Source: an uncultured Chloroflexia bacterium (GTDB taxonomy: Bacteria; Chloroflexota; Limnocylindria; Limnocylindrales; CSP1-4). From it: 64,000 nucleotides of DNA. Location of the stretch: the NCBI GenBank assembly GCA_963752475.1, contig CAVVYR010000029.1:96001-160000 (forward strand), written 5' to 3'. Below are positions 1 to 64,000 of this stretch, one piece after another (within the stretch, counting starts at the first letter, position 1; each line of letters starts with the position of its first letter). A program made the translations under genes and the position numbers. The notes beneath the pieces are model-generated. The model was not told where the DNA came from and did no database searches. It saw only the letters and a list, made by a program, of their open reading frames with translations.

Positions 1-470
1 AGGAAGCGCGGCGTCTCGACGGGGTTTAGCATCTCCGCCATGAGGCGCACCCCACCCTCGGCGAAGCGGTCAGCAGCGAAGGCCAGCTGCTCAACCAGAC
101 AGTCGTATTGGGCGGACTCGAGCTCCGCGTCAATGCGCTCTCCGGCGAGCGCATTGACCCTGGGCGTGCCCAGGCGTTCGGCGATCACCACGGCCGCTTC
201 GACGCCGTCGCGGAACTCGTCCCGCCGTCGTGGGTCGCCTGCGAATCCGCGCTCCCCCGCTGCGAAGTCGCCCATGGGCAGGTTGAACAGGTCGAGCGTG
301 AGCCCACGACGCTCGAGAGCTCGCGCCAGATCGTCGAGCTCGACGCTGTAGGGATCGAGGAGCTCGATGGTCCGGAAACCCGCCTCGACAGCGCCATCGA
401 GAGCAGCGGCGAGCGGTCGTCCCGGGAAATGGAACGTGACGTTGAGCGAGCACCGAAGGGGCTCAGACAT
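1..470 (-). CDS. Hydroxypyruvate isomerase family TIM-barrel isomerase (partial, runs off the left edge)
   Basis: Not in the ORF track because it has no stop in the window. Hand translation from ATG 470: MSEPLRCSLNVTFHFPGRPLAAALDGAVEAGFRTIELLDPY...LFNLPMGDFAAGERGFAGDPRRRDEFRDGVEAA...VNALAG...AEMLNPVETP, matching Hyi motifs (AGF..vE, FN.P.GD...GERG, E.LN). The start overlaps the P450 stop. Confidence 0.85.
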   Translation of the reverse strand, partial: MSEPLRCSLNVTFHFPGRPLAAALDGAVEAGFRTIELLDPYSVELDDLARALERRGLTLDLFNLPMGDFAAGERGFAGDPRRRDEFRDGVEAAVVIAERLGTPRVNALAGERIDAELESAQYDCLVEQLAFAADRFAEGGVRLMAEMLNPVETPRF

Positions 471-1701
471 CGAACGCGACCGGTAGCGACTCGAGGCCAC
501 GATGGGTGATGCTGGGAGTCCAATCCACGTCATCGGGGGTGAGCTGGAGCTGCGGCAACGACAGCAGTGCCGGGAACGCGATCATGGCCTCCAGTCGCGA
601 CAGCGGAGCCCCTACGCAGAAGTGGACACCCAGGCCGAAGGCGACGTGTCGATTGGGCTTGCGCTCCATGCGGAAGTCGTCCGGCGCGTCGAACAGCCTG
701 GGGTCGCGGTTGGCCGCGCCCAGCATCACGTACAGCAGCTGGCCTTCGCGCAGTCGCTGTCCGTGAAGCTCCGTATCCCCTGCGACGCGACGCCATCCCC
801 GCTGGATGGGGCTCTCGTAGCGGAGCATCTCCTCGATGGCTGAGGACAGCAAGGCCTCATCCGCCCCCTGCAGGCGTCGCAGGTCATCGGGCCTGCGCAG
901 GAGGGTGAGCATGCCGTTGGCGATCAGGTTTCGGGTAGTCTCGTGTCCGGCGATCATGAGCGTCGTGCACATCGAGATGAGTTCGGGCTCGTCAAGCCGG
1001 TCGCCGGCCTCTTCAGCTTCCACGAGGGCGGTGATGAGGTCGTCGCCCGGATGCGCCTTGCGCTCGCGACAGAGGTCGCGGAAGTAGTCCTCCATAGCCA
1101 CGATCGACTCGGCGGAGCGCACGAGATGGTCGTCCACCGCAGCCTTGCCGGAGCGCTGGATGCCGACGACACCATCGGAGAGGTCGATGAGCAGGTCGCG
1201 GTCAGCAATCGGAACACCCATCAGCTCGGCGATGACGATGGCCGGCAGCGGGTAGGCGAACTCTCGCTGGAGATCGGCGCTGCCACGATCCCGGAACTCG
1301 GCGATGAGACCTTCGATGATGGCGGCGATGCGGTCACGTGAGCCTTCGACGACGCGCGGTGTGAAAGCCTTGTTGATGAGGGGCCGCAAACGCGTGTGCG
1401 CGGGAGGGTCGGATTGCAGCATGCCCGAGGCATAGTGGCGTCGCAGCGGCTCGACATAGGGAGCCGCTGCTACTGGCAGCTGATCGAGGTAGGCGCTGAA
1501 ACGACCGGCATTCGAGAAGCGCTGCGGTTCCTTCAGGATGGCCACCACATCCTCGTGGCGCGTGACGATCCAGACACCCCAAGCCTCACTCCAGTACACG
1601 GGTGTCGCCTCGCGGATCTCAGCGAGCGCTGGGTAGGGGTCCTGGAAGTAGGCCGGATCCGTCAGGAGCCTGTCGAAGGCACCCGCGTCCATCGGTTCCA
1701 T
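463..1701 (-). CDS. Cytochrome P450 (paralogue A)
   Basis: SDPPAHTRLR, I-helix AGHETT, EMLR (ExxR), heme motif FGLGVHFCVG. Start uncertain: 1701 or 1692 preferred, ORF open to 1776. Confidence 0.95.
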   Translation of the reverse strand: MEPMDAGAFDRLLTDPAYFQDPYPALAEIREATPVYWSEAWGVWIVTRHEDVVAILKEPQRFSNAGRFSAYLDQLPVAAAPYVEPLRRHYASGMLQSDPPAHTRLRPLINKAFTPRVVEGSRDRIAAIIEGLIAEFRDRGSADLQREFAYPLPAIVIAELMGVPIADRDLLIDLSDGVVGIQRSGKAAVDDHLVRSAESIVAMEDYFRDLCRERKAHPGDDLITALVEAEEAGDRLDEPELISMCTTLMIAGHETTRNLIANGMLTLLRRPDDLRRLQGADEALLSSAIEEMLRYESPIQRGWRRVAGDTELHGQRLREGQLLYVMLGAANRDPRLFDAPDDFRMERKPNRHVAFGLGVHFCVGAPLSRLEAMIAFPALLSLPQLQLTPDDVDWTPSITHRGLESLPVAFDV

Positions 1702-1756
1702 GATCACACCCGAACCGGTTGGCGGGTCGGGGGCATCGCTGAAGCCTGGGGCAACG

Positions 1757-2536
1757 TCATGAGTCGCGGTACCCATGGCTCTCCGGGCCTCTGAAGTCGA
1801 AGGATGTCGAAAGGCCCGCGTCGACCGTTACGACGGCGCCGGTGATGCCTGAGGACTCGTCGCAGGCGAGGAACCAGGCCGTACTCGCGACCTCGTCGGC
1901 AGACAGGATACGACCAAGCGGATTGCGCTCCGCTCGTTCCTCGATCCATGCGTCGGGATCATCGGCGGTCCCCATGGCACGCCGAAACGCCGGCGTGTCT
2001 GTGGTGCCGGGGGCCACGACGTTGGCCCGGATGCCGTCACGGGCGTGGTCGACGGCCAGGTTGCGGGCGAAAGCGATGAGCGTGGCCTTGGTGCAGGCGT
2101 AGGCGATGAGCCCTTGTTCGGCCAACCAGCCATCGACCGACGAGACCACGACGATCGCGCCGCCGCCACCCGTGATCATGTCAGGCAGACACGATTTGGC
2201 GCCCAGGACTGCACCGAAGAAGTTGCCCTCGAAGAGGGCCCTCCATTGGTCCAGCTCCAGCGACACGACGGTACCGACCATGGGTCGCGCGGCATTGAGC
2301 ACGAGCGTGGTCGGCGAGATGCCCAGGCCGCGATAGGTGTCTGTGACCTGCGCCCACGCAGCCGGATCTGCGACGTCACCGACGACCGGATGGAAGTTGA
2401 GGTGCGAGGCGATCGGCTCATCAGGTGGTGAGGTCGAGATGCCGACGACGGTCACGCCCTCGGACAGGAAGCGTCTGGCGCAGGCCTCTCCGATGCCCTT
2501 GGACGAGCCAGTGATGACTGCGAGTCGTGGTTCCAT
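1757..2536 (-). CDS. SDR family NAD(P)-dependent oxidoreductase
   Basis: TGSSKGIG, LNAA, SS, YACTK (YxxxK), NVVAPG, ITG..v.vDAG. ATG 2536 chosen; ORF open to 2569. Confidence 0.93.
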   Translation of the reverse strand: MEPRLAVITGSSKGIGEACARRFLSEGVTVVGISTSPPDEPIASHLNFHPVVGDVADPAAWAQVTDTYRGLGISPTTLVLNAARPMVGTVVSLELDQWRALFEGNFFGAVLGAKSCLPDMITGGGGAIVVVSSVDGWLAEQGLIAYACTKATLIAFARNLAVDHARDGIRANVVAPGTTDTPAFRRAMGTADDPDAWIEERAERNPLGRILSADEVASTAWFLACDESSGITGAVVTVDAGLSTSFDFRGPESHGYRDS

Positions 2537-2565
2537 GGACGGTGCCTCGAGTCGATGCAAGACGA

Positions 2566-2653
2566 CCAAGGACGAAGTGGCCGGAGGATGACGCCAGTTC
2601 GTCCTTGGCCCGGATGTGGCTGACGATGGCTTCGCACGAAGCCATCGTCAGCC
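2566..2653 (-). terminator. Two tandem stem-loops after the solute-binding-protein gene (mRNA stabiliser or partial terminator)
   Basis: GGCTGACGATGGCTTCG-CA-CGAAGCCATCGTCAGCC (2618-2653, perfect 17-bp inverted repeat) and CCAAGGACGAA...TTCGTCCTTGG (2566-2608). No U-tract. Confidence 0.6.
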
Positions 2654-2664
2654 TTGGGTCGTGG

Positions 2665-3627
2665 TTAGTAGGCCGGCTCGTACTCGGACATGTTGTCCGG
2701 GGTGATGACCGGCGAGTCGATCGGCGTGCGGTCGGGAATCTCCTCGCCCGCGAGCACCTTCAGCAGGGTATCCACGGCCAGGGTGCCGTCGATGACCGGC
2801 GACTGGTAGACCGTGGCTGCCATGGCGTTCTCACCCATCAGGTTGAAGCCATCGACGTTGCCGCCGACACCGACGAGGATGACGTCCGAGGCGTCGGCCT
2901 GGGCCAGACCTTCGGCCACGCCCGCGGCCATGGTGTCGTCCTCGGCATAGATCATGTCGAGGTCATCGCCGTGCTTGGTGACGAGGTCGCGGGCGACCTC
3001 GAGAGATCGCTGCTGCGACCAGTCGCCGGGCTGCTGGTCGATGATCATCACCTGGTCGGGACACATCTCGGCGATGCGGTTGACGTAGCCATCGGTCCGC
3101 TCGATCGTTGCCGAGTAGCCGAGAGCACCGGTCACGATGGCGACATTGCCGCCGTCCGGCAACAGCGTCTCGCAGGTGTAGTCAGCGAGGATCTGGGCCT
3201 GCAGGGTGTAGTCCGGGCCGGTGAAGCCGGCGGTCAGTTCCTGGAGGCTGGCGTCCACGCCGGAGTTGACGGCAAGGACGGGCACGCCCGCGTCAGAGGC
3301 TTCCTGCAGCACCGGGCCGATGCCTAGGGCATCTACAGCGATGAGCAGGATGGCGTCGACCGGCTTGGCCAGGCAGTCGCGGAACTGGTCGACCTGCGCC
3401 TGCAGATCGCCCTCGGCGGAGAGCACGGTCACATCGATGCCGTTCTCAGCGCCATAGTCCCTGATCTGCGCGTTGATCTGTGATGAATAGGGGGTATCGG
3501 CAGCGGGTGCCAGCAGGCACGCGCTCGAGCTCATCTCGTCCTGCGCGGCCACCGGGATGGCGAATGCCGTAGCAGCGATGGCCAGGCTTGCCGCCATCGT
3601 GACGAGCTTCAGACCGGTTCGGTTCAT
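2665..3627 (-). CDS. Sugar ABC transporter substrate-binding protein (RbsB-like)
   Basis: Signal peptide ending AAQD; A.gD...Q...; R.dGY; dW; aeDDtMA.G; tvYQsP. SD AAGGAG upstream. Confidence 0.93.
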   Translation of the reverse strand: MNRTGLKLVTMAASLAIAATAFAIPVAAQDEMSSSACLLAPAADTPYSSQINAQIRDYGAENGIDVTVLSAEGDLQAQVDQFRDCLAKPVDAILLIAVDALGIGPVLQEASDAGVPVLAVNSGVDASLQELTAGFTGPDYTLQAQILADYTCETLLPDGGNVAIVTGALGYSATIERTDGYVNRIAEMCPDQVMIIDQQPGDWSQQRSLEVARDLVTKHGDDLDMIYAEDDTMAAGVAEGLAQADASDVILVGVGGNVDGFNLMGENAMAATVYQSPVIDGTLAVDTLLKVLAGEEIPDRTPIDSPVITPDNMSEYEPAY

Positions 3628-3745
3628 ATCAGGATCTCCTTCTTCTGCCCCTTGTGAACGGTGCTCGCGACTCCTCCGATCACGAGCTGGTGAGCTTCGT
3701 CTTCCGGGTCAGTAGTCCTCCTTGCTCGACCGTGATATCGCCGGC

Positions 3746-4759
3746 TCACGCATCTCGCGTCGATCCGAGCTGCGTGGCGGTGACGAGGCGCGAACGCCAC
3801 GAGGTGTAGACAGCGTCGATGAGCACCACGATGACCAGGATCACACCCAGGACCAGGTTCTGGACGTAGATCTCGAGGCCTGCGAGGTTCATGCCCGTCT
3901 TGATGAGGGCCAGGAAGAGCACGCCCATGAGGGTCTTCATCATGGAACCCGAGCCACCCGTCAGGACCGTCCCGCCGATGACTACAGCGGCGATGACCGG
4001 CAGCACGCTGAAGGTGCCCACGATGGGCGACCCGGTATTCAGACTCAGCGCTAGCACTACGCCGGCAAGACCGGCCATCAGGCCGCTGAACACGAAGGCT
4101 CCGAACGTGTAGCGCGATACGTTCACGCCAGACAGCCGCGCCGCCTCGGCGTTGCCACCGATGGCGTAGATGTTGCGGCCCTGGCGGACGCGCAAGAGCA
4201 CGAAGTGGGCAATGAGCAATGCGCCGATGAAGATGACGATGCGCGGCGTGATGAACGTGCCCAGCTGCTCCCACAAGGGGCCGAAGATGGCGCGGTCGAT
4301 GGAGGCGCCGAAGAACGGGTCGATGCCACGAACCGGTGCGGCTCCGGTCAGGGTCATCGCGACCCCGCGTATCCCGATCATGGCCGCAAGGGTCACGATG
4401 AACGAGTTGACACCAGCCTTGACGACGAGGAACCCGTTCAAGGCCCCCACCAGTCCGCCGGCGGCGACCCCGACCACCGCGGCCGGGTACGGGCCCAGTG
4501 GTTCCTGCAGGCCGATGGCCACGACACCAGCGAGAGCGAGGACCGCTCCCACCGACAGGTCCAATTGTCCTGACAGGATGACCACGGTCACGCCGATGGC
4601 CATGAGGCCGTCGATGGACGCTCGCACGAGCAGGTTCTTGAGCGCTGGCGCACTGCGCAGGTCCGGCACGAACAGCAGGAACAGGAGCAGCGCGATGGCC
4701 AGGATGAAGTAGATGCGGTTGTCCGCCAGGAAGCGGATCGTCCGAGGGTTCACACTCAC
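3746..4759 (-). CDS. Sugar ABC transporter permease (RbsC-like)
   Basis: Multiple TM segments; GQLDLSVG, FIVTL, GRNIYAIGGNAEAARLSGV, IAAVVIGGT.L.GGSG. Confidence 0.95.
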   Translation of the reverse strand: MSVNPRTIRFLADNRIYFILAIALLLFLLFVPDLRSAPALKNLLVRASIDGLMAIGVTVVILSGQLDLSVGAVLALAGVVAIGLQEPLGPYPAAVVGVAAGGLVGALNGFLVVKAGVNSFIVTLAAMIGIRGVAMTLTGAAPVRGIDPFFGASIDRAIFGPLWEQLGTFITPRIVIFIGALLIAHFVLLRVRQGRNIYAIGGNAEAARLSGVNVSRYTFGAFVFSGLMAGLAGVVLALSLNTGSPIVGTFSVLPVIAAVVIGGTVLTGGSGSMMKTLMGVLFLALIKTGMNLAGLEIYVQNLVLGVILVIVVLIDAVYTSWRSRLVTATQLGSTRDA

Positions 4760-5745
4760 CGGCGCAACCTCAGGTCAAGCCAGACAGCGACGACGATGAG
4801 GGCGCCCTTCACGATGGTCTGCGACTCGGCCGGGACACCGAGCAGGATCATGAGGTTGTTCAGGACACCGACGATCAGGATGCCCATGATCGTGCGTGGC
4901 ACCGTGCCGGCGCCACCGAAGATGCTGTTGCCGCCGATGGCGACTGCGGCGATGGCGTTGAACTCCATGCCCACACCAGCGTTGGCGCGCGCGCTCTCAA
5001 GCTCGGAAGCCAGCAGGACACCGCCGATGGCCGTGAACGTGGCGCAGATGACGAAGACGCTGATCATCACGCGCTTGACCGGAACACCCGCCGCACGCGC
5101 CGCGTTGTAGTTGCCACCGGTCGGGTAGATCCACCGACCCAGGACGGTGTTGCTCAGCGTCAAGTGGGCGATGAGCGCCACGATGGCCAGGATCAGCAAC
5201 GTGTTGGGGACGAAGGGGATGAGCTCGCCCTGGGCGATGAGTGCGTAGGTCTCACTCTCGTTATAGACGATCCGCCCTTCGACGAAGAGCTGTGCGATGC
5301 CCAGCGCGGCGAACTGGGTTCCCAGCGTCGTGATCACGGGGTTCGTCCGGAAGACACCGATGAGGATGCCGTTGAAGAGCCCGATGACGACGCCCGCACC
5401 GATGCCCGCGATCAGCCCGCCGACGGGGCCGAGGACCGGCACCACCGCGAGAGCGATGATGCCCGAACCAGCCATGGTGGCGGGGATGGACAGGTCAACG
5501 AAGCCACCGCTGGTCGTCACCATGAGCATCCCGAAGGCCGCGAATCCCGTCCACGCTACCGAGCGCAGGATGTTCTCGAAGTTGTCGATGGACAGGAAGT
5601 CGCTCGAGACCACGGCGCCAGCGGCGATGAGCGCGCCGAAGACGAGCAGGATGGCGTAGTTGGAGACGAGAGTCCGCAACCGAGCCGAGCCCGTCACTGG
5701 GACCGTCGTGGTCGACTCCACGCCGGGCTGTGAAGACAGGATCAT
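4756..5745 (-). CDS. Sugar ABC transporter permease (RbsC-like)
   Basis: VDLS, GRWIYPTGGNYNAARAAGV, IAAVAIGGNSIFGGAG; 4-bp overlaps with both neighbours. Confidence 0.95.
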   Translation of the reverse strand: MILSSQPGVESTTTVPVTGSARLRTLVSNYAILLVFGALIAAGAVVSSDFLSIDNFENILRSVAWTGFAAFGMLMVTTSGGFVDLSIPATMAGSGIIALAVVPVLGPVGGLIAGIGAGVVIGLFNGILIGVFRTNPVITTLGTQFAALGIAQLFVEGRIVYNESETYALIAQGELIPFVPNTLLILAIVALIAHLTLSNTVLGRWIYPTGGNYNAARAAGVPVKRVMISVFVICATFTAIGGVLLASELESARANAGVGMEFNAIAAVAIGGNSIFGGAGTVPRTIMGILIVGVLNNLMILLGVPAESQTIVKGALIVVAVWLDLRLRR

Positions 5746-7319
5746 GGTGTAGCCGGCCCGTCGACAGCGGTCTGGCCGGTCGCGGCCATCATGATTCGCT
5801 CTTCGGTAGCGTCTTCGCGACTGAACTCCGCGCCGATGCGACCCTCATGGATGACGAGGATGCGATCGCTCGCAGAGAGCACCTCGACGAGTTCAGACGA
5901 GATCATGACGATCGCGATGCCGTGGCTGGCAAGCTCACCCATGAGCGCATGGATCTCTGCCTTGGCGCCAACGTCCACGCCCCTCGTGGGCTCATCAAGG
6001 AAGAGGACGCGAGGGGTGGCTGCCGTCCAGCGACCCATGACCACCTTCTGCTGGTTGCCACCGGAGAACGTGGCCACCATTCGCTCAGGGTCGGGTGGCG
6101 TCAGGCTGAAGCGCTCCATCATCGTCTCGACCGTGGGCAGTTCTGCGCGCCTCGTGATCCAGCCGGTACGCGACAACTCGGAGAGGATGCTGATGACGGT
6201 GTTGCTGCGGACGCTCAAGCCAAGGATCAGTCCTTCGCGTTTGCGGTCCTCAGGGACGTATCCCATCTTGGCCTTGATGGCGTCTCGCGGGCTACCGATC
6301 TTGACCAGCTCGCCATCGATATGGACCTCGCCGCGATCGTATGGATCGAGTCCGAAGATGGAACGGGCGATCTCGGTGCGTCCGGCACCCACGAGCCCCG
6401 CCAGGCCCACGATCTCGCCGGCCCGGACCTCAAAGGAGATGTCCGCAAAGACGCCCGTGCGAGCGAAGTCTTCGACCTGCAGGACGACATCGCCGACCTC
6501 GACCGTACGCTTGGGGAAGAGGTCGCCCACATCGCGACCGACCATCATCCTGACGATATCGCCAGGGGTGAGTTCGCCGATGGGCTGAGAGTCGACCAGG
6601 GCTCCGTCCCGTAGCACGGTCACGCGGTCGGCGATCTCCATCACCTCCTTGAGCCGATGCGAGATGAAGATCACGGCGATGCCCTCGGCACGCAGCTTGC
6701 GCAAGGTCTCGAAGAGGATCTGCGTCTCGTGCTCGGTCAGCGCCGAGGTTGGCTCGTCCAGCACGAGGATCCGTGGGTCCTGACTGTAGACCTTGGCGAT
6801 CTCCACCATCTGGGACTGCCCCACCGACAGATCGCGAATCAGCGTGTCGGCATCGACCGGTGCCGAGAGGCTGGTGAGCAACGCGTTCGCATCTTCTCGA
6901 AGCCTGCGGCGATCGATGATGCCGAAACGCCCCGTGGGCTGCCGGTCCAGGTAGATGTTCTCGGCAACCGAGAGATCTGGTACCAGGATCAGCTCCTGGT
7001 AGACCATCCCGATACCACGAGCCTGGGCCTCGTGGGGCGTCGCCAGCGCGACCTCGACCCCGTCGATACGGATCGTTCCGGCGTCGGCGGTGTAGGCGCC
7101 GGAGAGGATCTTCATCAGCGTCGACTTGCCGGCGCCGTTCTCACCCACGATGGCGTGGATCTCACCCGGCAGGCACGTCAGGCTGACCCCGTCGAGCGCT
7201 TGCACGCCGGGAAAGCCCTTGCTGATGCCCAGCATCTCAAGGACGGGCGGGCTCTCGCTGGCAGAAGAGGGTCCCCCGGCCGCAGGCGAGGCCGTCTCCT
7301 CGGGGAGGCCTGTATGCAT
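5742..7319 (-). CDS. Sugar ABC transporter ATP-binding protein (RbsA-like, two NBDs)
   Basis: GENGAGKST, LDEPT, ISH, second domain FSGGNQQK and DEPTRGVDVGAK. ATG 7319 lies 7 nt after a TATGGT -10 box. Confidence 0.95.
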   Translation of the reverse strand: MHTGLPEETASPAAGGPSSASESPPVLEMLGISKGFPGVQALDGVSLTCLPGEIHAIVGENGAGKSTLMKILSGAYTADAGTIRIDGVEVALATPHEAQARGIGMVYQELILVPDLSVAENIYLDRQPTGRFGIIDRRRLREDANALLTSLSAPVDADTLIRDLSVGQSQMVEIAKVYSQDPRILVLDEPTSALTEHETQILFETLRKLRAEGIAVIFISHRLKEVMEIADRVTVLRDGALVDSQPIGELTPGDIVRMMVGRDVGDLFPKRTVEVGDVVLQVEDFARTGVFADISFEVRAGEIVGLAGLVGAGRTEIARSIFGLDPYDRGEVHIDGELVKIGSPRDAIKAKMGYVPEDRKREGLILGLSVRSNTVISILSELSRTGWITRRAELPTVETMMERFSLTPPDPERMVATFSGGNQQKVVMGRWTAATPRVLFLDEPTRGVDVGAKAEIHALMGELASHGIAIVMISSELVEVLSASDRILVIHEGRIGAEFSREDATEERIMMAATGQTAVDGPATP

Positions 7320-7435
7320 GCGTGCTACCATACCGGCCCGAAGCCACCCGCACAAGCCGAGCGTGCAATCGAGCCGGCCAGCCGTAGAGGGCGACCCCGC
7401 GGGCAGGGTGGCTGCTGATCCGGAGGTGGCGCGCC

Positions 7436-7750
7436 ATGCAGCACTCGCTGTTCTCGATCCGGCTGGTGCCCGGCACCGAGGAGGAGTACGACCGACGGCA
7501 CGCGCAGGTGTGGCCGGAGATGGTGGAGGCCATGCACGAGTGCGGCATCACCAACTCCACGGGGTTCCGGCGCGGGACTGAGGTCTTCTACTATGCCGAG
7601 TGTGACCCCGACCCCGTGACCTGCTACGGCCGACTGGAGCCGATGGAGGTAAACCAGCGGTGGTCGGAGCACTTCAAGGGCATCGTCAGCGACCGGCTCA
7701 CCGAGGACGGACACTTCCCGTTCCTGCGAGTCGTCTCTCACGTCGACTGA
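7436..7750 (+). CDS. L-rhamnose mutarotase (RhaM/YiiL) family protein
   Basis: EEYDRRHAQVWPEM...GI.N...NQRW...F; SD GGAGG upstream. Confidence 0.85.
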   Translation: MQHSLFSIRLVPGTEEEYDRRHAQVWPEMVEAMHECGITNSTGFRRGTEVFYYAECDPDPVTCYGRLEPMEVNQRWSEHFKGIVSDRLTEDGHFPFLRVVSHVD

Positions 7751-7807
7751 ACCCTCCCCCTGCCCGGCGGGCTTGCCCGGGTCTGCCACTGATCCGGCCG
7801 GCAACGA

Positions 7808-8917
7808 CTAGAACGCCACCACCGTGCGGATGACATGGCCACGCTCGACGTCCGCGAAGGCGGCATCGATGTCATCGAGCGCGACCTCGCGATCGACCAG
7901 CACATCGAGCAGCAGGTGCCCATCGAGATAGGCACGCGCCACCGCCGGGAAATCGCGCTGGGGATGGGCGCCGCCGTAGGCCAGTCGACTGATCGTCTTG
8001 TTGCCCATCATCGTGCCGAAGCGCACTGGCAAGTCATCATCGAGCGGGATCTTCCCGAGCATCGTCAACTCACCTCCAGCTCGTACCAGCTCGAAGGCGG
8101 TGCGCATGGCGGTCGCGTTGCCGGCGGCCTCGAAGACGTGGTCGGCGCCGCGTCCACCGGTCAAGGCTGCGACGACCGACAACGGGTCCTCGTGGCTGAC
8201 ATCGACGCCCACATCCGCACCCAGTCGGCCAGCCAGCTCGAGCCGTTGAGGCGACCGATCGATGGCCACGATCCTTGAGGCGCCCGCCAGGCGGGCGCCC
8301 ATGACCACCGACAGGCCCACGATGCCACAGCCCACGACCGCCACGACGGCACCCGGCGTGCTCGTAGCCGGCGACCGGAGGGCAGGGATCAACCCGGTCG
8401 TGATACCGCAGCCGATGGCAGCGCCGATCCCGAAGGGGAGGTCATTCGGAACCCGCACGGCCGCAGCCTCCGTGATCAACGCATGGTCGGCGTGTGAGCC
8501 CATGAACATGAACTGCTGCACGAGCCCCGAGGTGTCGCTGAGCGGTGTGCGGCCGTCCGGCAGGGTGCCGGCGCCCGCGGCTCGTCCACAGCGCTCACAG
8601 AGCAGTGGCTGACCGCGACTGCAGTAGAAGCACAGCCCGCAGGCGGGGTTCCAGGAGCACACGACGTGGTCGCCCGGAGCGACGTTCTCGACCGTCTCCC
8701 CCACCGCCTCCACGACGCCTGCGCCCTCGTGGCCGAGAACCATGGGTAGCGGCATGGCGATCGCGCCACGCATGACCTCGAGGTCCGTGTGACATAGTCC
8801 AGCTGCGCCCATCCGGACGAGCACATCGCGCGGCCCGGGGTCAGCCAGTTCGAGCCGCTCCACGCTGAGCGGATCGTTGACGGCCCGCAGCACCGCAGCG
8901 GAGACCTGCATCGTCAT
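7808..8917 (-). CDS. Zn-dependent alcohol dehydrogenase (class III/formaldehyde dehydrogenase-like MDR)
   Basis: GLCHTD, GHEGAG, structural Zn C-x2-C-x2-C-x7-C, IGCG, GCGIVG followed by Asp (NAD preference). Confidence 0.93.
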   Translation of the reverse strand: MTMQVSAAVLRAVNDPLSVERLELADPGPRDVLVRMGAAGLCHTDLEVMRGAIAMPLPMVLGHEGAGVVEAVGETVENVAPGDHVVCSWNPACGLCFYCSRGQPLLCERCGRAAGAGTLPDGRTPLSDTSGLVQQFMFMGSHADHALITEAAAVRVPNDLPFGIGAAIGCGITTGLIPALRSPATSTPGAVVAVVGCGIVGLSVVMGARLAGASRIVAIDRSPQRLELAGRLGADVGVDVSHEDPLSVVAALTGGRGADHVFEAAGNATAMRTAFELVRAGGELTMLGKIPLDDDLPVRFGTMMGNKTISRLAYGGAHPQRDFPAVARAYLDGHLLLDVLVDREVALDDIDAAFADVERGHVIRTVVAF

Positions 8918-8942
8918 GAAACGCTCCCCTTCAGGTTGGTGG

Positions 8943-9635
8943 TCAAGCGCGCTCTCCTTGCATCATGGGACCGTTCGTCAACGCCCCCCACGCCGGCCAT
9001 CGGCGCACCAGCTCCGCCATCGCCTCGTACCCCTCGTCGGTCGGGTGGATGCCATCGCCGCCTCGCGTGGCCCGCAGCCAGCGTTCGTCGGCACTGAGTG
9101 GATCGAAGACCGACAGGTACGCCACACCGACATCGCGCGCCACCGATCCGAGCCGAACGTCGAGCGCACGGATGTCGTCGTTGGCCGTGATCTGGAGCAC
9201 GCCGGGGACGAGCTGTGGTCCGGGTCGTGAGTCATCGATGGGTGCCGGCCCGATGAATAGCGTGGGCTGCAGGGTGTGGGCCTCCGTGAGCAGCGTACGT
9301 GTGTTCGCCAGGGTCACCTCGGCCTCGACGCGGCGCTCTGCACGCCCATCCTGGTACGTCCGCACGGTGCAGTCGTTGAGCCCATACTGGAAGACGATGC
9401 CCCCGGGGAAGAGCTGTGGCAGCCGTGCGTCCGTCTCTGCGTGCCACCGGCGAGCTACATCCACGGACGTGTCGCCTCGCACGCCGAGATCATAGATGGT
9501 GAGGTCGGCGCCCTCCGCCAAGGCCTCGGCCGCGATGCGTCCTGGCCATCCCAGGGCCCGCTGATCGCCGGTCCCAGCGGCGATGGAGTCACCGACCACG
9601 CAGACTCGCAGCGAGCGAGATGTGGCCTCAGCCAC
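8943..9635 (-). CDS. SGNH/GDSL esterase
   Basis: GDSI, LGVRG, GLND, DGIHP. Confidence 0.92.
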   Translation of the reverse strand: MAEATSRSLRVCVVGDSIAAGTGDQRALGWPGRIAAEALAEGADLTIYDLGVRGDTSVDVARRWHAETDARLPQLFPGGIVFQYGLNDCTVRTYQDGRAERRVEAEVTLANTRTLLTEAHTLQPTLFIGPAPIDDSRPGPQLVPGVLQITANDDIRALDVRLGSVARDVGVAYLSVFDPLSADERWLRATRGGDGIHPTDEGYEAMAELVRRWPAWGALTNGPMMQGERA

Positions 9636-9674
9636 TGGCCGAAGACCAGCCGAGAGGTGGCCTCTTTGTTGGTG

Positions 9675-9688
9675 TGTATGCTCGCATC
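9675..9688. promoter_or_regulatory. Putative operator TGTAT-N4-GCATC, copy 1
   Basis: TGTATGCTCGCATC in the divergent SGNH/URO-D promoter region; the same pattern occurs at 10983 and partially at 7311. Confidence 0.5.
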
Positions 9689-9758
9689 CTAGGTACGATA
9701 CACTGGTCCCACAAGGGTCGACTCAGCACCCGACAGGACATCCAGGGAGGGTGGAGCG

Positions 9759-10907
9759 ATGGGGGCAATGACCTCTCGGGAGCGAGCGCTCGCGGCGCTG
9801 AACCACAAGGAACCGGACCGGGTCCCCATCGACCTCGGCTCGCATGGAGCCAGCCTTATCCGCCACGAGCCGTACGATGGTGCGCGCGACCTGTGGGGCC
9901 TCCCGGAAGAGGATGACAAGGGCACCTTCACGGCCTCTGGCCTGATCGTCCCGGGCGAGCGCTTCCGCCAGCGGGTCGGCGCCGACTTCGTCGATATCGG
10001 CCTCGTCTCCCTCGAGGCTTGGGAGCGCAACGACGATGGATCGTTCCTCGACGAGTGGGGTGTGACCTGGATGCGCTCGGGAGACGGCGAGCCGGCGGCG
10101 TTGGCCGGTCCGCTGGAGCGCGACGACATCACGGCCAGGGACATCCTCGATTGGGATGGTTACCCCACCGCCGACGATCCACGACGCTATCCCGGCATGG
10201 CCGAGCGTGTGGCCAGGATCCGGGCGGAGACCGACTACGCCATCGTCTTCGACTTCCATTACGGCGTCGTGCGCGAATGCCAGCGCCTCCGTGGGTTCGC
10301 ACCGTGGCTGATGGACCTCATCGGCGATCCCGAGCGGGCCGAGGCCATCATGACCAAGGTCGTGGACACGATCTCTGCCATCGCCGAGAACGCACTCGAT
10401 GAAGTAGGCGACGAGATCGACGTCTTCTGGTTCGCGGACGACATGGGCTTCCAGGACCGGCCCTACATGAAGCCCGAGATGTATCGCGAGCTGGTCAAGC
10501 CCTACCACGCCCGCTTCATCGAGCGCGTTCGCGCCAAGACCGAGGCCGTCATCATGATGCACAACGACGGCGCGATCCACGAGATGCTGGGTGACTACAT
10601 CGACATTGGCGTGCAGGCGTTGAACCCGGTGCAGGTCTCCGCCGACGGCATGGGTGACACTGCTGCACTCAAGGCCGAGTTCGGAGACGACCTCGTCTTC
10701 TGGGGCGCCATCGACACGCAGCACGTCCTGCCCTTCGGGTCACCGCAAGAAGTGCGGGACGAGGTCAAGCGCCGCATCGAGACGCTCGGCCCTGGGGGCG
10801 GCTACGTCCTCGCTCCCGGTCACAACATCCAGTCGGAGGTGCCCCCGGAGAACGTCGTCGCCATGTTCGACGCGGCCCTCGAGCTGGGCGGCTACCCACG
10901 CTCCTAA
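9759..10907 (+). CDS. Uroporphyrinogen decarboxylase (URO-D/MtaA-CmuA superfamily) protein
   Basis: TSRER..AALNHKEPDRVP, DEWG, DDMGFQ, MHNDG, LNPVQ, WGAIDTQ, GGGYVLAPGHNIQ.EVPPEN. Confidence 0.9.
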   Translation: MGAMTSRERALAALNHKEPDRVPIDLGSHGASLIRHEPYDGARDLWGLPEEDDKGTFTASGLIVPGERFRQRVGADFVDIGLVSLEAWERNDDGSFLDEWGVTWMRSGDGEPAALAGPLERDDITARDILDWDGYPTADDPRRYPGMAERVARIRAETDYAIVFDFHYGVVRECQRLRGFAPWLMDLIGDPERAEAIMTKVVDTISAIAENALDEVGDEIDVFWFADDMGFQDRPYMKPEMYRELVKPYHARFIERVRAKTEAVIMMHNDGAIHEMLGDYIDIGVQALNPVQVSADGMGDTAALKAEFGDDLVFWGAIDTQHVLPFGSPQEVRDEVKRRIETLGPGGGYVLAPGHNIQSEVPPENVVAMFDAALELGGYPRS

Positions 10908-10982
10908 GGTCCGAGACATGGCCATCGCGTGCCCGGCGGCCGGTGCCGGCGAAGTCCGTGCTGGGCGGTAGTGGAACTGGTC

Positions 10983-10996
10983 TGTATATTGGCATC
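10983..10996. promoter_or_regulatory. Putative operator TGTAT-N4-GCATC, copy 2, overlapping a TATATT -10 box
   Basis: TGTATATTGGCATC upstream of P450 B. Confidence 0.5.
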
Positions 10997-11062
10997 AACA
11001 CTGCGGCGTCCGGGCGCGACGGCCGCTGACGACCTATGGCGAAGCCAGGCGAGGCGAGAAGG

Positions 11063-12307
11063 ATGGCCGAGCAGCCGAATGACACGCTGCTGACACACCC
11101 GAGCTTCAGCGCGAACCCCTTTCCAGCCTATCGAGAGCTGCGTGAGCGTGCCCCTGTGTACCGGAGCGCCGCCTGGGACGCCTGGGTCATGACCGGGTAC
11201 GACGACATCGTCTCGGCACTACGCGACCACGAGCGGTTCTCGAGCCGCGGGCGCCTGGTCGAGATGATCGACGCCTTGCCGGAGGAAGCGCAGGGGCAAG
11301 CAGGACCGCTGCGGAACCACTTCTCGACATCGGGACTGATCCACTCGGATCCCCCCGACCACACCCGAATGCGTGGGCTCATCAAGCAGGCCTTCTCACC
11401 ACGCGTGATAGCGACCATCGAGCCGCGCATCGAGCGCATCATCGAGCGCTTGCTGGACCGGGTCGACGCGGCCCAGGGCTTCGACGTCGTCGAGCGCCTG
11501 GCCTATCCGCTCCCGGCTATCGTCATCGCCGAGCTGCTGGGCGCGCTGCCCGAGGATCGAGACCGCTTCAAGGGCTGGTCCGACGGCATCGTCGCGTTCC
11601 AAGGACAGGGTCGAGCGATCGCGGACGCCGTGCCCATGTCAGCCGAGGCCATCACTGAGATGCGGGCCTATATCGGCGAACTGATGGCCGCGCGTCGCCG
11701 GGACCACCACGACGATCTGCTCGCCGGCCTCGTCGATGTGGAACAGGCCGGCGTCGAACTCAGCGAGGACGAGATCTACTCCACGTGCGTGACGTTCCTC
11801 ATCGGCGGCCACGAGACCACCACCAGCCTTATCGCCAACTGTCTGTATACCCTGCTTCGGCGCCCCGAACAGCTCGAGCAGGCACGGACGGATCCGGTTG
11901 CCCTCGCCGGCGCCCTCGAGGAGAGCCTGCGCTTCGACAGTCCGATCCAACGGACGTTCCGCCGTGTCACACGGGACACGGAGGTCGGGGGACAGGAACT
12001 GCGTGAAGGTCAGATCGTCATCCAACTGCTGGGTGCCGCCAACCGCGACCCAGCTCACTTCGCCGATCCCGAGACGTTCGACCTCGCGCGCAAGCCGAAC
12101 CGCCATATCGCGTTCGGTAGTGGCGTTCATTTCTGTATCGGTGCCCCGCTGGCACGACTGGAGGCCCGGCTTGCGCTGCGTGCCATCCTCGAACGGTGGC
12201 CCGATCTGGAGCTAGCCGTCGAAGAGATCGAGTGGCAGAGCGAGAAGGCGCTGTTCCGATGCGTCCGCAGCCTGCCGGTCAGGTCCCGCAGGGAGAGCGG
12301 CCTTTGA
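11063..12307 (+). CDS. Cytochrome P450 (paralogue B)
   Basis: SDPPDHTR, GGHETT, ESLR, FGSGVHFCIG; many blocks identical to the 463-1701 P450. Alternative start 11036. Confidence 0.95.
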   Translation: MAEQPNDTLLTHPSFSANPFPAYRELRERAPVYRSAAWDAWVMTGYDDIVSALRDHERFSSRGRLVEMIDALPEEAQGQAGPLRNHFSTSGLIHSDPPDHTRMRGLIKQAFSPRVIATIEPRIERIIERLLDRVDAAQGFDVVERLAYPLPAIVIAELLGALPEDRDRFKGWSDGIVAFQGQGRAIADAVPMSAEAITEMRAYIGELMAARRRDHHDDLLAGLVDVEQAGVELSEDEIYSTCVTFLIGGHETTTSLIANCLYTLLRRPEQLEQARTDPVALAGALEESLRFDSPIQRTFRRVTRDTEVGGQELREGQIVIQLLGAANRDPAHFADPETFDLARKPNRHIAFGSGVHFCIGAPLARLEARLALRAILERWPDLELAVEEIEWQSEKALFRCVRSLPVRSRRESGL

Positions 12308-15300
12308 GGTCACGCATCCGCAGGTCGATCGCCTTCGCGCTCGTGCTGTCGCTGGCCACAGGGGGCGCTGTCGTCTCAGCTGACGCCGACGAGGCCACGG
12401 AGGCCGGCCTGGACGTTCCGACCTTCGTCGACGAGACCCTGGCCTCAGGGATCGACCACGTGAACAGCTACGTGGCCACGCCAGAGAGCCCTGACGGGGG
12501 CTGGGAGTTCATCGTCGGCGGCGGCCTGGCCGTCCTCGACTGCGACCGTGACGACCTGCCCGACCTGTACCTTGCCGGCGGCAGCAGCCCGGCGAGCCTC
12601 TATCGCAACGTGAGCGACCTGGGCGGGCCACTCAAGTTCAAGCGTCTGAACTCCGACGAGACGGACCTCATCCATGTCACCGGCGCCTATCCCGTCGACA
12701 TCGACAGCGACGATCTGCTCGACCTGGTCGTGCTCCGCCGCGGCCCCAACGCGGTGCTCCGCGGGCTGGGCGACTGCCGTTTCGAGCCGGCTAACTCGCG
12801 GCTCGGTGTGGATGGCGGCGACGACTGGACGACCGCTTTCAGTGCCAAGTGGGAAGGCGAAGCTGCTTTGCCGACGTTGGCATTCGGCAACTACCAAGCG
12901 CTCGATGCGGCCGGTGAGTTGGTCCCGGGCACGTGCGCCGATCAACAGCTCTACCGCCCGCGACCCGGCGCCGTGCGCTACGGGCCACCGGTCCCGCTGT
13001 CACCCGGCTGGTGCACGCTTTCGATGCTCTTCAGCGACTGGGACCGGTCGGGGCGTCGCGACTTGCGCGTGAGCAACGACCGTCAGTACTACGTCTCAGC
13101 GGGCGAGGAGCAACTGTGGCAGATGGACGACGAACCCCGGCTGTACACCGACGCCGACGGCTGGGAGCGAACCCTGATCTTCGGCATGGGCATCGCCAGC
13201 GCCGACATCACTCGCGACGGCTACCCCGAGGTCTTCCTGACCACGATGAGCCACAACAAGCTGCTGACCCTGTCTGACGGGCCTGAGCGGCCAAGCTACG
13301 ACGACGTGGCTCGAGAGCTGGGTGCATCCACGGGCCGCCCGGTCACCGGCGACGACACGCGACCGTCGACGGCGTGGCACCCCGAGTTCGCAGATGTCAA
13401 CAACGACGGACGCCTCGATCTCTACGTCTCGAAGGGCAACCTCGATGCGCTACCTGACCAGGCCAACCACGACCCCAGCAGCTTGATGCTGCAGCGAACT
13501 GACGGGACCTTCGTGGAGATGGCACCTGCCGCCGGCCTCGCCAATGACGCCCGCGCGCGCGGCGCCGCCCTGGTGGACCTCAACCTCGACGGCCTGCTCG
13601 ACCTCGTCGAGGTCAACCTGGGCGATGAGGCAGAGGTCTGGCGCAACGCCGGCGTCGGGACCGCCACCGAGCCTGCACCGATGGGGCACTGGCTGGCCGT
13701 CGAGTTGCACGAGGACGGGCCGAACGCCGACGCGATCGGCGCCTGGATCGAGATCAAAGCCGAAGGCGGGATCCAGCGGCGCGAGGTCACCGTGGGCGGC
13801 GGCCACATCTCGGGCCAGCTGGGCCCGACCCACTTCGGCCTGGGCCCGGCCGAGCAGGCCGAGGTGCGCGTGACCTGGCCCGACGGCGAGGTCGGACCAT
13901 GGACCCCGGTCAGCGCCGACCAGCGCATCCGCATCGAGCGTGGCGGGATGAGCCCGGTGGCCCTGACGGTCGCGACCGAGATGACCGGTGCGCTACCCCT
14001 GGTGCGCGAGAGCGAAGCCGGGCCCGAGCTGCCGCCGGTCCCGTCGGTGGACCCGTCCACCTGCGTGCCGAGCGCTGACCGCGAGCACTCGGTCGCCCGC
14101 CTCTGGGACGAGGCCCTGCTCGACGCCATCCGCCGTGACTTCCCGGCCCCCACCGTGCACGCGCGCAACCTCTACCACGCGTCGGCCGCGATGTGGGATG
14201 CCTGGGCCGCCTACGACTCGACCGCCGATGGTGTCTTCTATCGGCGGCAAGGCCACCGCCGACGACGTCGCGGCCGCGCGCGACGAGGCCGTCAGCTACG
14301 CCGCCTACCGCGTCCTGTCGCACCGCTACCGCGACAGCGCCGGAGGTGCGCAGTCCCTGCGCCGGTTCGACCAGCTCATGGCCGAGCTCTGCTACCCGTG
14401 GGAGATCGAGGCCGCCGACGATGCGACCCCGGCCACGCTGGGCAACCGCATCGCGGCCACGGTCATCGAGGCCACCATGGACGACGGCGCGCTGGAGCAG
14501 CAGGGCTACACCACGCGCGACTACGTCGCGGTGAACGAGCCGATGATCGTGCAGGAGCCGGGCACGGTCATGACCGACCCCAACCGCTGGCAGCCGCTGG
14601 CGCTCGAGATCAGCTACACCCAGAACGGCCAGCTGCTGCCGATCGGGCCGCAGGAGTTCATCGGGCCGCACTGGGGCGAGGTCACCTCCTTCGCCCTGCC
14701 CGAGCCGCTCGAGCACGGCATGCCCATCGACCCCGGCGGCCCGCCCCATCTCGGTGACCCCGCCACCGATGCCGAGTTCAAGGCCAAGGCCGTGGAGGTC
14801 GTCGCGTACAGCGCGCTGCTGGACCCGCGCGACGGCGTGACCGTCGACATCGGCCCGGCCACCTGGGGCAACGCGCCGCTGGGGACGAACGATCGGGCCG
14901 GCCACGCGTTCAACCCCTGGACCAGCCTGCCGTATGCGCCGGTCGAGGTACCGCGCGCGGACTTCGGGCGCGTGCTGGCCGAGTTCTGGGCCGACGGTCC
15001 CGACTCGGAGACCCCGCCGGGCCACTGGAACACGCTCGCCAACAGCGTCGTCGACCACCCCGCGTTCGAACGCCGCATCGCCGGCCGCGGCCCCGTGCTC
15101 GACCCGCTCGAATGGGATGTGAAGCTGTACCTCGCGCTCAACGGCGCGGTGCACGATGCGGCCGTGGCCGCCTGGGGCGCCAAGGGCCACTACGACTACG
15201 TGCGGCCGATCAGCATGATCCGCTACATGGGCGGCCTCGGCCAGTCGAGCGACCCGGGGCTGCCCGCGTACCACCCCGACGGGCTGCCGCTCATCGAGGG

Positions 15301-15826
15301 CCAGGTCGAGCTCATCACCGCGGCCTCGGCCGCCGCCGGCGAGCGCCACGAGCACCTCGATGACTTCGTCGGGGAGATCGCGGTGCGGGCCTGGAGCGGG
15401 AACCCCCGCGAGACCGAGTCGGAGCTCGGCGGGGTCGACTGGATCCGGGCGGTCGAGTGGGTGCCCTACCAGCTCTCGACCTTCGTGACGCCCAGCTTCG
15501 CAGGCTACGTCAGCGGCCACTCCACCTTCAGCCGAGCGGCCGCGGAGGTGCTCACCGAGATGACCGGCTCGGCGTACTTCCCCGGTGGGCTCGGCACCTG
15601 GACGGTGCCGGCGGGTTCGCTCGAGTTCGAGCTCGGGCCCAGCGTCGACGTGCCGCTGGCTTGGGCCACGTACTACGACGCGGCCGATCAGGCCGGGCTC
15701 TCACGGCTCTACGGCGGCATCCACGTCGAGGCCGACGACCTGCGCGGTCGGGTCATGGGCGCGCAGTGCGGCCGGGACGCGTGGGCCCTGGCGCAGACCT
15801 ACTGGGACGGGACGGCGCGCGGCTAG
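12304..15826 (+). CDS. Secreted CRTAC1-like (FG-GAP + ASPIC/UnbV)-vanadium-dependent haloperoxidase fusion; apparent +1 frameshift near 14239
   Basis: TTG start overlaps the P450 stop; signal peptide; FG-GAP repeats (DxDxDGxxDL); ASPIC motifs NADAIGA and HFGLG. Haloperoxidase N-terminus (VARLWDE.LLDAIRRD.PAPTVHARNL) is in frame 12196 and continues in frame 13988 with vanadate ligands WGAKGHYDYVRP, PSFAGYVSGHS, SRLYGGIH. Confidence 0.85.
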
Positions 15827-15832
15827 CCGGGG

Positions 15833-16288
15833 CTAGCGTCCAGCGCGCTCACGATCGTCGAGCTGCTTGATCTTCGCGACCTTGCGCTCGGACCGCCCGC
15901 CTGCGAAATCCCCGGAGATCCAGTGGTCGACCAGAAGCGGCGCCACGTTCCGTCCCACCACAAGACTGCCGAGACACAGCACGCGCGCATCGTTCGACTT
16001 GATGGCGCGCTCTGCGGAGTATGGGTCGGTGACGGGCGCCGCGCGGACGCCGTGAACCTTGTTTGCGACGATGGCCATCCCGAGCCCAGTGCCACAACAC
16101 AACACAGCCCGTTCGACCTCGCCTGTGGCGACAGCGCGAGCGACGGGCTCAGCAACATCCGGGTAGTCCTCGTCTTGTCCCGGCTGCAGCCCGTAGTCGA
16201 TGACCTCGTGTCCCTGCTCGGCGAGATGATCACGTACGAGGTCCTTGAGTTCGACGGCGTTGGCGTCGGCACCTACGGCGATGCGCAT
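15833..16288 (-). CDS. rpiB: RpiB/LacA/LacB family sugar-phosphate isomerase
   Basis: GAD, DYP, CGTGLGM...ANKV.GVRAA, SNDA.VLCLG, F.GGRS.RKV. The D-erythrulose-4-phosphate isomerase subgroup is also possible. Confidence 0.85.
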   Translation of the reverse strand: MRIAVGADANAVELKDLVRDHLAEQGHEVIDYGLQPGQDEDYPDVAEPVARAVATGEVERAVLCCGTGLGMAIVANKVHGVRAAPVTDPYSAERAIKSNDARVLCLGSLVVGRNVAPLLVDHWISGDFAGGRSERKVAKIKQLDDRERAGR

Positions 16289-16372
16289 GGCGGTGGCTCC
16301 TGCGGGTTGGAGAGAGTGCCAGTATGACCGGAGTCTTGCGCGCGATGAAGCGCATGGGGTAGTGGCCCTACG

Positions 16373-17278
16373 TCAGCCCAGGGGCGGCAGGCTCTTCCAG
16401 AGTGAGAGGTCGAGGTCGGGCATGACCTTGCGTAGCCTGCGCACGTCGTCGGCGTAGTACTGGCCCAACCACTCGCGCGCGGAGTCAGGCAGGGTGACGT
16501 GCTCCGTGGCCTTCTTGCGCGCCCGCCGGATCTCCTGCACCGATGCGTTCTGGTCGCGCAGCCCGAGGAACGAGTACGTCCGGTTCAACTGCGTCTGAGC
16601 ATCCTCGACGCACTGCTCGTACTGCAGCAGCAGGAACTGCTCACGCGGGAAGTGCTCGAACCACCACGACAGCTGCGTCCCGTAGCGACTGCGCTCCATG
16701 GCCTCGACGACGCGGTGCTCGCGGGAGCCGAGCTCACCTGCACCGACCTCACCCTTGAGCGCACCCGCTCGCTTGAGCAGGCCCAGGTTCGAGACGTAGC
16801 GCTCGACGGGGTCGCGCATGAGCACGATGAGCTTCGCGTCCGGGGCCACGTGCTTGAGCATCGGCGCGACCCACGGCTGGTACAGGTAGCCGGGTGTCTT
16901 CTCGCCCACGAGGCTGCCCTGCGGCCGCGGGAAGTATCGCTGGTACTGCCCGAATTGCTCCTCGCTGGGCCAGCGGTCCCAGAAGTGATCGAAGAAGTGC
17001 AGCTCTCGCCGCTGGCGGTGCGGCCGATGGATCTCCAGGTGGCCCTCCATCAGGCCCTGCCACCAGGTCGTGCCCGACTTCTGGGCGCCGATGATGACGA
17101 AGTCCGGCGGACCGGACGGCCAGTCGGGCGGCGCGTCGGGCGGCGGCTGCAGCTGGTCGTAACGGGAGCGGACGGCGCCACCCTTGGGCTTGTCGGAGGC
17201 ACCGAATGGCGTCGCGCGCACGCCCTTGACGATGGCGCGCTTCCACGCCGGAGGTCGCTTCTTGTTCTTCGAGCTCAT
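16373..17278 (-). CDS. PAPS-dependent sulfotransferase
   Basis: 5'-PSB loop IIGAQKSGTT, ELHFFD, GEKTPGY, 3'-PB motif RDPVERYVS. Confidence 0.92.
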   Translation of the reverse strand: MSSKNKKRPPAWKRAIVKGVRATPFGASDKPKGGAVRSRYDQLQPPPDAPPDWPSGPPDFVIIGAQKSGTTWWQGLMEGHLEIHRPHRQRRELHFFDHFWDRWPSEEQFGQYQRYFPRPQGSLVGEKTPGYLYQPWVAPMLKHVAPDAKLIVLMRDPVERYVSNLGLLKRAGALKGEVGAGELGSREHRVVEAMERSRYGTQLSWWFEHFPREQFLLLQYEQCVEDAQTQLNRTYSFLGLRDQNASVQEIRRARKKATEHVTLPDSAREWLGQYYADDVRRLRKVMPDLDLSLWKSLPPLG

Positions 17279-18687
17279 GGTCGGTTCCAGCCTAGCCGAC
17301 GTGGCGTGGTCGGCGTCTCGGCCACGCTCATCTCGGCCGACGAACCCGCCGGCGTCTCCTTCTGCGCGATGGTACGCATGGCGATCTGGTTGCCGACGTC
17401 GTGCCCGGCATTCTCCGACAGCAGCCAGCGCACCTCGAGCAGGTCGCAGTAGGCCTGCACCGGATCGATGTCCTCTCCCGTGAGCTCGATCAGCTGACCC
17501 ACGACCGGCTCGAAGATCTCGAGCATCCAGCGAGCGCCATCGCTGCGAGTCAACCGGCGGCCACTCTCGCCCTCCTTGAGGTCCCAGTCACCGGCCCAGC
17601 CCAGCCCGGCCGAGGCGGTGAGGTCGTTGAGCAGGATGGCCGACTGCCCCTCGCCGGCCTCGATACCGGTCAGCTGGCGCAGCCGTCGGGAGTGGTAGTC
17701 GCGACCAGCCACGGCCACGCGCAGCGTTAGCTCGCCGGTGCCATCCTCGCCAGGTTCCAGGATGACCTCGTCGACGACGTAGCCCAGCTCGTTGATGTCG
17801 TGCAAACGCCTGGCCACGCGATGCTGCTTGTCCGGCCGGATGGTCACGTTTCCGTGGAGCACGTCCCACAGCCGTTCGTAGCGCTCGCGGATGCTCAGGG
17901 CTGCCTCGAAGTCGTCGTCCATCTCCTCCATCGACTTGCCGTTCATGACCCCCATGTCGGCAAGGTCACCGGCCACGTTCTCGATGGCGATCTCGATGTC
18001 GGCCTCGCGCTGACCGTCGGAGATGTGCTCGTAGAGCTCGCTCGTCTCGCCGTCCACGAGGTAGGCCTGCAGGCGCTGGCCGTCACGCATGAGCAGTGTG
18101 TTGGCCAGCGAGCAGTCGCCCCAGAACATGCCCATGCGGTGGATCTCCACGAGTAGGCCGGCCATCGAGTCGAGCAGCTTGTCGCGATAGCGCACCTCCC
18201 CCTCCGGCAGGCGCATGAAGAGGCGACGGAACTGGAACGATCGCGACAGGTAGCGCGTGAGGATGATCGATGACTCGTCACCCGTACGCGTGACCAGGCC
18301 GAAGGCCTTGACCGAGGGTGCGCCCCTCGCCTCCAGCTCGCGCAGCACGTCGTACTCCTGCTGGCCCACGAGCAGCGGCAGCTCCTTGAGCGCGATGATG
18401 TGGCCGTCGACCATGGCGAAGCGGACCGTGTGCCGGCTGGCGCCGACGGGCAGGTCGACGAACTCGAGGTCAGGCCCGGACCAGTGGGCCAGCGGCTTGT
18501 CCCAGGGCATCGCGACGAGCGCCTGGTTCGACTCGCGGAAGCGCATCGTGATGCGACCGGGTTCGAACGGTTCGATCTCGCTGGTGGGGATGGCGTCGGG
18601 GTCCGGCTCGTCCGGACCGCGCATGGGCTCGCCGTCCCACGCCAGGGTCGCGTCACTGAACGGCTCGTGGCCGATGTGTTCGTCCAT
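17275..18687 (-). CDS. DUF4032 domain-containing kinase-like protein (Kdo/WaaP-like fold)
   Basis: GASRHTVRF, ALKE, FWGDCSLANTL, AYLVDGET, LLNDL, EVRWLLSE.AG.DVG. ATG 18687 lies 8 nt after TAGACT; the upstream part of the 700-aa ORF is antisense to the HAD gene. Confidence 0.88.
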   Translation of the reverse strand: MDEHIGHEPFSDATLAWDGEPMRGPDEPDPDAIPTSEIEPFEPGRITMRFRESNQALVAMPWDKPLAHWSGPDLEFVDLPVGASRHTVRFAMVDGHIIALKELPLLVGQQEYDVLRELEARGAPSVKAFGLVTRTGDESSIILTRYLSRSFQFRRLFMRLPEGEVRYRDKLLDSMAGLLVEIHRMGMFWGDCSLANTLLMRDGQRLQAYLVDGETSELYEHISDGQREADIEIAIENVAGDLADMGVMNGKSMEEMDDDFEAALSIRERYERLWDVLHGNVTIRPDKQHRVARRLHDINELGYVVDEVILEPGEDGTGELTLRVAVAGRDYHSRRLRQLTGIEAGEGQSAILLNDLTASAGLGWAGDWDLKEGESGRRLTRSDGARWMLEIFEPVVGQLIELTGEDIDPVQAYCDLLEVRWLLSENAGHDVGNQIAMRTIAQKETPAGSSAEMSVAETPTTPRRLGWNRP

Positions 18688-18747
18688 CGGCGGCAAGTCT
18701 AGGGCGTCCTGCGGCGACCGACCGGCATCACCGATACGATGGGGTCC

Positions 18748-19407
18748 ATGTCGTCCACCGCGACCTCGCCACCTGTCTCGCTGCCCGGCCCCTGGAAGGC
18801 CGTGGTCTTCGACATGGACGGGCTGTTGGTCCACACCGAGCGCCAGTGGCTGGCAGCCAAGCTCGAGCTCTGCCGCCGCCATGACCACGTCCTGAGCGAG
18901 GCTGACAAGGCAGCGGTCTTCGGCCTGGCCGATCTGGAGTCGGCCACGTACTTCGCGCACGTCTTCGGCCTGGACGGGGAGCACGTCGAGGACCTCCGGC
19001 AGGAGTACCTCGACATCGTGGGCGAGCTCATCGACTCGGGCGTGGAACTGACCGACGGCGCGGCCGAGCTCATCCATCGGCTGCGCACACAGGTGCCCAT
19101 CGGACTGGCCTCGAACACGCGCCGCTCGCTCGTGAACCGGGTCCTTGCGCAAACGCCGTTCGCCGGGTCGTTCGTGGCCATCACCACCGGTGACGAGGTG
19201 CCCCCGAAACCTGCGCCTGATGTGTACCTGACCGCCTGCGCGCGGATCGGTGCCGACCCGGCCAGGGCCGTCGCGGTCGAGGACTCGCCGACCGGCGTGA
19301 ATGCAGCCCATGCCGCGGGCCTCACATGCATCGGAGTACCCAGCGACCCCGACCATCCGCTGACCGAGGCCGACCATCAGGTGGCGGCGCTGACGGAGCT
19401 GCTCTAG
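18748..19407 (+). CDS. HAD-IA family phosphatase
   Basis: FDMDGLL, ASN, KPAPD, VEDSPTG. ATG lies 7 nt after TACGAT. Confidence 0.93.
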   Translation: MSSTATSPPVSLPGPWKAVVFDMDGLLVHTERQWLAAKLELCRRHDHVLSEADKAAVFGLADLESATYFAHVFGLDGEHVEDLRQEYLDIVGELIDSGVELTDGAAELIHRLRTQVPIGLASNTRRSLVNRVLAQTPFAGSFVAITTGDEVPPKPAPDVYLTACARIGADPARAVAVEDSPTGVNAAHAAGLTCIGVPSDPDHPLTEADHQVAALTELL

Positions 19408-19416
19408 GTCCGGGAC

Positions 19417-19824
19417 GTGACGGCTCAGCTCATCCGTGTCGCGATCATCGCGGTCGCGCTGCTGGTCACGGCGCTACTGGTCCCCGACATCGTCGTCGAG
19501 TGGTCCGAGGAGGCGGAGGGCATCGCCATCACGCTGCTCATCCTCGCGCTCGTCTTCGGGCTGGTCAACGGCTTCATCCGGCCCATCGCGCGGCTGGTCT
19601 CGATCCCGCTCAACATCGCCACGCTGGGGCTCTTCTCGGTCGTGCTCAACGCGGCGCTGCTGCTGCTCGTGGCCCTCGCTGTCGATGTCGTCTTCGGCCC
19701 GCTCATCGTCATCGGTGGCTTCCCGCCCGACCTGACCCTCGAAGCCATCGGCGCCGCGGCGGTAGGCTCGTTCATCATCAGCGCCATCAGCGCCGCACTC
19801 ACAGTCCTCATCCCGGACGCCTGA
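19417..19824 (+). CDS. 4-TM membrane protein, YvlD/'phage holin superfamily IV' family
   Basis: GLVN.FIRP...L.SIPL...TLGLFS.V.NA signature. Confidence 0.85.
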   Translation: MTAQLIRVAIIAVALLVTALLVPDIVVEWSEEAEGIAITLLILALVFGLVNGFIRPIARLVSIPLNIATLGLFSVVLNAALLLLVALAVDVVFGPLIVIGGFPPDLTLEAIGAAAVGSFIISAISAALTVLIPDA

Positions 19825-19834
19825 GGAGGACCCG

Positions 19835-20257
19835 ATGACCCACCGCAAGGATCGCCAGCTCGTGACCTCCGGCTCACCCTACGAGTCGATGGTCGGCTTC
19901 AGCCGGGCCGTACGCGTGGAAGACCGCGTGATGGTCGCCGGCACCGCACCGGTCTGGCCAGACGGGCATGTCGACCCCGACCCGGAAGCACAGGCGCGCC
20001 GCTGCCTGGAGATCATGCTGGAGGCACTCCAGAAGGCCGGCGCCCGCCCGGCTGACGTCGTGCGTACCCGCAGCTTCATCACCGACGCCGTGATCCAGGA
20101 CGCCGTGGGCCGAGCGCACGGTTCGATCTTCGGCGAGATCCGTCCCGCCTCGACGATGGTGGTCGTGGCCGGGCTCGTCGACGACCGCTGGGTCGTGGAG
20201 ATGGAGGCAGAGGCCATCATCGGCTCCGCGGCCGACCCCTCGCCCGATGGCGGCTGA
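19835..20257 (+). CDS. RidA/YjgF family protein
   Basis: E..VGFSRAVR, V.GT, DVVRTR, RPASTMV.V..L.....VEMEAEA. Confidence 0.92.
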   Translation: MTHRKDRQLVTSGSPYESMVGFSRAVRVEDRVMVAGTAPVWPDGHVDPDPEAQARRCLEIMLEALQKAGARPADVVRTRSFITDAVIQDAVGRAHGSIFGEIRPASTMVVVAGLVDDRWVVEMEAEAIIGSAADPSPDGG

Positions 20258-20275
20258 GCCGCTAGCATTCTGCGC

Positions 20276-20866
20276 ATGACGCGGCGCATCATCGACCTTG
20301 CGACGCCCGAGCGCTTCGCCACCGGCACAGCCGGTGAAGCCGGCGAGCGCACGTTCTTCCTGCAGGCGGTGCAGGCCGGGCAGGTGACCACCGTGATGCT
20401 CGAGAAGGAGCAGGTGGCCGTCCTGGCCGATCGCGTGCTCGCGGTCATCGACGAGGTGGAGCGGCGCGGACTGGCTGCCGTCGACGCGGGGCCCGCCGGT
20501 GTCCTCGACGAGCGACCATTGGAGCAACCGCTCCACGAGGAGTTCCGCGTGGGCACCATGGTCATCGCCTGGGACGACGACGTCGACCAGCTGGTGGTGG
20601 AGGCACGCTCGATGACGTTCGACGCCGGCGCAGGCGACGTGGCCCTGCGTGACGACGATGAGCTCGAAGAGGATGACATCCCCGACGATGCGCCCATCGG
20701 GCCGGACGTCCTGCGCGTCCATCTCACGCCGATCATGGCCCAGCAGTTCGCCCGACGTGCCAATAGCGTCGTGGCCGGCGGGCAGCCGACCTGTCCGTAC
20801 TGTGGGGCCGTACTGGAACGCAGCGGACACTTCTGCGCCCGGCGGTTCGACGATCTCGTGCACTGA
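20276..20866 (+). CDS. DUF3090 family protein
   Basis: G..GERTFFLQ, EKEQV..L, EFRVG, C-terminal CPYCG...GHFC.R. Confidence 0.85.
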   Translation: MTRRIIDLATPERFATGTAGEAGERTFFLQAVQAGQVTTVMLEKEQVAVLADRVLAVIDEVERRGLAAVDAGPAGVLDERPLEQPLHEEFRVGTMVIAWDDDVDQLVVEARSMTFDAGAGDVALRDDDELEEDDIPDDAPIGPDVLRVHLTPIMAQQFARRANSVVAGGQPTCPYCGAVLERSGHFCARRFDDLVH

Positions 20867-20922
20867 GGGAGGGCGATACCGACGGATCGAGGAGGTCATC
20901 GAGCAACGTAGTGGAGTGGGTC

Positions 20923-22128
20923 ATGCACCGAACGTCCAGGGCCATCGCGGTCCTCATCGCCGTCGCGCTGATGGGGACGGCCTTGGCCGTGCCTGCAAGC
21001 GCCGCCAACAGCGACCTCAAGCTCACGCGCATCCTCGGCGGCTACTCCAAGCCAGTCCTCGTGACGCACTCACCCCGCGGCGGGCGCGAAATCTATGTCG
21101 TCGAGCAGACGGGCAAGATCCACCGAGCCACGTTCTCCGGCGGCAAATGGCGCAAGCTGGGCGTCTTCCTCGACCTGACGTCGAAGGTCAACGACCCTGG
21201 CAGCTCCGGTGCCGAACGAGGCCTGCTCGGTCTCGCCTTCCACCCGAACTACCGGAAGAACGGCCGCTTCTACGTCAACTACACGCGCCGCGGTGCCGGC
21301 AGCAAGAGCGGCGACACCGTCATCGCCGAGTTCCGTCGTGCCAGCGCGGCGAAGGCGAACCCCAGGTCGGGCCGCGTGCTGATGATCATCAACCAGCCCT
21401 ACTCCAACCACAACGGTGGCCACCTCGCGTTCGGGCCTGACGGCATGCTCTATATCGGCACCGGCGATGGCGGCAGCGCCGGCGACCCCGGGAACCGTAG
21501 CCAAAGGCTCTCGAATCGCCTGGGCAAGCTGCTGCGCATCGACCCCATCGACCCCGACGGTTCGGGGCCGCGCCGCTATCGCACCCCCTCGGGCAACCCG
21601 CGCATCGGCAAGGGTGGCCTCAACGACATCTGGGCCTGGGGCCTGCGCAACCCCTGGCGCTTCTCGTTCGATCGCGCCAACGGTGACCTCTGGATCGGCG
21701 ACGTCGGCCAGAGCGCGCGCGAGGAGATCGACCGGGCCAGGTCGAACCGCGCGGGCAAGGCCGCGGGCAAGGGTCGCAACTTCGGCTGGAACCGCTGCGA
21801 GGGCAAGCGACGCTATCCCAACACCGGAGCGGTCTGCGGCTTCGGGACGCGCCCGGTGTTCGACTACGCCCACGGTGCCGGCCGGTGCTCGGTCACCGGT
21901 GGCTACGTTCATCGGGGACCATCGGCCGCTTCCTGGCGCGGGCTCTACATCGGCGGCGACTACTGTGGTCGCCTCTTCGTGCTCGACGGCCGCGGCAAGG
22001 TCCGGCTGGCCAGGAACACGGATCGGCGCATCTCGTCCTTCGGCGAGGACGCCGCAGGCCGCATCTTCATGACGGACCTGGCGAACGGCAACGTCTACCT
22101 CGTCAGGATGACCGGCCCCCGTCCGTAG
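20923..22128 (+). CDS. Secreted PQQ-dependent sugar dehydrogenase (GSDH beta-propeller) family protein
   Basis: Signal peptide; ERGLLGLAFHP, NHNGG.L.FGPDG.LYI.TGDGG, GLRNPWRFSFD, DVGQ..REE. Confidence 0.92.
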   Translation: MHRTSRAIAVLIAVALMGTALAVPASAANSDLKLTRILGGYSKPVLVTHSPRGGREIYVVEQTGKIHRATFSGGKWRKLGVFLDLTSKVNDPGSSGAERGLLGLAFHPNYRKNGRFYVNYTRRGAGSKSGDTVIAEFRRASAAKANPRSGRVLMIINQPYSNHNGGHLAFGPDGMLYIGTGDGGSAGDPGNRSQRLSNRLGKLLRIDPIDPDGSGPRRYRTPSGNPRIGKGGLNDIWAWGLRNPWRFSFDRANGDLWIGDVGQSAREEIDRARSNRAGKAAGKGRNFGWNRCEGKRRYPNTGAVCGFGTRPVFDYAHGAGRCSVTGGYVHRGPSAASWRGLYIGGDYCGRLFVLDGRGKVRLARNTDRRISSFGEDAAGRIFMTDLANGNVYLVRMTGPRP

Positions 22129-22223
22129 CTGGATAGCATCGACGTGATGCTATTCGCGTCCGGTCGTTATTGCGAAGACTTGCGATAGGTGCGTCGCGGG
22201 CCGAAGGGACTATGATTCTGGCG

Positions 22224-22688
22224 ATGGCCAACGAGACCTATGCGCACGCACCCCAGGTCACCTGGGACGAGGTCCGAGAGCGCCTCCACGAACGTGGGTT
22301 GCGCTGGACGCCCCAGCGTCGACTGCTGGTGGACGCGCTAGCCGGGACGGACGGTCACATCACCGGCGCCGAGCTCGTCGAGCGCTGCCGAGAGCAGGAC
22401 CCGGAGGTGACGCCCTCGACGGTCTATCGCACGCTCGATGTGCTCGAGGACATCGGCCTGATCCGGCACGCACACGGACTCGATGGCCGCGAAGAGTTCC
22501 ACGTCCGGCCCGCTCGAGAGCACGGGCATCTCCACTGCTCCGTCTGTCACCGCGCCTGGGAGATCGGCGCTGAGGACGTGGCCGATCTCGGCGCCGACCT
22601 CGAGTCGACACGTGGCTTCCGCATGGACCTTGGTCATCTCAGCATCGTCGGCGTCTGCGCCGACTGCCAGGAGGCCTCGGAGATCTAG
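22224..22688 (+). CDS. Fur family transcriptional regulator
   Basis: GLRWTPQR, H.T..EL, STVYRTL, HGHLHCSVC, C-terminal CADC. ATG lies 7 nt after TATGAT. Confidence 0.93.
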   Translation: MANETYAHAPQVTWDEVRERLHERGLRWTPQRRLLVDALAGTDGHITGAELVERCREQDPEVTPSTVYRTLDVLEDIGLIRHAHGLDGREEFHVRPAREHGHLHCSVCHRAWEIGAEDVADLGADLESTRGFRMDLGHLSIVGVCADCQEASEI

Positions 22689-22691
22689 CCT

Positions 22692-24263
22692 CTAGAAGCC
22701 GACGGCGAGGTCCCGGATGTCACCGAGGAGGATGTCGAGGTCGGCCTCGGTAGCGGTGTGGTTGAGGATCCCGGCGCGCAGCCACGTCCGGCCTCGCAGG
22801 CGCGTGGTCGTGAGGAACGACCGTCCGCTCAGCTGCAGGGCCGACTGCAGCGCGTCCTGGTGGACGTCGAGCGCGTCACGGCCGGCGGCGTCGTCCGCGG
22901 TCAGGCCCGCGGGCAGGTGGCGGAAGCACACGACCGAGAGGTTCGACTCCTCGGCCAGCTCGAAGTCGGCGGCCTCTCGTAGCCTGGCCTTGAGCGCTTC
23001 GGCCAGGTCGACGGTCTTCTCGACGAGCACCCCCAACCCCGGCGTCCCCAGGTGCTTCCACGACATCCACAGCTTGAGGGCCCGCTGGCGCCGCGTACCC
23101 TCGATGCTCAGGCGGTAGAAGTCGAGCTCGTCCGAGTGCGCGTCGGGCGCTCGCGAGGGGTCGCCCGAGCCACGGTAGTACTCCGGCCGATACGAGAACA
23201 CCTGCTCCAACAGCGACCCGTCGCGGATGAGCATGCCGCCGATGTCGTAGGCCTGGAAGAACCACTTCTGGGGGTCGATGGTGATGGAGTCCGCACGATC
23301 GAGGCCATCCAGCACAGGCGCGAGGCGCGCGGACAGCTTGGCCGCCCCGCCGTAGGCCGCGTCGACGTGGAACCAGAGCTCCTCGCGCTCGGCCAGGTCG
23401 GCAAGATCGGGCAGGACATCGACCGCGCCGGTGTTGGTGGTACCGGCCGTGGCCACGATAGCGAACGGCGTCAGGCCGACCGCACGGTCACGCTCGATAG
23501 CCTCCGCCACGGGTGCGGCCTGTAGGCGCAGCAACTCGTCGGCCGCCACCTTCACCAGGGTGCCCTCGGGGAACCCCAGCGTGTCGAGGCTGCGCTTGAT
23601 GGAGAAGTGCGCCTGATCACTGACGTAGATGCGGGCGTCAGCCAGATCGGCCCCGCGAGGCGGCCCGTCGAGCCCTTTGACACGCCGCAGGTGGACATCG
23701 CGCGCCACGATCATCGACATGATGTTGGCCATCACCCCGCCGGAGGTGAAGAGCCCGAACGAGCCCTCGCCATAGCCCACGAGATCGCACAGCCAGCGCA
23801 CGACCTCCTCCTCCACGAAGGTGGCCGAAGGACTGCAATGCCAGACATCGACGCCCTGGTGCACGACCTGGCTGAAGAGCTCGCCGGTGATCGAGGCCCA
23901 CAGTGGGATGGGTGTGAAGTAGGCGTAGGCTCGCGGATGCCAGGCGTTGGCCTGATGCGGGGCGAGGCGAGAGCGGAACTCCTCGATCAGCTCGGCCGAG
24001 GTGGACGGCTCGACGGGGGCGGCAGCCGGCACACCGGACGGCCCGAAGAAGACCTTGCGCAGCTCCTCGTAGTCACCGGGCTCACCGATGGCCCGCTCCA
24101 TGCCGTGGTCGTAGACGTAGTCGAGCACGGCCGACCAGGCCCCCTCCCCCAGCGCCTCGAGCGCCGGGCGCGAGGCGTCCTCGTCACGGATGTCCAGTAG
24201 CTCGGGCTCGGGATGCCAACCCTCGCCGGTCCGACCGGTCAGTCGGCCGTCAGCCCCTGCCAT
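22692..24263 (-). CDS. Group II PLP-dependent amino-acid decarboxylase
   Basis: TSGG..AN, HFS, AGTTNTGAVD, HVDAAYGG, PLP lysine in DPQKW, LKLW. Confidence 0.92.
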   Translation of the reverse strand: MAGADGRLTGRTGEGWHPEPELLDIRDEDASRPALEALGEGAWSAVLDYVYDHGMERAIGEPGDYEELRKVFFGPSGVPAAAPVEPSTSAELIEEFRSRLAPHQANAWHPRAYAYFTPIPLWASITGELFSQVVHQGVDVWHCSPSATFVEEEVVRWLCDLVGYGEGSFGLFTSGGVMANIMSMIVARDVHLRRVKGLDGPPRGADLADARIYVSDQAHFSIKRSLDTLGFPEGTLVKVAADELLRLQAAPVAEAIERDRAVGLTPFAIVATAGTTNTGAVDVLPDLADLAEREELWFHVDAAYGGAAKLSARLAPVLDGLDRADSITIDPQKWFFQAYDIGGMLIRDGSLLEQVFSYRPEYYRGSGDPSRAPDAHSDELDFYRLSIEGTRRQRALKLWMSWKHLGTPGLGVLVEKTVDLAEALKARLREAADFELAEESNLSVVCFRHLPAGLTADDAAGRDALDVHQDALQSALQLSGRSFLTTTRLRGRTWLRAGILNHTATEADLDILLGDIRDLAVGF

Positions 24264-24265
24264 CG

Positions 24266-25826
24266 CTACTCGATCACGCCGGCGCGTTCGACGAACCAGT
24301 CCACGACGGTCTCGACGAAGCCGTCGATGAACTCGGGCTCGAGCTGGCCGTACTCGGCGAACGCGCCGGTCACGGCCTCCTGGAAGAGGTGGTTGGCGTC
24401 GTCGAAGGTCATCGTCGTGACGTCCTCGTTGCCGGCCGCTTCGAGCGTCTCGCGCAGGGCCGTCTCGTTCGACTCGGCGACGACCTGCACGTCCTTGCCG
24501 CCGAAGATGCCCAGCACGGGCACGTCGACCTGCGCCCAGTCGGCGGTGGGGTCGTAGCCCAGGAACGAGCGGTACCAGTCAGACGCGTAGATCGGCATCT
24601 CCAAGTCGACCCGAGCCCGTGCGAAGTCGCTACGCTCTCCGGCGAGCTCCCGCTCCTCGGGCGTCAGCTCGTCCCACAGGCGCCCGTAGAACTCGAGCGA
24701 GATCCGCTCGACCTCCTCGAAGTCCTCCTCCAGCACCTTGGGCATGACCTGCGCGGTGTACTCCCCGACGGCCTCCACCTGTTCCTCGGGACTGCCTGCC
24801 GGAACGCGCGTCATGGCGATGTTCTGCTCGACGATGAGTTCGATGCCGTCGATGACCGCGGGCGCCATCATGCCGATGTACGCGACGCGCGGGTCGGACG
24901 CTCCGAGCATGGCCGCGTAGAGCCCACCCTCGCTGTGGCCGAAGAGCCCGATGCGCTCCGGATCCACGTCGTCGCGGGTCTCGACGAAGTCGATGGCGGC
25001 ACGGGCGTCCTCCGCCAGCTCCCCGACGGTGGCCGCGTTGTAGTCACCGGTCGAGCCGCCGACACCGCGATCGTCGTAGCGCAGCACGCCCACGCCGGCA
25101 CTCGTGAGTGCGTCGGCGATGACCGCGAACGGCTCCAGCAGCGTGATGGGCTTGAGCGACTCGTTGCGATCCTGCGGGCCGGAGCCGGTCATCGTGATGA
25201 CCACCGGGTGCGGGCCGGGTGCGTCGGGCAGCGTGAGCGTGCCGGCCAGCTCGACACCTTCGGAGCCGCCGGGGAAGGTCACTTCCTCGACGTGGTAGGC
25301 GAGACCTGAGGGATCGGGTGTGGGCTCGGGCGCAAGCGGCGCGAAGGCGTCGATAGCGGGCTTGAGCGCCTGCTCGCGCAGGGCGTCGTACTCGTCGGGA
25401 GCTCGACTGCATCAGCACCAGGTTGGTGCTGCCGTCCTCCTCCGCCAGGGCCAGTCCGAAGGCCAGCGTCATCTCGCCGAGCTCCACGGTGAACTCGTAG
25501 ACCGTCCAGTCGTAGAGGTCGGTGTCGTACTCGAACGACGGCGCCGGAGGTTCCGTGAGCGCGAGCGACGGCAGGAGGCTTGGCCAGAGCTGTTCGATGC
25601 TTGCTGCCGCCGACTGGATGGCCATGCCCACGCGGTCCTCCGGGCCCAGACTGCGCGCGTACTGGCCGCCGCCCACGTCCTGCCACTCGCTAGGTACCAC
25701 GGAGGTGATGCCGAAGAGCGGATCCTCGATGGTGCGGTAGTCGTCATCCTGTGCGGCGACCGCGGCCACGCTGACGAGGATGAGCGCGAGCGAGATGAAG
25801 ATGGCCAGGGTTCGACGCATGATCAC
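24266..25826 (-). CDS. Secreted alpha/beta hydrolase with an N-terminal domain; apparent +1 frameshift near 25403
   Basis: Signal peptide and N-domain in ORF 25044-25826. After LMQS the frame of 24266-25282 reads APDEYDALREQ...EPTPDP...EEVTF, then GSGPQDR, RYDDRGVG, GHSEGG, KDVQV, NHLFQ. Confidence 0.85.
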
Positions 25827-25909
25827 GACTGCAGGACTCCTTCAAAGTGTGGGGTGTTCTGGGCGAGCGGCTTGCAGCCGCTGTAGTGGTTGCTGATCAG
25901 GCCCGCGGA

Positions 25910-26254
25910 TCATTCGGAGGACTGGGGAGAACGATAGGCGATGACCTCGACGTGCTCGAGCGTGATGAGGCCACCGTCGACCATGGCGTCGATCTCCGGC
26001 AACACCGAGCGGAGGCGATCCTCGCGGTCGACGACCTCGATGAGGATGGGCAGGTCTTCGGACAGGCGCAGGATATGGGCGGTATGGACGCGTGCGGCCC
26101 GGCCGTAGCCCTCGATACCTCGCAGCACGGTTGCGCCGGCGACACCGGACGCGCGCAGCTTCTGCACGATGGCCTCGTACAGTGGTTTCCCTTCCCAGCG
26201 GTCGGACTCGCCGATGTAGATACGCGCCAGCAGTGCGGGTCCGTCGATCTTCAT
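25910..26254 (-). CDS. DUF190 (PII-like) protein
   Basis: RIYIGESD, PLY..IV, GATVLRGIEGYG, LS.DLP..IE.VD; coupled to crcB. Confidence 0.92.
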   Translation of the reverse strand: MKIDGPALLARIYIGESDRWEGKPLYEAIVQKLRASGVAGATVLRGIEGYGRAARVHTAHILRLSEDLPILIEVVDREDRLRSVLPEIDAMVDGGLITLEHVEVIAYRSPQSSE

Positions 26255-26625
26255 GGCAGCAGCCTCCCGACAGCGAGCCCGGCCACGACGGCGATCATGC
26301 CGATGGCGACCGAGCCCACGAGATTGAAGAGCATGTGGGCGATGTCACCCTCCTCCACCAGGGTCCACGACTCCAGCATCAACGTGGAGAAGGTGGTGTA
26401 CGAGCCGATGAATCCCACCATCAGCGGCACCCGGATCTCGGGCGAGAGGACGGCCCGATCCATGGCCAGGGCGAAGACGAGTCCGAGTGCGAACGAGCCC
26501 GAGATGTTGACCGCGAACGTGCCCCACGGAAAGCGTCCACCGGCGAGATCCTGCACCCAGCCCTGCACGAGATACCGCGAGACGGCACCGAACGCGCCGC
26601 CGACGGCGAGGAAGAGCAGGGTCAT
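26251..26625 (-). CDS. crcB: Fluoride efflux channel FluC/CrcB
   Basis: GGAFGA..RY, FPWGT..VN..GSF, GF.GSYTTFST. Confidence 0.95.
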   Translation of the reverse strand: MTLLFLAVGGAFGAVSRYLVQGWVQDLAGGRFPWGTFAVNISGSFALGLVFALAMDRAVLSPEIRVPLMVGFIGSYTTFSTLMLESWTLVEEGDIAHMLFNLVGSVAIGMIAVVAGLAVGRLLP

Positions 26626-26707
26626 ATCCGTATCGTCGCACGAGCGGGGCAGAGCTTGACGTGCCGACGGTCATCGAGTCGTTACCCGTCGGGCGTAGGC
26701 TTGCGCC

Positions 26708-27124
26708 ATGACCGACGAGAAGACCCCCGACCGACTGCCGACCACCGAGGACGGGTGGCGCCAACACCTCACGCCCGACCAGTACCGGATCCTCCGCGAG
26801 AAAGGCACCGAACGAGCCTTCACCGGCGAGTACGTCGACGAGAAGCGCTCGGGCACGTACCGCTGCGCGGGTTGCGGCGCGGAGCTCTTCGCGTCGGACA
26901 CCAAGTACGACTCTGGCTCCGGCTGGCCCAGCTTCTGGCAGCCGGCAGCCGAAGGTGCCATCGCCTTCGAGTCGGACTCGTCCTTCGGGATGGTCCGCAC
27001 CGAGGCCATGTGCGCCAAGTGCGGCGGCCACCTGGGCCACGTCTTCGACGATGGCCCCAACCCCACCGGTCAGCGCTACTGCATCAACTCCGTCTCGATC
27101 GAGCTCGACCCCGACGAGGACTAG
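26708..27124 (+). CDS. msrB: Peptide-methionine (R)-S-oxide reductase
   Basis: [36 protein letters not shown]. Confidence 0.97.
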
Positions 27125-27128
27125 CCGC

Positions 27129-27776
27129 CTAGTCCTCGTGGTAGATCTCGGTGGCGGTGAGGTTGCGGCCGTCGGGCCCGGTGAAGGTGGTGATGACGTC
27201 CCTGAAAGCCTCGCCCCAGCGGGCGGCCACGTCGGTGGCATTGATGCGATCGATGACCGTCTCGAAGTCGGGGTAGTAGCGGCCCACGTAGACCACGTGA
27301 GGACCGCGTCGGAAGCCGGTGTAGTCGCGATAGCCGGCCTCGGCGATGGCCTCGATCATCTCGGGCCAGGGATCGGCGTGGAGGTTGTCGTAGTACGTCG
27401 CCGAGCGTGGGTCGATGACGAGACTGAAGCAGCCCCGCTCCCAGGGGCCATCGGGCTCAGGGGCGTCGGTGTGGAAGACCTCGTCGTACCAGATGAGGCC
27501 GCCCTTGGGTGCCTCGACCTCAGCGATGATGTCGCGGAACTGCTTGCCCCACTTGCGGTTCGCCTGCCCGCGGGCATAGTCCCGAAAGGCCGTCTTGCGG
27601 TCGGGCTCGCAGCGGGCGTACCACCACACGTCGGTGCCACGCCGATAGCCGGTCACATCATGGAGACCGGCCTCGCGCATCTCGGCCGCGACCTCATCAG
27701 GGGTCTCAGCGTGGATCCGGTCGTACCGCTCCTCTGTGCCGGGGAAGAGTCGGACGTAGTAGAGGCTTCGTTCCAT
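27129..27776 (-). CDS. Tandem two-domain L-rhamnose mutarotase-family protein
   Basis: Two RhaM-like repeats (YDRIH...TGYRRG...W...EVFH and YDNLHADPWPEM...TGFRRG...W...EIYH). Start at ATG 27776 within ORF 27129-28223. Confidence 0.82.
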   Translation of the reverse strand: MERSLYYVRLFPGTEERYDRIHAETPDEVAAEMREAGLHDVTGYRRGTDVWWYARCEPDRKTAFRDYARGQANRKWGKQFRDIIAEVEAPKGGLIWYDEVFHTDAPEPDGPWERGCFSLVIDPRSATYYDNLHADPWPEMIEAIAEAGYRDYTGFRRGPHVVYVGRYYPDFETVIDRINATDVAARWGEAFRDVITTFTGPDGRNLTATEIYHED

Positions 27777-27952
27777 CGTGCCCTCATCGTATCCGGTAGC
27801 GCGACCGAGGTTCGGCTGCCGCGTGTAGCGGCAGCAAGGCCGATCGAACGCCGAGGAAGCAGGCTCTGCCCGGCAGGGTCTGCCCAGCAGGGCCGCCTTG
27901 CGCCTGGAGCAAGAGTCGGGCTGGAGTCCCGAACGACGACGCGGAGCACGAT

Positions 27953-28013
27953 AGGGCGGGCGCCGCCGAGACACCCAAGGCGGGCGCCGCCGGACACGAG
28001 AAAGCGGGCGCCG
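27953..28013. repeat. Three degenerate ~25-bp direct repeats (core GCGGGCGCCG) merging into the terminator
   Basis: GGGCGGGCGCCGCCGAGACAC / GGCGGGCGCCGCCGGACAC / GCGGGCGCCGG. Confidence 0.55.
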
Positions 28014-28029
28014 GTGGTCCGGCGCCCGC
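27998..28029 (-). terminator. Intrinsic terminator of hppA
   Basis: 11-bp stem GCGGGCGCCGG-N4-CCGGCGCCCGC followed by TTTCTC on the minus strand, 25 nt after the stop. Confidence 0.7.
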
Positions 28030-28054
28030 ATTGGGTGCGAAGTGAGATCGGCGT

Positions 28055-30139
28055 CTAGATGAAGAGCGGGCCGAAGATGAGCGCCACGATCGACATCAGC
28101 TTGAGCAGGATGTTGATCGAGGGGCCGGAGGTGTCCTTGAAGGGATCGCCGATGGTGTCGCCGACGACGGTGGCCGCGTGGGCATCGCTGCCCTTGCCAC
28201 CCATCTCGCCGGACTCGACCCACTTCTTGGCGTTGTCCCAGGCACCGCCGGTGTTGGCCATGAAGAGGGCCAGCAGGAAGCCCGCGGCGATCGAGCCGGC
28301 GAGCAGGCCACCGAGGGACTCCGCGCCGAGTACGACGCCGACGATGATGGGCGTGAGCACCGCGATGGCGCCCGGCAGGATCATCGAGCGCAGAGCGCCC
28401 CGGGTGGAGATGTCCACCGCGCGAGCAGCATCAGGCTCGACGCCTTCCTTACCCTCACGCAGGCCCGGGATCTCCCGGAACTGGCGACGGACCTCTTCGA
28501 TCATCGCGCCGGCTGCCTCGCCGACCGCGTACATCGTCAGTCCGGCGAAGAGGAACGGCAGCATCGCGCCCAGCAGGATGCCGATGAGCACGCTGCTATC
28601 GGTCAACTGCAACTCGGTGATGCCGGTGACCTCGACGTAGGCGACCAGCAGCGCCAGCGCGGTCAGGACCGCGGAGCCGATGGCGAAGCCCTTGCCGGTA
28701 GCGGCAGTGGTGTTGCCCAGGGAGTCGAGCGCATCGGTGCGTTCGCGGACCTCAGGCGGGAGGTGACCCTGCTCGGCCAGACCGCCGGCGTTGTCGGCGA
28801 CCGGGCCGTAGGCGTCGGTCGCGAGTGTGACGCCGAGGGTGGAGAGCATGCCGACAGCGGCGACGGCGACGCCGTAGAGGCCGGCGAAGTGGTTGGCTAC
28901 GAAGATGCCGGCGACCACCGCGATGGTCGGGATGACCACGCTCACGAGGCCGACAGCGATGCCGCCGATGACGACCGAGGCCGGACCGGTGGCCGCCTGC
29001 TTGGCGATCCACTGGGTGGGTCGGTACTCGTAGGAGGTGAAGAACTCGGTGGTGTTGCCGATGACCTGGCCCACGATGAGGCCGGTCAGGACGACCCAGA
29101 ACAGCTCGAAGGGAAGGTCGAGGATGAGCAGCAGCGCCGCGGTAGCGACGAGGACAAGCGCGGCCGCTCCGAAGACGCCGTACCGCAGCGCCCACAGGAG
29201 CTGGTTCATCTTGGCGTCGTCCTTGGTGCGGACGAGGAAGGTGCCTGCGATCGAGCAGAAGATGCCGATGCCGGCGATGACCAGCGGCAGGACCGCGAGG
29301 GCCGCGTCCCAGTCACCGCTGAGATCGGCGCCCTGGGTGGCGAAGAAGGCCACGCCCACCGCGACGAGCGTCAGGGCGGACACGATGCTGCCCACGTACG
29401 ACTCGAAGAGGTCGGCACCCATGCCGGCGACGTCGCCGACGTTGTCACCGACGTTGTCGGCGATGGTGGCGGGGTTGCGGGGGTCATCCTCGGGGATGCC
29501 CGCCTCGACCTTGCCGACCAAGTCAGCGCCGACGTCGGCGGCCTTGGTGTAGATGCCGCCGCCGACGCGAGCGAACAACGCGATCGACGAGGCGCCGAAG
29601 GCGAAGCCGGCCACGATGGAGGCTTCCTGGAAGATGAACCAGAGGACGGTCACGCCGAGCAGGCCGATGCCCACCACGGTCATGCCCATGACGGTGCCGG
29701 TTCGGAAGGCCACGCGGAGGGCCGGGTTCAGGCCGTCCATGGCCGCTGCAGCGGTGCGGGTGTTGCCTTGGGTGGCGATGCGCATACCTACGAATCCGGC
29801 AGCACCGGAGCCGATGGCGCCGAGCACATAGGCCAGGGCGGTCCATGGGCCTTCGCCGATCGCGTTCTCGGCGTTCGACGCGGCGATGGTCGCGTTGTCG
29901 GTGATGTTGAAGTCGATCAACGCCCCGATGATGACGGCGACGGCGACGACGAAGACCGCGAGGATCGTGTACTCGCGCCGCAGGAACGCCATGGCGCCCT
30001 GCTGGATGAGTCGCCCGACTTTCTGGATGAGCTCGGGGCCAGCGTCCTGGGCCAAGACCCAGCGAGCCAAGTAGGCCGCGAAGCCGAGGCCGACGATGGC
30101 GGCGCCGGCCGAAAGGATGAATGCAGGTGTCCCAGCCAT
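28055..30139 (-). CDS. hppA: Membrane-bound ion-translocating pyrophosphatase, K+-dependent type (probably Na+-pumping)
   Basis: GGGIYTKAADVGADLVGKVE, EDDPRN, DNVGDNVGD, GNTTAA (Ala variant = K+-dependent), GDTIGDPFKDTSGP. Confidence 0.96.
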   Translation of the reverse strand: MAGTPAFILSAGAAIVGLGFAAYLARWVLAQDAGPELIQKVGRLIQQGAMAFLRREYTILAVFVVAVAVIIGALIDFNITDNATIAASNAENAIGEGPWTALAYVLGAIGSGAAGFVGMRIATQGNTRTAAAAMDGLNPALRVAFRTGTVMGMTVVGIGLLGVTVLWFIFQEASIVAGFAFGASSIALFARVGGGIYTKAADVGADLVGKVEAGIPEDDPRNPATIADNVGDNVGDVAGMGADLFESYVGSIVSALTLVAVGVAFFATQGADLSGDWDAALAVLPLVIAGIGIFCSIAGTFLVRTKDDAKMNQLLWALRYGVFGAAALVLVATAALLLILDLPFELFWVVLTGLIVGQVIGNTTEFFTSYEYRPTQWIAKQAATGPASVVIGGIAVGLVSVVIPTIAVVAGIFVANHFAGLYGVAVAAVGMLSTLGVTLATDAYGPVADNAGGLAEQGHLPPEVRERTDALDSLGNTTAATGKGFAIGSAVLTALALLVAYVEVTGITELQLTDSSVLIGILLGAMLPFLFAGLTMYAVGEAAGAMIEEVRRQFREIPGLREGKEGVEPDAARAVDISTRGALRSMILPGAIAVLTPIIVGVVLGAESLGGLLAGSIAAGFLLALFMANTGGAWDNAKKWVESGEMGGKGSDAHAATVVGDTIGDPFKDTSGPSINILLKLMSIVALIFGPLFI

Positions 30140-30370
30140 CAGCAGGGGTACCTCGATGCGAGCACGGGCGTTAGCCTCCCTCTCGTGTGTCTTGGGGCAT
30201 AGGTAGGCACAGATGAGTGCGGGTCAACGATACGGTCTGTGTCGGAAGGGCACGCGTGCCATGTTTCCCCCGCATGCGCACCATCCGGCCCCCGAGTGCA
30301 CGAACAGTCTACCGGCATGGAACAGCCCCGCCGGATCGACGGGGCCGTTGCGGGGCGAGAGCGTGGAGCG

Positions 30371-31489
30371 CTAGGCCTCGGGGCTCTCCTCGGCCGTCGA
30401 CTCCTCTGACTCGGCCAGCATCGCCTCCGCTTCCGCGGCCTGGGCCACGACGTCGATGACCGGGACCTCCACGCCATCGATGGGCGCGTCGTCGGTGATC
30501 ACCAGGATCGATGTGTCGTTGGTGAACAGGAGGTCACCGTCGATATCGGTCACGCGCGCGCTCACGGTGTAGGTGTTGCGTCTCCTCGATGATCGAAGGA
30601 TCGAACGGAGCACTGAACGCGATCTCGATAGCCGTCTCGTCCCCGACCGTGCCGGCATCGCTGCCGATGACCGTGGCGGGTGCGTCGGCGAGCGAGGTGT
30701 CCTGGACTTCCAGCGTCCAATCCGTCGCGCCCTCGAGCGTCGAACCCTCGGGCAGGATGATGAAGCCGGACACGGCCGGTTCGGAGATGGCCGGCTCGTC
30801 GGTCGGCATCGGCTCCTCGGACTCCATCGGCTCGGCGCTCTCGACCGGCTCCTCGGTCGGCTCGGGCGTGGGCTCGGGCGTCGGCTCGGGTGTCGGCTCG
30901 GGTGTCGGCTCGGGCGTGGGCTCGGGCGTGGGCTCGGGTGTCGGCTCCGGGCGTCGGCTCGGGTGTCGGCTCGGGCGTCGGCTCGGGCGTCGGCTCGGGT
31001 GTCGGCTCGGGCGTCGGCTCGGGCGTGGGCTCGGGTGTCGGCTCGGGCGTCGGCTCGGGTGTCGGCTCGGGTGTCGGCTCGGGTGTGGGCTCGGGTGTCG
31101 GCTCGGGCGTCGGCTCGGGTGTCGGCTCGGGCGTCGGCTCGGGTGTGGGCTCGGGCGTGGGCTCGGGTGTCGGCTCGGGCGTGGGCTCGGGTGTGGGCTC
31201 GGGCGTGGGCTCGGGTGTCGGCTCGGGCGTGGGCTCGGGCGTCGGCTCCGGGCGTGGGCTCGGGTGTCGGCTCGGGCGTCGGTTCCGGGGTGGGCTCGGG
31301 TGTCGGCTCCGGCGTGGGCTCTTCGATGGGCTCGATCGTGGCGACGACAGGCGCGGTGGAAGGCTCCTCGCTGGGCACCTCGGTGGGCGCGGGCGTCGGG
31401 TCCTCCGGACGGCAGGCCATGACGACCAGGGCGCCAGCAGCGATGAGTGCTGACCACTTCGTCAGGCGTGTGATTCCGGTCTTGTCCAA
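30371..31489 (-). CDS. Lipoprotein with a long (EPTP)n stalk and a C-terminal YbaY domain; three apparent +1 frameshifts
   Basis: SD AGGAGG, TTG start, lipobox VVMAC. YbaY motifs [11 protein letters not shown] and F...FD...I......Y.VSAR....G.LLF.ND are spread over frames; shifts near 31249, 30948 and 30578. Confidence 0.82.
30859..31321. repeat. 12-bp coding tandem repeat, about 38 units, encoding Glu-Pro-Thr-Pro
   Basis: Plus-strand unit GGCTCGGG(C/T)GT(C/G); two units carry one extra base. Confidence 0.95.
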
Positions 31490-31594
31490 GGCTGTTGCCC
31501 TCCTGCCCTGCCATGTGGGTATAGCCGGCCCAGCCCCCTCTCGGCCTGACCGGCGCTCGGTTTGCGTGGCGCTACCTTACCTGAGGCCGCTCTC

Positions 31595-32818
31595 CTAGGT
31601 GTCGCAGGCCGGGGTGTCAGGGAAGAGCTCCCGGACGTTCTCAGCGGTGACCAGTTCCAGCTCCGCCTGCAGCAGCGGCGACACGGCTTGGCCGGCGACG
31701 GCATCGACGACCGCCGGCACCACCGTGGCCCCGAACCGCTCGGGGAACTGCGCGACAGATGCGACGTAGTGCTTGTCGCACGCGATCGTCTGGCGGATGG
31801 CCGCGTCGGCCAGCTGGCCGCTATACCAGACATGGTTGGTGCGCTCACGCCGCTCGGCCGCACTGATGGCCCCGAGGATCGCGTCCTCTGTCACACCGGC
31901 CACCATGATCGGCTTGCCCTTGACCTCGTCGAGCACCTCGACGAACTGGTTCTGGGCGGTGATCAGGTGCTGGGCGTCGTTGAGCTCGAAGGTCTGCTTG
32001 GGCAATTTGCAGTGCTCCTGGTAGCCCTCGCGGTAGCCGTCCATGCGCGCACCACCGATCTCGTCCTCGGCGCTGGACTCCAGCGAGACATAGGCCTTGA
32101 CGTCGCACTCGAAACGTTCGGCAGCGGTGACCCCGAGGGCAGCGCCCGCGAGCCTGCCCGACTCGGCCTGGTCGATCTCGAAGAGCGAGACTTGGCACGG
32201 CCCTTGGTCGTAGACGATCCCGATGGCGGGCACCTCGCCGAGCGCCTCACACACGCTCTCGGTCAGGTCGGGGAACGGTTGCATGCTGATGACGCCGGTG
32301 ACGCCGGCTTCGGCCAGCTGCGCCGCACAGGCGCGCACGCCGGGTCGCGTCCAGCCAGAGTCGCACTCGACCAACCGCACGCCGGCATCGGCCGCGGCCT
32401 CGCGTACGCCGCTGGAGATGATCTGCACGAACGCCTGTGACTCGTCGAGCGAGATGTAGCCGATGGCAGGCTCAGCGTCCGTGGCGGCCTCCGCAGCCTC
32501 GCTGGAGGCCACGGCTTCAGAAGCCTCGGCGTCCGTGGCGGCCTCGGCAGCGTCGGGGGTCTCGGCATCCGCGGTGGCAGCAGCGTCGGGCGTCTCGGGC
32601 GTCTCGGGCGTCTCGCTGGGCGTGGCTGGATCGGCGGGAACCGTGTTTGGGATCGCGGTCGCGGTCACGATCGCTTGCGCGGAGCGCTCGTTGGTGACGC
32701 TCTCGCTCGTGACGGTCACGCAGGCATTGGCCACAAGGCCGATCGTCAGGAGCAAGGCGCCGGCCACGATCGTGCGACGGAGCGTATCGCGGTGGGGGTT
32801 CTGGGGAACCGGGTTCAG
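31595..32818 (-). CDS. Orphan sugar-binding (PBP type 1) lipoprotein with an acidic Ala/Thr/Pro linker
   Basis: Lipobox VANAC; F...i..GvreAA; G..aG; RmdGY; VAQFPE.fG. Start is either CTG 32818 (SD GAGGT, adds an RR n-region) or GTG 32767. Confidence 0.82.
   Translation of the reverse strand: MNPVPQNPHRDTLRRTIVAGALLLTIGLVANACVTVTSESVTNERSAQAIVTATAIPNTVPADPATPSETPETPETPDAAATADAETPDAAEAATDAEASEAVASSEAAEAATDAEPAIGYISLDESQAFVQIISSGVREAAADAGVRLVECDSGWTRPGVRACAAQLAEAGVTGVISMQPFPDLTESVCEALGEVPAIGIVYDQGPCQVSLFEIDQAESGRLAGAALGVTAAERFECDVKAYVSLESSAEDEIGGARMDGYREGYQEHCKLPKQTFELNDAQHLITAQNQFVEVLDEVKGKPIMVAGVTEDAILGAISAAERRERTNHVWYSGQLADAAIRQTIACDKHYVASVAQFPERFGATVVPAVVDAVAGQAVSPLLQAELELVTAENVRELFPDTPACDT
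32588..32614. repeat. 9-bp tandem repeat x3 (encodes ETP)
   Basis: GGGCGTCTC x3 in the lipoprotein linker. Confidence 0.8.
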
Positions 32819-33040
32819 GTGAAGGACCTCACGGTAGACATCGCTGACGCACCGGGCGCGTCAGCGGCGACGTCAGCGGTGTCGCTCGTGCGCGAGCCCT
32901 AGGAGCGCGAAGTATGGGGTTGGATCACGACGCGGGCAGCTCGTCGATCGGGCCACGAAGCGTCGATGGCACGAAGCATACCGACCTCGGCCCGAATCCG
33001 GCTGGAAACGCCCGATCAGCGGTCCAGGCGACAGGGTCGA

Positions 33041-34096
33041 TCAGCGGGCCGCCAGCGTCTGTGCCTCGTCACCCAGGCTGACGCGGATCGATACGCCGTA
33101 GGTCCGCCGCTCACCAGGCTCGAGGTACTCCAGCGTGCCGTCCTCACGATCGGAGGCTCGGCCGTTGACGGTGCAGTTGGCCGGCTCCAGACCGGTGACG
33201 TACATGCCCGGCCCGAGCATCCGCCACTGCCACATCCGGGGCAGCTCGGCGGGATCCCACGAGACCGTCAGGCCGATGCCGCCGGTGGGCTCGTAGCCCG
33301 GGTTGACGACCGAGGCGCTAACGCTCTCGTCGTCGGTGGGCAGCAGCTCATGGCGGTAGACGTTCTCGACGAAGCCGTCCTGCGGCGCGGGGAACTCGGT
33401 GCGCTGGCCCATGCCCCGGGCGGCATTCTCGTCCCGCGGCGTGATCTCTGCTGGAGGCGTGATGAGCACCGACCCATCGGCCACGACCGGATAGCCGGGA
33501 TTGCAGTGGTAGAGCAGCATCAGTCCGGCCGTCGCGTAACCCTGGTTGACGACCTCGTCACGCACATGGACGACGGTCTCGCCCATGGGCAGGGTGATGC
33601 GTCGGCGAAGCAGCAGGTCGGACCCGAAGACGTCGGTCTCACGCATCTCGCCGCTGACCTCGGCCACGAGTCGGCCGTCCTCCTCGACGACCCGATGGGT
33701 GACGTTGCGTGCCGGGATGTGGCTGATGCGCCCGTGGAGTCCGTGGCTGGTGCCTTCATCATCCGAGGGCATGCCGACGTTCTGCAGCCCGCAGGTGAGG
33801 AGCATGCCGCCGTGGAACGAGTGCAACCAGTCGGCGGAGTGGAAGTAGGCCGGGTGTACGGCCCCGGTGGTCGACTGCCAGCTGAGCTGGTGGCCACCGG
33901 CCCACACCGGTCCCAGGTCGAGCCCTCGGTCGGCCAGGATCAGGGCGGAGATGCCGCCTGCCGCGCGGGCATCGATGACCCTGGTCCCGTCCTCCTTGCC
34001 ATCGGCCAGACGGGCTGCGCGGGTGGACACGAGTTGCGACACATCGCCGACGCGACGGCGCAGCTCCAGGAGATCATGGGATACGTGCTCACTCAT
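33041..34096 (-). CDS. Aldose 1-epimerase superfamily protein (DUF4432-like)
   Basis: DRGLD, F.GG.L.TCGL.N.G.P, LHGR, LYHCN.GYP, GLEP.N. Confidence 0.88.
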   Translation of the reverse strand: MSEHVSHDLLELRRRVGDVSQLVSTRAARLADGKEDGTRVIDARAAGGISALILADRGLDLGPVWAGGHQLSWQSTTGAVHPAYFHSADWLHSFHGGMLLTCGLQNVGMPSDDEGTSHGLHGRISHIPARNVTHRVVEEDGRLVAEVSGEMRETDVFGSDLLLRRRITLPMGETVVHVRDEVVNQGYATAGLMLLYHCNPGYPVVADGSVLITPPAEITPRDENAARGMGQRTEFPAPQDGFVENVYRHELLPTDDESVSASVVNPGYEPTGGIGLTVSWDPAELPRMWQWRMLGPGMYVTGLEPANCTVNGRASDREDGTLEYLEPGERRTYGVSIRVSLGDEAQTLAAR

Positions 34097-34200
34097 GCGT
34101 TCACGGTACGCCTTTCGCGGTCGGGCCGGCGGACCGGCACGGCTATGATGGCGACCAACGACGGCCCCATGGGCTGAGCAGGGAGGACCACACCGGCACG

Positions 34201-35565
34201 ATGGCGAGGACGAGCGCGAAGCGGTCCGCAGACCAGGTCATCAGGACCTACGCCGCGGCCGACCGCGCCCAGGCCGAGCGCTCATACCTGCGAGAGCGCC
34301 AGCAGGCCGCGACCCGTGGCTGGGTGCCCAAGTCCCGCCGCTGGCGCTCCGAGGACAAGGAGCACGTGCTCACCGTGGTCTACGAGTCGGTCGATCTGGC
34401 CGACTCCTTCGCCGGGGACGAGCCGGTAGGTGAGCGCACGGCCGAGATCACCAGCCGGCCACTCGAGTGGACGCCCGAGCAGGCCCGTGAGCGTGAGGCC
34501 AAGCGGACGGTGGTCCGGACGCTGGACCTGCACTGCGCCGGCGAGCCTCTACGCCTCATCCGCAGCGGCTACCCGGCCGTGCCCCAGGGACCCATCGACG
34601 AACGCCGTGCCTGGGCCCGCGAGAACGCCGACCACATCCGCCGCATGCTGATGTACGAGCCGCGCGGACACCGTGACATGTACGGCGCGGTGCTGTTGCC
34701 GCCCCACCGGGACGACGCGGACGTGGCCGTCCTGTTCATGCACAACGAGGGCTACTCGACGATGTGCGGCCACGGCATCATCGCGCTCACGCAAGGCCTC
34801 ATCGAAGAGGGTCTCTACCCAGCCGTCACACCCGTCACCGAGATCCGCTGGGAGACGCCGGCCGGCCTCGTCGTCGCCGAGGCGGAGGTGAGCGTCGGCG
34901 TCGGTGCGGAGCCGGTCGTGCGCTCGGTGCGTTTCGTGAACGTGCCCTCGTACCTGCATACCGAGGGACTGGTCATGCGGCCGCGGGGCGTGCGCCTGTT
35001 CGGGGCGGCCGCGGAGCGTAAGGGGCTGTCGGTGCAGCTGGCCTTCGGCGGGGCCTACTACGGCATCGTCGATGTGGCCGAGCTGGGCCTGCGCGTGGTG
35101 CCCGAGCAGATCGAGCCGCTCACGCGAGCCGGCGCCGCCATCACCGAAGCCTTGCGCCGCGATCACTCCCCCACCCATCCGACCGACGAGTCGCTGAGCT
35201 TCGTCTACGGCACGATCATCGTCGACAGCGATCCCGCGTCTTCGCCCGACGGCCTCGCGACCGACGCCACCATCCGCAACGTCACCATCTTCGCGGAGGC
35301 AGAAGTGGACCGCTCGCCCTGTGGTTCCGGCACCTCTGCCCTGCTGGCGGCGCGACACGCGCTGGGCGCCTCGCAGGTCGGAGACACCATCGTCAATGCC
35401 GGCATCACCGGCGAGGCCTTCATCGCCAGCGTGGAGGACACCACCACGCTCGGCGGACATGACGCCGTCATCACCAGCGTCGAGGGCAGCGGCTACGTCA
35501 CCGGGCACGCGCGCTTCGTGCTCGACGAGCGCGATCGGCTGGGCCAGGGGTTCCTGCTGCGCTAG
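34201..35565 (+). CDS. Proline racemase/hydroxyproline epimerase family protein with an N-terminal extra domain
   Basis: D.H..GEPLR, EPRGH.DMYGA, catalytic MCGH and DRSPCGSGT (Cys/Cys pair); SD GGAGG upstream. Confidence 0.92.
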   Translation: MARTSAKRSADQVIRTYAAADRAQAERSYLRERQQAATRGWVPKSRRWRSEDKEHVLTVVYESVDLADSFAGDEPVGERTAEITSRPLEWTPEQAREREAKRTVVRTLDLHCAGEPLRLIRSGYPAVPQGPIDERRAWARENADHIRRMLMYEPRGHRDMYGAVLLPPHRDDADVAVLFMHNEGYSTMCGHGIIALTQGLIEEGLYPAVTPVTEIRWETPAGLVVAEAEVSVGVGAEPVVRSVRFVNVPSYLHTEGLVMRPRGVRLFGAAAERKGLSVQLAFGGAYYGIVDVAELGLRVVPEQIEPLTRAGAAITEALRRDHSPTHPTDESLSFVYGTIIVDSDPASSPDGLATDATIRNVTIFAEAEVDRSPCGSGTSALLAARHALGASQVGDTIVNAGITGEAFIASVEDTTTLGGHDAVITSVEGSGYVTGHARFVLDERDRLGQGFLLR

Positions 35566-35621
35566 CGGCTGATGTGACGGTCGACACAGGCACGTCATCG
35601 AAGACTCGGCAGGATACGGCC

Positions 35622-35891
35622 ATGAACTACCTGCGAAACCTCGTCTCGACGGCCGACCAGGCCTGCGCCCATGCCCCCGCCGAGATGGCCGCTCCCAATG
35701 GGAACACCTGCGAGGCATGCGGCAGCACCAGGAGCCTGCGCATGTGTGCGGAGTGCGGCCACGTCGGCTGCTGCGACTCGCAGGCCGGCGACGCTCGGCG
35801 CCATGCACGCGAGACGAAGCACGAGGTGATGGTGGCCATGCCCGTGGGCAGTTCCTTCACGTGGTGCTACGCCTGTGACCGCTACCTCTAG
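35622..35891 (+). CDS. Stand-alone UBP-type zinc finger protein
   Basis: CAH, CEAC, LRMCAECGHVGCCDS, H...H, WCY.C. Confidence 0.88.
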   Translation: MNYLRNLVSTADQACAHAPAEMAAPNGNTCEACGSTRSLRMCAECGHVGCCDSQAGDARRHARETKHEVMVAMPVGSSFTWCYACDRYL

Positions 35892-37024
35892 ACCGAACCG
35901 GGCAGTGACCCACACGTCGCGAACAGGATGGGCGTGGTGCGGACCTGGCGCATGACGTGGACCGGCTCGTCGTTGACCGGCGCCACATCGAGCACCAGTC
36001 GCGATCCGACCACCCGAGCGTCGGACAGCCCGAAGGCCGCCTCGTCGTACCGGCTGAAGTTGTCGTTGAAGGGGTTGCCCTCCTCCACCAGGACCTGTCG
36101 GCCGGCCAAGTCGTCGTGCGCTTGCGTCGCATCGGGATAGGCGAAGACATAGCGACCCTGTGGCGGGGTATCGACCGCGGCACGCGTGTAGCCGACCGCC
36201 AGAGCCTCGTACCGATGGAGCGGAGCGACCGCGGCCGCAGCGCGACGAGCGGCACCCTCGAGCCAACCCATCGTCGTCTCGGAACAGGCGACCTCACCGT
36301 CGATGATGGAGGCTGCAACGGGCGTCCCCAGGGCCGACGCTGCTCGGCCGAACCCTCGCTCGGCGACCTCGGTCGGTCGCGCCACGGTCCCGTCGCGCAG
36401 GATGGTCCCCGCCTCGGCTGACCGACCAAAGACCACGGTGCGAGTGTCCTCGTCGAGCGCGACCCAGACCATCGGCTCGGTGACGGCCTGCCCGTGGATG
36501 TCGAGGCCGTGCATGTTGGCGAAGCGCAGCTGCCACGGGACCTGGGCCACCGGATCGGGTTCGTAGAGGGTGATGCCCCCAAGCCGATGCGCGGTGTAGT
36601 CGAACCCGTCGAGGGCGTCGTCGAAGCGTGACGTGTCCCAGTGCTCTCCGAAGCGCATGACGGCGAACTCGCCGTACACCCTCGCCTCCCACTCGAGATC
36701 GGCATTGCCCCAACCCCAGGTGTCGCGCCAGGCGGCGAGGCGATCGAAGCCGAGTGGCATGGTCGCCGCCTCCGCGCCGGCGATCTCGAGCATCAGCCGC
36801 TGTCGCTCGGCAAGCGGGCTATCGCCGGTGAGATGCGCGCCGCCGTGGAGCTCGCGCAGCTGAGCCCAGTCGACGAAGTCGAGGCTGGCGGGCTCGCTGT
36901 CGGACGGTACGTACGCCAGCGCCTCGAGCAATGGCGCCGGCTGGTCAGCGTGTGCCATGGCAGCCGTCGACATGGTCATCGCGAGCGCGGACCCCAGTAC
37001 AGCCCCCAGCCATAGCCCAGCCAT
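35888..37024 (-). CDS. Hypothetical secreted protein
   Basis: SD GGAGG, signal peptide ending AMA/AHA, long ORF filling the gap; no family recognised. Confidence 0.7.
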   Translation of the reverse strand: MAGLWLGAVLGSALAMTMSTAAMAHADQPAPLLEALAYVPSDSEPASLDFVDWAQLRELHGGAHLTGDSPLAERQRLMLEIAGAEAATMPLGFDRLAAWRDTWGWGNADLEWEARVYGEFAVMRFGEHWDTSRFDDALDGFDYTAHRLGGITLYEPDPVAQVPWQLRFANMHGLDIHGQAVTEPMVWVALDEDTRTVVFGRSAEAGTILRDGTVARPTEVAERGFGRAASALGTPVAASIIDGEVACSETTMGWLEGAARRAAAAVAPLHRYEALAVGYTRAAVDTPPQGRYVFAYPDATQAHDDLAGRQVLVEEGNPFNDNFSRYDEAAFGLSDARVVGSRLVLDVAPVNDEPVHVMRQVRTTPILFATCGSLPGSV

Positions 37025-37067
37025 GGTCACCTCCAGGCTGCGCAGGATGACCGTCCGCCGGGCACAC

Positions 37068-37094
37068 TGCAACCGATGACGACCCACGCGTGTT
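37068..37094 (+). promoter_or_regulatory. Putative ECF-type (auto)promoter TGCAAC-N15-CGTGTT
   Basis: AAC in the -35 and CGT/GTT in the -10 are typical ECF promoter elements; it ends 9 nt before the sigma GTG. Confidence 0.4.
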
Positions 37095-37103
37095 CCTGCT
37101 TGC

Positions 37104-37673
37104 GTGTGCACTGAATGCCCGCGCCGGCTGGCTGACGACCTCGAGGCCGCGTTCCCGCGGTTCCTGGCCCACCACCAGGACCTGGTCTACGGCATCGCCC
37201 TGCGCTCGACGAAGCGGCCGGCCGATGCCGAGGACCTGGCACAAGAGGCCTTCATCCGCGCCCATCGGGCGCTCCTGGACTACCCGCCGAAGCGGATCCG
37301 CGAGCTGCGTCCGAAGGGCTGGCTGGCGGCCATCGTGGGCAACCTCGGGCGCAACCGGGCCCGGCGGAAGGCGCTTGCCACGGCCGATCTCGAGGTCGCC
37401 GTCGAGTCGCGGGCTGACGATGCTCCGGGCCCGGAAGGTCTCGCCGAAGGACGTGAATCGGCGGAGGCCTGGCGGCGACGGCTGGAGCTGCTGCCGACGA
37501 GGTACCGCCGGGCGGTCGAGCTGCGACACGTCAGCGGCCTCTCCTACCCGGAGCTGGCCGAGGCGCTGGAGCGGCCTCTGGGCACGGTCAAGTCGGACGT
37601 CCACCGGGGCGTGCGACTGCTGCGCAAGGCGTACCTCGACGAGATGAACGACGAAAGCCACGAGGTGGTGTGA
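37104..37673 (+). CDS. ECF RNA polymerase sigma factor
   Basis: Region 2 DAEDLAQEAFIRA...WL..I..N; region 4 GLSYPELAEALERPLGTVKSDVHRG; N-terminal CTEC. Confidence 0.95.
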   Translation: MCTECPRRLADDLEAAFPRFLAHHQDLVYGIALRSTKRPADAEDLAQEAFIRAHRALLDYPPKRIRELRPKGWLAAIVGNLGRNRARRKALATADLEVAVESRADDAPGPEGLAEGRESAEAWRRRLELLPTRYRRAVELRHVSGLSYPELAEALERPLGTVKSDVHRGVRLLRKAYLDEMNDESHEVV

Positions 37674-38479
37674 TGGACATGCGGGAGGCGAGAGCGATGG
37701 TCAAGGCACTGCGAGCGACGGAAGCGAAGGCGCCCGAGGGGCTGGCCGATGACGTGCTGGCCGGCGTCGGACTGGTCGATTCGTGGACCGAGATCGAGGG
37801 GCCCATCGGGCCGCTGTTCGTGGCTTGGTCCGAGACGACCGGCATCACCGCCGCCGAGCGCTCGGGCGATCCTGACGGGTTCGAGACCGAATACGAGCTG
37901 CGCCACGGGCGGCCGGCTCGGCGCGTGCCAGAGATGCCCGAGGCGCTGCTCTCGCAGATCCACAAGCGCTTCGAGGGCGAGCGCACGAAGGGTCCCAGGG
38001 TCGACCTCGATACGCTCACCGAGTTCGAGAAGGCGGTCCTGCTCAAGACGATGGAGATCCCCTACGGCGAGGTCCGGCCGTACTCCTGGGTGGCGCGCGA
38101 GATCGGACGACCCAAGGCGGTGCGGGCCGTGGGCTCGGCCCTGGCGGGCAACCCCATCACCTTCGTCATCCCCTGCCATCGCGTGGTGCGAGCCGACGGT
38201 CACATCGGCAACTACGGCGCCGGTGGACCGGAGGCCAAGCGCGAGGTGCTCGAACTCGAGGGCATCGACGTCGGCGACCTTGAGCGATCGGCGGGCGCTG
38301 GTATGCGCTACACCGGCTCGGACAGCACGAACATCTACTGCTATCCCTCCTGCCGCCACGCGCGCCGTACCAGCGCCAGGCACGAAGTCCGGTTCCGCAG
38401 CGCGCAGGAAGCGCGGGATGCAGGCTATCGGCCATGCAAGGTATGCAAGCCGCTCGAGGGCACGCCCTTCGCGGCGTAG
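37673..38479 (+). CDS. ogt: Methylated-DNA-protein-cysteine methyltransferase (Ogt) with a C-terminal Ada Zn-binding domain
   Basis: IPYGE...Y..VA..IG.PKAVRAVG.AL..NP...IPCHRVV; C-terminal IYCYPSC...RF.S..EA..AGYRPCKVCKP. TGATG overlap with the sigma gene. Confidence 0.93.
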   Translation: MDMREARAMVKALRATEAKAPEGLADDVLAGVGLVDSWTEIEGPIGPLFVAWSETTGITAAERSGDPDGFETEYELRHGRPARRVPEMPEALLSQIHKRFEGERTKGPRVDLDTLTEFEKAVLLKTMEIPYGEVRPYSWVAREIGRPKAVRAVGSALAGNPITFVIPCHRVVRADGHIGNYGAGGPEAKREVLELEGIDVGDLERSAGAGMRYTGSDSTNIYCYPSCRHARRTSARHEVRFRSAQEARDAGYRPCKVCKPLEGTPFAA

Positions 38480-38488
38480 GCGCTGGCG

Positions 38489-39292
38489 CTAGCGGAGCGG
38501 GCGTCGAGCGGTCGCCGCCAGCAGCGGCCCGCGCACCTCGAAGTCCCCGGGCGAGAGAGAAGCGAGCCGACCGCCGAGCATGTCGCGTAGTCGAGCACGC
38601 TCGGCAGCGGACAGAGAGTCGATGCGCTCGTGGTCGTCGTAGTGCAGCTTGAACTCGAGATAGGAGTCGGCCGTCCAGGCGTAGGCGAGCTCGTCGCGAA
38701 CGACCTCGACCGATTCGAAGCCGGCCTGCGCCAGCTCGTCGCGGGCCTGCTCCAGGGTCACGTAGTCACCCGAGCGCGGCGAGCGGAAACCGTCGTCCTC
38801 CTCCTCGTCGATGTCTCCGAGCGCCTCGTGGTACACGGCGTCGGCCGGCAGCACGAGGTCTTGGGCCAACCAGGTCACGAAGCTGATGGAGCCGCCGGGC
38901 CGGAGCACGCGCCAGGCCTCGCCCAGGACCGCCGGCCGATCGGCCACGACCTGCAGCATGAAGGAGCTGACCACGGCCTCGACGCTGGCGTCTTGGAGCG
39001 GGACATCGGCGGCGTCAGCGGGCAACCACTCCACGCGCCCGTGCTCGCCGTCGGGGACGCGGGATCGCGCGAGCGCCAGCATCGCGCCGGAGGCATCGAG
39101 CGCCTTGACGCGCGTGGAGGGCCAGCGCCCAAGGGCCGACAGCGTCAGCGAGCCGGTGCCCGCCCCGAGGTCCAGCAGCGTGGCCGGCTCGGGTGCGATG
39201 CGGTCGAGCGTCCGACGCGCAGGACCCGCGAGGACCGGCTCCCAGTGATGGCGATAGCGGAGCGCGTCGCGATCGAGCGGCTGCTCGCTCAT
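38489..39292 (-). CDS. Class I SAM-dependent methyltransferase
   Basis: LDLGAGTG, LDAS..ML, ADA..vP, RVLRPGG. ATG 39292. Confidence 0.9.
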   Translation of the reverse strand: MSEQPLDRDALRYRHHWEPVLAGPARRTLDRIAPEPATLLDLGAGTGSLTLSALGRWPSTRVKALDASGAMLALARSRVPDGEHGRVEWLPADAADVPLQDASVEAVVSSFMLQVVADRPAVLGEAWRVLRPGGSISFVTWLAQDLVLPADAVYHEALGDIDEEEDDGFRSPRSGDYVTLEQARDELAQAGFESVEVVRDELAYAWTADSYLEFKLHYDDHERIDSLSAAERARLRDMLGGRLASLSPGDFEVRGPLLAATARRPLR

Positions 39293-39311
39293 CTGGTCCG
39301 GACCGCGCCGG

Positions 39312-40628
39312 TCAGGAGTCGAAGAGGTCGACGCGGTAGATGCTGCCCTCGAGGGAGACCACGTACAGCTCGCCCGGGTCGTCCTCGCCGAACGAGACGA
39401 TGCCGCGGGGCGCGTCCAGTAGCTGATGCGCCGGCACGTCGAGCCCTTCGCGGACAGCGTCGGCATCGATGCCCCAGATGAAGCCGCTGGCGACGTCGCT
39501 GAAGAGGTACAAGCCGGCAAGGTCCTGCAAGACCTTGCCGCGGTAGACGTAGCCGCCGGTCACGCCACGGTGCGGAGTGACCTTGTCGTAGTAGTACACC
39601 GGTGCGTCGTAGAGCGAGGGATCGCAGTCGGGCATGTTGTGGCAGGTGTCGGCGCCGACGACGTGGGACCAACCGAAGTTGAAGGCGTCGTTCTTGACCG
39701 TCTCGCCGGCAGGGATGCGATTGATCTCCTCGAAGCGATCCTGGCCTACGTCCCCGATCCACATGTCGCCGGTCTCGCGGTCGAAGCTGGCGCGACGTGG
39801 ATCGCGTAGGCCGTAGGCCCAGGTCTCGGGGGCGAAGCCCTTGCGTGCCTTGACCTTGCCGTTCTTGGCCTTCTTGACGTAGGGGTTGTCGAGCGGCTTG
39901 CCGTAGAGGCGGTCGTTGGTGTCGACATCGATGCGCAGGATCTTGCCCAGGCGTGTCGAGGGCGTCTGGCCCAGGCCGTCGGGATCGCCCGGTGCAGGGC
40001 CGCCGCCATCACCGGTGGCGATGTAGAGCTTGCCGTCCGGCCCGAAGCCGATCCAGCCGCCGTTGTTGTTGATGTACTCCTGCGAGATGTTCAGCAGCGT
40101 CTTGACCGGCTTGTTGCTGGCGGCCCACTTGCAGGGCGTGCCCTTGAACTCAGCCACGATGGAGTCGTTCTTGGCCGTCGTGTAGTGCACGAAGAAGCGG
40201 CCGTTCTTCTTGAACTTGGGGTGGAAGGCGATCGAGTGCAGACCCTGCTCGGGTCCGACGCCCTTGAGCCGACCCTCGAGGTTCAGGAAGGGCCGCAGGC
40301 GGGTGGTCTCATCGGCCTCGATGACCTTGACGCGGCCACCCCGCTCCACCACGTAGCGGCACCTCTGCTTGCCGATGCCGTCATCGGCGATGTAGACGGG
40401 GGCATCGAAGCCATCGGCGAAGAGGTCGAGCCGAAGGGTGACGCTGTCGGGATCGAACTCGGAAAACGGGGTCGGCTCCGGCGTTGGCTCGACCACCTCG
40501 GCCGGTTCGGTGTCCGGCGCGGCTTCGTCTTGCGCGAGGGCGGCAGCGGGGATCATGGCTGCGAATGCCAGGGCCACCGTCAGCGCGATGGCACCCAGTC
40601 CGGGCAAGCGGATATGGAACTGGGTCAT
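39312..40628 (-). CDS. Secreted GSDH (PQQ sugar dehydrogenase) family protein with a variant active site
   Basis: Signal peptide, EPTPEPTP linker, EQGL..IAFHP, NNNGG (His replaced by Asn), TGDGG, GLRDPRR, DVGQ..FEE. Confidence 0.9.
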   Translation of the reverse strand: MTQFHIRLPGLGAIALTVALAFAAMIPAAALAQDEAAPDTEPAEVVEPTPEPTPFSEFDPDSVTLRLDLFADGFDAPVYIADDGIGKQRCRYVVERGGRVKVIEADETTRLRPFLNLEGRLKGVGPEQGLHSIAFHPKFKKNGRFFVHYTTAKNDSIVAEFKGTPCKWAASNKPVKTLLNISQEYINNNGGWIGFGPDGKLYIATGDGGGPAPGDPDGLGQTPSTRLGKILRIDVDTNDRLYGKPLDNPYVKKAKNGKVKARKGFAPETWAYGLRDPRRASFDRETGDMWIGDVGQDRFEEINRIPAGETVKNDAFNFGWSHVVGADTCHNMPDCDPSLYDAPVYYYDKVTPHRGVTGGYVYRGKVLQDLAGLYLFSDVASGFIWGIDADAVREGLDVPAHQLLDAPRGIVSFGEDDPGELYVVSLEGSIYRVDLFDS

Positions 40629-42019
40629 GAGGCCTCCGTGACGACGTGAAGGATCCGGCCTTCCTGCCCGACGGCGTAGAGCTCGCCGCTCTGGTCGACG
40701 CCGAACGACACCAGCGTGCCATCTATCCGCGCGATCGGCACAGAGACCGCCTCACCCTCGACCATCGCCGCAGCCTCGGCGCCCCAGATCGCGCCGGTGC
40801 AGTAGTCCCCGAACACGTACACGCCCTCGAGGTCCGGCTGTGCCGAGCCGCGGTAGACGTGGCCCCCGATGACCGTGCACCCTTCGTCGCGCCCGTAGCT
40901 CAGCGCCGGCGCGGTGTGCACTTCGAGGTCGCAGCCATCGAGGTAGCACTCAGGCCCCTCGACCTGGTTCCAGCCGAACGACTGCCCGCCCTTGCCGTCC
41001 GGCACGACGCTGACCTCTTCGAAGCGACCCTGACCGACGTCGCCGATGTAGATGTGGCCGCCGACGGGGTCGACGCTGAAGCGCCACGGGTTGCGCAGGC
41101 CGAGCGCGTGGATCTCGGGTCGATGGGCCTCGCTGCCGGCGAAGCCGTTGTCGGCCGGGATGCCGTACGGCTGCTCCGCGGCGTCCACGTCGATGCGCAG
41201 CAGCTTGCCCAGCAAGGTGCCAGGGTCCTGCCCCGCACCGAGGGGATCGCCACCGCCACCGCCGTCGCCGGTGCCGATGAGCAGCATGCCCGCGGCGTCG
41301 AAGGCGAGGTGACCGCCGTTGTGGTTGGCGTACGGCTGCTCGATGACGAGCAGTTGCCGCTCGCTGTCGCGATCGGTGGCATCGCCGGTAGCGCTGAACT
41401 CGCTGACCACCGTGGCACCGTCGCCGATGCGCGAGTAGTTCACGAAGAAGCGTCCGTTGTCGGCGAAGGAGGGGTGGAAGGCCAGTCCCAGCAATCCCTG
41501 CTCGTACGACGTGACGATGGCGTCACGCAGGTCGAGGAAGGGCTGCTGTGCCCGCTCACCTGACGTCAGTGGCCAGATCCGCCCGGTCTGTTCCACGACG
41601 TAGAGCGTGTCGCTGCCGTCGCCCGCGTGGGTCACCAGGACCGGCTGGTCGAAGCCGGCGGCGACCTCCTCGAACTCCACGCGCAACCCCTCGAGGCTGG
41701 CGGCGGAGGCACTGGCGGTCGCGGCGAAGGCCACGAGCCCGACGATGATGACGAGGATGGCGCCGAAGACAGCGAGTCGGCCGACGGTGCGCTTGGCGGA
41801 GCGCTCGATGGGCTGGGCGGACGGACGAGGCGCCGGCATGGCCACGCGTCGGTCGAACTGCTCGGGATAGGCCACGGCATCGCGTGAGATGCGGTCGAGC
41901 ACGGCAGGGGCGACGTCTGGCGACCATTGCAGCTCACTGATGACGAGGGAGACGGCGACCGTGGCCAGCTGATCGTCGGGCAGGCCGGACATGGAGCCCG
42001 GGTGGCGTTCGACCGTCAT
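40625..42019 (-). CDS. Membrane-anchored GSDH family protein with an ~80-aa cytoplasmic N-terminal (anti-sigma-like) region
   Basis: N-terminal segment, basic residues then a TM helix (LAVFGAILVIIVGLVAF), then EQGLLGLAFHP, NHNGG, GLRNPWR. ATGA overlaps on both sides. Confidence 0.88.
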   Translation of the reverse strand: MTVERHPGSMSGLPDDQLATVAVSLVISELQWSPDVAPAVLDRISRDAVAYPEQFDRRVAMPAPRPSAQPIERSAKRTVGRLAVFGAILVIIVGLVAFAATASASAASLEGLRVEFEEVAAGFDQPVLVTHAGDGSDTLYVVEQTGRIWPLTSGERAQQPFLDLRDAIVTSYEQGLLGLAFHPSFADNGRFFVNYSRIGDGATVVSEFSATGDATDRDSERQLLVIEQPYANHNGGHLAFDAAGMLLIGTGDGGGGGDPLGAGQDPGTLLGKLLRIDVDAAEQPYGIPADNGFAGSEAHRPEIHALGLRNPWRFSVDPVGGHIYIGDVGQGRFEEVSVVPDGKGGQSFGWNQVEGPECYLDGCDLEVHTAPALSYGRDEGCTVIGGHVYRGSAQPDLEGVYVFGDYCTGAIWGAEAAAMVEGEAVSVPIARIDGTLVSFGVDQSGELYAVGQEGRILHVVTEAS

Positions 42020-42600
42020 GGGCCCACCGCCAGTCGGGTACGGAGCTGCTTGACCGCACCGTCGAGATGCTCATCGACGAGCCCCGACGAGATGGACAGG
42101 GCGTTCGCCGCCGCGTCGCGGTCGAGCCCGAAGAGGTAGCGCGCAGCGATGACCAGGCGGTCCTCCTCACCCAGGCGGTCGAAGGCCTCGGCCAGTGCCT
42201 GGCGCTCGAGGGGCGTCATCGGCGCAGAACCGGCCAGGCCAGGCACGGGTGTGGCAGCGAACTGCGGCATCTGCTGGCGCTCGACAGGTCTGTCGGAAGG
42301 GGTCGGACGGCCAGACTCGCGTCGTTGCTGGCGTGACTCACCCGCAGCGATGCGGATCAGCCATGGCAGCAGACCCAGCTCCCCTTCGTACGAAGGCAGC
42401 GCGCGATAGGCGCGGACGAACGTCGACGTCGTCGCGTTCTGCGCCAGATCGGAGTCACGCACGATCAGCCAGCACACGCGAAAGACGGGTTCCTGGTACC
42501 GGCGCACGAGGCGCTCCCAGGCATGGAGGTCACCGCGACGAGCGGCCTCGACCAGTGCGGCATCGGCAGGCTCGCCCGGAGCGAACGTCGTCCCGGTCAT
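42016..42600 (-). CDS. ECF sigma factor-like protein (divergent)
   Basis: DAALVEAARRGDL.AWE.LVRRYQ..VFR, F.RAYRAL, PWL.RIA; region 4 recognisable but degenerate. Confidence 0.85.
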   Translation of the reverse strand: MTGTTFAPGEPADAALVEAARRGDLHAWERLVRRYQEPVFRVCWLIVRDSDLAQNATTSTFVRAYRALPSYEGELGLLPWLIRIAAGESRQQRRESGRPTPSDRPVERQQMPQFAATPVPGLAGSAPMTPLERQALAEAFDRLGEEDRLVIAARYLFGLDRDAAANALSISSGLVDEHLDGAVKQLRTRLAVGP

Positions 42601-42680
42601 GTCCTGCCGATGGTAGCGGTAGCTACCGGGGTGGTGGCACCAGTCCGTTCGTACTGGGCCGGACGTTCCGAGCCAGTACG

Positions 42681-45383
<2,703 letters not shown>

Positions 45384-45509
45384 ATCGGCAGAATCGTAGG
45401 CGATGCAGCGGGTATCCGTGCGGGGCACCGTCGCGGACGATGGTATCGCCTCGTCGGCGCGCGAAGTCACGGTCACGGGCGAGTGCGCGCGGCGTATCCT
45501 GCGCACGAC

Positions 45510-46445
45510 ATGAGCACGACCGACCGCGCCGCCTCCGCGGCCTCCACCAAGACCAGCCCCTCCAGTGCAGGAGCCGCACCTGCCGCAGCCACCGCCAAGG
45601 CCATCCCGCTCAAGGGCGTAGCCCTCGGCATCGATGTCGGCGGCACCGGCACCAAGGCCGCCATGATCGACCTGGCCACGGCCGAGCTGGTGACGTCACG
45701 GATCCGGGAGAAGACGCCACAGCCGTCGGAGCCGGAGGCCGTCATCGAGGTCATCGGATCGATCGTCGGTCGCGTGCTCGAGGAGTACGGCCCGGTCAAG
45801 GACCTGCCTATCGGTTGCGGCCTGCCCGGCCCCATCAAGTACGGGCGCATGAAGATGGCGGCCAACCTCGACAAGGGCTGGGTCGACTTCGATGCCACCG
45901 GCGTGCTTACCGAGAAGCTGGGCTGGCCGGTCCACGTCATCAACGACGCCGACGCCGCGGGCATGGCCGAGCTGGCCTACGGCGAAGCCCGGGACCATGA
46001 CGGCACCACCATCCTGCTGACCATCGGTACCGGCATCGGCAGCGCCGTCATCAGCGAGAGCCGGCTCGTGCCCAACACCGAGCTGGGCCACCTGGAGCTG
46101 CACGACCAGGCCGCCGAGACCCTCATCAGCGGCGTCTCCCGCGAGCGGCGCGGGTTGAAGTGGAAGGCCTGGGCCAAGGAGTTCAACGAGTACCTGGCCA
46201 TGCTCGACTTCTACTTCTGGCCTGACCGGGTCATCCTCGGCGGCGGCGTGAGCAAGCGCTCGGCCAAGTACTGGGAGTACCTCGAGTCCGGCGCCGACCT
46301 GGTCAAGGCCGAGTACCTCAATACCTCCGGCATCATCGGCGCGGCCTACGCGGCCGGCCTCGCCGCCCACGAGGAAGCGGCAGCCAGGAAGCCTGCGCCG
46401 CGACGGCGCTCCACCCGCGGGACCACCGCCAAGAAGCGCGGCTAG
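45510..46445 (+). CDS. ppgK: Polyphosphate glucokinase-like ROK kinase
   Basis: GIDVGGTGTK, TPQP, AANLDK.W, NDADAAGMAE, T.GTGIGSA, PNTELGH, GGGVSK. The upstream part of the 800-aa ORF is antisense to aceE. Confidence 0.9.
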   Translation: MSTTDRAASAASTKTSPSSAGAAPAAATAKAIPLKGVALGIDVGGTGTKAAMIDLATAELVTSRIREKTPQPSEPEAVIEVIGSIVGRVLEEYGPVKDLPIGCGLPGPIKYGRMKMAANLDKGWVDFDATGVLTEKLGWPVHVINDADAAGMAELAYGEARDHDGTTILLTIGTGIGSAVISESRLVPNTELGHLELHDQAAETLISGVSRERRGLKWKAWAKEFNEYLAMLDFYFWPDRVILGGGVSKRSAKYWEYLESGADLVKAEYLNTSGIIGAAYAAGLAAHEEAAARKPAPRRRSTRGTTAKKRG

Positions 46446-46466
46446 GCCGGGCGCGGGATCGGCCGG

Positions 46467-47345
46467 ATGCAGATCCACCTGCTCGACGCCACGTACGAGC
46501 TCTTCCGCGCGCACTTCGGCCGTCCACCACGGAGCGGGGCCGATGGTGAGCCGGTGGGCGCCACGGTCGGTGTCGTCGAGTCGGTCCTCTCGTTGCTGCG
46601 CGAGGACGGCGTCACCCACATCGGTTGCGCCACCGACCACGTCATCTGGTCCTGGCGCAACGACCGCTACGACGGCTACAAGACCGACGAGGGCATGCCG
46701 CCCGAGTTGCTGACCCAGTTCCCTTTGGTCGAGGAGGCCCTGCGTGCGCTCGGCGTGGTCGTGTGGCCGATGGAGGAGTTCGAGGCCGATGACGGTCTGG
46801 CCGCCGCGGCCGCACGCTTCGCCGACCATCCCGATGTCGAGCGCGTGATCATCCTCTCGCCCGACAAGGACATGGCCCAGTGCGTGCGCGAGGACGGCCG
46901 GGTGGTGACGTTCAACCGGCGCGAGGGTCGCTTCTTCGATGCCGACGGCGTGGCCGAGAAGTTCGGCGTGCGCCCAGCGTCGATCCCCGACTACCTCGCG
47001 CTCGTGGGCGACGCTGCCGACGGCTTCCCCGGGATCCCTGGCTGGGGCGCGAAATCGACCGCGACGGTGCTCTCCCGCTACCCGCACCTCGAGGACATCC
47101 CCGACTCGGTCAGTGCCTGGGACCTGAAGGTGCGTGGCGCCGCGTCCCTGGCCAAGTCGCTGGCCGAGCATCGTGACGACGCCCTCCTCTTCCGCGAGCT
47201 GGCCACGCTGCGTACGGACGCACCCATCCCGCAGACCGATCCCGAGGAGCTGCGCTGGCGAGGTGTGGACCGTGCCGCCTTCGAGGCCATGGCGGGGAAG
47301 TTGCGCTCCGCTCGCCTGCTGGAGCGGGTCCCGACCCAGAACTAG
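46467..47345 (+). CDS. Stand-alone 5'-3' exonuclease/flap endonuclease
   Basis: LLD..YELFRA, YK, EADD, SPDKD, DYLALVGD.ADG.PGIPG.GAK. Confidence 0.93.
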   Translation: MQIHLLDATYELFRAHFGRPPRSGADGEPVGATVGVVESVLSLLREDGVTHIGCATDHVIWSWRNDRYDGYKTDEGMPPELLTQFPLVEEALRALGVVVWPMEEFEADDGLAAAAARFADHPDVERVIILSPDKDMAQCVREDGRVVTFNRREGRFFDADGVAEKFGVRPASIPDYLALVGDAADGFPGIPGWGAKSTATVLSRYPHLEDIPDSVSAWDLKVRGAASLAKSLAEHRDDALLFRELATLRTDAPIPQTDPEELRWRGVDRAAFEAMAGKLRSARLLERVPTQN

Positions 47346-47403
47346 AGAGGCGACTTCCGTCCAGCCTCGGCTACCCGCTCGCGGGCGAGCACCGCGCGTC
47401 GGC

Positions 47404-48192
47404 TCAGCCGTCGGCGAGCAGCTTCAGGATGGTGCCGTGGTGCTCGGGTGCGGCGGCCGCGATGCCGATGGACTTGCTGGGCATGCCGATGCCGAACCAG
47501 TCGTTGCCGAGGGCGGATGTGACCTTGACACCGCCCTCGAGCGCGATGACGCCGGCGGCGCAGATGTCCCACACCGAGAGCTTGGTCCACTGCACGTAGG
47601 CGTCGAAGCGACCATTGGCGCAGTAGGTCAGCGAGAGGGTCGCGCTCCCCATCGCGCGCGTGATGCGCACGCGGCGGCGGATCTCCCGGTACTGGCGCCC
47701 GAAGCCCTTGCTCGGTAGGCCCAGGCTCACGACCGCATCGCTCAGGCGCCGCCCGGGGTTGCGGATGGGCGTTCCGTTCAGGAACGCACCGCCCCCGCGG
47801 ACCGCGGTGAAGAGCTCATCACGCGTGGGATCGAGGACGACACCCAGCGTGGGCTCTCCATCGACGCAGAGGCTGATGCTGACCGCGAAGAAGGGGATGC
47901 CGTTGGCGTAGTTGACCGTGCCGTCGAGGGGATCGATGACCCACAGACGATCGGCGGTCTCGCCCGACGCACCGGACTCCTCGGCCAGGAAGGCGTCGCC
48001 GGGGAAGGCCTTTCCGATGGTCTCGAGGATGGCCTCCTCGCTCCGATGATCGGCGATCGTGACCACGTCCTTCTCGGACTTGAAGTCGACGCTCTCAAGG
48101 TTCTCGTAGAGGTCCATCTGGATCCGCGCTGCCTGACGCGCGGCCTCGACAGCGGTCTCCAGTTCTGTGGACAGGTCGTGGGCGGGCACCAC
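47404..48192 (-). CDS. Inositol monophosphatase family protein
   Basis: D.VT.AD, AEE, WVIDPLDGT.NY, WD..AG. Confidence 0.93.
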   Translation of the reverse strand: MVPAHDLSTELETAVEAARQAARIQMDLYENLESVDFKSEKDVVTIADHRSEEAILETIGKAFPGDAFLAEESGASGETADRLWVIDPLDGTVNYANGIPFFAVSISLCVDGEPTLGVVLDPTRDELFTAVRGGGAFLNGTPIRNPGRRLSDAVVSLGLPSKGFGRQYREIRRRVRITRAMGSATLSLTYCANGRFDAYVQWTKLSVWDICAAGVIALEGGVKVTSALGNDWFGIGMPSKSIGIAAAAPEHHGTILKLLADG

Positions 48193-48230
48193 TTGATGCT
48201 AGCGGGTCGGGCGATCTCCGACCGGGAGGA

Positions 48231-48749
48231 TCAGACGCAGTCGACCGTCAGCGACTCGAGGTCGTAGGCGGGGGCGACCTCCGGAGCGGTCAGGTCGCGC
48301 TCGAAGGTGACCGTGTCACCGCCGGACAGTCGCTCGGTGCGGAACGCGAGGTCCTCCGGACGCGGGACGCCGTCACGCGTGACACGGCAGTCGGCCACGC
48401 CCTCGTCCTCACCCTCGTTGGTGACGGTGAAGACCAGTGATACCGAGCCGTCCGGGCCGCCGGTCGCGCTCGTCACCGACGACGCGTACGGGCCGGTGGT
48501 GGTCACGGCCAGGCCGGCGATGACGAAGAAGCCGATGACGCCGATGACGATGCCGATGAAGATCGTGGCGTGCATCTGGGTGGAGCTGGGCCCTGCCAGT
48601 CTGCCCTTGTTGTGCTCGTCGCAGAGGCCGACACCAGCGGGCGTCTCCTTTCCGCAACGGAAGCAATGGTCGACCGGCTGTGCGTCCGGCTTGGGTGCAA
48701 GGAAGCCGCTATCGCCCGGGGCTTCGGTCGGGGTCGCAGACCCAGTCAT
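48231..48749 (-). CDS. Hypothetical single-pass membrane protein with an N-terminal Zn-ribbon-like motif
   Basis: CFRCG...LCDEH, a TM helix, then a beta-rich domain with two Cys. ATG lies 7 nt after TAGATT. Confidence 0.75.
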   Translation of the reverse strand: MTGSATPTEAPGDSGFLAPKPDAQPVDHCFRCGKETPAGVGLCDEHNKGRLAGPSSTQMHATIFIGIVIGVIGFFVIAGLAVTTTGPYASSVTSATGGPDGSVSLVFTVTNEGEDEGVADCRVTRDGVPRPEDLAFRTERLSGGDTVTFERDLTAPEVAPAYDLESLTVDCV

Positions 48750-48794
48750 CAAGATGAATCTAGCGCGGACCGGCAGAAATCGTCAGCGGCGTGC

Positions 48795-49601
48795 TCATAC
48801 AAGGCTGAAGATCCGGTCCAGCTCGTCGGGTCCCACGTCATGGATGATGAGCTCGCTGGCACCGCGATGCTGCCAGCGCGCAGCCAGGTCGGCGAGCGGT
48901 TCGTCGACCTCTGCCTGCTCGATGCCGACGATGACACCCACGCTCACCGGCGCACGGCCTACCCTGGCCAGCTCCTCGTCGAACACCGGTCGTAGCTCTG
49001 CGTAGCCCTCGGCAAAGCACGTCCAGGCATCACCGGACCGGGCCGCCAAGCGAGCCCCCGCCGGCCGCATGCCCGCGACCGTGATGCGTGGCAGCGGGTC
49101 GGGTACCGGGAACGAGCGGGCCCCGCGCAACTCGTAGTAGCGACCGTCATGGTCGGCCGGGCCGCCAGCGAAGAGCGCCCGCAGGACAACCAGCGACTCC
49201 TCCAGGCGTTCGGCGCGTTCCCCGGCGGGCGGGAAGTCCATGCCGTAGTTCTCGTGCTCGACGGGATGGCCGCCGATGCCGATGCCCAGCTCGACGCGTC
49301 CCGGCGCGAACTCCGCGAGCGTGCCCACGATGTTGGCCAGCACAGCCGGGTGCCGGTTGACGTTGTTGACCACGAACGAGCCGACGCCGATGGACTCGGT
49401 CGAGACTGCCGCGGCGGTCAGCGTGGTGAAGCACTCCAGCAGCGGGTCGTCGAGCTCGCCACGGCTGATGAAGTGGTCCCAGATCCAGACCGTGCTGAAG
49501 CCGGCGGCCTCCGCCCGGCGTGCAGCCTCGATCCACCAGGCACCGGTGACCCCGATGGCCGTCGGGTTGAGCCCGACCGGGATGGCCAGGGGTGCGGCCA
49601 T
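48795..49601 (-). CDS. LLM-class (luciferase-like) oxidoreductase, probably F420-dependent
   Basis: AE.AGF..VWIWDHF, RHPAVLA, GR.ELGIG.G. Confidence 0.9.
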   Translation of the reverse strand: MAAPLAIPVGLNPTAIGVTGAWWIEAARRAEAAGFSTVWIWDHFISRGELDDPLLECFTTLTAAAVSTESIGVGSFVVNNVNRHPAVLANIVGTLAEFAPGRVELGIGIGGHPVEHENYGMDFPPAGERAERLEESLVVLRALFAGGPADHDGRYYELRGARSFPVPDPLPRITVAGMRPAGARLAARSGDAWTCFAEGYAELRPVFDEELARVGRAPVSVGVIVGIEQAEVDEPLADLAARWQHRGASELIIHDVGPDELDRIFSLV

Positions 49602-50348
49602 CTAGATCGAGAGCCCCGCCTCCAGAGCCACGCGGATCATGACGTCGGTGGCCTTTTCGAGTGCGTCCAGAGATAGGTAGGTGTCACCGATCTCCTCCTC
49701 CTCGGACATCGTGTCCGAGACGGTCAGGATGCAGGCCGCACGGACATCATCGCCCGCGGCGTACGCCCGTGACGCGAGTGTGAACAGCGCCGCCGCCTCC
49801 ATCTCCACGCCGAGGATGTTGCGCGCCCGCCACTTGGGGACGTAGTCGGGGTCGGGGTTATAGAACACGTCGACCGTCAGGATCTGGCCGACGTGGACGT
49901 TGGCGTCCTGGGCTCGAGCGGCATCGACGAGCGCGCGGGTGAGGTCGAAGTCGGCCGCCGGCGCGTAGGCGTCACCGTGCAGGTACGTGGCCGTGGAGCC
50001 GTCGTCAGGCGTGGCCGCGGTGCCCACGATGAGATCGGCCGAGCGCACGCCGCGTCCGATGCCGCCGGTCGTGCCCACACGCACGAGCCGCTTGGCACCG
50101 AGGTTCAGCAGCTCCTCGACGATGATCGAGGTCGAGGGCGTGCCCATGCCGGTCGTCTGGACGCTGACGGGCTTGCCCTGGTAGGTGCCGGTGTAGCCGA
50201 GCATGCCACGGTGGTCGTTGACCAGCCTGGACTGCTCCAGGCCGCCGTCGAACAGCTCGGCGATACGCGTGGCGCGATTGGGATCGCCCGGCAGCAGCAC
50301 CAGCGGGGCGTAGTCGCCGACCTCGGCGCGCAGATGGATCTGGGTCAT
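49602..50348 (-). CDS. deoD: Purine nucleoside phosphorylase, DeoD type
   Basis: IHL.A, LPGDP.RA, RGMLGYTG, GMG.PS, RVGT, D.FY, VEMEAA, TVSD. Confidence 0.93.
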   Translation of the reverse strand: MTQIHLRAEVGDYAPLVLLPGDPNRATRIAELFDGGLEQSRLVNDHRGMLGYTGTYQGKPVSVQTTGMGTPSTSIIVEELLNLGAKRLVRVGTTGGIGRGVRSADLIVGTAATPDDGSTATYLHGDAYAPAADFDLTRALVDAARAQDANVHVGQILTVDVFYNPDPDYVPKWRARNILGVEMEAAALFTLASRAYAAGDDVRAACILTVSDTMSEEEEIGDTYLSLDALEKATDVMIRVALEAGLSI

Positions 50349-50459
50349 GTATCTCTCCCCCGGCAGCGGCCGTGGCTCTCTCCGACAGGCGCAGAGTCTA
50401 GCCCGCCTCGCGCCGTAGAATCGAATCCCAAGCACAAGTACGCAACGTGAAGCGAGGTC

Positions 50460-50879
50460 GTGGTGGCAGAACGGATCGAAGGGTGGGCCCGGGAGATGCT
50501 CGAGCGAGGGGACGTCTATGGGACGCTGGCCACCATCTCGGCCGACGGCTCGCCCTTCCAGGCCGTCGTCTGGTTCCTCGTCCGCGGTGAAACGCTGGTC
50601 GTCAACTCCAGGGTCGGCCGTGTCTGGCCCACGAACGTGTTGCGCGATCCACGCGTGAGCCTCGTCGTCGAAGACGGCTACGACTGGGTCGGTGTCCGCG
50701 GCCGGGCAGAGGCCGTCACCGACGGGGCCACCGCACAGGCCGACATCGCCGAGATGGCCCGCCGCTACAACGCCGGCGACCCGGCCAGGGCCGAACGCAT
50801 GATCGCCGCCTTCGAGGCCGAGGAACGCATCACGTTCGTCATCCACGTCGAGCGTGTCACCGAGCACCCCGACGCTTGA
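50460..50879 (+). CDS. PPOX-class split-barrel F420-dependent oxidoreductase
   Basis: LATI..DGSP...VWF, N..RDPRVSL, V.VRG.A, ER; lies directly upstream of cofD. Confidence 0.87.
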   Translation: MVAERIEGWAREMLERGDVYGTLATISADGSPFQAVVWFLVRGETLVVNSRVGRVWPTNVLRDPRVSLVVEDGYDWVGVRGRAEAVTDGATAQADIAEMARRYNAGDPARAERMIAAFEAEERITFVIHVERVTEHPDA

Positions 50880-51862
50880 GTGACGACCAGCGTTCCCGGA
50901 TCGTCGTCCTCGCTGGAGGCTACGGCGGAGCCAAGCTGAGCCATGGCTTGGCGCTCGTCTCGGAGGCTCGTGAGACTGCCGGAGGATCGCGTTTGGACCT
51001 CTCGGTCATCGTCAACACCGGCGACGACCTCGAGCTGCACGGCCTGACGGTCTCGCCGGACCTCGACACCGTCATGTATACGCTCGCCGGGTTGGCCAAC
51101 GACGAGACCGGCTGGGGCTTGCGCGACGAGACGTGGTCGACCGGGGCCATGCTCGAGCGATACGGGGCGGAGACCTGGTTCGGGCTGGGCGACCGAGACA
51201 TGGCCACGCACATCCGGCGGACCCAACTGCGCCGCGGCGGGGCGACACTGACCGAGGCCACGGCCGAGCTGTCTGCGCGGCTCGACGTGCCCGCGACCCT
51301 GCTGCCGATGACCGATGACGAGGTACGCACCGAGATCCGCACCCCCGACGGCTGGCTCGAGTTCCAGGAGTACTTCGTCAAGCGTGGGCAGGAGGACGAG
51401 GTCCTGGAGATCCGTCGGCTGGGCGTCGAGGAGGCCCGACCGACCCCGCAGGTGCTCGCCGCGGTGTCGAGCGCGGAGCTCATCGTCATCGCGCCCTCGA
51501 ACCCGTTCGTCTCGGTGGGCACGATCCTGGCCCTGCCCGGGATGCTCCAGGCACTGCGGGGTGCCGCAGCGCCGGTCGTGGCCGTGAGCCCGGTGGTCGG
51601 CGGCGCGGCGCTCCGCGGTCCAGCCGACAAGATGCTGCGCTCGCTGGGCGGGACCGCCTCCGCGTCAGGCGTGGTCGTGCACTATCGCGAGCGCTACCCC
51701 GACCTCGTCGACGTCTTCGTGCTGGACGAGACCGATGCCGCCGAGGTGCCGGCGCTGGAGGCGTCCGGCGCCCGCATCGAGCTGCTGCCCACGGTCATGC
51801 GCTCGTATGACGACCGCCAGGCGCTGGCACAGGCCATCCTCGACGCCCACCTTCCCGGCTGA
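50876..51862 (+). CDS. cofD: 2-phospho-L-lactate/PEP transferase (F420 biosynthesis)
   Basis: LAGG.GGAK, VNTGDD, SPDLDTVMY, WF.LGDRD.ATH, FQEYFV, PSNP.VS, VSP, GPA.K. Confidence 0.96.
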   Translation: MSDDQRSRIVVLAGGYGGAKLSHGLALVSEARETAGGSRLDLSVIVNTGDDLELHGLTVSPDLDTVMYTLAGLANDETGWGLRDETWSTGAMLERYGAETWFGLGDRDMATHIRRTQLRRGGATLTEATAELSARLDVPATLLPMTDDEVRTEIRTPDGWLEFQEYFVKRGQEDEVLEIRRLGVEEARPTPQVLAAVSSAELIVIAPSNPFVSVGTILALPGMLQALRGAAAPVVAVSPVVGGAALRGPADKMLRSLGGTASASGVVVHYRERYPDLVDVFVLDETDAAEVPALEASGARIELLPTVMRSYDDRQALAQAILDAHLPG

Positions 51863-51896
51863 CCAGGCACCGAGCCCGACTACCATTCCCCTACCC

Positions 51897-52604
51897 ATGA
51901 CCGACGACCGACCGACCCCCACGACCGCACTCGAGCCCATCCATGTCGTACTGCCCATGCGCACGGTGTCGGGTGGCAAGGCCCGCCTCGGTGAGGCCCT
52001 CGACGCCGAGGAACGCGCGGAGCTGGTGCTGGGCCTGCTGCTGAACACGCTGGCCGTGCTCGGCGCGTGGCCCATCTGTCATCGCATCCATCTCGTCAGC
52101 CCCGATCCGGTGCTGGGCGCAGCCACGACCCAGGCGGGCGTGGACGTGTCGGTACTGCGGCAGGAGGGCGAGGGACTCAACGAAGGCATCGGCCTGGGCA
52201 TCAGCGCGGCACGTGTCGAAGACGCGGCCAGCCTGCTGGTGTTGCCGGGCGATCTGCCATACCTCTCGGTCGAGGCCCTCGACGAGTTGCTCATCGCGGC
52301 TGACGCGGGCGTGGTCGCGGCTGCCGGTGGACCGCTCATGGCCATCGTGCCGTCGGATGCCGGTGGTGGCACCAACGCGCTGTTGCTGCGACCGCCGGAT
52401 GCCATCGCGCCGGCCTTCGGACCCGGCAGCTTCGAGGCGCACCTGCGTGCAGCCGAGGCCGCCGGCGCCGCGGTCCAGGTCGTGAGCGACGCCGTGCTCG
52501 GTTTCGACCTCGACACGCCCGACGACCTGGAGCGGCTGGACCAGGAACGACTGCGTGCGCTGACCGCCCTGGGGCGCGGTGCTGTCGACGGAGTCGGCGT
52601 GTGA
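51897..52604 (+). CDS. cofC: Phospholactate/PEP guanylyltransferase (F420 biosynthesis)
   Basis: P.R....GK.RL, GLN, LPGDLP, GGTNALL, FG..SF..H, DLDTPDDL. Confidence 0.93.
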   Translation: MTDDRPTPTTALEPIHVVLPMRTVSGGKARLGEALDAEERAELVLGLLLNTLAVLGAWPICHRIHLVSPDPVLGAATTQAGVDVSVLRQEGEGLNEGIGLGISAARVEDAASLLVLPGDLPYLSVEALDELLIAADAGVVAAAGGPLMAIVPSDAGGGTNALLLRPPDAIAPAFGPGSFEAHLRAAEAAGAAVQVVSDAVLGFDLDTPDDLERLDQERLRALTALGRGAVDGVGV

Positions 52605-53374
52605 GCGGTCGGCTGACCGCGGTGGCGCTGCCGGCGCTGCCCGAGATCCGCCCGGGAGACGACCTGGGGCGCCTCATCGCTGAAGCCTGGTGGGCGCTCA
52701 TCTCCGAGGACGCCGCGCTAGGGCCCCAGGTCGGAGACGTCATCGTCGTGACCCAGAAGGTCGTCTCGAAGGCCGAGGGACGCATCGTCGACCTCGCCAC
52801 CATCGAGCCACGTCCCGAAGCGGTGGAGTGGGCGGGGCAGTGGGGCAAGGACGCACGGCAGATCGAGGTGGTCCTGCGCGAGTCGGCCGAGATCGTGCGC
52901 ATGGACCACGGCGTCATCATCAGCCGCACCCGCCATGGCTTCGTCTGCGCCAACGCCGGCGTCGATGCCTCCAACGTCGGTGCCGGGGATGTGGTCACGC
53001 TCCTGCCCGACGACCCCGACCGTTCCGCGCTCGGTCTGCGCCACTCGCTCCTCGAAGAGCTGGGCATCGACATCGGCGTGGTGGTCTCCGATTCGTTCGG
53101 CCGGCCCTGGCGGCTGGGCATCACCGACATCGCACTCGGGGTGTCAGGCTTCGCGCCGCTTGCCGACCTGCGCGGGGAGGTCGATACCGAGGGTCGCGCG
53201 ATGAAGGCCACCGTCGTCGCCGTGGCCGACCAACTGGCCTCGACCGCGGAGCTCGCCAGCGGTAAGACCAGCCGACGCCCGGTCGTGCTCATCCGCGGTG
53301 TCGAGCTGCCACCCGGATCGGGGTCGGTCGCCGATGACGTGGTCATGCCCCCCGAGCAGGACCTCTTCCGCTAG
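52601..53374 (+). CDS. cofE: Coenzyme F420-0:L-glutamate ligase (single domain)
   Basis: PEI.PGDDL, QKVVSKAEGR, ANAGVD.SN, LP.DPD.SA, DSFGRPWR.G, AVAD.LA. Confidence 0.96.
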   Translation: MSGRLTAVALPALPEIRPGDDLGRLIAEAWWALISEDAALGPQVGDVIVVTQKVVSKAEGRIVDLATIEPRPEAVEWAGQWGKDARQIEVVLRESAEIVRMDHGVIISRTRHGFVCANAGVDASNVGAGDVVTLLPDDPDRSALGLRHSLLEELGIDIGVVVSDSFGRPWRLGITDIALGVSGFAPLADLRGEVDTEGRAMKATVVAVADQLASTAELASGKTSRRPVVLIRGVELPPGSGSVADDVVMPPEQDLFR

Positions 53375-53417
53375 CGCGGTGATGGAGGCCATGGGCCGGC
53401 CTCGCTAGACTGCGGGC

Positions 53418-54338
53418 ATGAAGCTCGGACTGCAGATCGCCAAGTTCACCTGGAGCGGTGGCGACGCCGCCATCGCCGGCACCTTCGCGGACATCGTGCG
53501 CACGGCCGACGAGGCCGGCTTCGACTCCATCTGGGTCATGGATCACTTCCTCCAGATCGGCTCGGTGGGCAAGCCCGAGGAACCCATGCTGGAGGGCATG
53601 ACCACCCTCGGCTACGCGGCCGCGCTGACCCGGCGCGCACGCCTGGGGCTGATGGTCGGCGGCATCCACTATCGCACCGCGGGGCTATGGGTCAAGGCCG
53701 CCACCACGCTCGATGTGCTCAGCGGCGGCCGCTCGTACTTCGGCATCGGCGCGGCCTGGAACGAGCAGGAGTCGCAGGCCTGGGGCTTCCCCATGCCCCC
53801 GCTCGGGCAGCGCTTCGAGATGCTGGAGGAGACGCTGCAGCTGGCGCGTGCGGCATGGACCGGCGAGCAAGGCAGGCGCGAGCGGTTCGAAGGCCGCCAC
53901 TATCAGGCCGGCGATCCGCTCAACGCCCCGCAGGCGCTGAGCAAGCCGCGCCCGCCCATCCTCATCGGGGGTGGTGGCGAGCGACGCACGCTCAAGCTGG
54001 TGGCGAAGTACGCCGATGCCTGCAACGTCTTCGGCACCGATGTGGCCCAGCTGCGGCACAAGTACGACGTCCTGCGAGGCCACTGTGAGACCGTCGGACG
54101 CGACTATGCCGAGATCGAGAAGTCGTTCCTGACGGAGGTCTCCATCACGCCCGATGGTGCCCGTCGCTCGCACACACCCGACGCCCTGGTCGAACGCCTC
54201 GGCCGTACCGCCGAGGCCGGAGCGCAGCATGCGATCGTGGGCGTGCGTGACGTGGCGGACCTCTCCAAGCTCGAGCTCATCGGCCGCGACGTCATCCCGC
54301 AGCTGCGCGGTATCGGCGAACCCTCTCCCATCAGCTGA
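53418..54338 (+). CDS. LLM-class F420-dependent oxidoreductase
   Basis: GFDSIWVMDHF.QI, PMLEG.TTL, TTLDVLSGGR, GIGAAW, IGGGGE..TL.LVA.YADACN. Confidence 0.93.
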   Translation: MKLGLQIAKFTWSGGDAAIAGTFADIVRTADEAGFDSIWVMDHFLQIGSVGKPEEPMLEGMTTLGYAAALTRRARLGLMVGGIHYRTAGLWVKAATTLDVLSGGRSYFGIGAAWNEQESQAWGFPMPPLGQRFEMLEETLQLARAAWTGEQGRRERFEGRHYQAGDPLNAPQALSKPRPPILIGGGGERRTLKLVAKYADACNVFGTDVAQLRHKYDVLRGHCETVGRDYAEIEKSFLTEVSITPDGARRSHTPDALVERLGRTAEAGAQHAIVGVRDVADLSKLELIGRDVIPQLRGIGEPSPIS

Positions 54339-54416
54339 TGGATCTCCGTCACACCGCTGACACGACCACCACAAGATACTCCCGGGGAGTATGAAGGAAG
54401 GTATAGGATAGAGCCG

Positions 54417-55535
54417 ATGAACGACGACAAGAAGGCAGGCTTCGGGGGCCTGCAGATCATCGACGACGGCGACGCCCAAGCGGCGCCACTGGCTCCGATC
54501 GCCCCGATCGCGATGGAGCAGCCGGCTGACGCCACTCCGGTGGCGGCGGGCTCGTCCGGAGGGGCCCACGCGAAGGTGCTCATCATCGGCAGCGGTCCAG
54601 CCGGCCTGACCGCGGCCATCTACGCTGCACGCGCCGACCTGGAGCCCCTGGTCATCGCCGGCTTCGTCCCCGGCGGCCAGCTCATGATCACCAGCGAGGT
54701 CGAGAACTTCCCCGGCTTCCCCGAGGGCATCGATGGACCCGCGCTCATGGCCGACATGCGTGCCCAGGCGGAGCGCTTCGGTGCCCGCATGTACGACGTG
54801 GACGTGGAGTCGGTCGATTTCAGCGAGCGTCCCTTCAGGGTCACCGCTGGCGGCACGCGATACTCCGCCGACTCGATCATCGTGGCCACCGGCGCCAGCG
54901 CCATTTGGCTCGACCTCGAGAACGAGACGCGGCTACGCGGCCGCGGCGTGTCGGCCTGCGCCACCTGCGACGGCTTCTTCTTCCGTGACAAGAGGATCGC
55001 GGTCGTGGGCGGCGGCGACAGCGCGCTCGAGGAGGCGCTATTCCTGACGAAGTTCGCCCGTGAAGTGGTGCTCATCCACCGGCGTGACGAGTTCCGCGGC
55101 AGCCGCATCATGCAGAACCGCGCCAGGACCCACGAGAAGATCAGCATCGAGTGGAACACGCAGGTCACCGACGTCCTCGGCGAAGACAAGGTCGAGGGGC
55201 TGGAGTTGACCGACACCCAGTCCGGTGAGAAGCGCGAGATGCCCATCGAGGGCCTCTTCATCGCCATCGGCCACAAGCCCAACACCGATGTCTTCAAGGA
55301 GTACCTCGACATCGACGACAAGGGCTACCTGGAGGTCACCGACCACACGCTGAGCAATGTCGAGGGCGTGTTCGTGGCCGGCGACGTCCACGATCATCGC
55401 TATCGCCAGGCCGTCACCGCCGCCGGTGACGGCTGCCGTGCCGCCATCGACGCGGAACGCTGGCTGGCCGACCAGGACGAGACGGAGTCGACGACCCCGG
55501 GCGCGAGCGAGGCGGTCTCACTGGCCCAGAGCTAG
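54417..55535 (+). CDS. trxB: Thioredoxin-disulfide reductase (NADPH)
   Basis: IIGSGPAG, GGQL, CATCDG, GGGDSA.EEA, HRRDEFR, AGDV.D..YRQA; ~45-aa N-terminal extension. Confidence 0.96.
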   Translation: MNDDKKAGFGGLQIIDDGDAQAAPLAPIAPIAMEQPADATPVAAGSSGGAHAKVLIIGSGPAGLTAAIYAARADLEPLVIAGFVPGGQLMITSEVENFPGFPEGIDGPALMADMRAQAERFGARMYDVDVESVDFSERPFRVTAGGTRYSADSIIVATGASAIWLDLENETRLRGRGVSACATCDGFFFRDKRIAVVGGGDSALEEALFLTKFAREVVLIHRRDEFRGSRIMQNRARTHEKISIEWNTQVTDVLGEDKVEGLELTDTQSGEKREMPIEGLFIAIGHKPNTDVFKEYLDIDDKGYLEVTDHTLSNVEGVFVAGDVHDHRYRQAVTAAGDGCRAAIDAERWLADQDETESTTPGASEAVSLAQS

Positions 55536-55579
55536 CCGGAGGAGCTCCGCACTGGTGCGGACGCTGGTTTCGACTCGTA

Positions 55580-55644
55580 GGTCGCCATCTGTCCTGGCCG
55601 GCGGGTTCCCGTAGCGAAGGGCGGACCGGCCGCGGATGGCGACC
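55580..55644. other. Extended stem-loop between convergent trxB and sulfotransferase genes
   Basis: GGTCGCCATC...GATGGCGACC outer stem, GGCCGG/CCGGCC inner stem, CGGG-TT-CCCG. Confidence 0.45.
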
Positions 55645-55654
55645 GTGGCTTGGG

Positions 55655-56599
55655 TCAGCCCCTTTCGTAGCCCATCTCAGTGAGGCGACGCCCCAGCAGT
55701 CGTTCGATGGCAGCTTGCGCGCCAGGGTCGATGTCGTCGCGCCAGCGTTCGGCCGCACCAGCGTCGAAGCCGGCGGAGCCGACGCGCGCACCCTTCGAGG
55801 TAACCTTCTGCTCCAGCATGCGCGGCTCCGCGCGCACGCCCAGGAACGCACACACGTCATCGAGCGACTCCTCGGGGGCCGATACGACATCCTCGAAACG
55901 AACCACGCCGTACCGCCCCGGGAACCGACGCGCCAGCACGCGGTGTCGATGGACGGCGCGCGCCCAGGCCCACACCACCTCCAGCAGCACGAAGCGCGAC
56001 AGCAGTGGTGGCACGGCCGCAAGCTGGCGATACGGGAAGCCGACCGCGCGGTCGGCACGCCGCCGCAGCTCGGAGACGTAGATCGCGCGTGGGTCTCGCA
56101 CGCAGTGGATGACCCGCCCGTCGGGGAACCACTCGAGCAGCGTCTCCACGTAGTCGAGGTGGGCCGGGGTCTTCTCCCCGATGATGGCGTTGCCCCGGCG
56201 ATCGGCGTAGATGCGCATGAAAGCCTCGAAGAGACCGCGCTCGCTGCGATCGGACGCGAGCAGGTAGGCCTCGATGTCCTCACGCGGGACCTTGTGCGTG
56301 AGCCAGCGCCAGTACGGGCTCAGCTCACGCAGCTTCGAGCGTCGCTGCAGCTCGCCCGAGTAGATGAGCTCGACCAGCGCGCGCACGTTGGCGTCGTCGC
56401 GAAGGTCGCCGAGCCGTCGGAAGTAATGACGGGTGCCCTCCCACGGCAGCAGGTGCCCCAGGAAGTGGTTCTCGGTGATGATGCCGATGCGGCTGTGCTT
56501 GTCGAGGATGCGCCGCATGAGGGTCGTGCCGCTGCGGCTGACACCCACGATGAAGATGGCTTCGGGCTCACCGGGGAGCCGATCCGGTCGTTCGTCCAC
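55655..56599 (-). CDS. Sulfotransferase family protein
   Basis: FIVG.SRSGTT, GEKTP, RDPR, VRFED.V..P. Confidence 0.9.
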   Translation of the reverse strand: MDERPDRLPGEPEAIFIVGVSRSGTTLMRRILDKHSRIGIITENHFLGHLLPWEGTRHYFRRLGDLRDDANVRALVELIYSGELQRRSKLRELSPYWRWLTHKVPREDIEAYLLASDRSERGLFEAFMRIYADRRGNAIIGEKTPAHLDYVETLLEWFPDGRVIHCVRDPRAIYVSELRRRADRAVGFPYRQLAAVPPLLSRFVLLEVVWAWARAVHRHRVLARRFPGRYGVVRFEDVVSAPEESLDDVCAFLGVRAEPRMLEQKVTSKGARVGSAGFDAGAAERWRDDIDPGAQAAIERLLGRRLTEMGYERG

Positions 56600-56628
56600 G
56601 TCCTCTCGAGTCTAGCGGTGGCCGACTG

Positions 56629-58503
56629 ATGGGCTTCGGCCGAGGAGGACGTGGCAGCTTCGCCGGGACCGACTTCGAACCCGTGCCCGCCGAGCGGCGC
56701 GGACAGACCGTGCGGCGCATCGCCGGCTTCTTCGCCCCCTACCGCTGGCAGGTCCTGCTGGTGCTGGTCTCGATCACCGCGACGAGCCTGCTGGGCGTGG
56801 TCACGCCCTTCCTGCTCAAGCTGCTGCTCGACGTGGCCATCCCCGAGCAGGACTTCTTCCTGCTCAACGTGCTCGTCGTGTTCATGATCGTCATCCCCGT
56901 GGTCAACGGGCTCATCGGCGTCGGCCAGACGTACGTCAACAACCGGGTCGGCCAATCGGTCATGCAGGACCTGCGCGATGCGGTCTACGAGCACCTCCAG
57001 CGCATGCCCTTGCGCTTCTTCACCGAGACCCGCACCGGCGAGATCCAGAGCCGTATCGCCAACGACGTCGGCGGGGTCCAGTCGGTCGTCACCGACACGG
57101 CCAGCTCGGTCTTCAGCAACCTCACCATCGTGGTCATCACGCTGCTGGCCATGGTCCTGTTGGACTGGCGCCTGACAGCGGTCTCGCTGACCATCCTGCC
57201 CTTCTTCATGTACCTCACCTTCCGCGTGGGCAAGGTCCGGCGAGAGGCCTCGAAACAGACCCAGAAGTCGATGGCCGACATGTCCGCCATCACCGAGGAG
57301 ACCCTCTCGGTCAGCGGCATCCTCCTCTCCAAGACCTTCGGACAGCAGAGCGCAGCTGTGGAGCGCTTCCGCGAGGCCAACGCCAAGCTGGCGCGACTGC
57401 AGCTGCGGCAGTCGCTCGTGGGCCGCTGGTTCTTCATGCTCGTGGGGACGGTCTTCAGCGTCATGCCCGCGGTGGTCTACTGGATCGCCGGCGTGCTGGT
57501 CATCGAGGGGGACCCCAGTGCACCCAGCGTGGGCGACATCGTGGCCTTCACCACGCTGCAGGCGCGACTCTTCTTCCCGCTGGGCCAGCTGCTCAACGTA
57601 CAGGTGGAGGTGCAGGGCGCGCTGGCGCTCTTCGACCGTATCTTCGAGTACCTCGACATGGAGCCGGAGATCGTCGACAAGCCCGATGCTCGGGCGCTAC
57701 GGGCGGGTACGCTCGACGGGCGGGTGCGCTTCCGCCACGTCTTCTTCAGCTACCCCGACGTACCCGTCGAGGCGCCCGACGAAGCCGCTCCCACCGGTGG
57801 CACGCCGTTCAACCTGCGGGACATCGACTTCGAGGTCGAGCCGGGGCAGCTGGTGGCGCTGGTGGGGCCCTCGGGCTCGGGAAAGACGACCTCGACGTAC
57901 CTGCTGCCGCGACTCTACGACGTGGCGTCGGGCGCGGTCGAGATCGACGGCCACGACGTGCGCGACGTGCAGCTGGCGAGCCTCGGCGACGTCATCGGCT
58001 TCGTCACCCAGGAGGCCTACCTCTTCCATGCCACGGTGCGCGAGAACCTGGCCTACGCCAAGCCCGCTGCCACCGACCGTGAGCTGCAGGCGGCGGCACG
58101 CCTCGCTGCCATCCACGACCGCATCCGCGAGCTGCCCGAGGGCTACGACACCGTCGTGGGCGAGCGCGGCTACAAGCTCTCCGGTGGCGAGAAGCAGCGC
58201 ATCGCGCTGGCCCGCGTCTTGCTGAAGGATCCGCGCATCCTCGTGCTCGACGAGGCCACTAGCGCACTGGACACGGTCAGCGAGCGCCTCATCCAGCGGG
58301 CCATCGAGGCCACCATGCGCGGTCGCACCACGCTGGCCATCGCGCATCGGCTCTCGACGATCCTGCGGGCCGACCTCATCCTCGTCTATGAGGCGGGGCG
58401 CATCGTGGAGCGGGGTACGCATGCCCAGCTGCTGGCGCAGAACGGCGTCTATGCGCAGCTCTACCACGAGCAGTTCGAGGCCACGGCCCCAGGACTCAGC
58501 TAG
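56629..58503 (+). CDS. ABC exporter, fused permease/ATPase (MsbA-like)
   Basis: 6-TM domain; GPSGSGKT, LSGGEKQR, LDEATSALD, AHRLST. Confidence 0.95.
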   Translation: MGFGRGGRGSFAGTDFEPVPAERRGQTVRRIAGFFAPYRWQVLLVLVSITATSLLGVVTPFLLKLLLDVAIPEQDFFLLNVLVVFMIVIPVVNGLIGVGQTYVNNRVGQSVMQDLRDAVYEHLQRMPLRFFTETRTGEIQSRIANDVGGVQSVVTDTASSVFSNLTIVVITLLAMVLLDWRLTAVSLTILPFFMYLTFRVGKVRREASKQTQKSMADMSAITEETLSVSGILLSKTFGQQSAAVERFREANAKLARLQLRQSLVGRWFFMLVGTVFSVMPAVVYWIAGVLVIEGDPSAPSVGDIVAFTTLQARLFFPLGQLLNVQVEVQGALALFDRIFEYLDMEPEIVDKPDARALRAGTLDGRVRFRHVFFSYPDVPVEAPDEAAPTGGTPFNLRDIDFEVEPGQLVALVGPSGSGKTTSTYLLPRLYDVASGAVEIDGHDVRDVQLASLGDVIGFVTQEAYLFHATVRENLAYAKPAATDRELQAAARLAAIHDRIRELPEGYDTVVGERGYKLSGGEKQRIALARVLLKDPRILVLDEATSALDTVSERLIQRAIEATMRGRTTLAIAHRLSTILRADLILVYEAGRIVERGTHAQLLAQNGVYAQLYHEQFEATAPGLS

Positions 58504-58547
58504 ATCCCAAGGGGCCTTGTCGAGCCGTGCGTCGACGATCGGGCCGC

Positions 58548-58757
58548 CTACTCGCGTGTGGGAGCGAAGTCCTCCGGGTCCAGTCTGGCGCCGGCGTCGA
58601 GGTAGCGGCCGCCGGGGTGGATGGTGCAACGCACGCCGACGCGACCATCAGACAGACCCTCGGCCTGCCAGTGGCAGAAGCGCACGCTGCCGTCGTTGAG
58701 GTGGCAGCGGGAGCCGGTCTCGGTGAGTCGGACGGCAAAGCCGGCGGCTGTGGCCAT
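58548..58757 (-). CDS. Small hypothetical Cys/His protein (69 aa)
   Basis: SD GAGGAG then ATG 58757; MATAAGFAVRL...RCH...FCH...CTIH; fills the intergenic gap. Confidence 0.6.
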   Translation of the reverse strand: MATAAGFAVRLTETGSRCHLNDGSVRFCHWQAEGLSDGRVGVRCTIHPGGRYLDAGARLDPEDFAPTRE

Positions 58758-58835
58758 CCACTCCTCGCGCTCGTCTGTGGGACGCGCGCGTCGCCAAGGC
58801 AGTCTCTTCATCCGATCTTCGGGCATGCTGGGGAC

Positions 58836-59315
58836 ATGATTAAGCATGCGACCGTTCGCTGGCACGGCGAACTCGACTTCGACGCCACCGACGAGGATGG
58901 CGCCATCGTGCCCATGTCCCCCAAGGACGACGTCTTCGGCCCCAGCCTCATGCTGCTCGCTGCCGTGGGCGGCTGTACCGGCATGGACGTGGTCAGCATC
59001 ATGACCAAGAAGAAGGTCGACTTCGACTCGTACCAGGTCGAGGTCAGCGCGGAGCAGCGCGAGGCCTACCCGCAGTCGTACAGCTCGATCACCGTCGAGC
59101 ACATCGTCCAGGGAACGAACGTCTCGGACAAAGCCGTCTCGCGCGCGATCGAGCTGTCGGCCCGCACGTACTGCATGGTCGGCGCCACCATCGCCACCGG
59201 CGACTGCGCCATCAACCACCGCATGCGCATCACCGACGAGGCCGGCGAGCGCACCTGCGACTGCCTCACCGTCGGCCCGAGGGGTGCCGGCCTCAGCCAC
59301 TACGAGAACGCGTAG
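58836..59315 (+). CDS. OsmC family protein (YhfA-like)
   Basis: P..MLL.A.GGCTGMDV.SI..K, A.ELS...YC.V. Confidence 0.9.
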   Translation: MIKHATVRWHGELDFDATDEDGAIVPMSPKDDVFGPSLMLLAAVGGCTGMDVVSIMTKKKVDFDSYQVEVSAEQREAYPQSYSSITVEHIVQGTNVSDKAVSRAIELSARTYCMVGATIATGDCAINHRMRITDEAGERTCDCLTVGPRGAGLSHYENA

Positions 59316-59386
59316 CACCCTCCCACACACGAGAAGACGGCCGGCCGGCTCGGTGCCGATCGGGCGCTCATCTCGATGCCCGGCGT

Positions 59387-60970
59387 CTACATCTGCGCGA
59401 AGCGCGGACCCTCCCCGCCTTCGGGCGGCTGCCAGGTGATGTTGTCCTTGGGGCACTTCACCGCGCAGGTCATGCAGTGCAGGCAGTTCGACGGGCTCAG
59501 GACGACCTTCTCGCCATCCCAGCGGTAGACCTGCCCGGGACAGAACGACTGGCATGAGGCGGCGTACTCGTCGGCACAGTCGATGCACTTCGATGGGTCG
59601 CCGATGGCCATGTGCGCCGCTTCGTCCTCGCGGTGCAGGGCGCCGGTGAGGCTGACGAAGGTCGCGCCGTCCAGGCCGCCCGGATCCTCGCGACCGAGCC
59701 GCGCACCGGCGCTGGTGCCCTCGCGGTCGGGCTCCATGCCCAGGCGCATCGGCAGGAGGTGTGAGATCTGCGACAGGGGCGTGCCCAGGTACAGGCCTCG
59801 CTTGAAGACCTGCCGATAGTTGCGCGCGCGGCGCATCTCGGGCAGCACGCCGCCCGCCTCGAGACGCTCCTGGTAGCCCTTGAGCTCGACCTCGCCATCA
59901 CCGGCCTGGGCCAACCCCGCGGCGATGGTCTCGGCCGCGGCCATGCCCGACCACATCGCGTTGTGGATGCCCTTGATCTTCTGCATGTTCACGAAGCCGG
60001 CGCCATCGCCCACGACCAGCGCGCCGGGCACGTTGATCTTGCCGATGGCGTAGTAGCCGCCTTCGGGGATGGTGCGAGCACCACTGGCGATGGTCACGCC
60101 GCCCTCGATCTGCTCGGCCACGAAGGGATGCTGGCGGAAGCGTTCGAGCTCCTTCTGGGGGTTGAGATCGCCGTACTTCCAGTCGAGCGCCATGATCAGG
60201 CCGACCGAGATGGTCGTGGAGTCGGTGGCATACATGAACCCGCCACCGAAGACGTCCTGCGGCAGCGGGTAGCCCAGGAAGTGGGCCACGTGCCCCGCAC
60301 CGAAGGGATGCTCATCCTTGAACTGCAGCACGGCCTTGATGCCCAGCGAGTAGACCTGCGGGTTCTGCCCCGCGCCGAAGTGATCGCGCAGTTGCTCGCT
60401 GAGCACGCCGCGGGTACCGTCGGCGAGGACGGTCACGCGGGCGCGGATCTCCTCCGCCGGCCGGTAGTTGGGCATCTGGCCGCCGTCGGCGTCCAGCCCG
60501 ACCTCGCCGAGGCGCACGCCGTTGACGCAGCCGTCCTCGACGATCAGTCCGCGCGCGCTGAAGCCGCTGTAGACCTCGATTCCCTCAGCCTCAGCGACAC
60601 CGGCGAGATAGCCCACCAGCCGCGAGATCGACACGATGACGTCGTCGCTGTGGTCCATCGCGCTGGGCGCCACGAGTTCAGGCACCTTGATGGCGTGCGT
60701 GCCCAGCAGGAAGTAGATGTCGTCCTGCTCCACCGCGCTGATCCGCTTGGCCATCTGACGGTCCTCGCGCCAGCCCGGGGTCAGCTCGTCGAGCGGCGCC
60801 GGGTCGACGACCGCCCCAGAGAGGTTGTGATAGCCCGGCTGGGAAGCCTTGTCGATGACCGCCATCGATAGCTCGTGCCCAGCCTCGTCGGCGAGCCGCT
60901 TGAGCTTGATGGCCGCGGCCAGGCCGCCCGGCCCGGCACCTACGACGAGGACATCGAGCGGCGCCCTCAT
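59387..60970 (-). CDS. ETF:quinone oxidoreductase, FixC-FixX-like fusion
   Basis: VGAGPGG, LSGA, LG.K, EGGY, GD.AGFVN..KIKGIH.AM.SG; C-terminal CIDC-x7-C-x3-CP and CLHCMTC-x3-CP. Confidence 0.92.
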   Translation of the reverse strand: MRAPLDVLVVGAGPGGLAAAIKLKRLADEAGHELSMAVIDKASQPGYHNLSGAVVDPAPLDELTPGWREDRQMAKRISAVEQDDIYFLLGTHAIKVPELVAPSAMDHSDDVIVSISRLVGYLAGVAEAEGIEVYSGFSARGLIVEDGCVNGVRLGEVGLDADGGQMPNYRPAEEIRARVTVLADGTRGVLSEQLRDHFGAGQNPQVYSLGIKAVLQFKDEHPFGAGHVAHFLGYPLPQDVFGGGFMYATDSTTISVGLIMALDWKYGDLNPQKELERFRQHPFVAEQIEGGVTIASGARTIPEGGYYAIGKINVPGALVVGDGAGFVNMQKIKGIHNAMWSGMAAAETIAAGLAQAGDGEVELKGYQERLEAGGVLPEMRRARNYRQVFKRGLYLGTPLSQISHLLPMRLGMEPDREGTSAGARLGREDPGGLDGATFVSLTGALHREDEAAHMAIGDPSKCIDCADEYAASCQSFCPGQVYRWDGEKVVLSPSNCLHCMTCAVKCPKDNITWQPPEGGEGPRFAQM

Positions 60971-62862
60971 GCCCGTACCTCCAGTGCCTTGGTCAAGGCG
61001 GGGATGACCGTCTCGATATCACCGACGACGCCGAAGTCTGCGTAGTTGAAGATCTTCGCCTTGGGGTCCTTGTTGATGGCGACGATGACGTCCGAGCCCT
61101 GCATGCCCGTGATGTGCTGGATGGCTCCGGAGATGCCGATGGCCACGTACAGCCGCGGCTGCACGGTCTGGCCGGTCTGGCCGACCTGGTAGTCATGCGT
61201 GGTACAGCCGTCCTCGACGGCCATGCGTGAGGCAGCCACCTTGGTGTCCGCGCCCAGCAACGCCCCGATGCCCTCGGCCAGTGGGGTGAGATGTCGGTCG
61301 AAGTCGGCCTTGCTGCGGAAGCCGTGGCCGCCAGCGACGATGACCTCCGCGTCGCGGATGGAGACCTTGCTCGCGAACGACTCCACGGGTGTCGATTCGA
61401 GGCAGATGTTGCAGATCTCGAGGTCCACCTCCGGGCGGATGACCTCACCGCTGCGTTCCGGATCGGACGGTGGCACCTTGAAGACGCCGGGCCGCACGGT
61501 GGCCATCTGGGTCTGGCTGTCCTTGGTCATGATCGTGGCCATGACGTTGCCGCCCAACGCGGGGCGGGTCTGCTCGACGATGCCCACGAGGTTGATCGAG
61601 CCCTTCTGGTAGTCCCCGATCTCGAGCCTGGTGCAGTCGGCGGTAAGGCCACAGCGGCAGGCGTAGGCGACGCGAGGAGCCAACTCACGTCCGAGCGGGC
61701 TGGCGCCGAAGAGCATGGCCTGTGGCTTGAACTGCTTGATGGCCTGCGCCAGGGCCTCCTTATGGGTGATGGGGTCGAATCCCGCCAGCAGAGGGTGCTC
61801 GATGACGTAGACCTTGTCGGCACCGGCCGCGATCAGCTGCTGCGGACGATCACCAGCATCGACGGTGGCGAGGATGGCTCCGACCTGCTCGTGCAGGCAG
61901 GCAGCGAGGCGACGAGCGACACCCAGCAGCTCGAGCGAGACCGAGCGGACGCCATCACCCTCCGGCTCGGCGTAGACCCAGAACTCGCCGCGGTAGGTCG
62001 GTTCGCGGTCGCCGATGTCGTAGGTCTCCTCGTCGCGAGAGATGGCCTCGGCTGTGCCCGCGACCTCGTAGGCGGCCTTCATCTTGCTCAGGAGTTCGGC
62101 GGGGTCGGTCACGAAGTCGCACTCCTTGGTGCGAGCCTCCGAGGGACTGAAGAGGTGGTGCACCTGCGTCCACGAGCCATTCAGGCCGGTGCGAGTGCGG
62201 TCGGCCTCGACCGAGTCGGCGTCCCATCGGTGGATCTTGGCGATGTGCGCCTCGCGTGCAGCGGCGAACGAGCGGAACAGCGGCTTGGTGGCCGCGGTCA
62301 GCGTGATGAGCACCGGCAGGATCGTGGGCTTGACATCCTCCGTGCCTTCGGCGGCGATGCGCCTGATGATCAGCTCAGGCTCCTTCTGCAGACCCTGCGC
62401 GTAGGCGATGTGGGCGATGCCCAGCTCCTCCGCGATCTGCGGCGGCACCTGCGCGGTGTCCCCGTCGACCGACTGCATGCCGGTGACGATGGCGTAGTCC
62501 CGGGAGCCGTCGAACATCTCGTTCTCGATGCGACGGATGGCCTGGGCCAGCGAGTAGGCGGTAGCACCCGTGTCAGCACCGGCGAAGGCCTTGTCGGTGA
62601 GCAGGATCGCCTGACCCGGTACCCGGCTGAGGCAATCGACGAGCATCTCGCGAGCGGCTGGCGGGCCCATGGTCAGGAACACGACACGGGCGTCGGTGTC
62701 GTCCCGTACGAGCTCCTCCGCGAAGGTCAGGGCATGCAGGTCGAGCGGGTTGATGACGCTGTCGAGCATCGCTCGACGCAATGTCCCCTTCTCCCGGTCC
62801 CAGGCCTCCTCGGGGATGTTCGAGACATCGGGCACCTGCTTGACCAGAACGATCACGTCCAT
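60967..62862 (-). CDS. Fused electron transfer flavoprotein beta-alpha (EtfB-EtfA/FixA-FixB-like)
   Basis: Beta part [31 protein letters not shown]; alpha part [43 protein letters not shown]. Confidence 0.93.
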
Positions 62863-63143
62863 GTCAGCGCATCCTCCTGCCCCGCGTCTGCGACGCCAGG
62901 TTCCGCCCATGCGAGTACTGCATCAGATCGTCGACCCCCTTGGTGGTCAGCAGCAAACGCGACAGACATCAAGACACGGCCTCGCGTACGTCGTCGTCGT
63001 GATCACTGATGAGGCTATCGCGAGAGCAGCCGCTCACGGATGGGCCGGTGCGTGCCGTTGAAGGGGGCCATCGGTCCCGAAGGCGCTGGTGGGGCCTGTC
63101 CACTCCCCGTCCCGAGGGGGCCGGCCCAGGACACGGAGCCGGG

Positions 63144-64000
63144 TTACCCCTCAGGCGGAGCGTCGTCCGAGCGGGGGTCGACGGCCCAGCGCTTGAGCAT
63201 GCGCTCGCGCACCAGCCGCACCTCTTCCTTGCGTGCCTTCTTGCGCGGCAGCTCGTACAGCTTGGCCGCGGTCAGCACGCGGTAGTAGGTGCGGGTGATG
63301 GCCACGGCCAGGCCCATGGTGCCGTCGCGGTAGCCGCGGCCCTTCACGTACTGGCGCCAGAAGTACCTGACCGCCTCCCCGAAGAGGTCGAGCGGCCCGT
63401 TCACCCGCCGGCCGCGAGCGTAGGCCTGGCGCGCCTCGATGTCGGTGTAGCGATCGACCTTGCGCACGAGGTCGGACAGGTTCCCGCCGGGGAAGTGCCA
63501 GATGGCCAGCGCCGGGTCGGCAGCCAGCTTGTGGCGGCGCGTGCCCGGAGCCGGTGCGATCGACTTGTGGATGCGGTCGGTCATGAGCAGTGAGCCGGGT
63601 CGGAAGAAGCGCGAGTGGCGGCTGGGCCAGTTGTTGCCGTGCTTGATCCAACGGCCAAGGATGAGGTTGGCACGGGGAACGAGTACGACGTCGATGTCGG
63701 GGTCGGGCTCGACCAGCTCGCGCAGGTGCGTGGCCAGGCTCGGCGGGACCATCTCGTCGGCGTCGAGGATGAAGACCCAATCGCCGGTGGCCTTGCTCAC
63801 CGCGAAGCGGCGGGCGGGGTCGGCGATGCCACCGGTGCGGTCGTGCTGGTAGACGATCGCGCCCATCTCTTCGGCGATCGACGCGGTGTCGTCCTCGGAG
63901 TGCTGGTCGACGACGATGACCTCGTCGCACCAGGGTGTGAGCGTGGACAGGGCGTAGTGCAGCTGATGTCCTTCGTTGAGGGCGATGACGACGCCGCTGA
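63144..64000 (-). CDS. Glycosyltransferase family 2 (5' end beyond the window)
   Basis: Frame is open to the right edge: SGVVIALNE...DEVIVVD..S.D.T, then LDADE and K.DRYT..EA. Confidence 0.92.
   Translation of the reverse strand, partial: SGVVIALNEGHQLHYALSTLTPWCDEVIVVDQHSEDDTASIAEEMGAIVYQHDRTGGIADPARRFAVSKATGDWVFILDADEMVPPSLATHLRELVEPDPDIDVVLVPRANLILGRWIKHGNNWPSRHSRFFRPGSLLMTDRIHKSIAPAPGTRRHKLAADPALAIWHFPGGNLSDLVRKVDRYTDIEARQAYARGRRVNGPLDLFGEAVRYFWRQYVKGRGYRDGTMGLAVAITRTYYRVLTAAKLYELPRKKARKEEVRLVRERMLKRWAVDPRSDDAPPEG

Follow-up and report, generated by a model that had tools for sequence, protein, structure and literature searches.

Here we describe a locus of a Limnocylindrales-like soil MAG of the Chloroflexota, in which two cytochrome P450 genes lie among genes for sugar import. 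Our main new result concerns the genome as a whole: its four P450 genes all stand in sugar-ABC loci that carry a gene of the UroD superfamily (PF01208). The gaps between P450 and PF01208 gene are 35 bp, 128 bp, 2.05 kb and 7.8 kb, so that three of the four pairs fall within 2.1 kb, in a genome of 4.25 Mb with 23 PF01208 matches. We read the locus as a single regulon by which a modified monosaccharide, most likely one with O-methyl groups, is taken up and broken down, and hold this reading with about even confidence. The removal of methyl groups from sugars is barely known outside marine bacteria.

The features of the locus are as follows, in coordinates of the window, by which we mean the whole stretch of 64,000 nucleotides that was analysed:

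3..533, minus strand: Hyi/OtnI-like xylose-isomerase-fold TIM barrel (PF01261), N-terminal part only
463..1776, minus strand: cytochrome P450 A (PF00067, 92 bits)
1757..2569, minus strand: SDR (PF13561 and PF00106), directly upstream of P450 A
2665..3627, minus strand: CUT2 (ribose-type) binding protein with signal peptide (PF13407, 159 bits)
3746..4759, minus strand: ABC permease 1 (PF02653)
4756..5745, minus strand: ABC permease 2 (PF02653)
5742..7355, minus strand: two-domain sugar ABC ATPase (PF00005 twice)
7311..7317, plus strand: TGTATGC motif in the divergent promoter region of the RhaM gene and the ABC operon
7436..7750, plus strand: RhaM-family mutarotase, 104 aa (PF05336, 60 bits, cut-off 23.4)
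7808..8917, minus strand: Zn-dependent alcohol dehydrogenase, class-III-like (PF08240 and PF00107)
8943..9635, minus strand: SGNH/GDSL esterase (PF13472), upstream of the Zn-ADH and in one unit with it
9675..9681, plus strand: TGTATGC motif in the divergent promoter region of the SGNH and UroD1 genes
9759..10907, plus strand: UroD-superfamily protein 1 (UroD1), MtaA-like fold (PF01208, 102 bits)
11036..12307, plus strand: cytochrome P450 B (PF00067, 126 bits)
12196..14757, plus strand: FG-GAP/UnbV_ASPIC repeat protein (PF13517 and PF07593), peripheral and of doubtful membership
13988..15826, plus strand: DUF6851/VCPO-like protein (PF21167 and PF22778), peripheral

This layout agrees with a preliminary description of the same DNA, which had reported a co-directional ABC importer, SDR, P450 A and Hyi-like gene, all found on the minus strand by open reading frames, Pfam and NCBIfam, and had placed the mutarotase, Zn-ADH, SGNH esterase, UroD gene and P450 B alongside, each at or near where we find it. 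The locus is kept nearly gene for gene in six related MAGs, in which P450 A is 75-90% identical. A 159-aa ORF at 7325-7804 on the minus strand was rejected as an antisense artefact of the 104-aa mutarotase ORF on the plus strand.

TGTATRC sites occur in four short intergenic (promoter) regions of the locus, two of which had not been used in finding the motif. The site at 7311..7317 is at the same place in all six related loci, and that at 9675..9681 is present in three of the six. The motif is common to the P450 units and the ABC operon, and the SDR and both P450s may belong to a single regulon.

The two P450s are paralogues, 48% identical over 402 residues. The true start of P450 A is probably near 1701, at M26; its homologues are about 410 aa long and span 92-94% of the query. 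P450 A has the heme loop FGLGVHFCVG, AGHETT in the I helix and EEMLR, and in both proteins the heme loop, the ExxR and the acid-alcohol pair are intact. The AF2 model of P450 A has a pLDDT of 91.9. Judged by sequence, both are of the CYP107/CYP109 type: their top sequence and fold matches are members of that group (PksS, PikC, BioI, CYP109A2/E1, CYP107P2), at E ~1e-80, TM 0.84-0.87 and 33-40% identity, with equal size and a common class I architecture, PksS and CYP107P2 being the best PDB matches of P450 A (E ~1e-80). The preliminary description had suggested a tree that includes CYP236A; the two P450s are not relatives of that family: 6G5O and 6G5Q are missing both from the top 60 PDB sequence hits of each P450 and from the P450 Foldseek list. 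A tree of 100 relatives places P450 A together with P450 B in one clade of 41 rows, which we call clade S (SH-aLRT 97), with 59 rows outside it.

Clade S recurs in carbohydrate loci of other phyla. We examined 55 foreign loci, labelling each context ourselves from a reading of its Pfam list, and all 18 carbohydrate-linked loci are inside clade S; among its 31 foreign loci, which come partly from related genomes and are not independent counts, 18 have such a link, 7 are ambiguous and 6 lack one, and the 24 loci outside divide into none, 3 and 21. The preliminary description had named orthologues without linkage to sugar genes as the finding that would count against it, and here more than half are linked. 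The contexts include hydrolases and esterases (GH27, GH2, GH127, GH29, GH43-CBM6, GH51, CE15, GH140-like, GH38), UxuA, MR_MLE, LacI, and both CUT1 and CUT2 ABC systems. Clade S is defined by nine residues, eight of them polar or charged; by our own placement, H114, S122, Q207, T272 and R326 would lie in substrate-recognition regions of the P450 model, and these polar signature positions differ from CYP107/CYP109. For example, a Thr at the I-helix position four before AGxET is found in 39 of the 41 clade-S rows, whereas 52 of the 59 rows outside have Leu. Clade S and the branch of UroD1 and UroD2 hold no studied enzyme, and the protein-database names there are generic.

These kinships raise the question whether the P450s are ordinary CYP107-like enzymes of lipid, terpenoid or secondary metabolism, or BioI-like pimeloyl-ACP synthases, with sugar genes as neighbours by chance. 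The nearest solved relatives at 33-40% identity (PksS, PikC, BioI, CYP109, CYP267), the automatic name pimeloyl-ACP synthase on some database entries and the six of 31 clade-S loci that have no sugar gene are in its favour. CYP107/CYP109 enzymes oxidise macrolides, polyketides, acyl-ACP or steroids, and clade S sits in sugar loci. Against the chance reading, genes for PKS, NRPS, glycosyltransferases, terpenes or biotin are absent from the locus, the sugar association spans three phyla and all four P450s of the genome itself, and the ABC operon has the promoter motif too. We consider this explanation very improbable.

The UroD gene had been treated as a bystander in the preliminary description, and this has to be revised; it is probably central to the locus. 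UroD1 stands 128 bp upstream of P450 B, and the pair is kept in the related genome G013. Of 30 other P450-bearing genomes of the family, 4 have a P450-UroD pair that lies no more than about 4 kb from a gene for a sugar-type ABC ATPase; the pair also occurs in two Acidobacteriota MAGs (L052 and L038/L039), and it is absent from 20 sampled Chloroflexota loci. UroD1 and UroD2 reach no NCBIfam cut-off: UroD1 scores 63 bits against the MtaA/CmuA subfamily (cut-off 235) and 32 bits against hemE (cut-off 303). The AF2 model of UroD1 (pLDDT 92.3) has MtaA 4AY7 as its best fold match (TM 0.69/0.78). The Cys of the H-x-C-G motif is a zinc ligand in MtaA-type enzymes; at the corresponding position UroD1 and UroD2 have Asp (H-x-D-G, in UroD1 H-N-D-G). 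The genome encodes six small corrinoid proteins, two of which adjoin UroD genes, and none lies in the UroD1/UroD2 locus. In one of the recurring P450-UroD cases, at locus L125, a pterin-binding methyltransferase, a corrinoid protein, an SDR, a UroD gene, a P450 and a CUT2 ABC system lie side by side; by gene content, the corrinoid protein and pterin-binding methyltransferase next to the P450-UroD pair would make a classical three-component O-demethylase.

The UroD superfamily, as described in the available text of PMC10418091, includes corrinoid O-demethylases, and the P450-paired UroD genes thereby give the methyl-group theme of the preliminary description independent support. Such systems consist of an OdmB/VdmB-type methyltransferase I, a corrinoid protein and a methyltransferase II; the MtaA-like fold of UroD1 and the gene set of L125 resemble them. 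Those known come from strict anaerobes, where their substrates are phenyl methyl ethers (PMC10418091, same portion). They are not known to be paired with P450s, unlike UroD1 and UroD2, which differ also in the Asp motif, the missing corrinoid protein and a context of sugar import.

In a rival reading, the UroD-like proteins could be the real demethylases, served by corrinoid proteins encoded elsewhere, with the P450s carrying out some other oxidation on the same sugar after import, or on what is made from it; a P450 might, for instance, act with the adjacent SDR and hydroxylate a deoxy or C-methyl position, or a cyclitol. An SDR is directly beside the P450 in three of this genome's four P450 loci (it precedes P450 A and the P450 on contig C27, and opens the operon on contig C32) and in seven clade-S loci elsewhere (L018, L048, L049, L051, L052, L053, L088), the RhaM-family mutarotase hints at a 6-deoxy sugar, and inositol-pathway-type GFO/IDH/MocA and TIM-barrel genes adjoin clade-S P450s (L054, L103). 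At L125 the complete corrinoid system adjoins the P450 and would make a second demethylase redundant; more generally, a P450 and a methyl transferase side by side for one job are redundant, which counts against our main reading. We nevertheless think this alternative unlikely: UroD1 and UroD2 have neither the Cys ligand nor a corrinoid protein nearby, C1 release agrees with the class-III-like ADH and with an HPS-like gene close to the locus, and the sole studied carbohydrate P450, according to the part of PMC6292453 available, is a demethylase.

A further possibility is that the substrates are not free sugars, but methylated nucleosides, methoxylated-aromatic glycosides or other methylated small molecules, so that the sugar-type transporter and regulator reflect the sugar moiety only. 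Genes for a nucleoside hydrolase (IU_nuc_hydro), a Bmp/PnrA-type binding protein, a nucleoside phosphorylase (PNP), a CNT transporter, PfkB and DeoC lie by P450-UroD pairs in several related loci (L039, L049, L052, L124, L126), and therefore the substrates of the family may be nucleoside-derived rather than free plant sugars; the characterised UroD-superfamily O-demethylases, in the same portion of PMC10418091, use phenyl methyl ethers. The present locus, however, combines a CUT2 binding protein with a mutarotase and an AraR-like regulator, genes for nucleosides or aromatic rings are absent from it, and glycoside hydrolases dominate the Acidobacteriota contexts of clade S, which makes such substrates distinctly improbable here.

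For a route from a methylated sugar, the known precedent is the CYP236A 6-O-methyl-D-galactose demethylase of marine Flavobacteriia (Zobellia, Formosa). The preliminary description had drawn on these clusters, and the available text of PMC10033563 bears it out that a P450 occurs there together with redox partners, a Zn-ADH and an esterase. As here, P450, Zn-ADH and esterase stand in a carbohydrate locus, and the chemistry that we propose, hydroxylation of a methyl ether, is that of CYP236A. The differences are these: the P450 family is another, no ferredoxin or reductase is encoded in the present locus, uptake is by an ABC importer rather than SusC/D, and the hosts are soil Chloroflexota and Acidobacteriota rather than marine Bacteroidota. 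The P450-paired UroD gene and the SDR have no mention for the marine clusters in the available portions of PMC6292453 and PMC10033563.

The three best NCBIfam families of the Zn-ADH are all formaldehyde-related ADHs (NDMA-dependent ADH 264 bits, mycothiol-FDH 253, GSH-FDH 250), each below its cut-off. Its PDB ranking puts ZoADH (8H2B, 192 bits) sixth and FoADH (8H2A, 186 bits) fourteenth, with class III ADHs at 193 bits. The SGNH esterase has the GDS and DGIHP motifs and no signal peptide. The trio of P450, SGNH esterase and Zn-ADH is rare: beyond near-copies of the locus it occurs at one further locus (L018, whose P450 is a sister of P450 A), and in none of 20 sampled Chloroflexota loci. The proposal of a methylated or acylated sugar route keeps the sugar linkage of the P450s and the methyl theme; kinship to CYP236A and a common recurrence of the trio find no support. 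We regard the modified-sugar reading as partly supported, with demethylation as our best guess, at roughly even chances.

Genome-wide scans for ferredoxins and reductases (Fer4_15, Fer2, Pyr_redox_2) gave one match in the window, a thioredoxin reductase at 54417-55535 (TIGR01292, 392 bits, cut-off 343), and with these models the earlier statement that the window has neither partner holds. On contig C32, a ferredoxin, a ferredoxin reductase and a P450, the third of the genome, form an operon.

The importer matches RbsABC, AlsBAC and YtfQRT in gene set and domain families (binding protein, two permeases, fused ATPase). The binding protein has ribose-binding proteins as best PDB matches (E ~1e-26), and RbsB, AlsB and YtfQ as best NCBIfam matches, all far under cut-off (97 bits vs 337 for RbsB); the ATPase scores about 560 bits with both XylG and RbsA models, under their cut-offs, and probably starts near 7250, since its matches begin at residue ~36. 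Because the scores stay far below all equivalog cut-offs, no ligand is assigned. The SDR at 1757..2569 likewise reaches no NCBIfam cut-off. The window start truncates the Hyi-like gene; its complete protein (285 aa in L001) scores 240 bits with TIGR03234 Hyi and 212 bits with OtnI, where the cut-offs are 353 and 325, and has 3ngf and YgbM 1k77 as best PDB matches (E ~1e-41). A sugar-acid dehydratase, which would complete an oxidative sugar pathway, is absent.

Under our preferred reading of a modified, most likely O-methylated, monosaccharide, each step of the pathway, as we infer it, would run as follows. The CUT2 system would import the sugar and the RhaM-type mutarotase equilibrate its anomers, and the cytoplasmic P450s A and B would hydroxylate the methyl ether and release the free sugar and a C1 unit, with electrons from the ferredoxin and ferredoxin reductase beside the third P450. 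The P450-paired UroD proteins may be MtaA-like methyl transferases that remove the same methyl group, or another one, by a separate corrinoid-dependent route. The adjacent SDR would then oxidise the freed sugar; the Hyi-like isomerase, an Amidohydro_2 lactonase-like enzyme, a transaldolase-like aldolase and DhaKL would carry its carbon onward; and the class-III-like Zn-ADH and SGNH esterase would handle the C1 product or acyl groups. The AraR-like regulator, with a GntR HTH and a sugar-binding domain, probably controls all units via the TGTATRC sites.

At the edge of the locus, the FG-GAP/UnbV_ASPIC protein is kept in G013, and L052 has a similar one near its P450. The first ~87 codons of the DUF6851/VCPO-like ORF are in a different frame compared with G013.

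The gene context of this locus lends good support to a role in the catabolism of modified sugars, as the preliminary description had proposed, while its more specific claim of O-methyl sugar demethylation stands as the best single reading, now backed by two enzyme families with that chemistry in place of a single one. Sugars with O-methyl groups, such as 4-O-methylglucuronate, 2-O-methylfucose, 2-O-methylxylose, 3-O-methylrhamnose and 2'-O-methylribose, occur widely in the cell walls of plants, in mosses and algae, in bacterial envelopes and in RNA. To our knowledge, the marine CYP236A is the only known enzyme that opens the methyl ether of a free sugar, and no bacterial demethylase was found in the pinitol literature. 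We tentatively propose, as a possibility and not the favored outcome, that Chloroflexota and Acidobacteriota of soil share a widespread module, so far undescribed, in which a P450, an SDR and a methyl transferase of the UroD superfamily, encoded in sugar-import operons, would remove methyl ethers from sugars or nucleoside-derived sugars (2-O-methylribose), with oxygen-dependent and corrinoid-dependent routes serving the same substrates. If it works as proposed, the module would identify the enzymes behind a step still missing from soil carbon turnover, assign a role to some members of a very large unnamed UroD-like family, and supply new sugar-active P450s for biocatalysis.

The source genome is a 4.25-Mb MAG in 38 contigs, 89% complete. 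ORF listing and family scans recovered every gene that the preliminary description had named:

Genes of the locus within the window
3-533, minus strand: Hyi/OtnI-like TIM barrel, cut by the window edge
463-1776, minus strand: P450 A (PF00067, 92 bits; cut-off 22.8)
1757-2569, minus strand: SDR
2665-3627, minus strand: CUT2 binding protein (Peripla_BP_4)
5742-7355, minus strand: duplicated ABC ATPase, adjoined by two permeases
7436-7750, plus strand: RhaM-family mutarotase, 104 aa (PF05336, 60 bits; gathering score 23.4)
7808-8917, minus strand: Zn-ADH, paired with the SGNH esterase
8943-9635, minus strand: SGNH esterase, the pair being divergent from UroD1 and P450 B
9759-10907, plus strand: UroD1, a UroD-superfamily protein (PF01208, 102 bits; cut-off 23.9)
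11036-12307, plus strand: P450 B (PF00067, 126 bits; cut-off 22.8)

The ATPase, permeases, binding protein, SDR, P450 A and Hyi-like gene are co-directional on the minus strand, and the Peripla_BP_4 protein, BPD_transp_2 permeases and duplicated ATPase in one operon identify a CUT2 sugar ABC importer, none of whose genes reaches an NCBIfam equivalog cut-off. The mutarotase belongs to the RhaM family by its PF05336 score; a 159-aa ORF at 7325-7804 on the minus strand, considered for the same role, matches no family and lies antisense to the true RhaM gene. DNA past the window start shows that the minus-strand unit runs on through the full Hyi-like gene (240 bits against the Hyi equivalog cut-off of 353 and 212 against the OtnI cut-off of 325), an AraR-type regulator (GntR HTH plus LacI-type sugar-binding domain) and a second UroD gene, UroD2, 40% identical to UroD1. 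Past UroD2 lie a transaldolase-like gene, a hexulose-phosphate-synthase-like gene (117 bits, cut-off 200), a second Zn-ADH, DhaK/DhaL and an Amidohydro_2 protein whose closest family model is L-fucono-lactonase, at a score under the cut-off. The locus is kept almost gene for gene in six related MAGs (P450 A 75-90% identity), near kin that carry little functional weight. Genes for an FG-GAP/ASPIC protein and a VCPO-like protein are kept in the relative G013 and missing from most related loci, and are treated here as peripheral.

The part of the locus that the preliminary description did not weigh is the link to the UroD superfamily, which includes corrinoid O-, S- and halogen-demethylases according to the available sections of PMC10418091. 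Against 23 PF01208 matches, the genome has just four P450 genes. All four have a sugar-type ABC system in their locus and a UroD-family gene nearby, the gap being 35 bp on contig C27, 128 bp for P450 B, 2.05 kb for P450 A and 7.8 kb on contig C32. An SDR gene stands ahead of the C27 P450, ahead of P450 A and, four genes upstream, ahead of the C32 P450. The C27 operon encodes a CUT1 binding protein, two permeases, a Peripla_BP_4 protein, SDR, P450, UroD, KDPG aldolase and PfkB kinase; the C32 stretch encodes SDR, ferredoxin, ferredoxin reductase, P450, AKR, a lactonase-like protein, CUT2 ABC and UroD. Since the C27 and C32 P450s fall far outside the tree clade that holds P450 A and P450 B (clade S), the pairing with UroD is not confined to one P450 lineage.

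A survey of 60 other genomes of the family found a P450 in 30 and a PF01208 match in 34. In four of these genomes, from three genera, a P450 and a UroD gene lie less than about 150 bp apart, and a sugar-type ABC ATPase is encoded no more than about 4 kb away. When all ORFs of at least 200 aa were read in the fetched loci L123-L127, L125 proved to encode a pterin-binding methyltransferase, corrinoid protein, SDR, UroD, P450, DUF4432 and CUT2 ABC, which is a full three-component corrinoid demethylase adjoining a P450. In L124 and L126 (genomes G433 and G119) the pair comes after an ABC system whose binding protein is nucleoside-like, of Bmp/PnrA type, an arrangement that may serve the use of methylated nucleosides; in L126 that ABC system is adjoined by a gene of the purine nucleoside phosphorylase family. 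The P450-UroD pair was found in none of 20 phylum-wide Chloroflexota loci, and text searches of open-access papers and preprints returned no paper on such a pair or on a terrestrial CYP236A counterpart.

UroD1 has the PF01208 fold, and its structural model (pLDDT 92.3) is nearer to the methyl transferase MtaA than to true decarboxylases, the top match being MtaA 4AY7 (TM 0.69/0.78, 20% identity). Its score for the MtaA/CmuA subfamily is 63 bits against a cut-off of 235 (TIGR01463), and neither UroD1 nor UroD2 reaches any curated family cut-off; an Atlas look-up of UroD1 gave only clusters named 'URO-D'. The zinc motif reads H-N-D-G in UroD1, H-S-D-G in UroD2 and H-x-C-G in 14 paralogues of the genome; we take H-x-C-G to be the motif of MtaA-type enzymes, so that the Asp of UroD1 and UroD2 would sit at the position of the Cys zinc ligand. 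Supply of heme to the P450s by UroD1 acting as HemE was considered and rejected at 32 bits against a cut-off of 303 (TIGR01464), and four other PF01208 genes of the genome, which score 189-205 bits over the full Pfam model, are by that measure the better candidates for HemE or MtaA. The part of contig C29 that holds the locus has no B12-binding gene; the genome as a whole has six small corrinoid proteins. The UroD-like family is very large, with 6902 of 8000 scored candidates at E <= 1e-20, and it is strongly expanded in this genome (23 PF01208 matches in 4.25 Mb versus 0-9 in family relatives). At 41-58 kb of C27, two UroD genes are clustered with genes for a corrinoid protein, a LacI regulator, a sugar-type binding protein and a small Rieske protein.

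Functional P450s are recognized by a Cys heme ligand in FxxGxHxCxG, an ExxR motif and an acid-alcohol pair in the I-helix. P450 A and P450 B, which are 48% identical to each other, have FGLGVHFCVG, EEMLR and AGHETT all intact. Their closest solved relatives among PDB sequences are PksS, CYP107P2, PikC, BioI, CYP109 and CYP267 (E ~1e-80), and Foldseek with the P450 A model (pLDDT 91.9) returns the same relatives at 33-40% identity. A BioI-like or secondary-metabolite role was considered and set aside, there being no genes of such pathways nearby. The best 120 database relatives have generic or automatic names only, and a metagenome scan with the P450 of L018, the sister of P450 A, as query gave only four distant loci at 31-32% identity. 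Membership of CYP236A would call for more than 40% identity to a CYP236 enzyme, by the rules of CYP nomenclature, and for conservation of its sugar-binding residues. The structures of CYP236A2 (WP_013995999) are 6G5O and 6G5Q (PMC6292453). Neither ranks in the top 60 PDB sequences for P450 A or P450 B (where the lowest-ranked matches have E ~1e-55 and 1e-59) or in the Foldseek list of P450 A, and therefore, by this indirect test, P450 A and P450 B lie outside CYP236A, the sole known sugar-demethylating family.

Whether relatives of the two P450s also stand near sugar genes was examined in 79 loci around P450 A relatives, taken from one-genome-per-species contigs, together with three same-genus paralogues and 20 Chloroflexota loci drawn by P450 similarity alone. 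In a tree of 100 P450s, made by quick search, 31 of the 41 rows of clade S (SH-aLRT 97) are foreign loci that were examined, and P450 A, P450 B and four near-copies also belong to it. Labels rest on the Pfam lists of 55 foreign loci, the remaining 39 tree rows being unlabelled. Within clade S, 18 of the 31 loci are carbohydrate-linked, seven ambiguous and six not, versus none, three and 21 of the 24 examined outside it, with the labels assigned by the analyst, kin not independent, and L038 and L039 (Acidobacteriota) coming from one MAG. The proposed association with sugar genes thus recurs elsewhere (18/31 versus 0/24), in arrangements such as these:

Gene content of clade S loci
L018: CUT2 ABC, SDR, P450, SGNH, Zn-ADH, TIM barrel
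L049 and L053: SDR, P450, GH27, GH2
L051: GH127, SDR, P450, GH29 fucosidase, LacI
L052 (Acidobacteriota): URO-D, nucleoside-hydrolase-like gene, P450, GH43-CBM6, FG-GAP/ASPIC
L043: CE15, GH51, P450, GH2, symporter
L048: SDR, UxuA, lactonase, P450, GH38
L103: GFO/IDH/MocA, CUT1 ABC, P450

Nine residues set clade S apart from the other rows, eight of them polar or charged, and five (H114, S122, Q207, T272 and R326) are placed in the B'-C, F, I-helix and beta1-4 regions of the P450 A model, which we take to be the usual substrate-contact regions. Two same-genus loci (genomes G015 and G007) have clade S P450s divergent from a ketopantoate-hydroxymethyltransferase-like gene and beside a family III CoA-transferase, a context unlike those above. 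L127 (G461:C33) has a further P450 in a deoxy-sugar-like locus: a C27-type P450 accompanied by two tandem RhaM-family genes and by genes for an AKR, an SDR, a Zn-ADH and an enolase-superfamily dehydratase.

Sequence gives no ranking of the candidate substrates. A 2-O-methylribose is suggested by the ribose-type binding protein together with the nucleoside genes of related loci, a methylated 6-deoxyhexose by the mutarotase, and methyl sugars of the plant wall by the glycoside hydrolases of the Acidobacteriota loci.

The locus resembles the marine CYP236A clusters in having a Zn-ADH and an esterase (the available sections of PMC10033563 do not give the family of the marine esterase), and differs from them in that its redox partners are outside the window, on C32, and its own genes include no glycoside hydrolases. 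The marine ADHs are required for growth on the methyl sugar, their substrate being not known, according to the same sections of PMC10033563; they rank sixth and 14th among solved relatives of our Zn-ADH. The latter is below both equivalog cut-offs for class III ADH / thiol-dependent formaldehyde dehydrogenase (TIGR02818, 250 versus 544 bits; TIGR03451, 253 versus 513), its top family is NDMA-dependent ADH (264 bits versus a cut-off of 440), and its three best families are all formaldehyde-related and all below cut-off. The order P450, SGNH, Zn-ADH recurs in L018 and nowhere else in the sampled loci, and a general trio of P450, ADH and esterase was dismissed, being absent from all 20 sampled Chloroflexota loci. 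We infer that the ADH and esterase may form a relay that turns a hemiacetal into formate: the class-III-like ADH would oxidize the P450's O-hydroxymethyl intermediate (the hemiacetal) to a formate ester, which the SGNH esterase would then hydrolyze, so that free formaldehyde would be avoided. Such a relay, if true, would also account for the unexplained ADH and esterase of the marine clusters.

As the preliminary description had noted, neither a ferredoxin nor a reductase of P450 type is encoded in the window, by scans for Fer4_15, Fer2 and Pyr_redox_2; the single Pyr_redox_2 gene there (54417-55535), considered as a P450 reductase, is a thioredoxin reductase. The C32 operon encodes a Fer4_15 ferredoxin of 64 aa and an HcaD-like reductase of 397 aa. 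A TGTATRC heptamer occurs in both divergent promoter regions of the window (7311 and 9675), upstream of dhaK and, in the form of the palindrome TGTATACA, just upstream of UroD2; the dhaK and UroD2 sites were found after the motif was chosen, and chance alone would give about 0.01 in spacers so short. Conservation across the six related loci is 6/6 for 7311, 3/6 for 9675, 6/6 for dhaK and 5/6 for UroD2, and this short motif suggests one regulon, putatively under the AraR-like regulator.

The ORFs of the FG-GAP/ASPIC protein (853 aa) and the VCPO-like protein overlap by about 770 bp (12196-15826 of the window; 3493-7123 of locus L094). In G013, a stretch matching residues 596-682 of the FG-GAP/ASPIC ORF is in frame with the VCPO-like gene, and there are therefore one or two frame changes in the window at the junction of the two ORFs, real or due to assembly error. 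After the locus, 16373-19377 encodes a sulfotransferase and a protein of 700 aa that has DUF4032 and a Kdo/WaaP-like kinase domain; these two genes come after the locus in G013 as well. Farther on, an H+-translocating pyrophosphatase (28055-30139, 865 bits) and a proline-racemase-family gene (34201-35565) are ordinary and unrelated to the finding.
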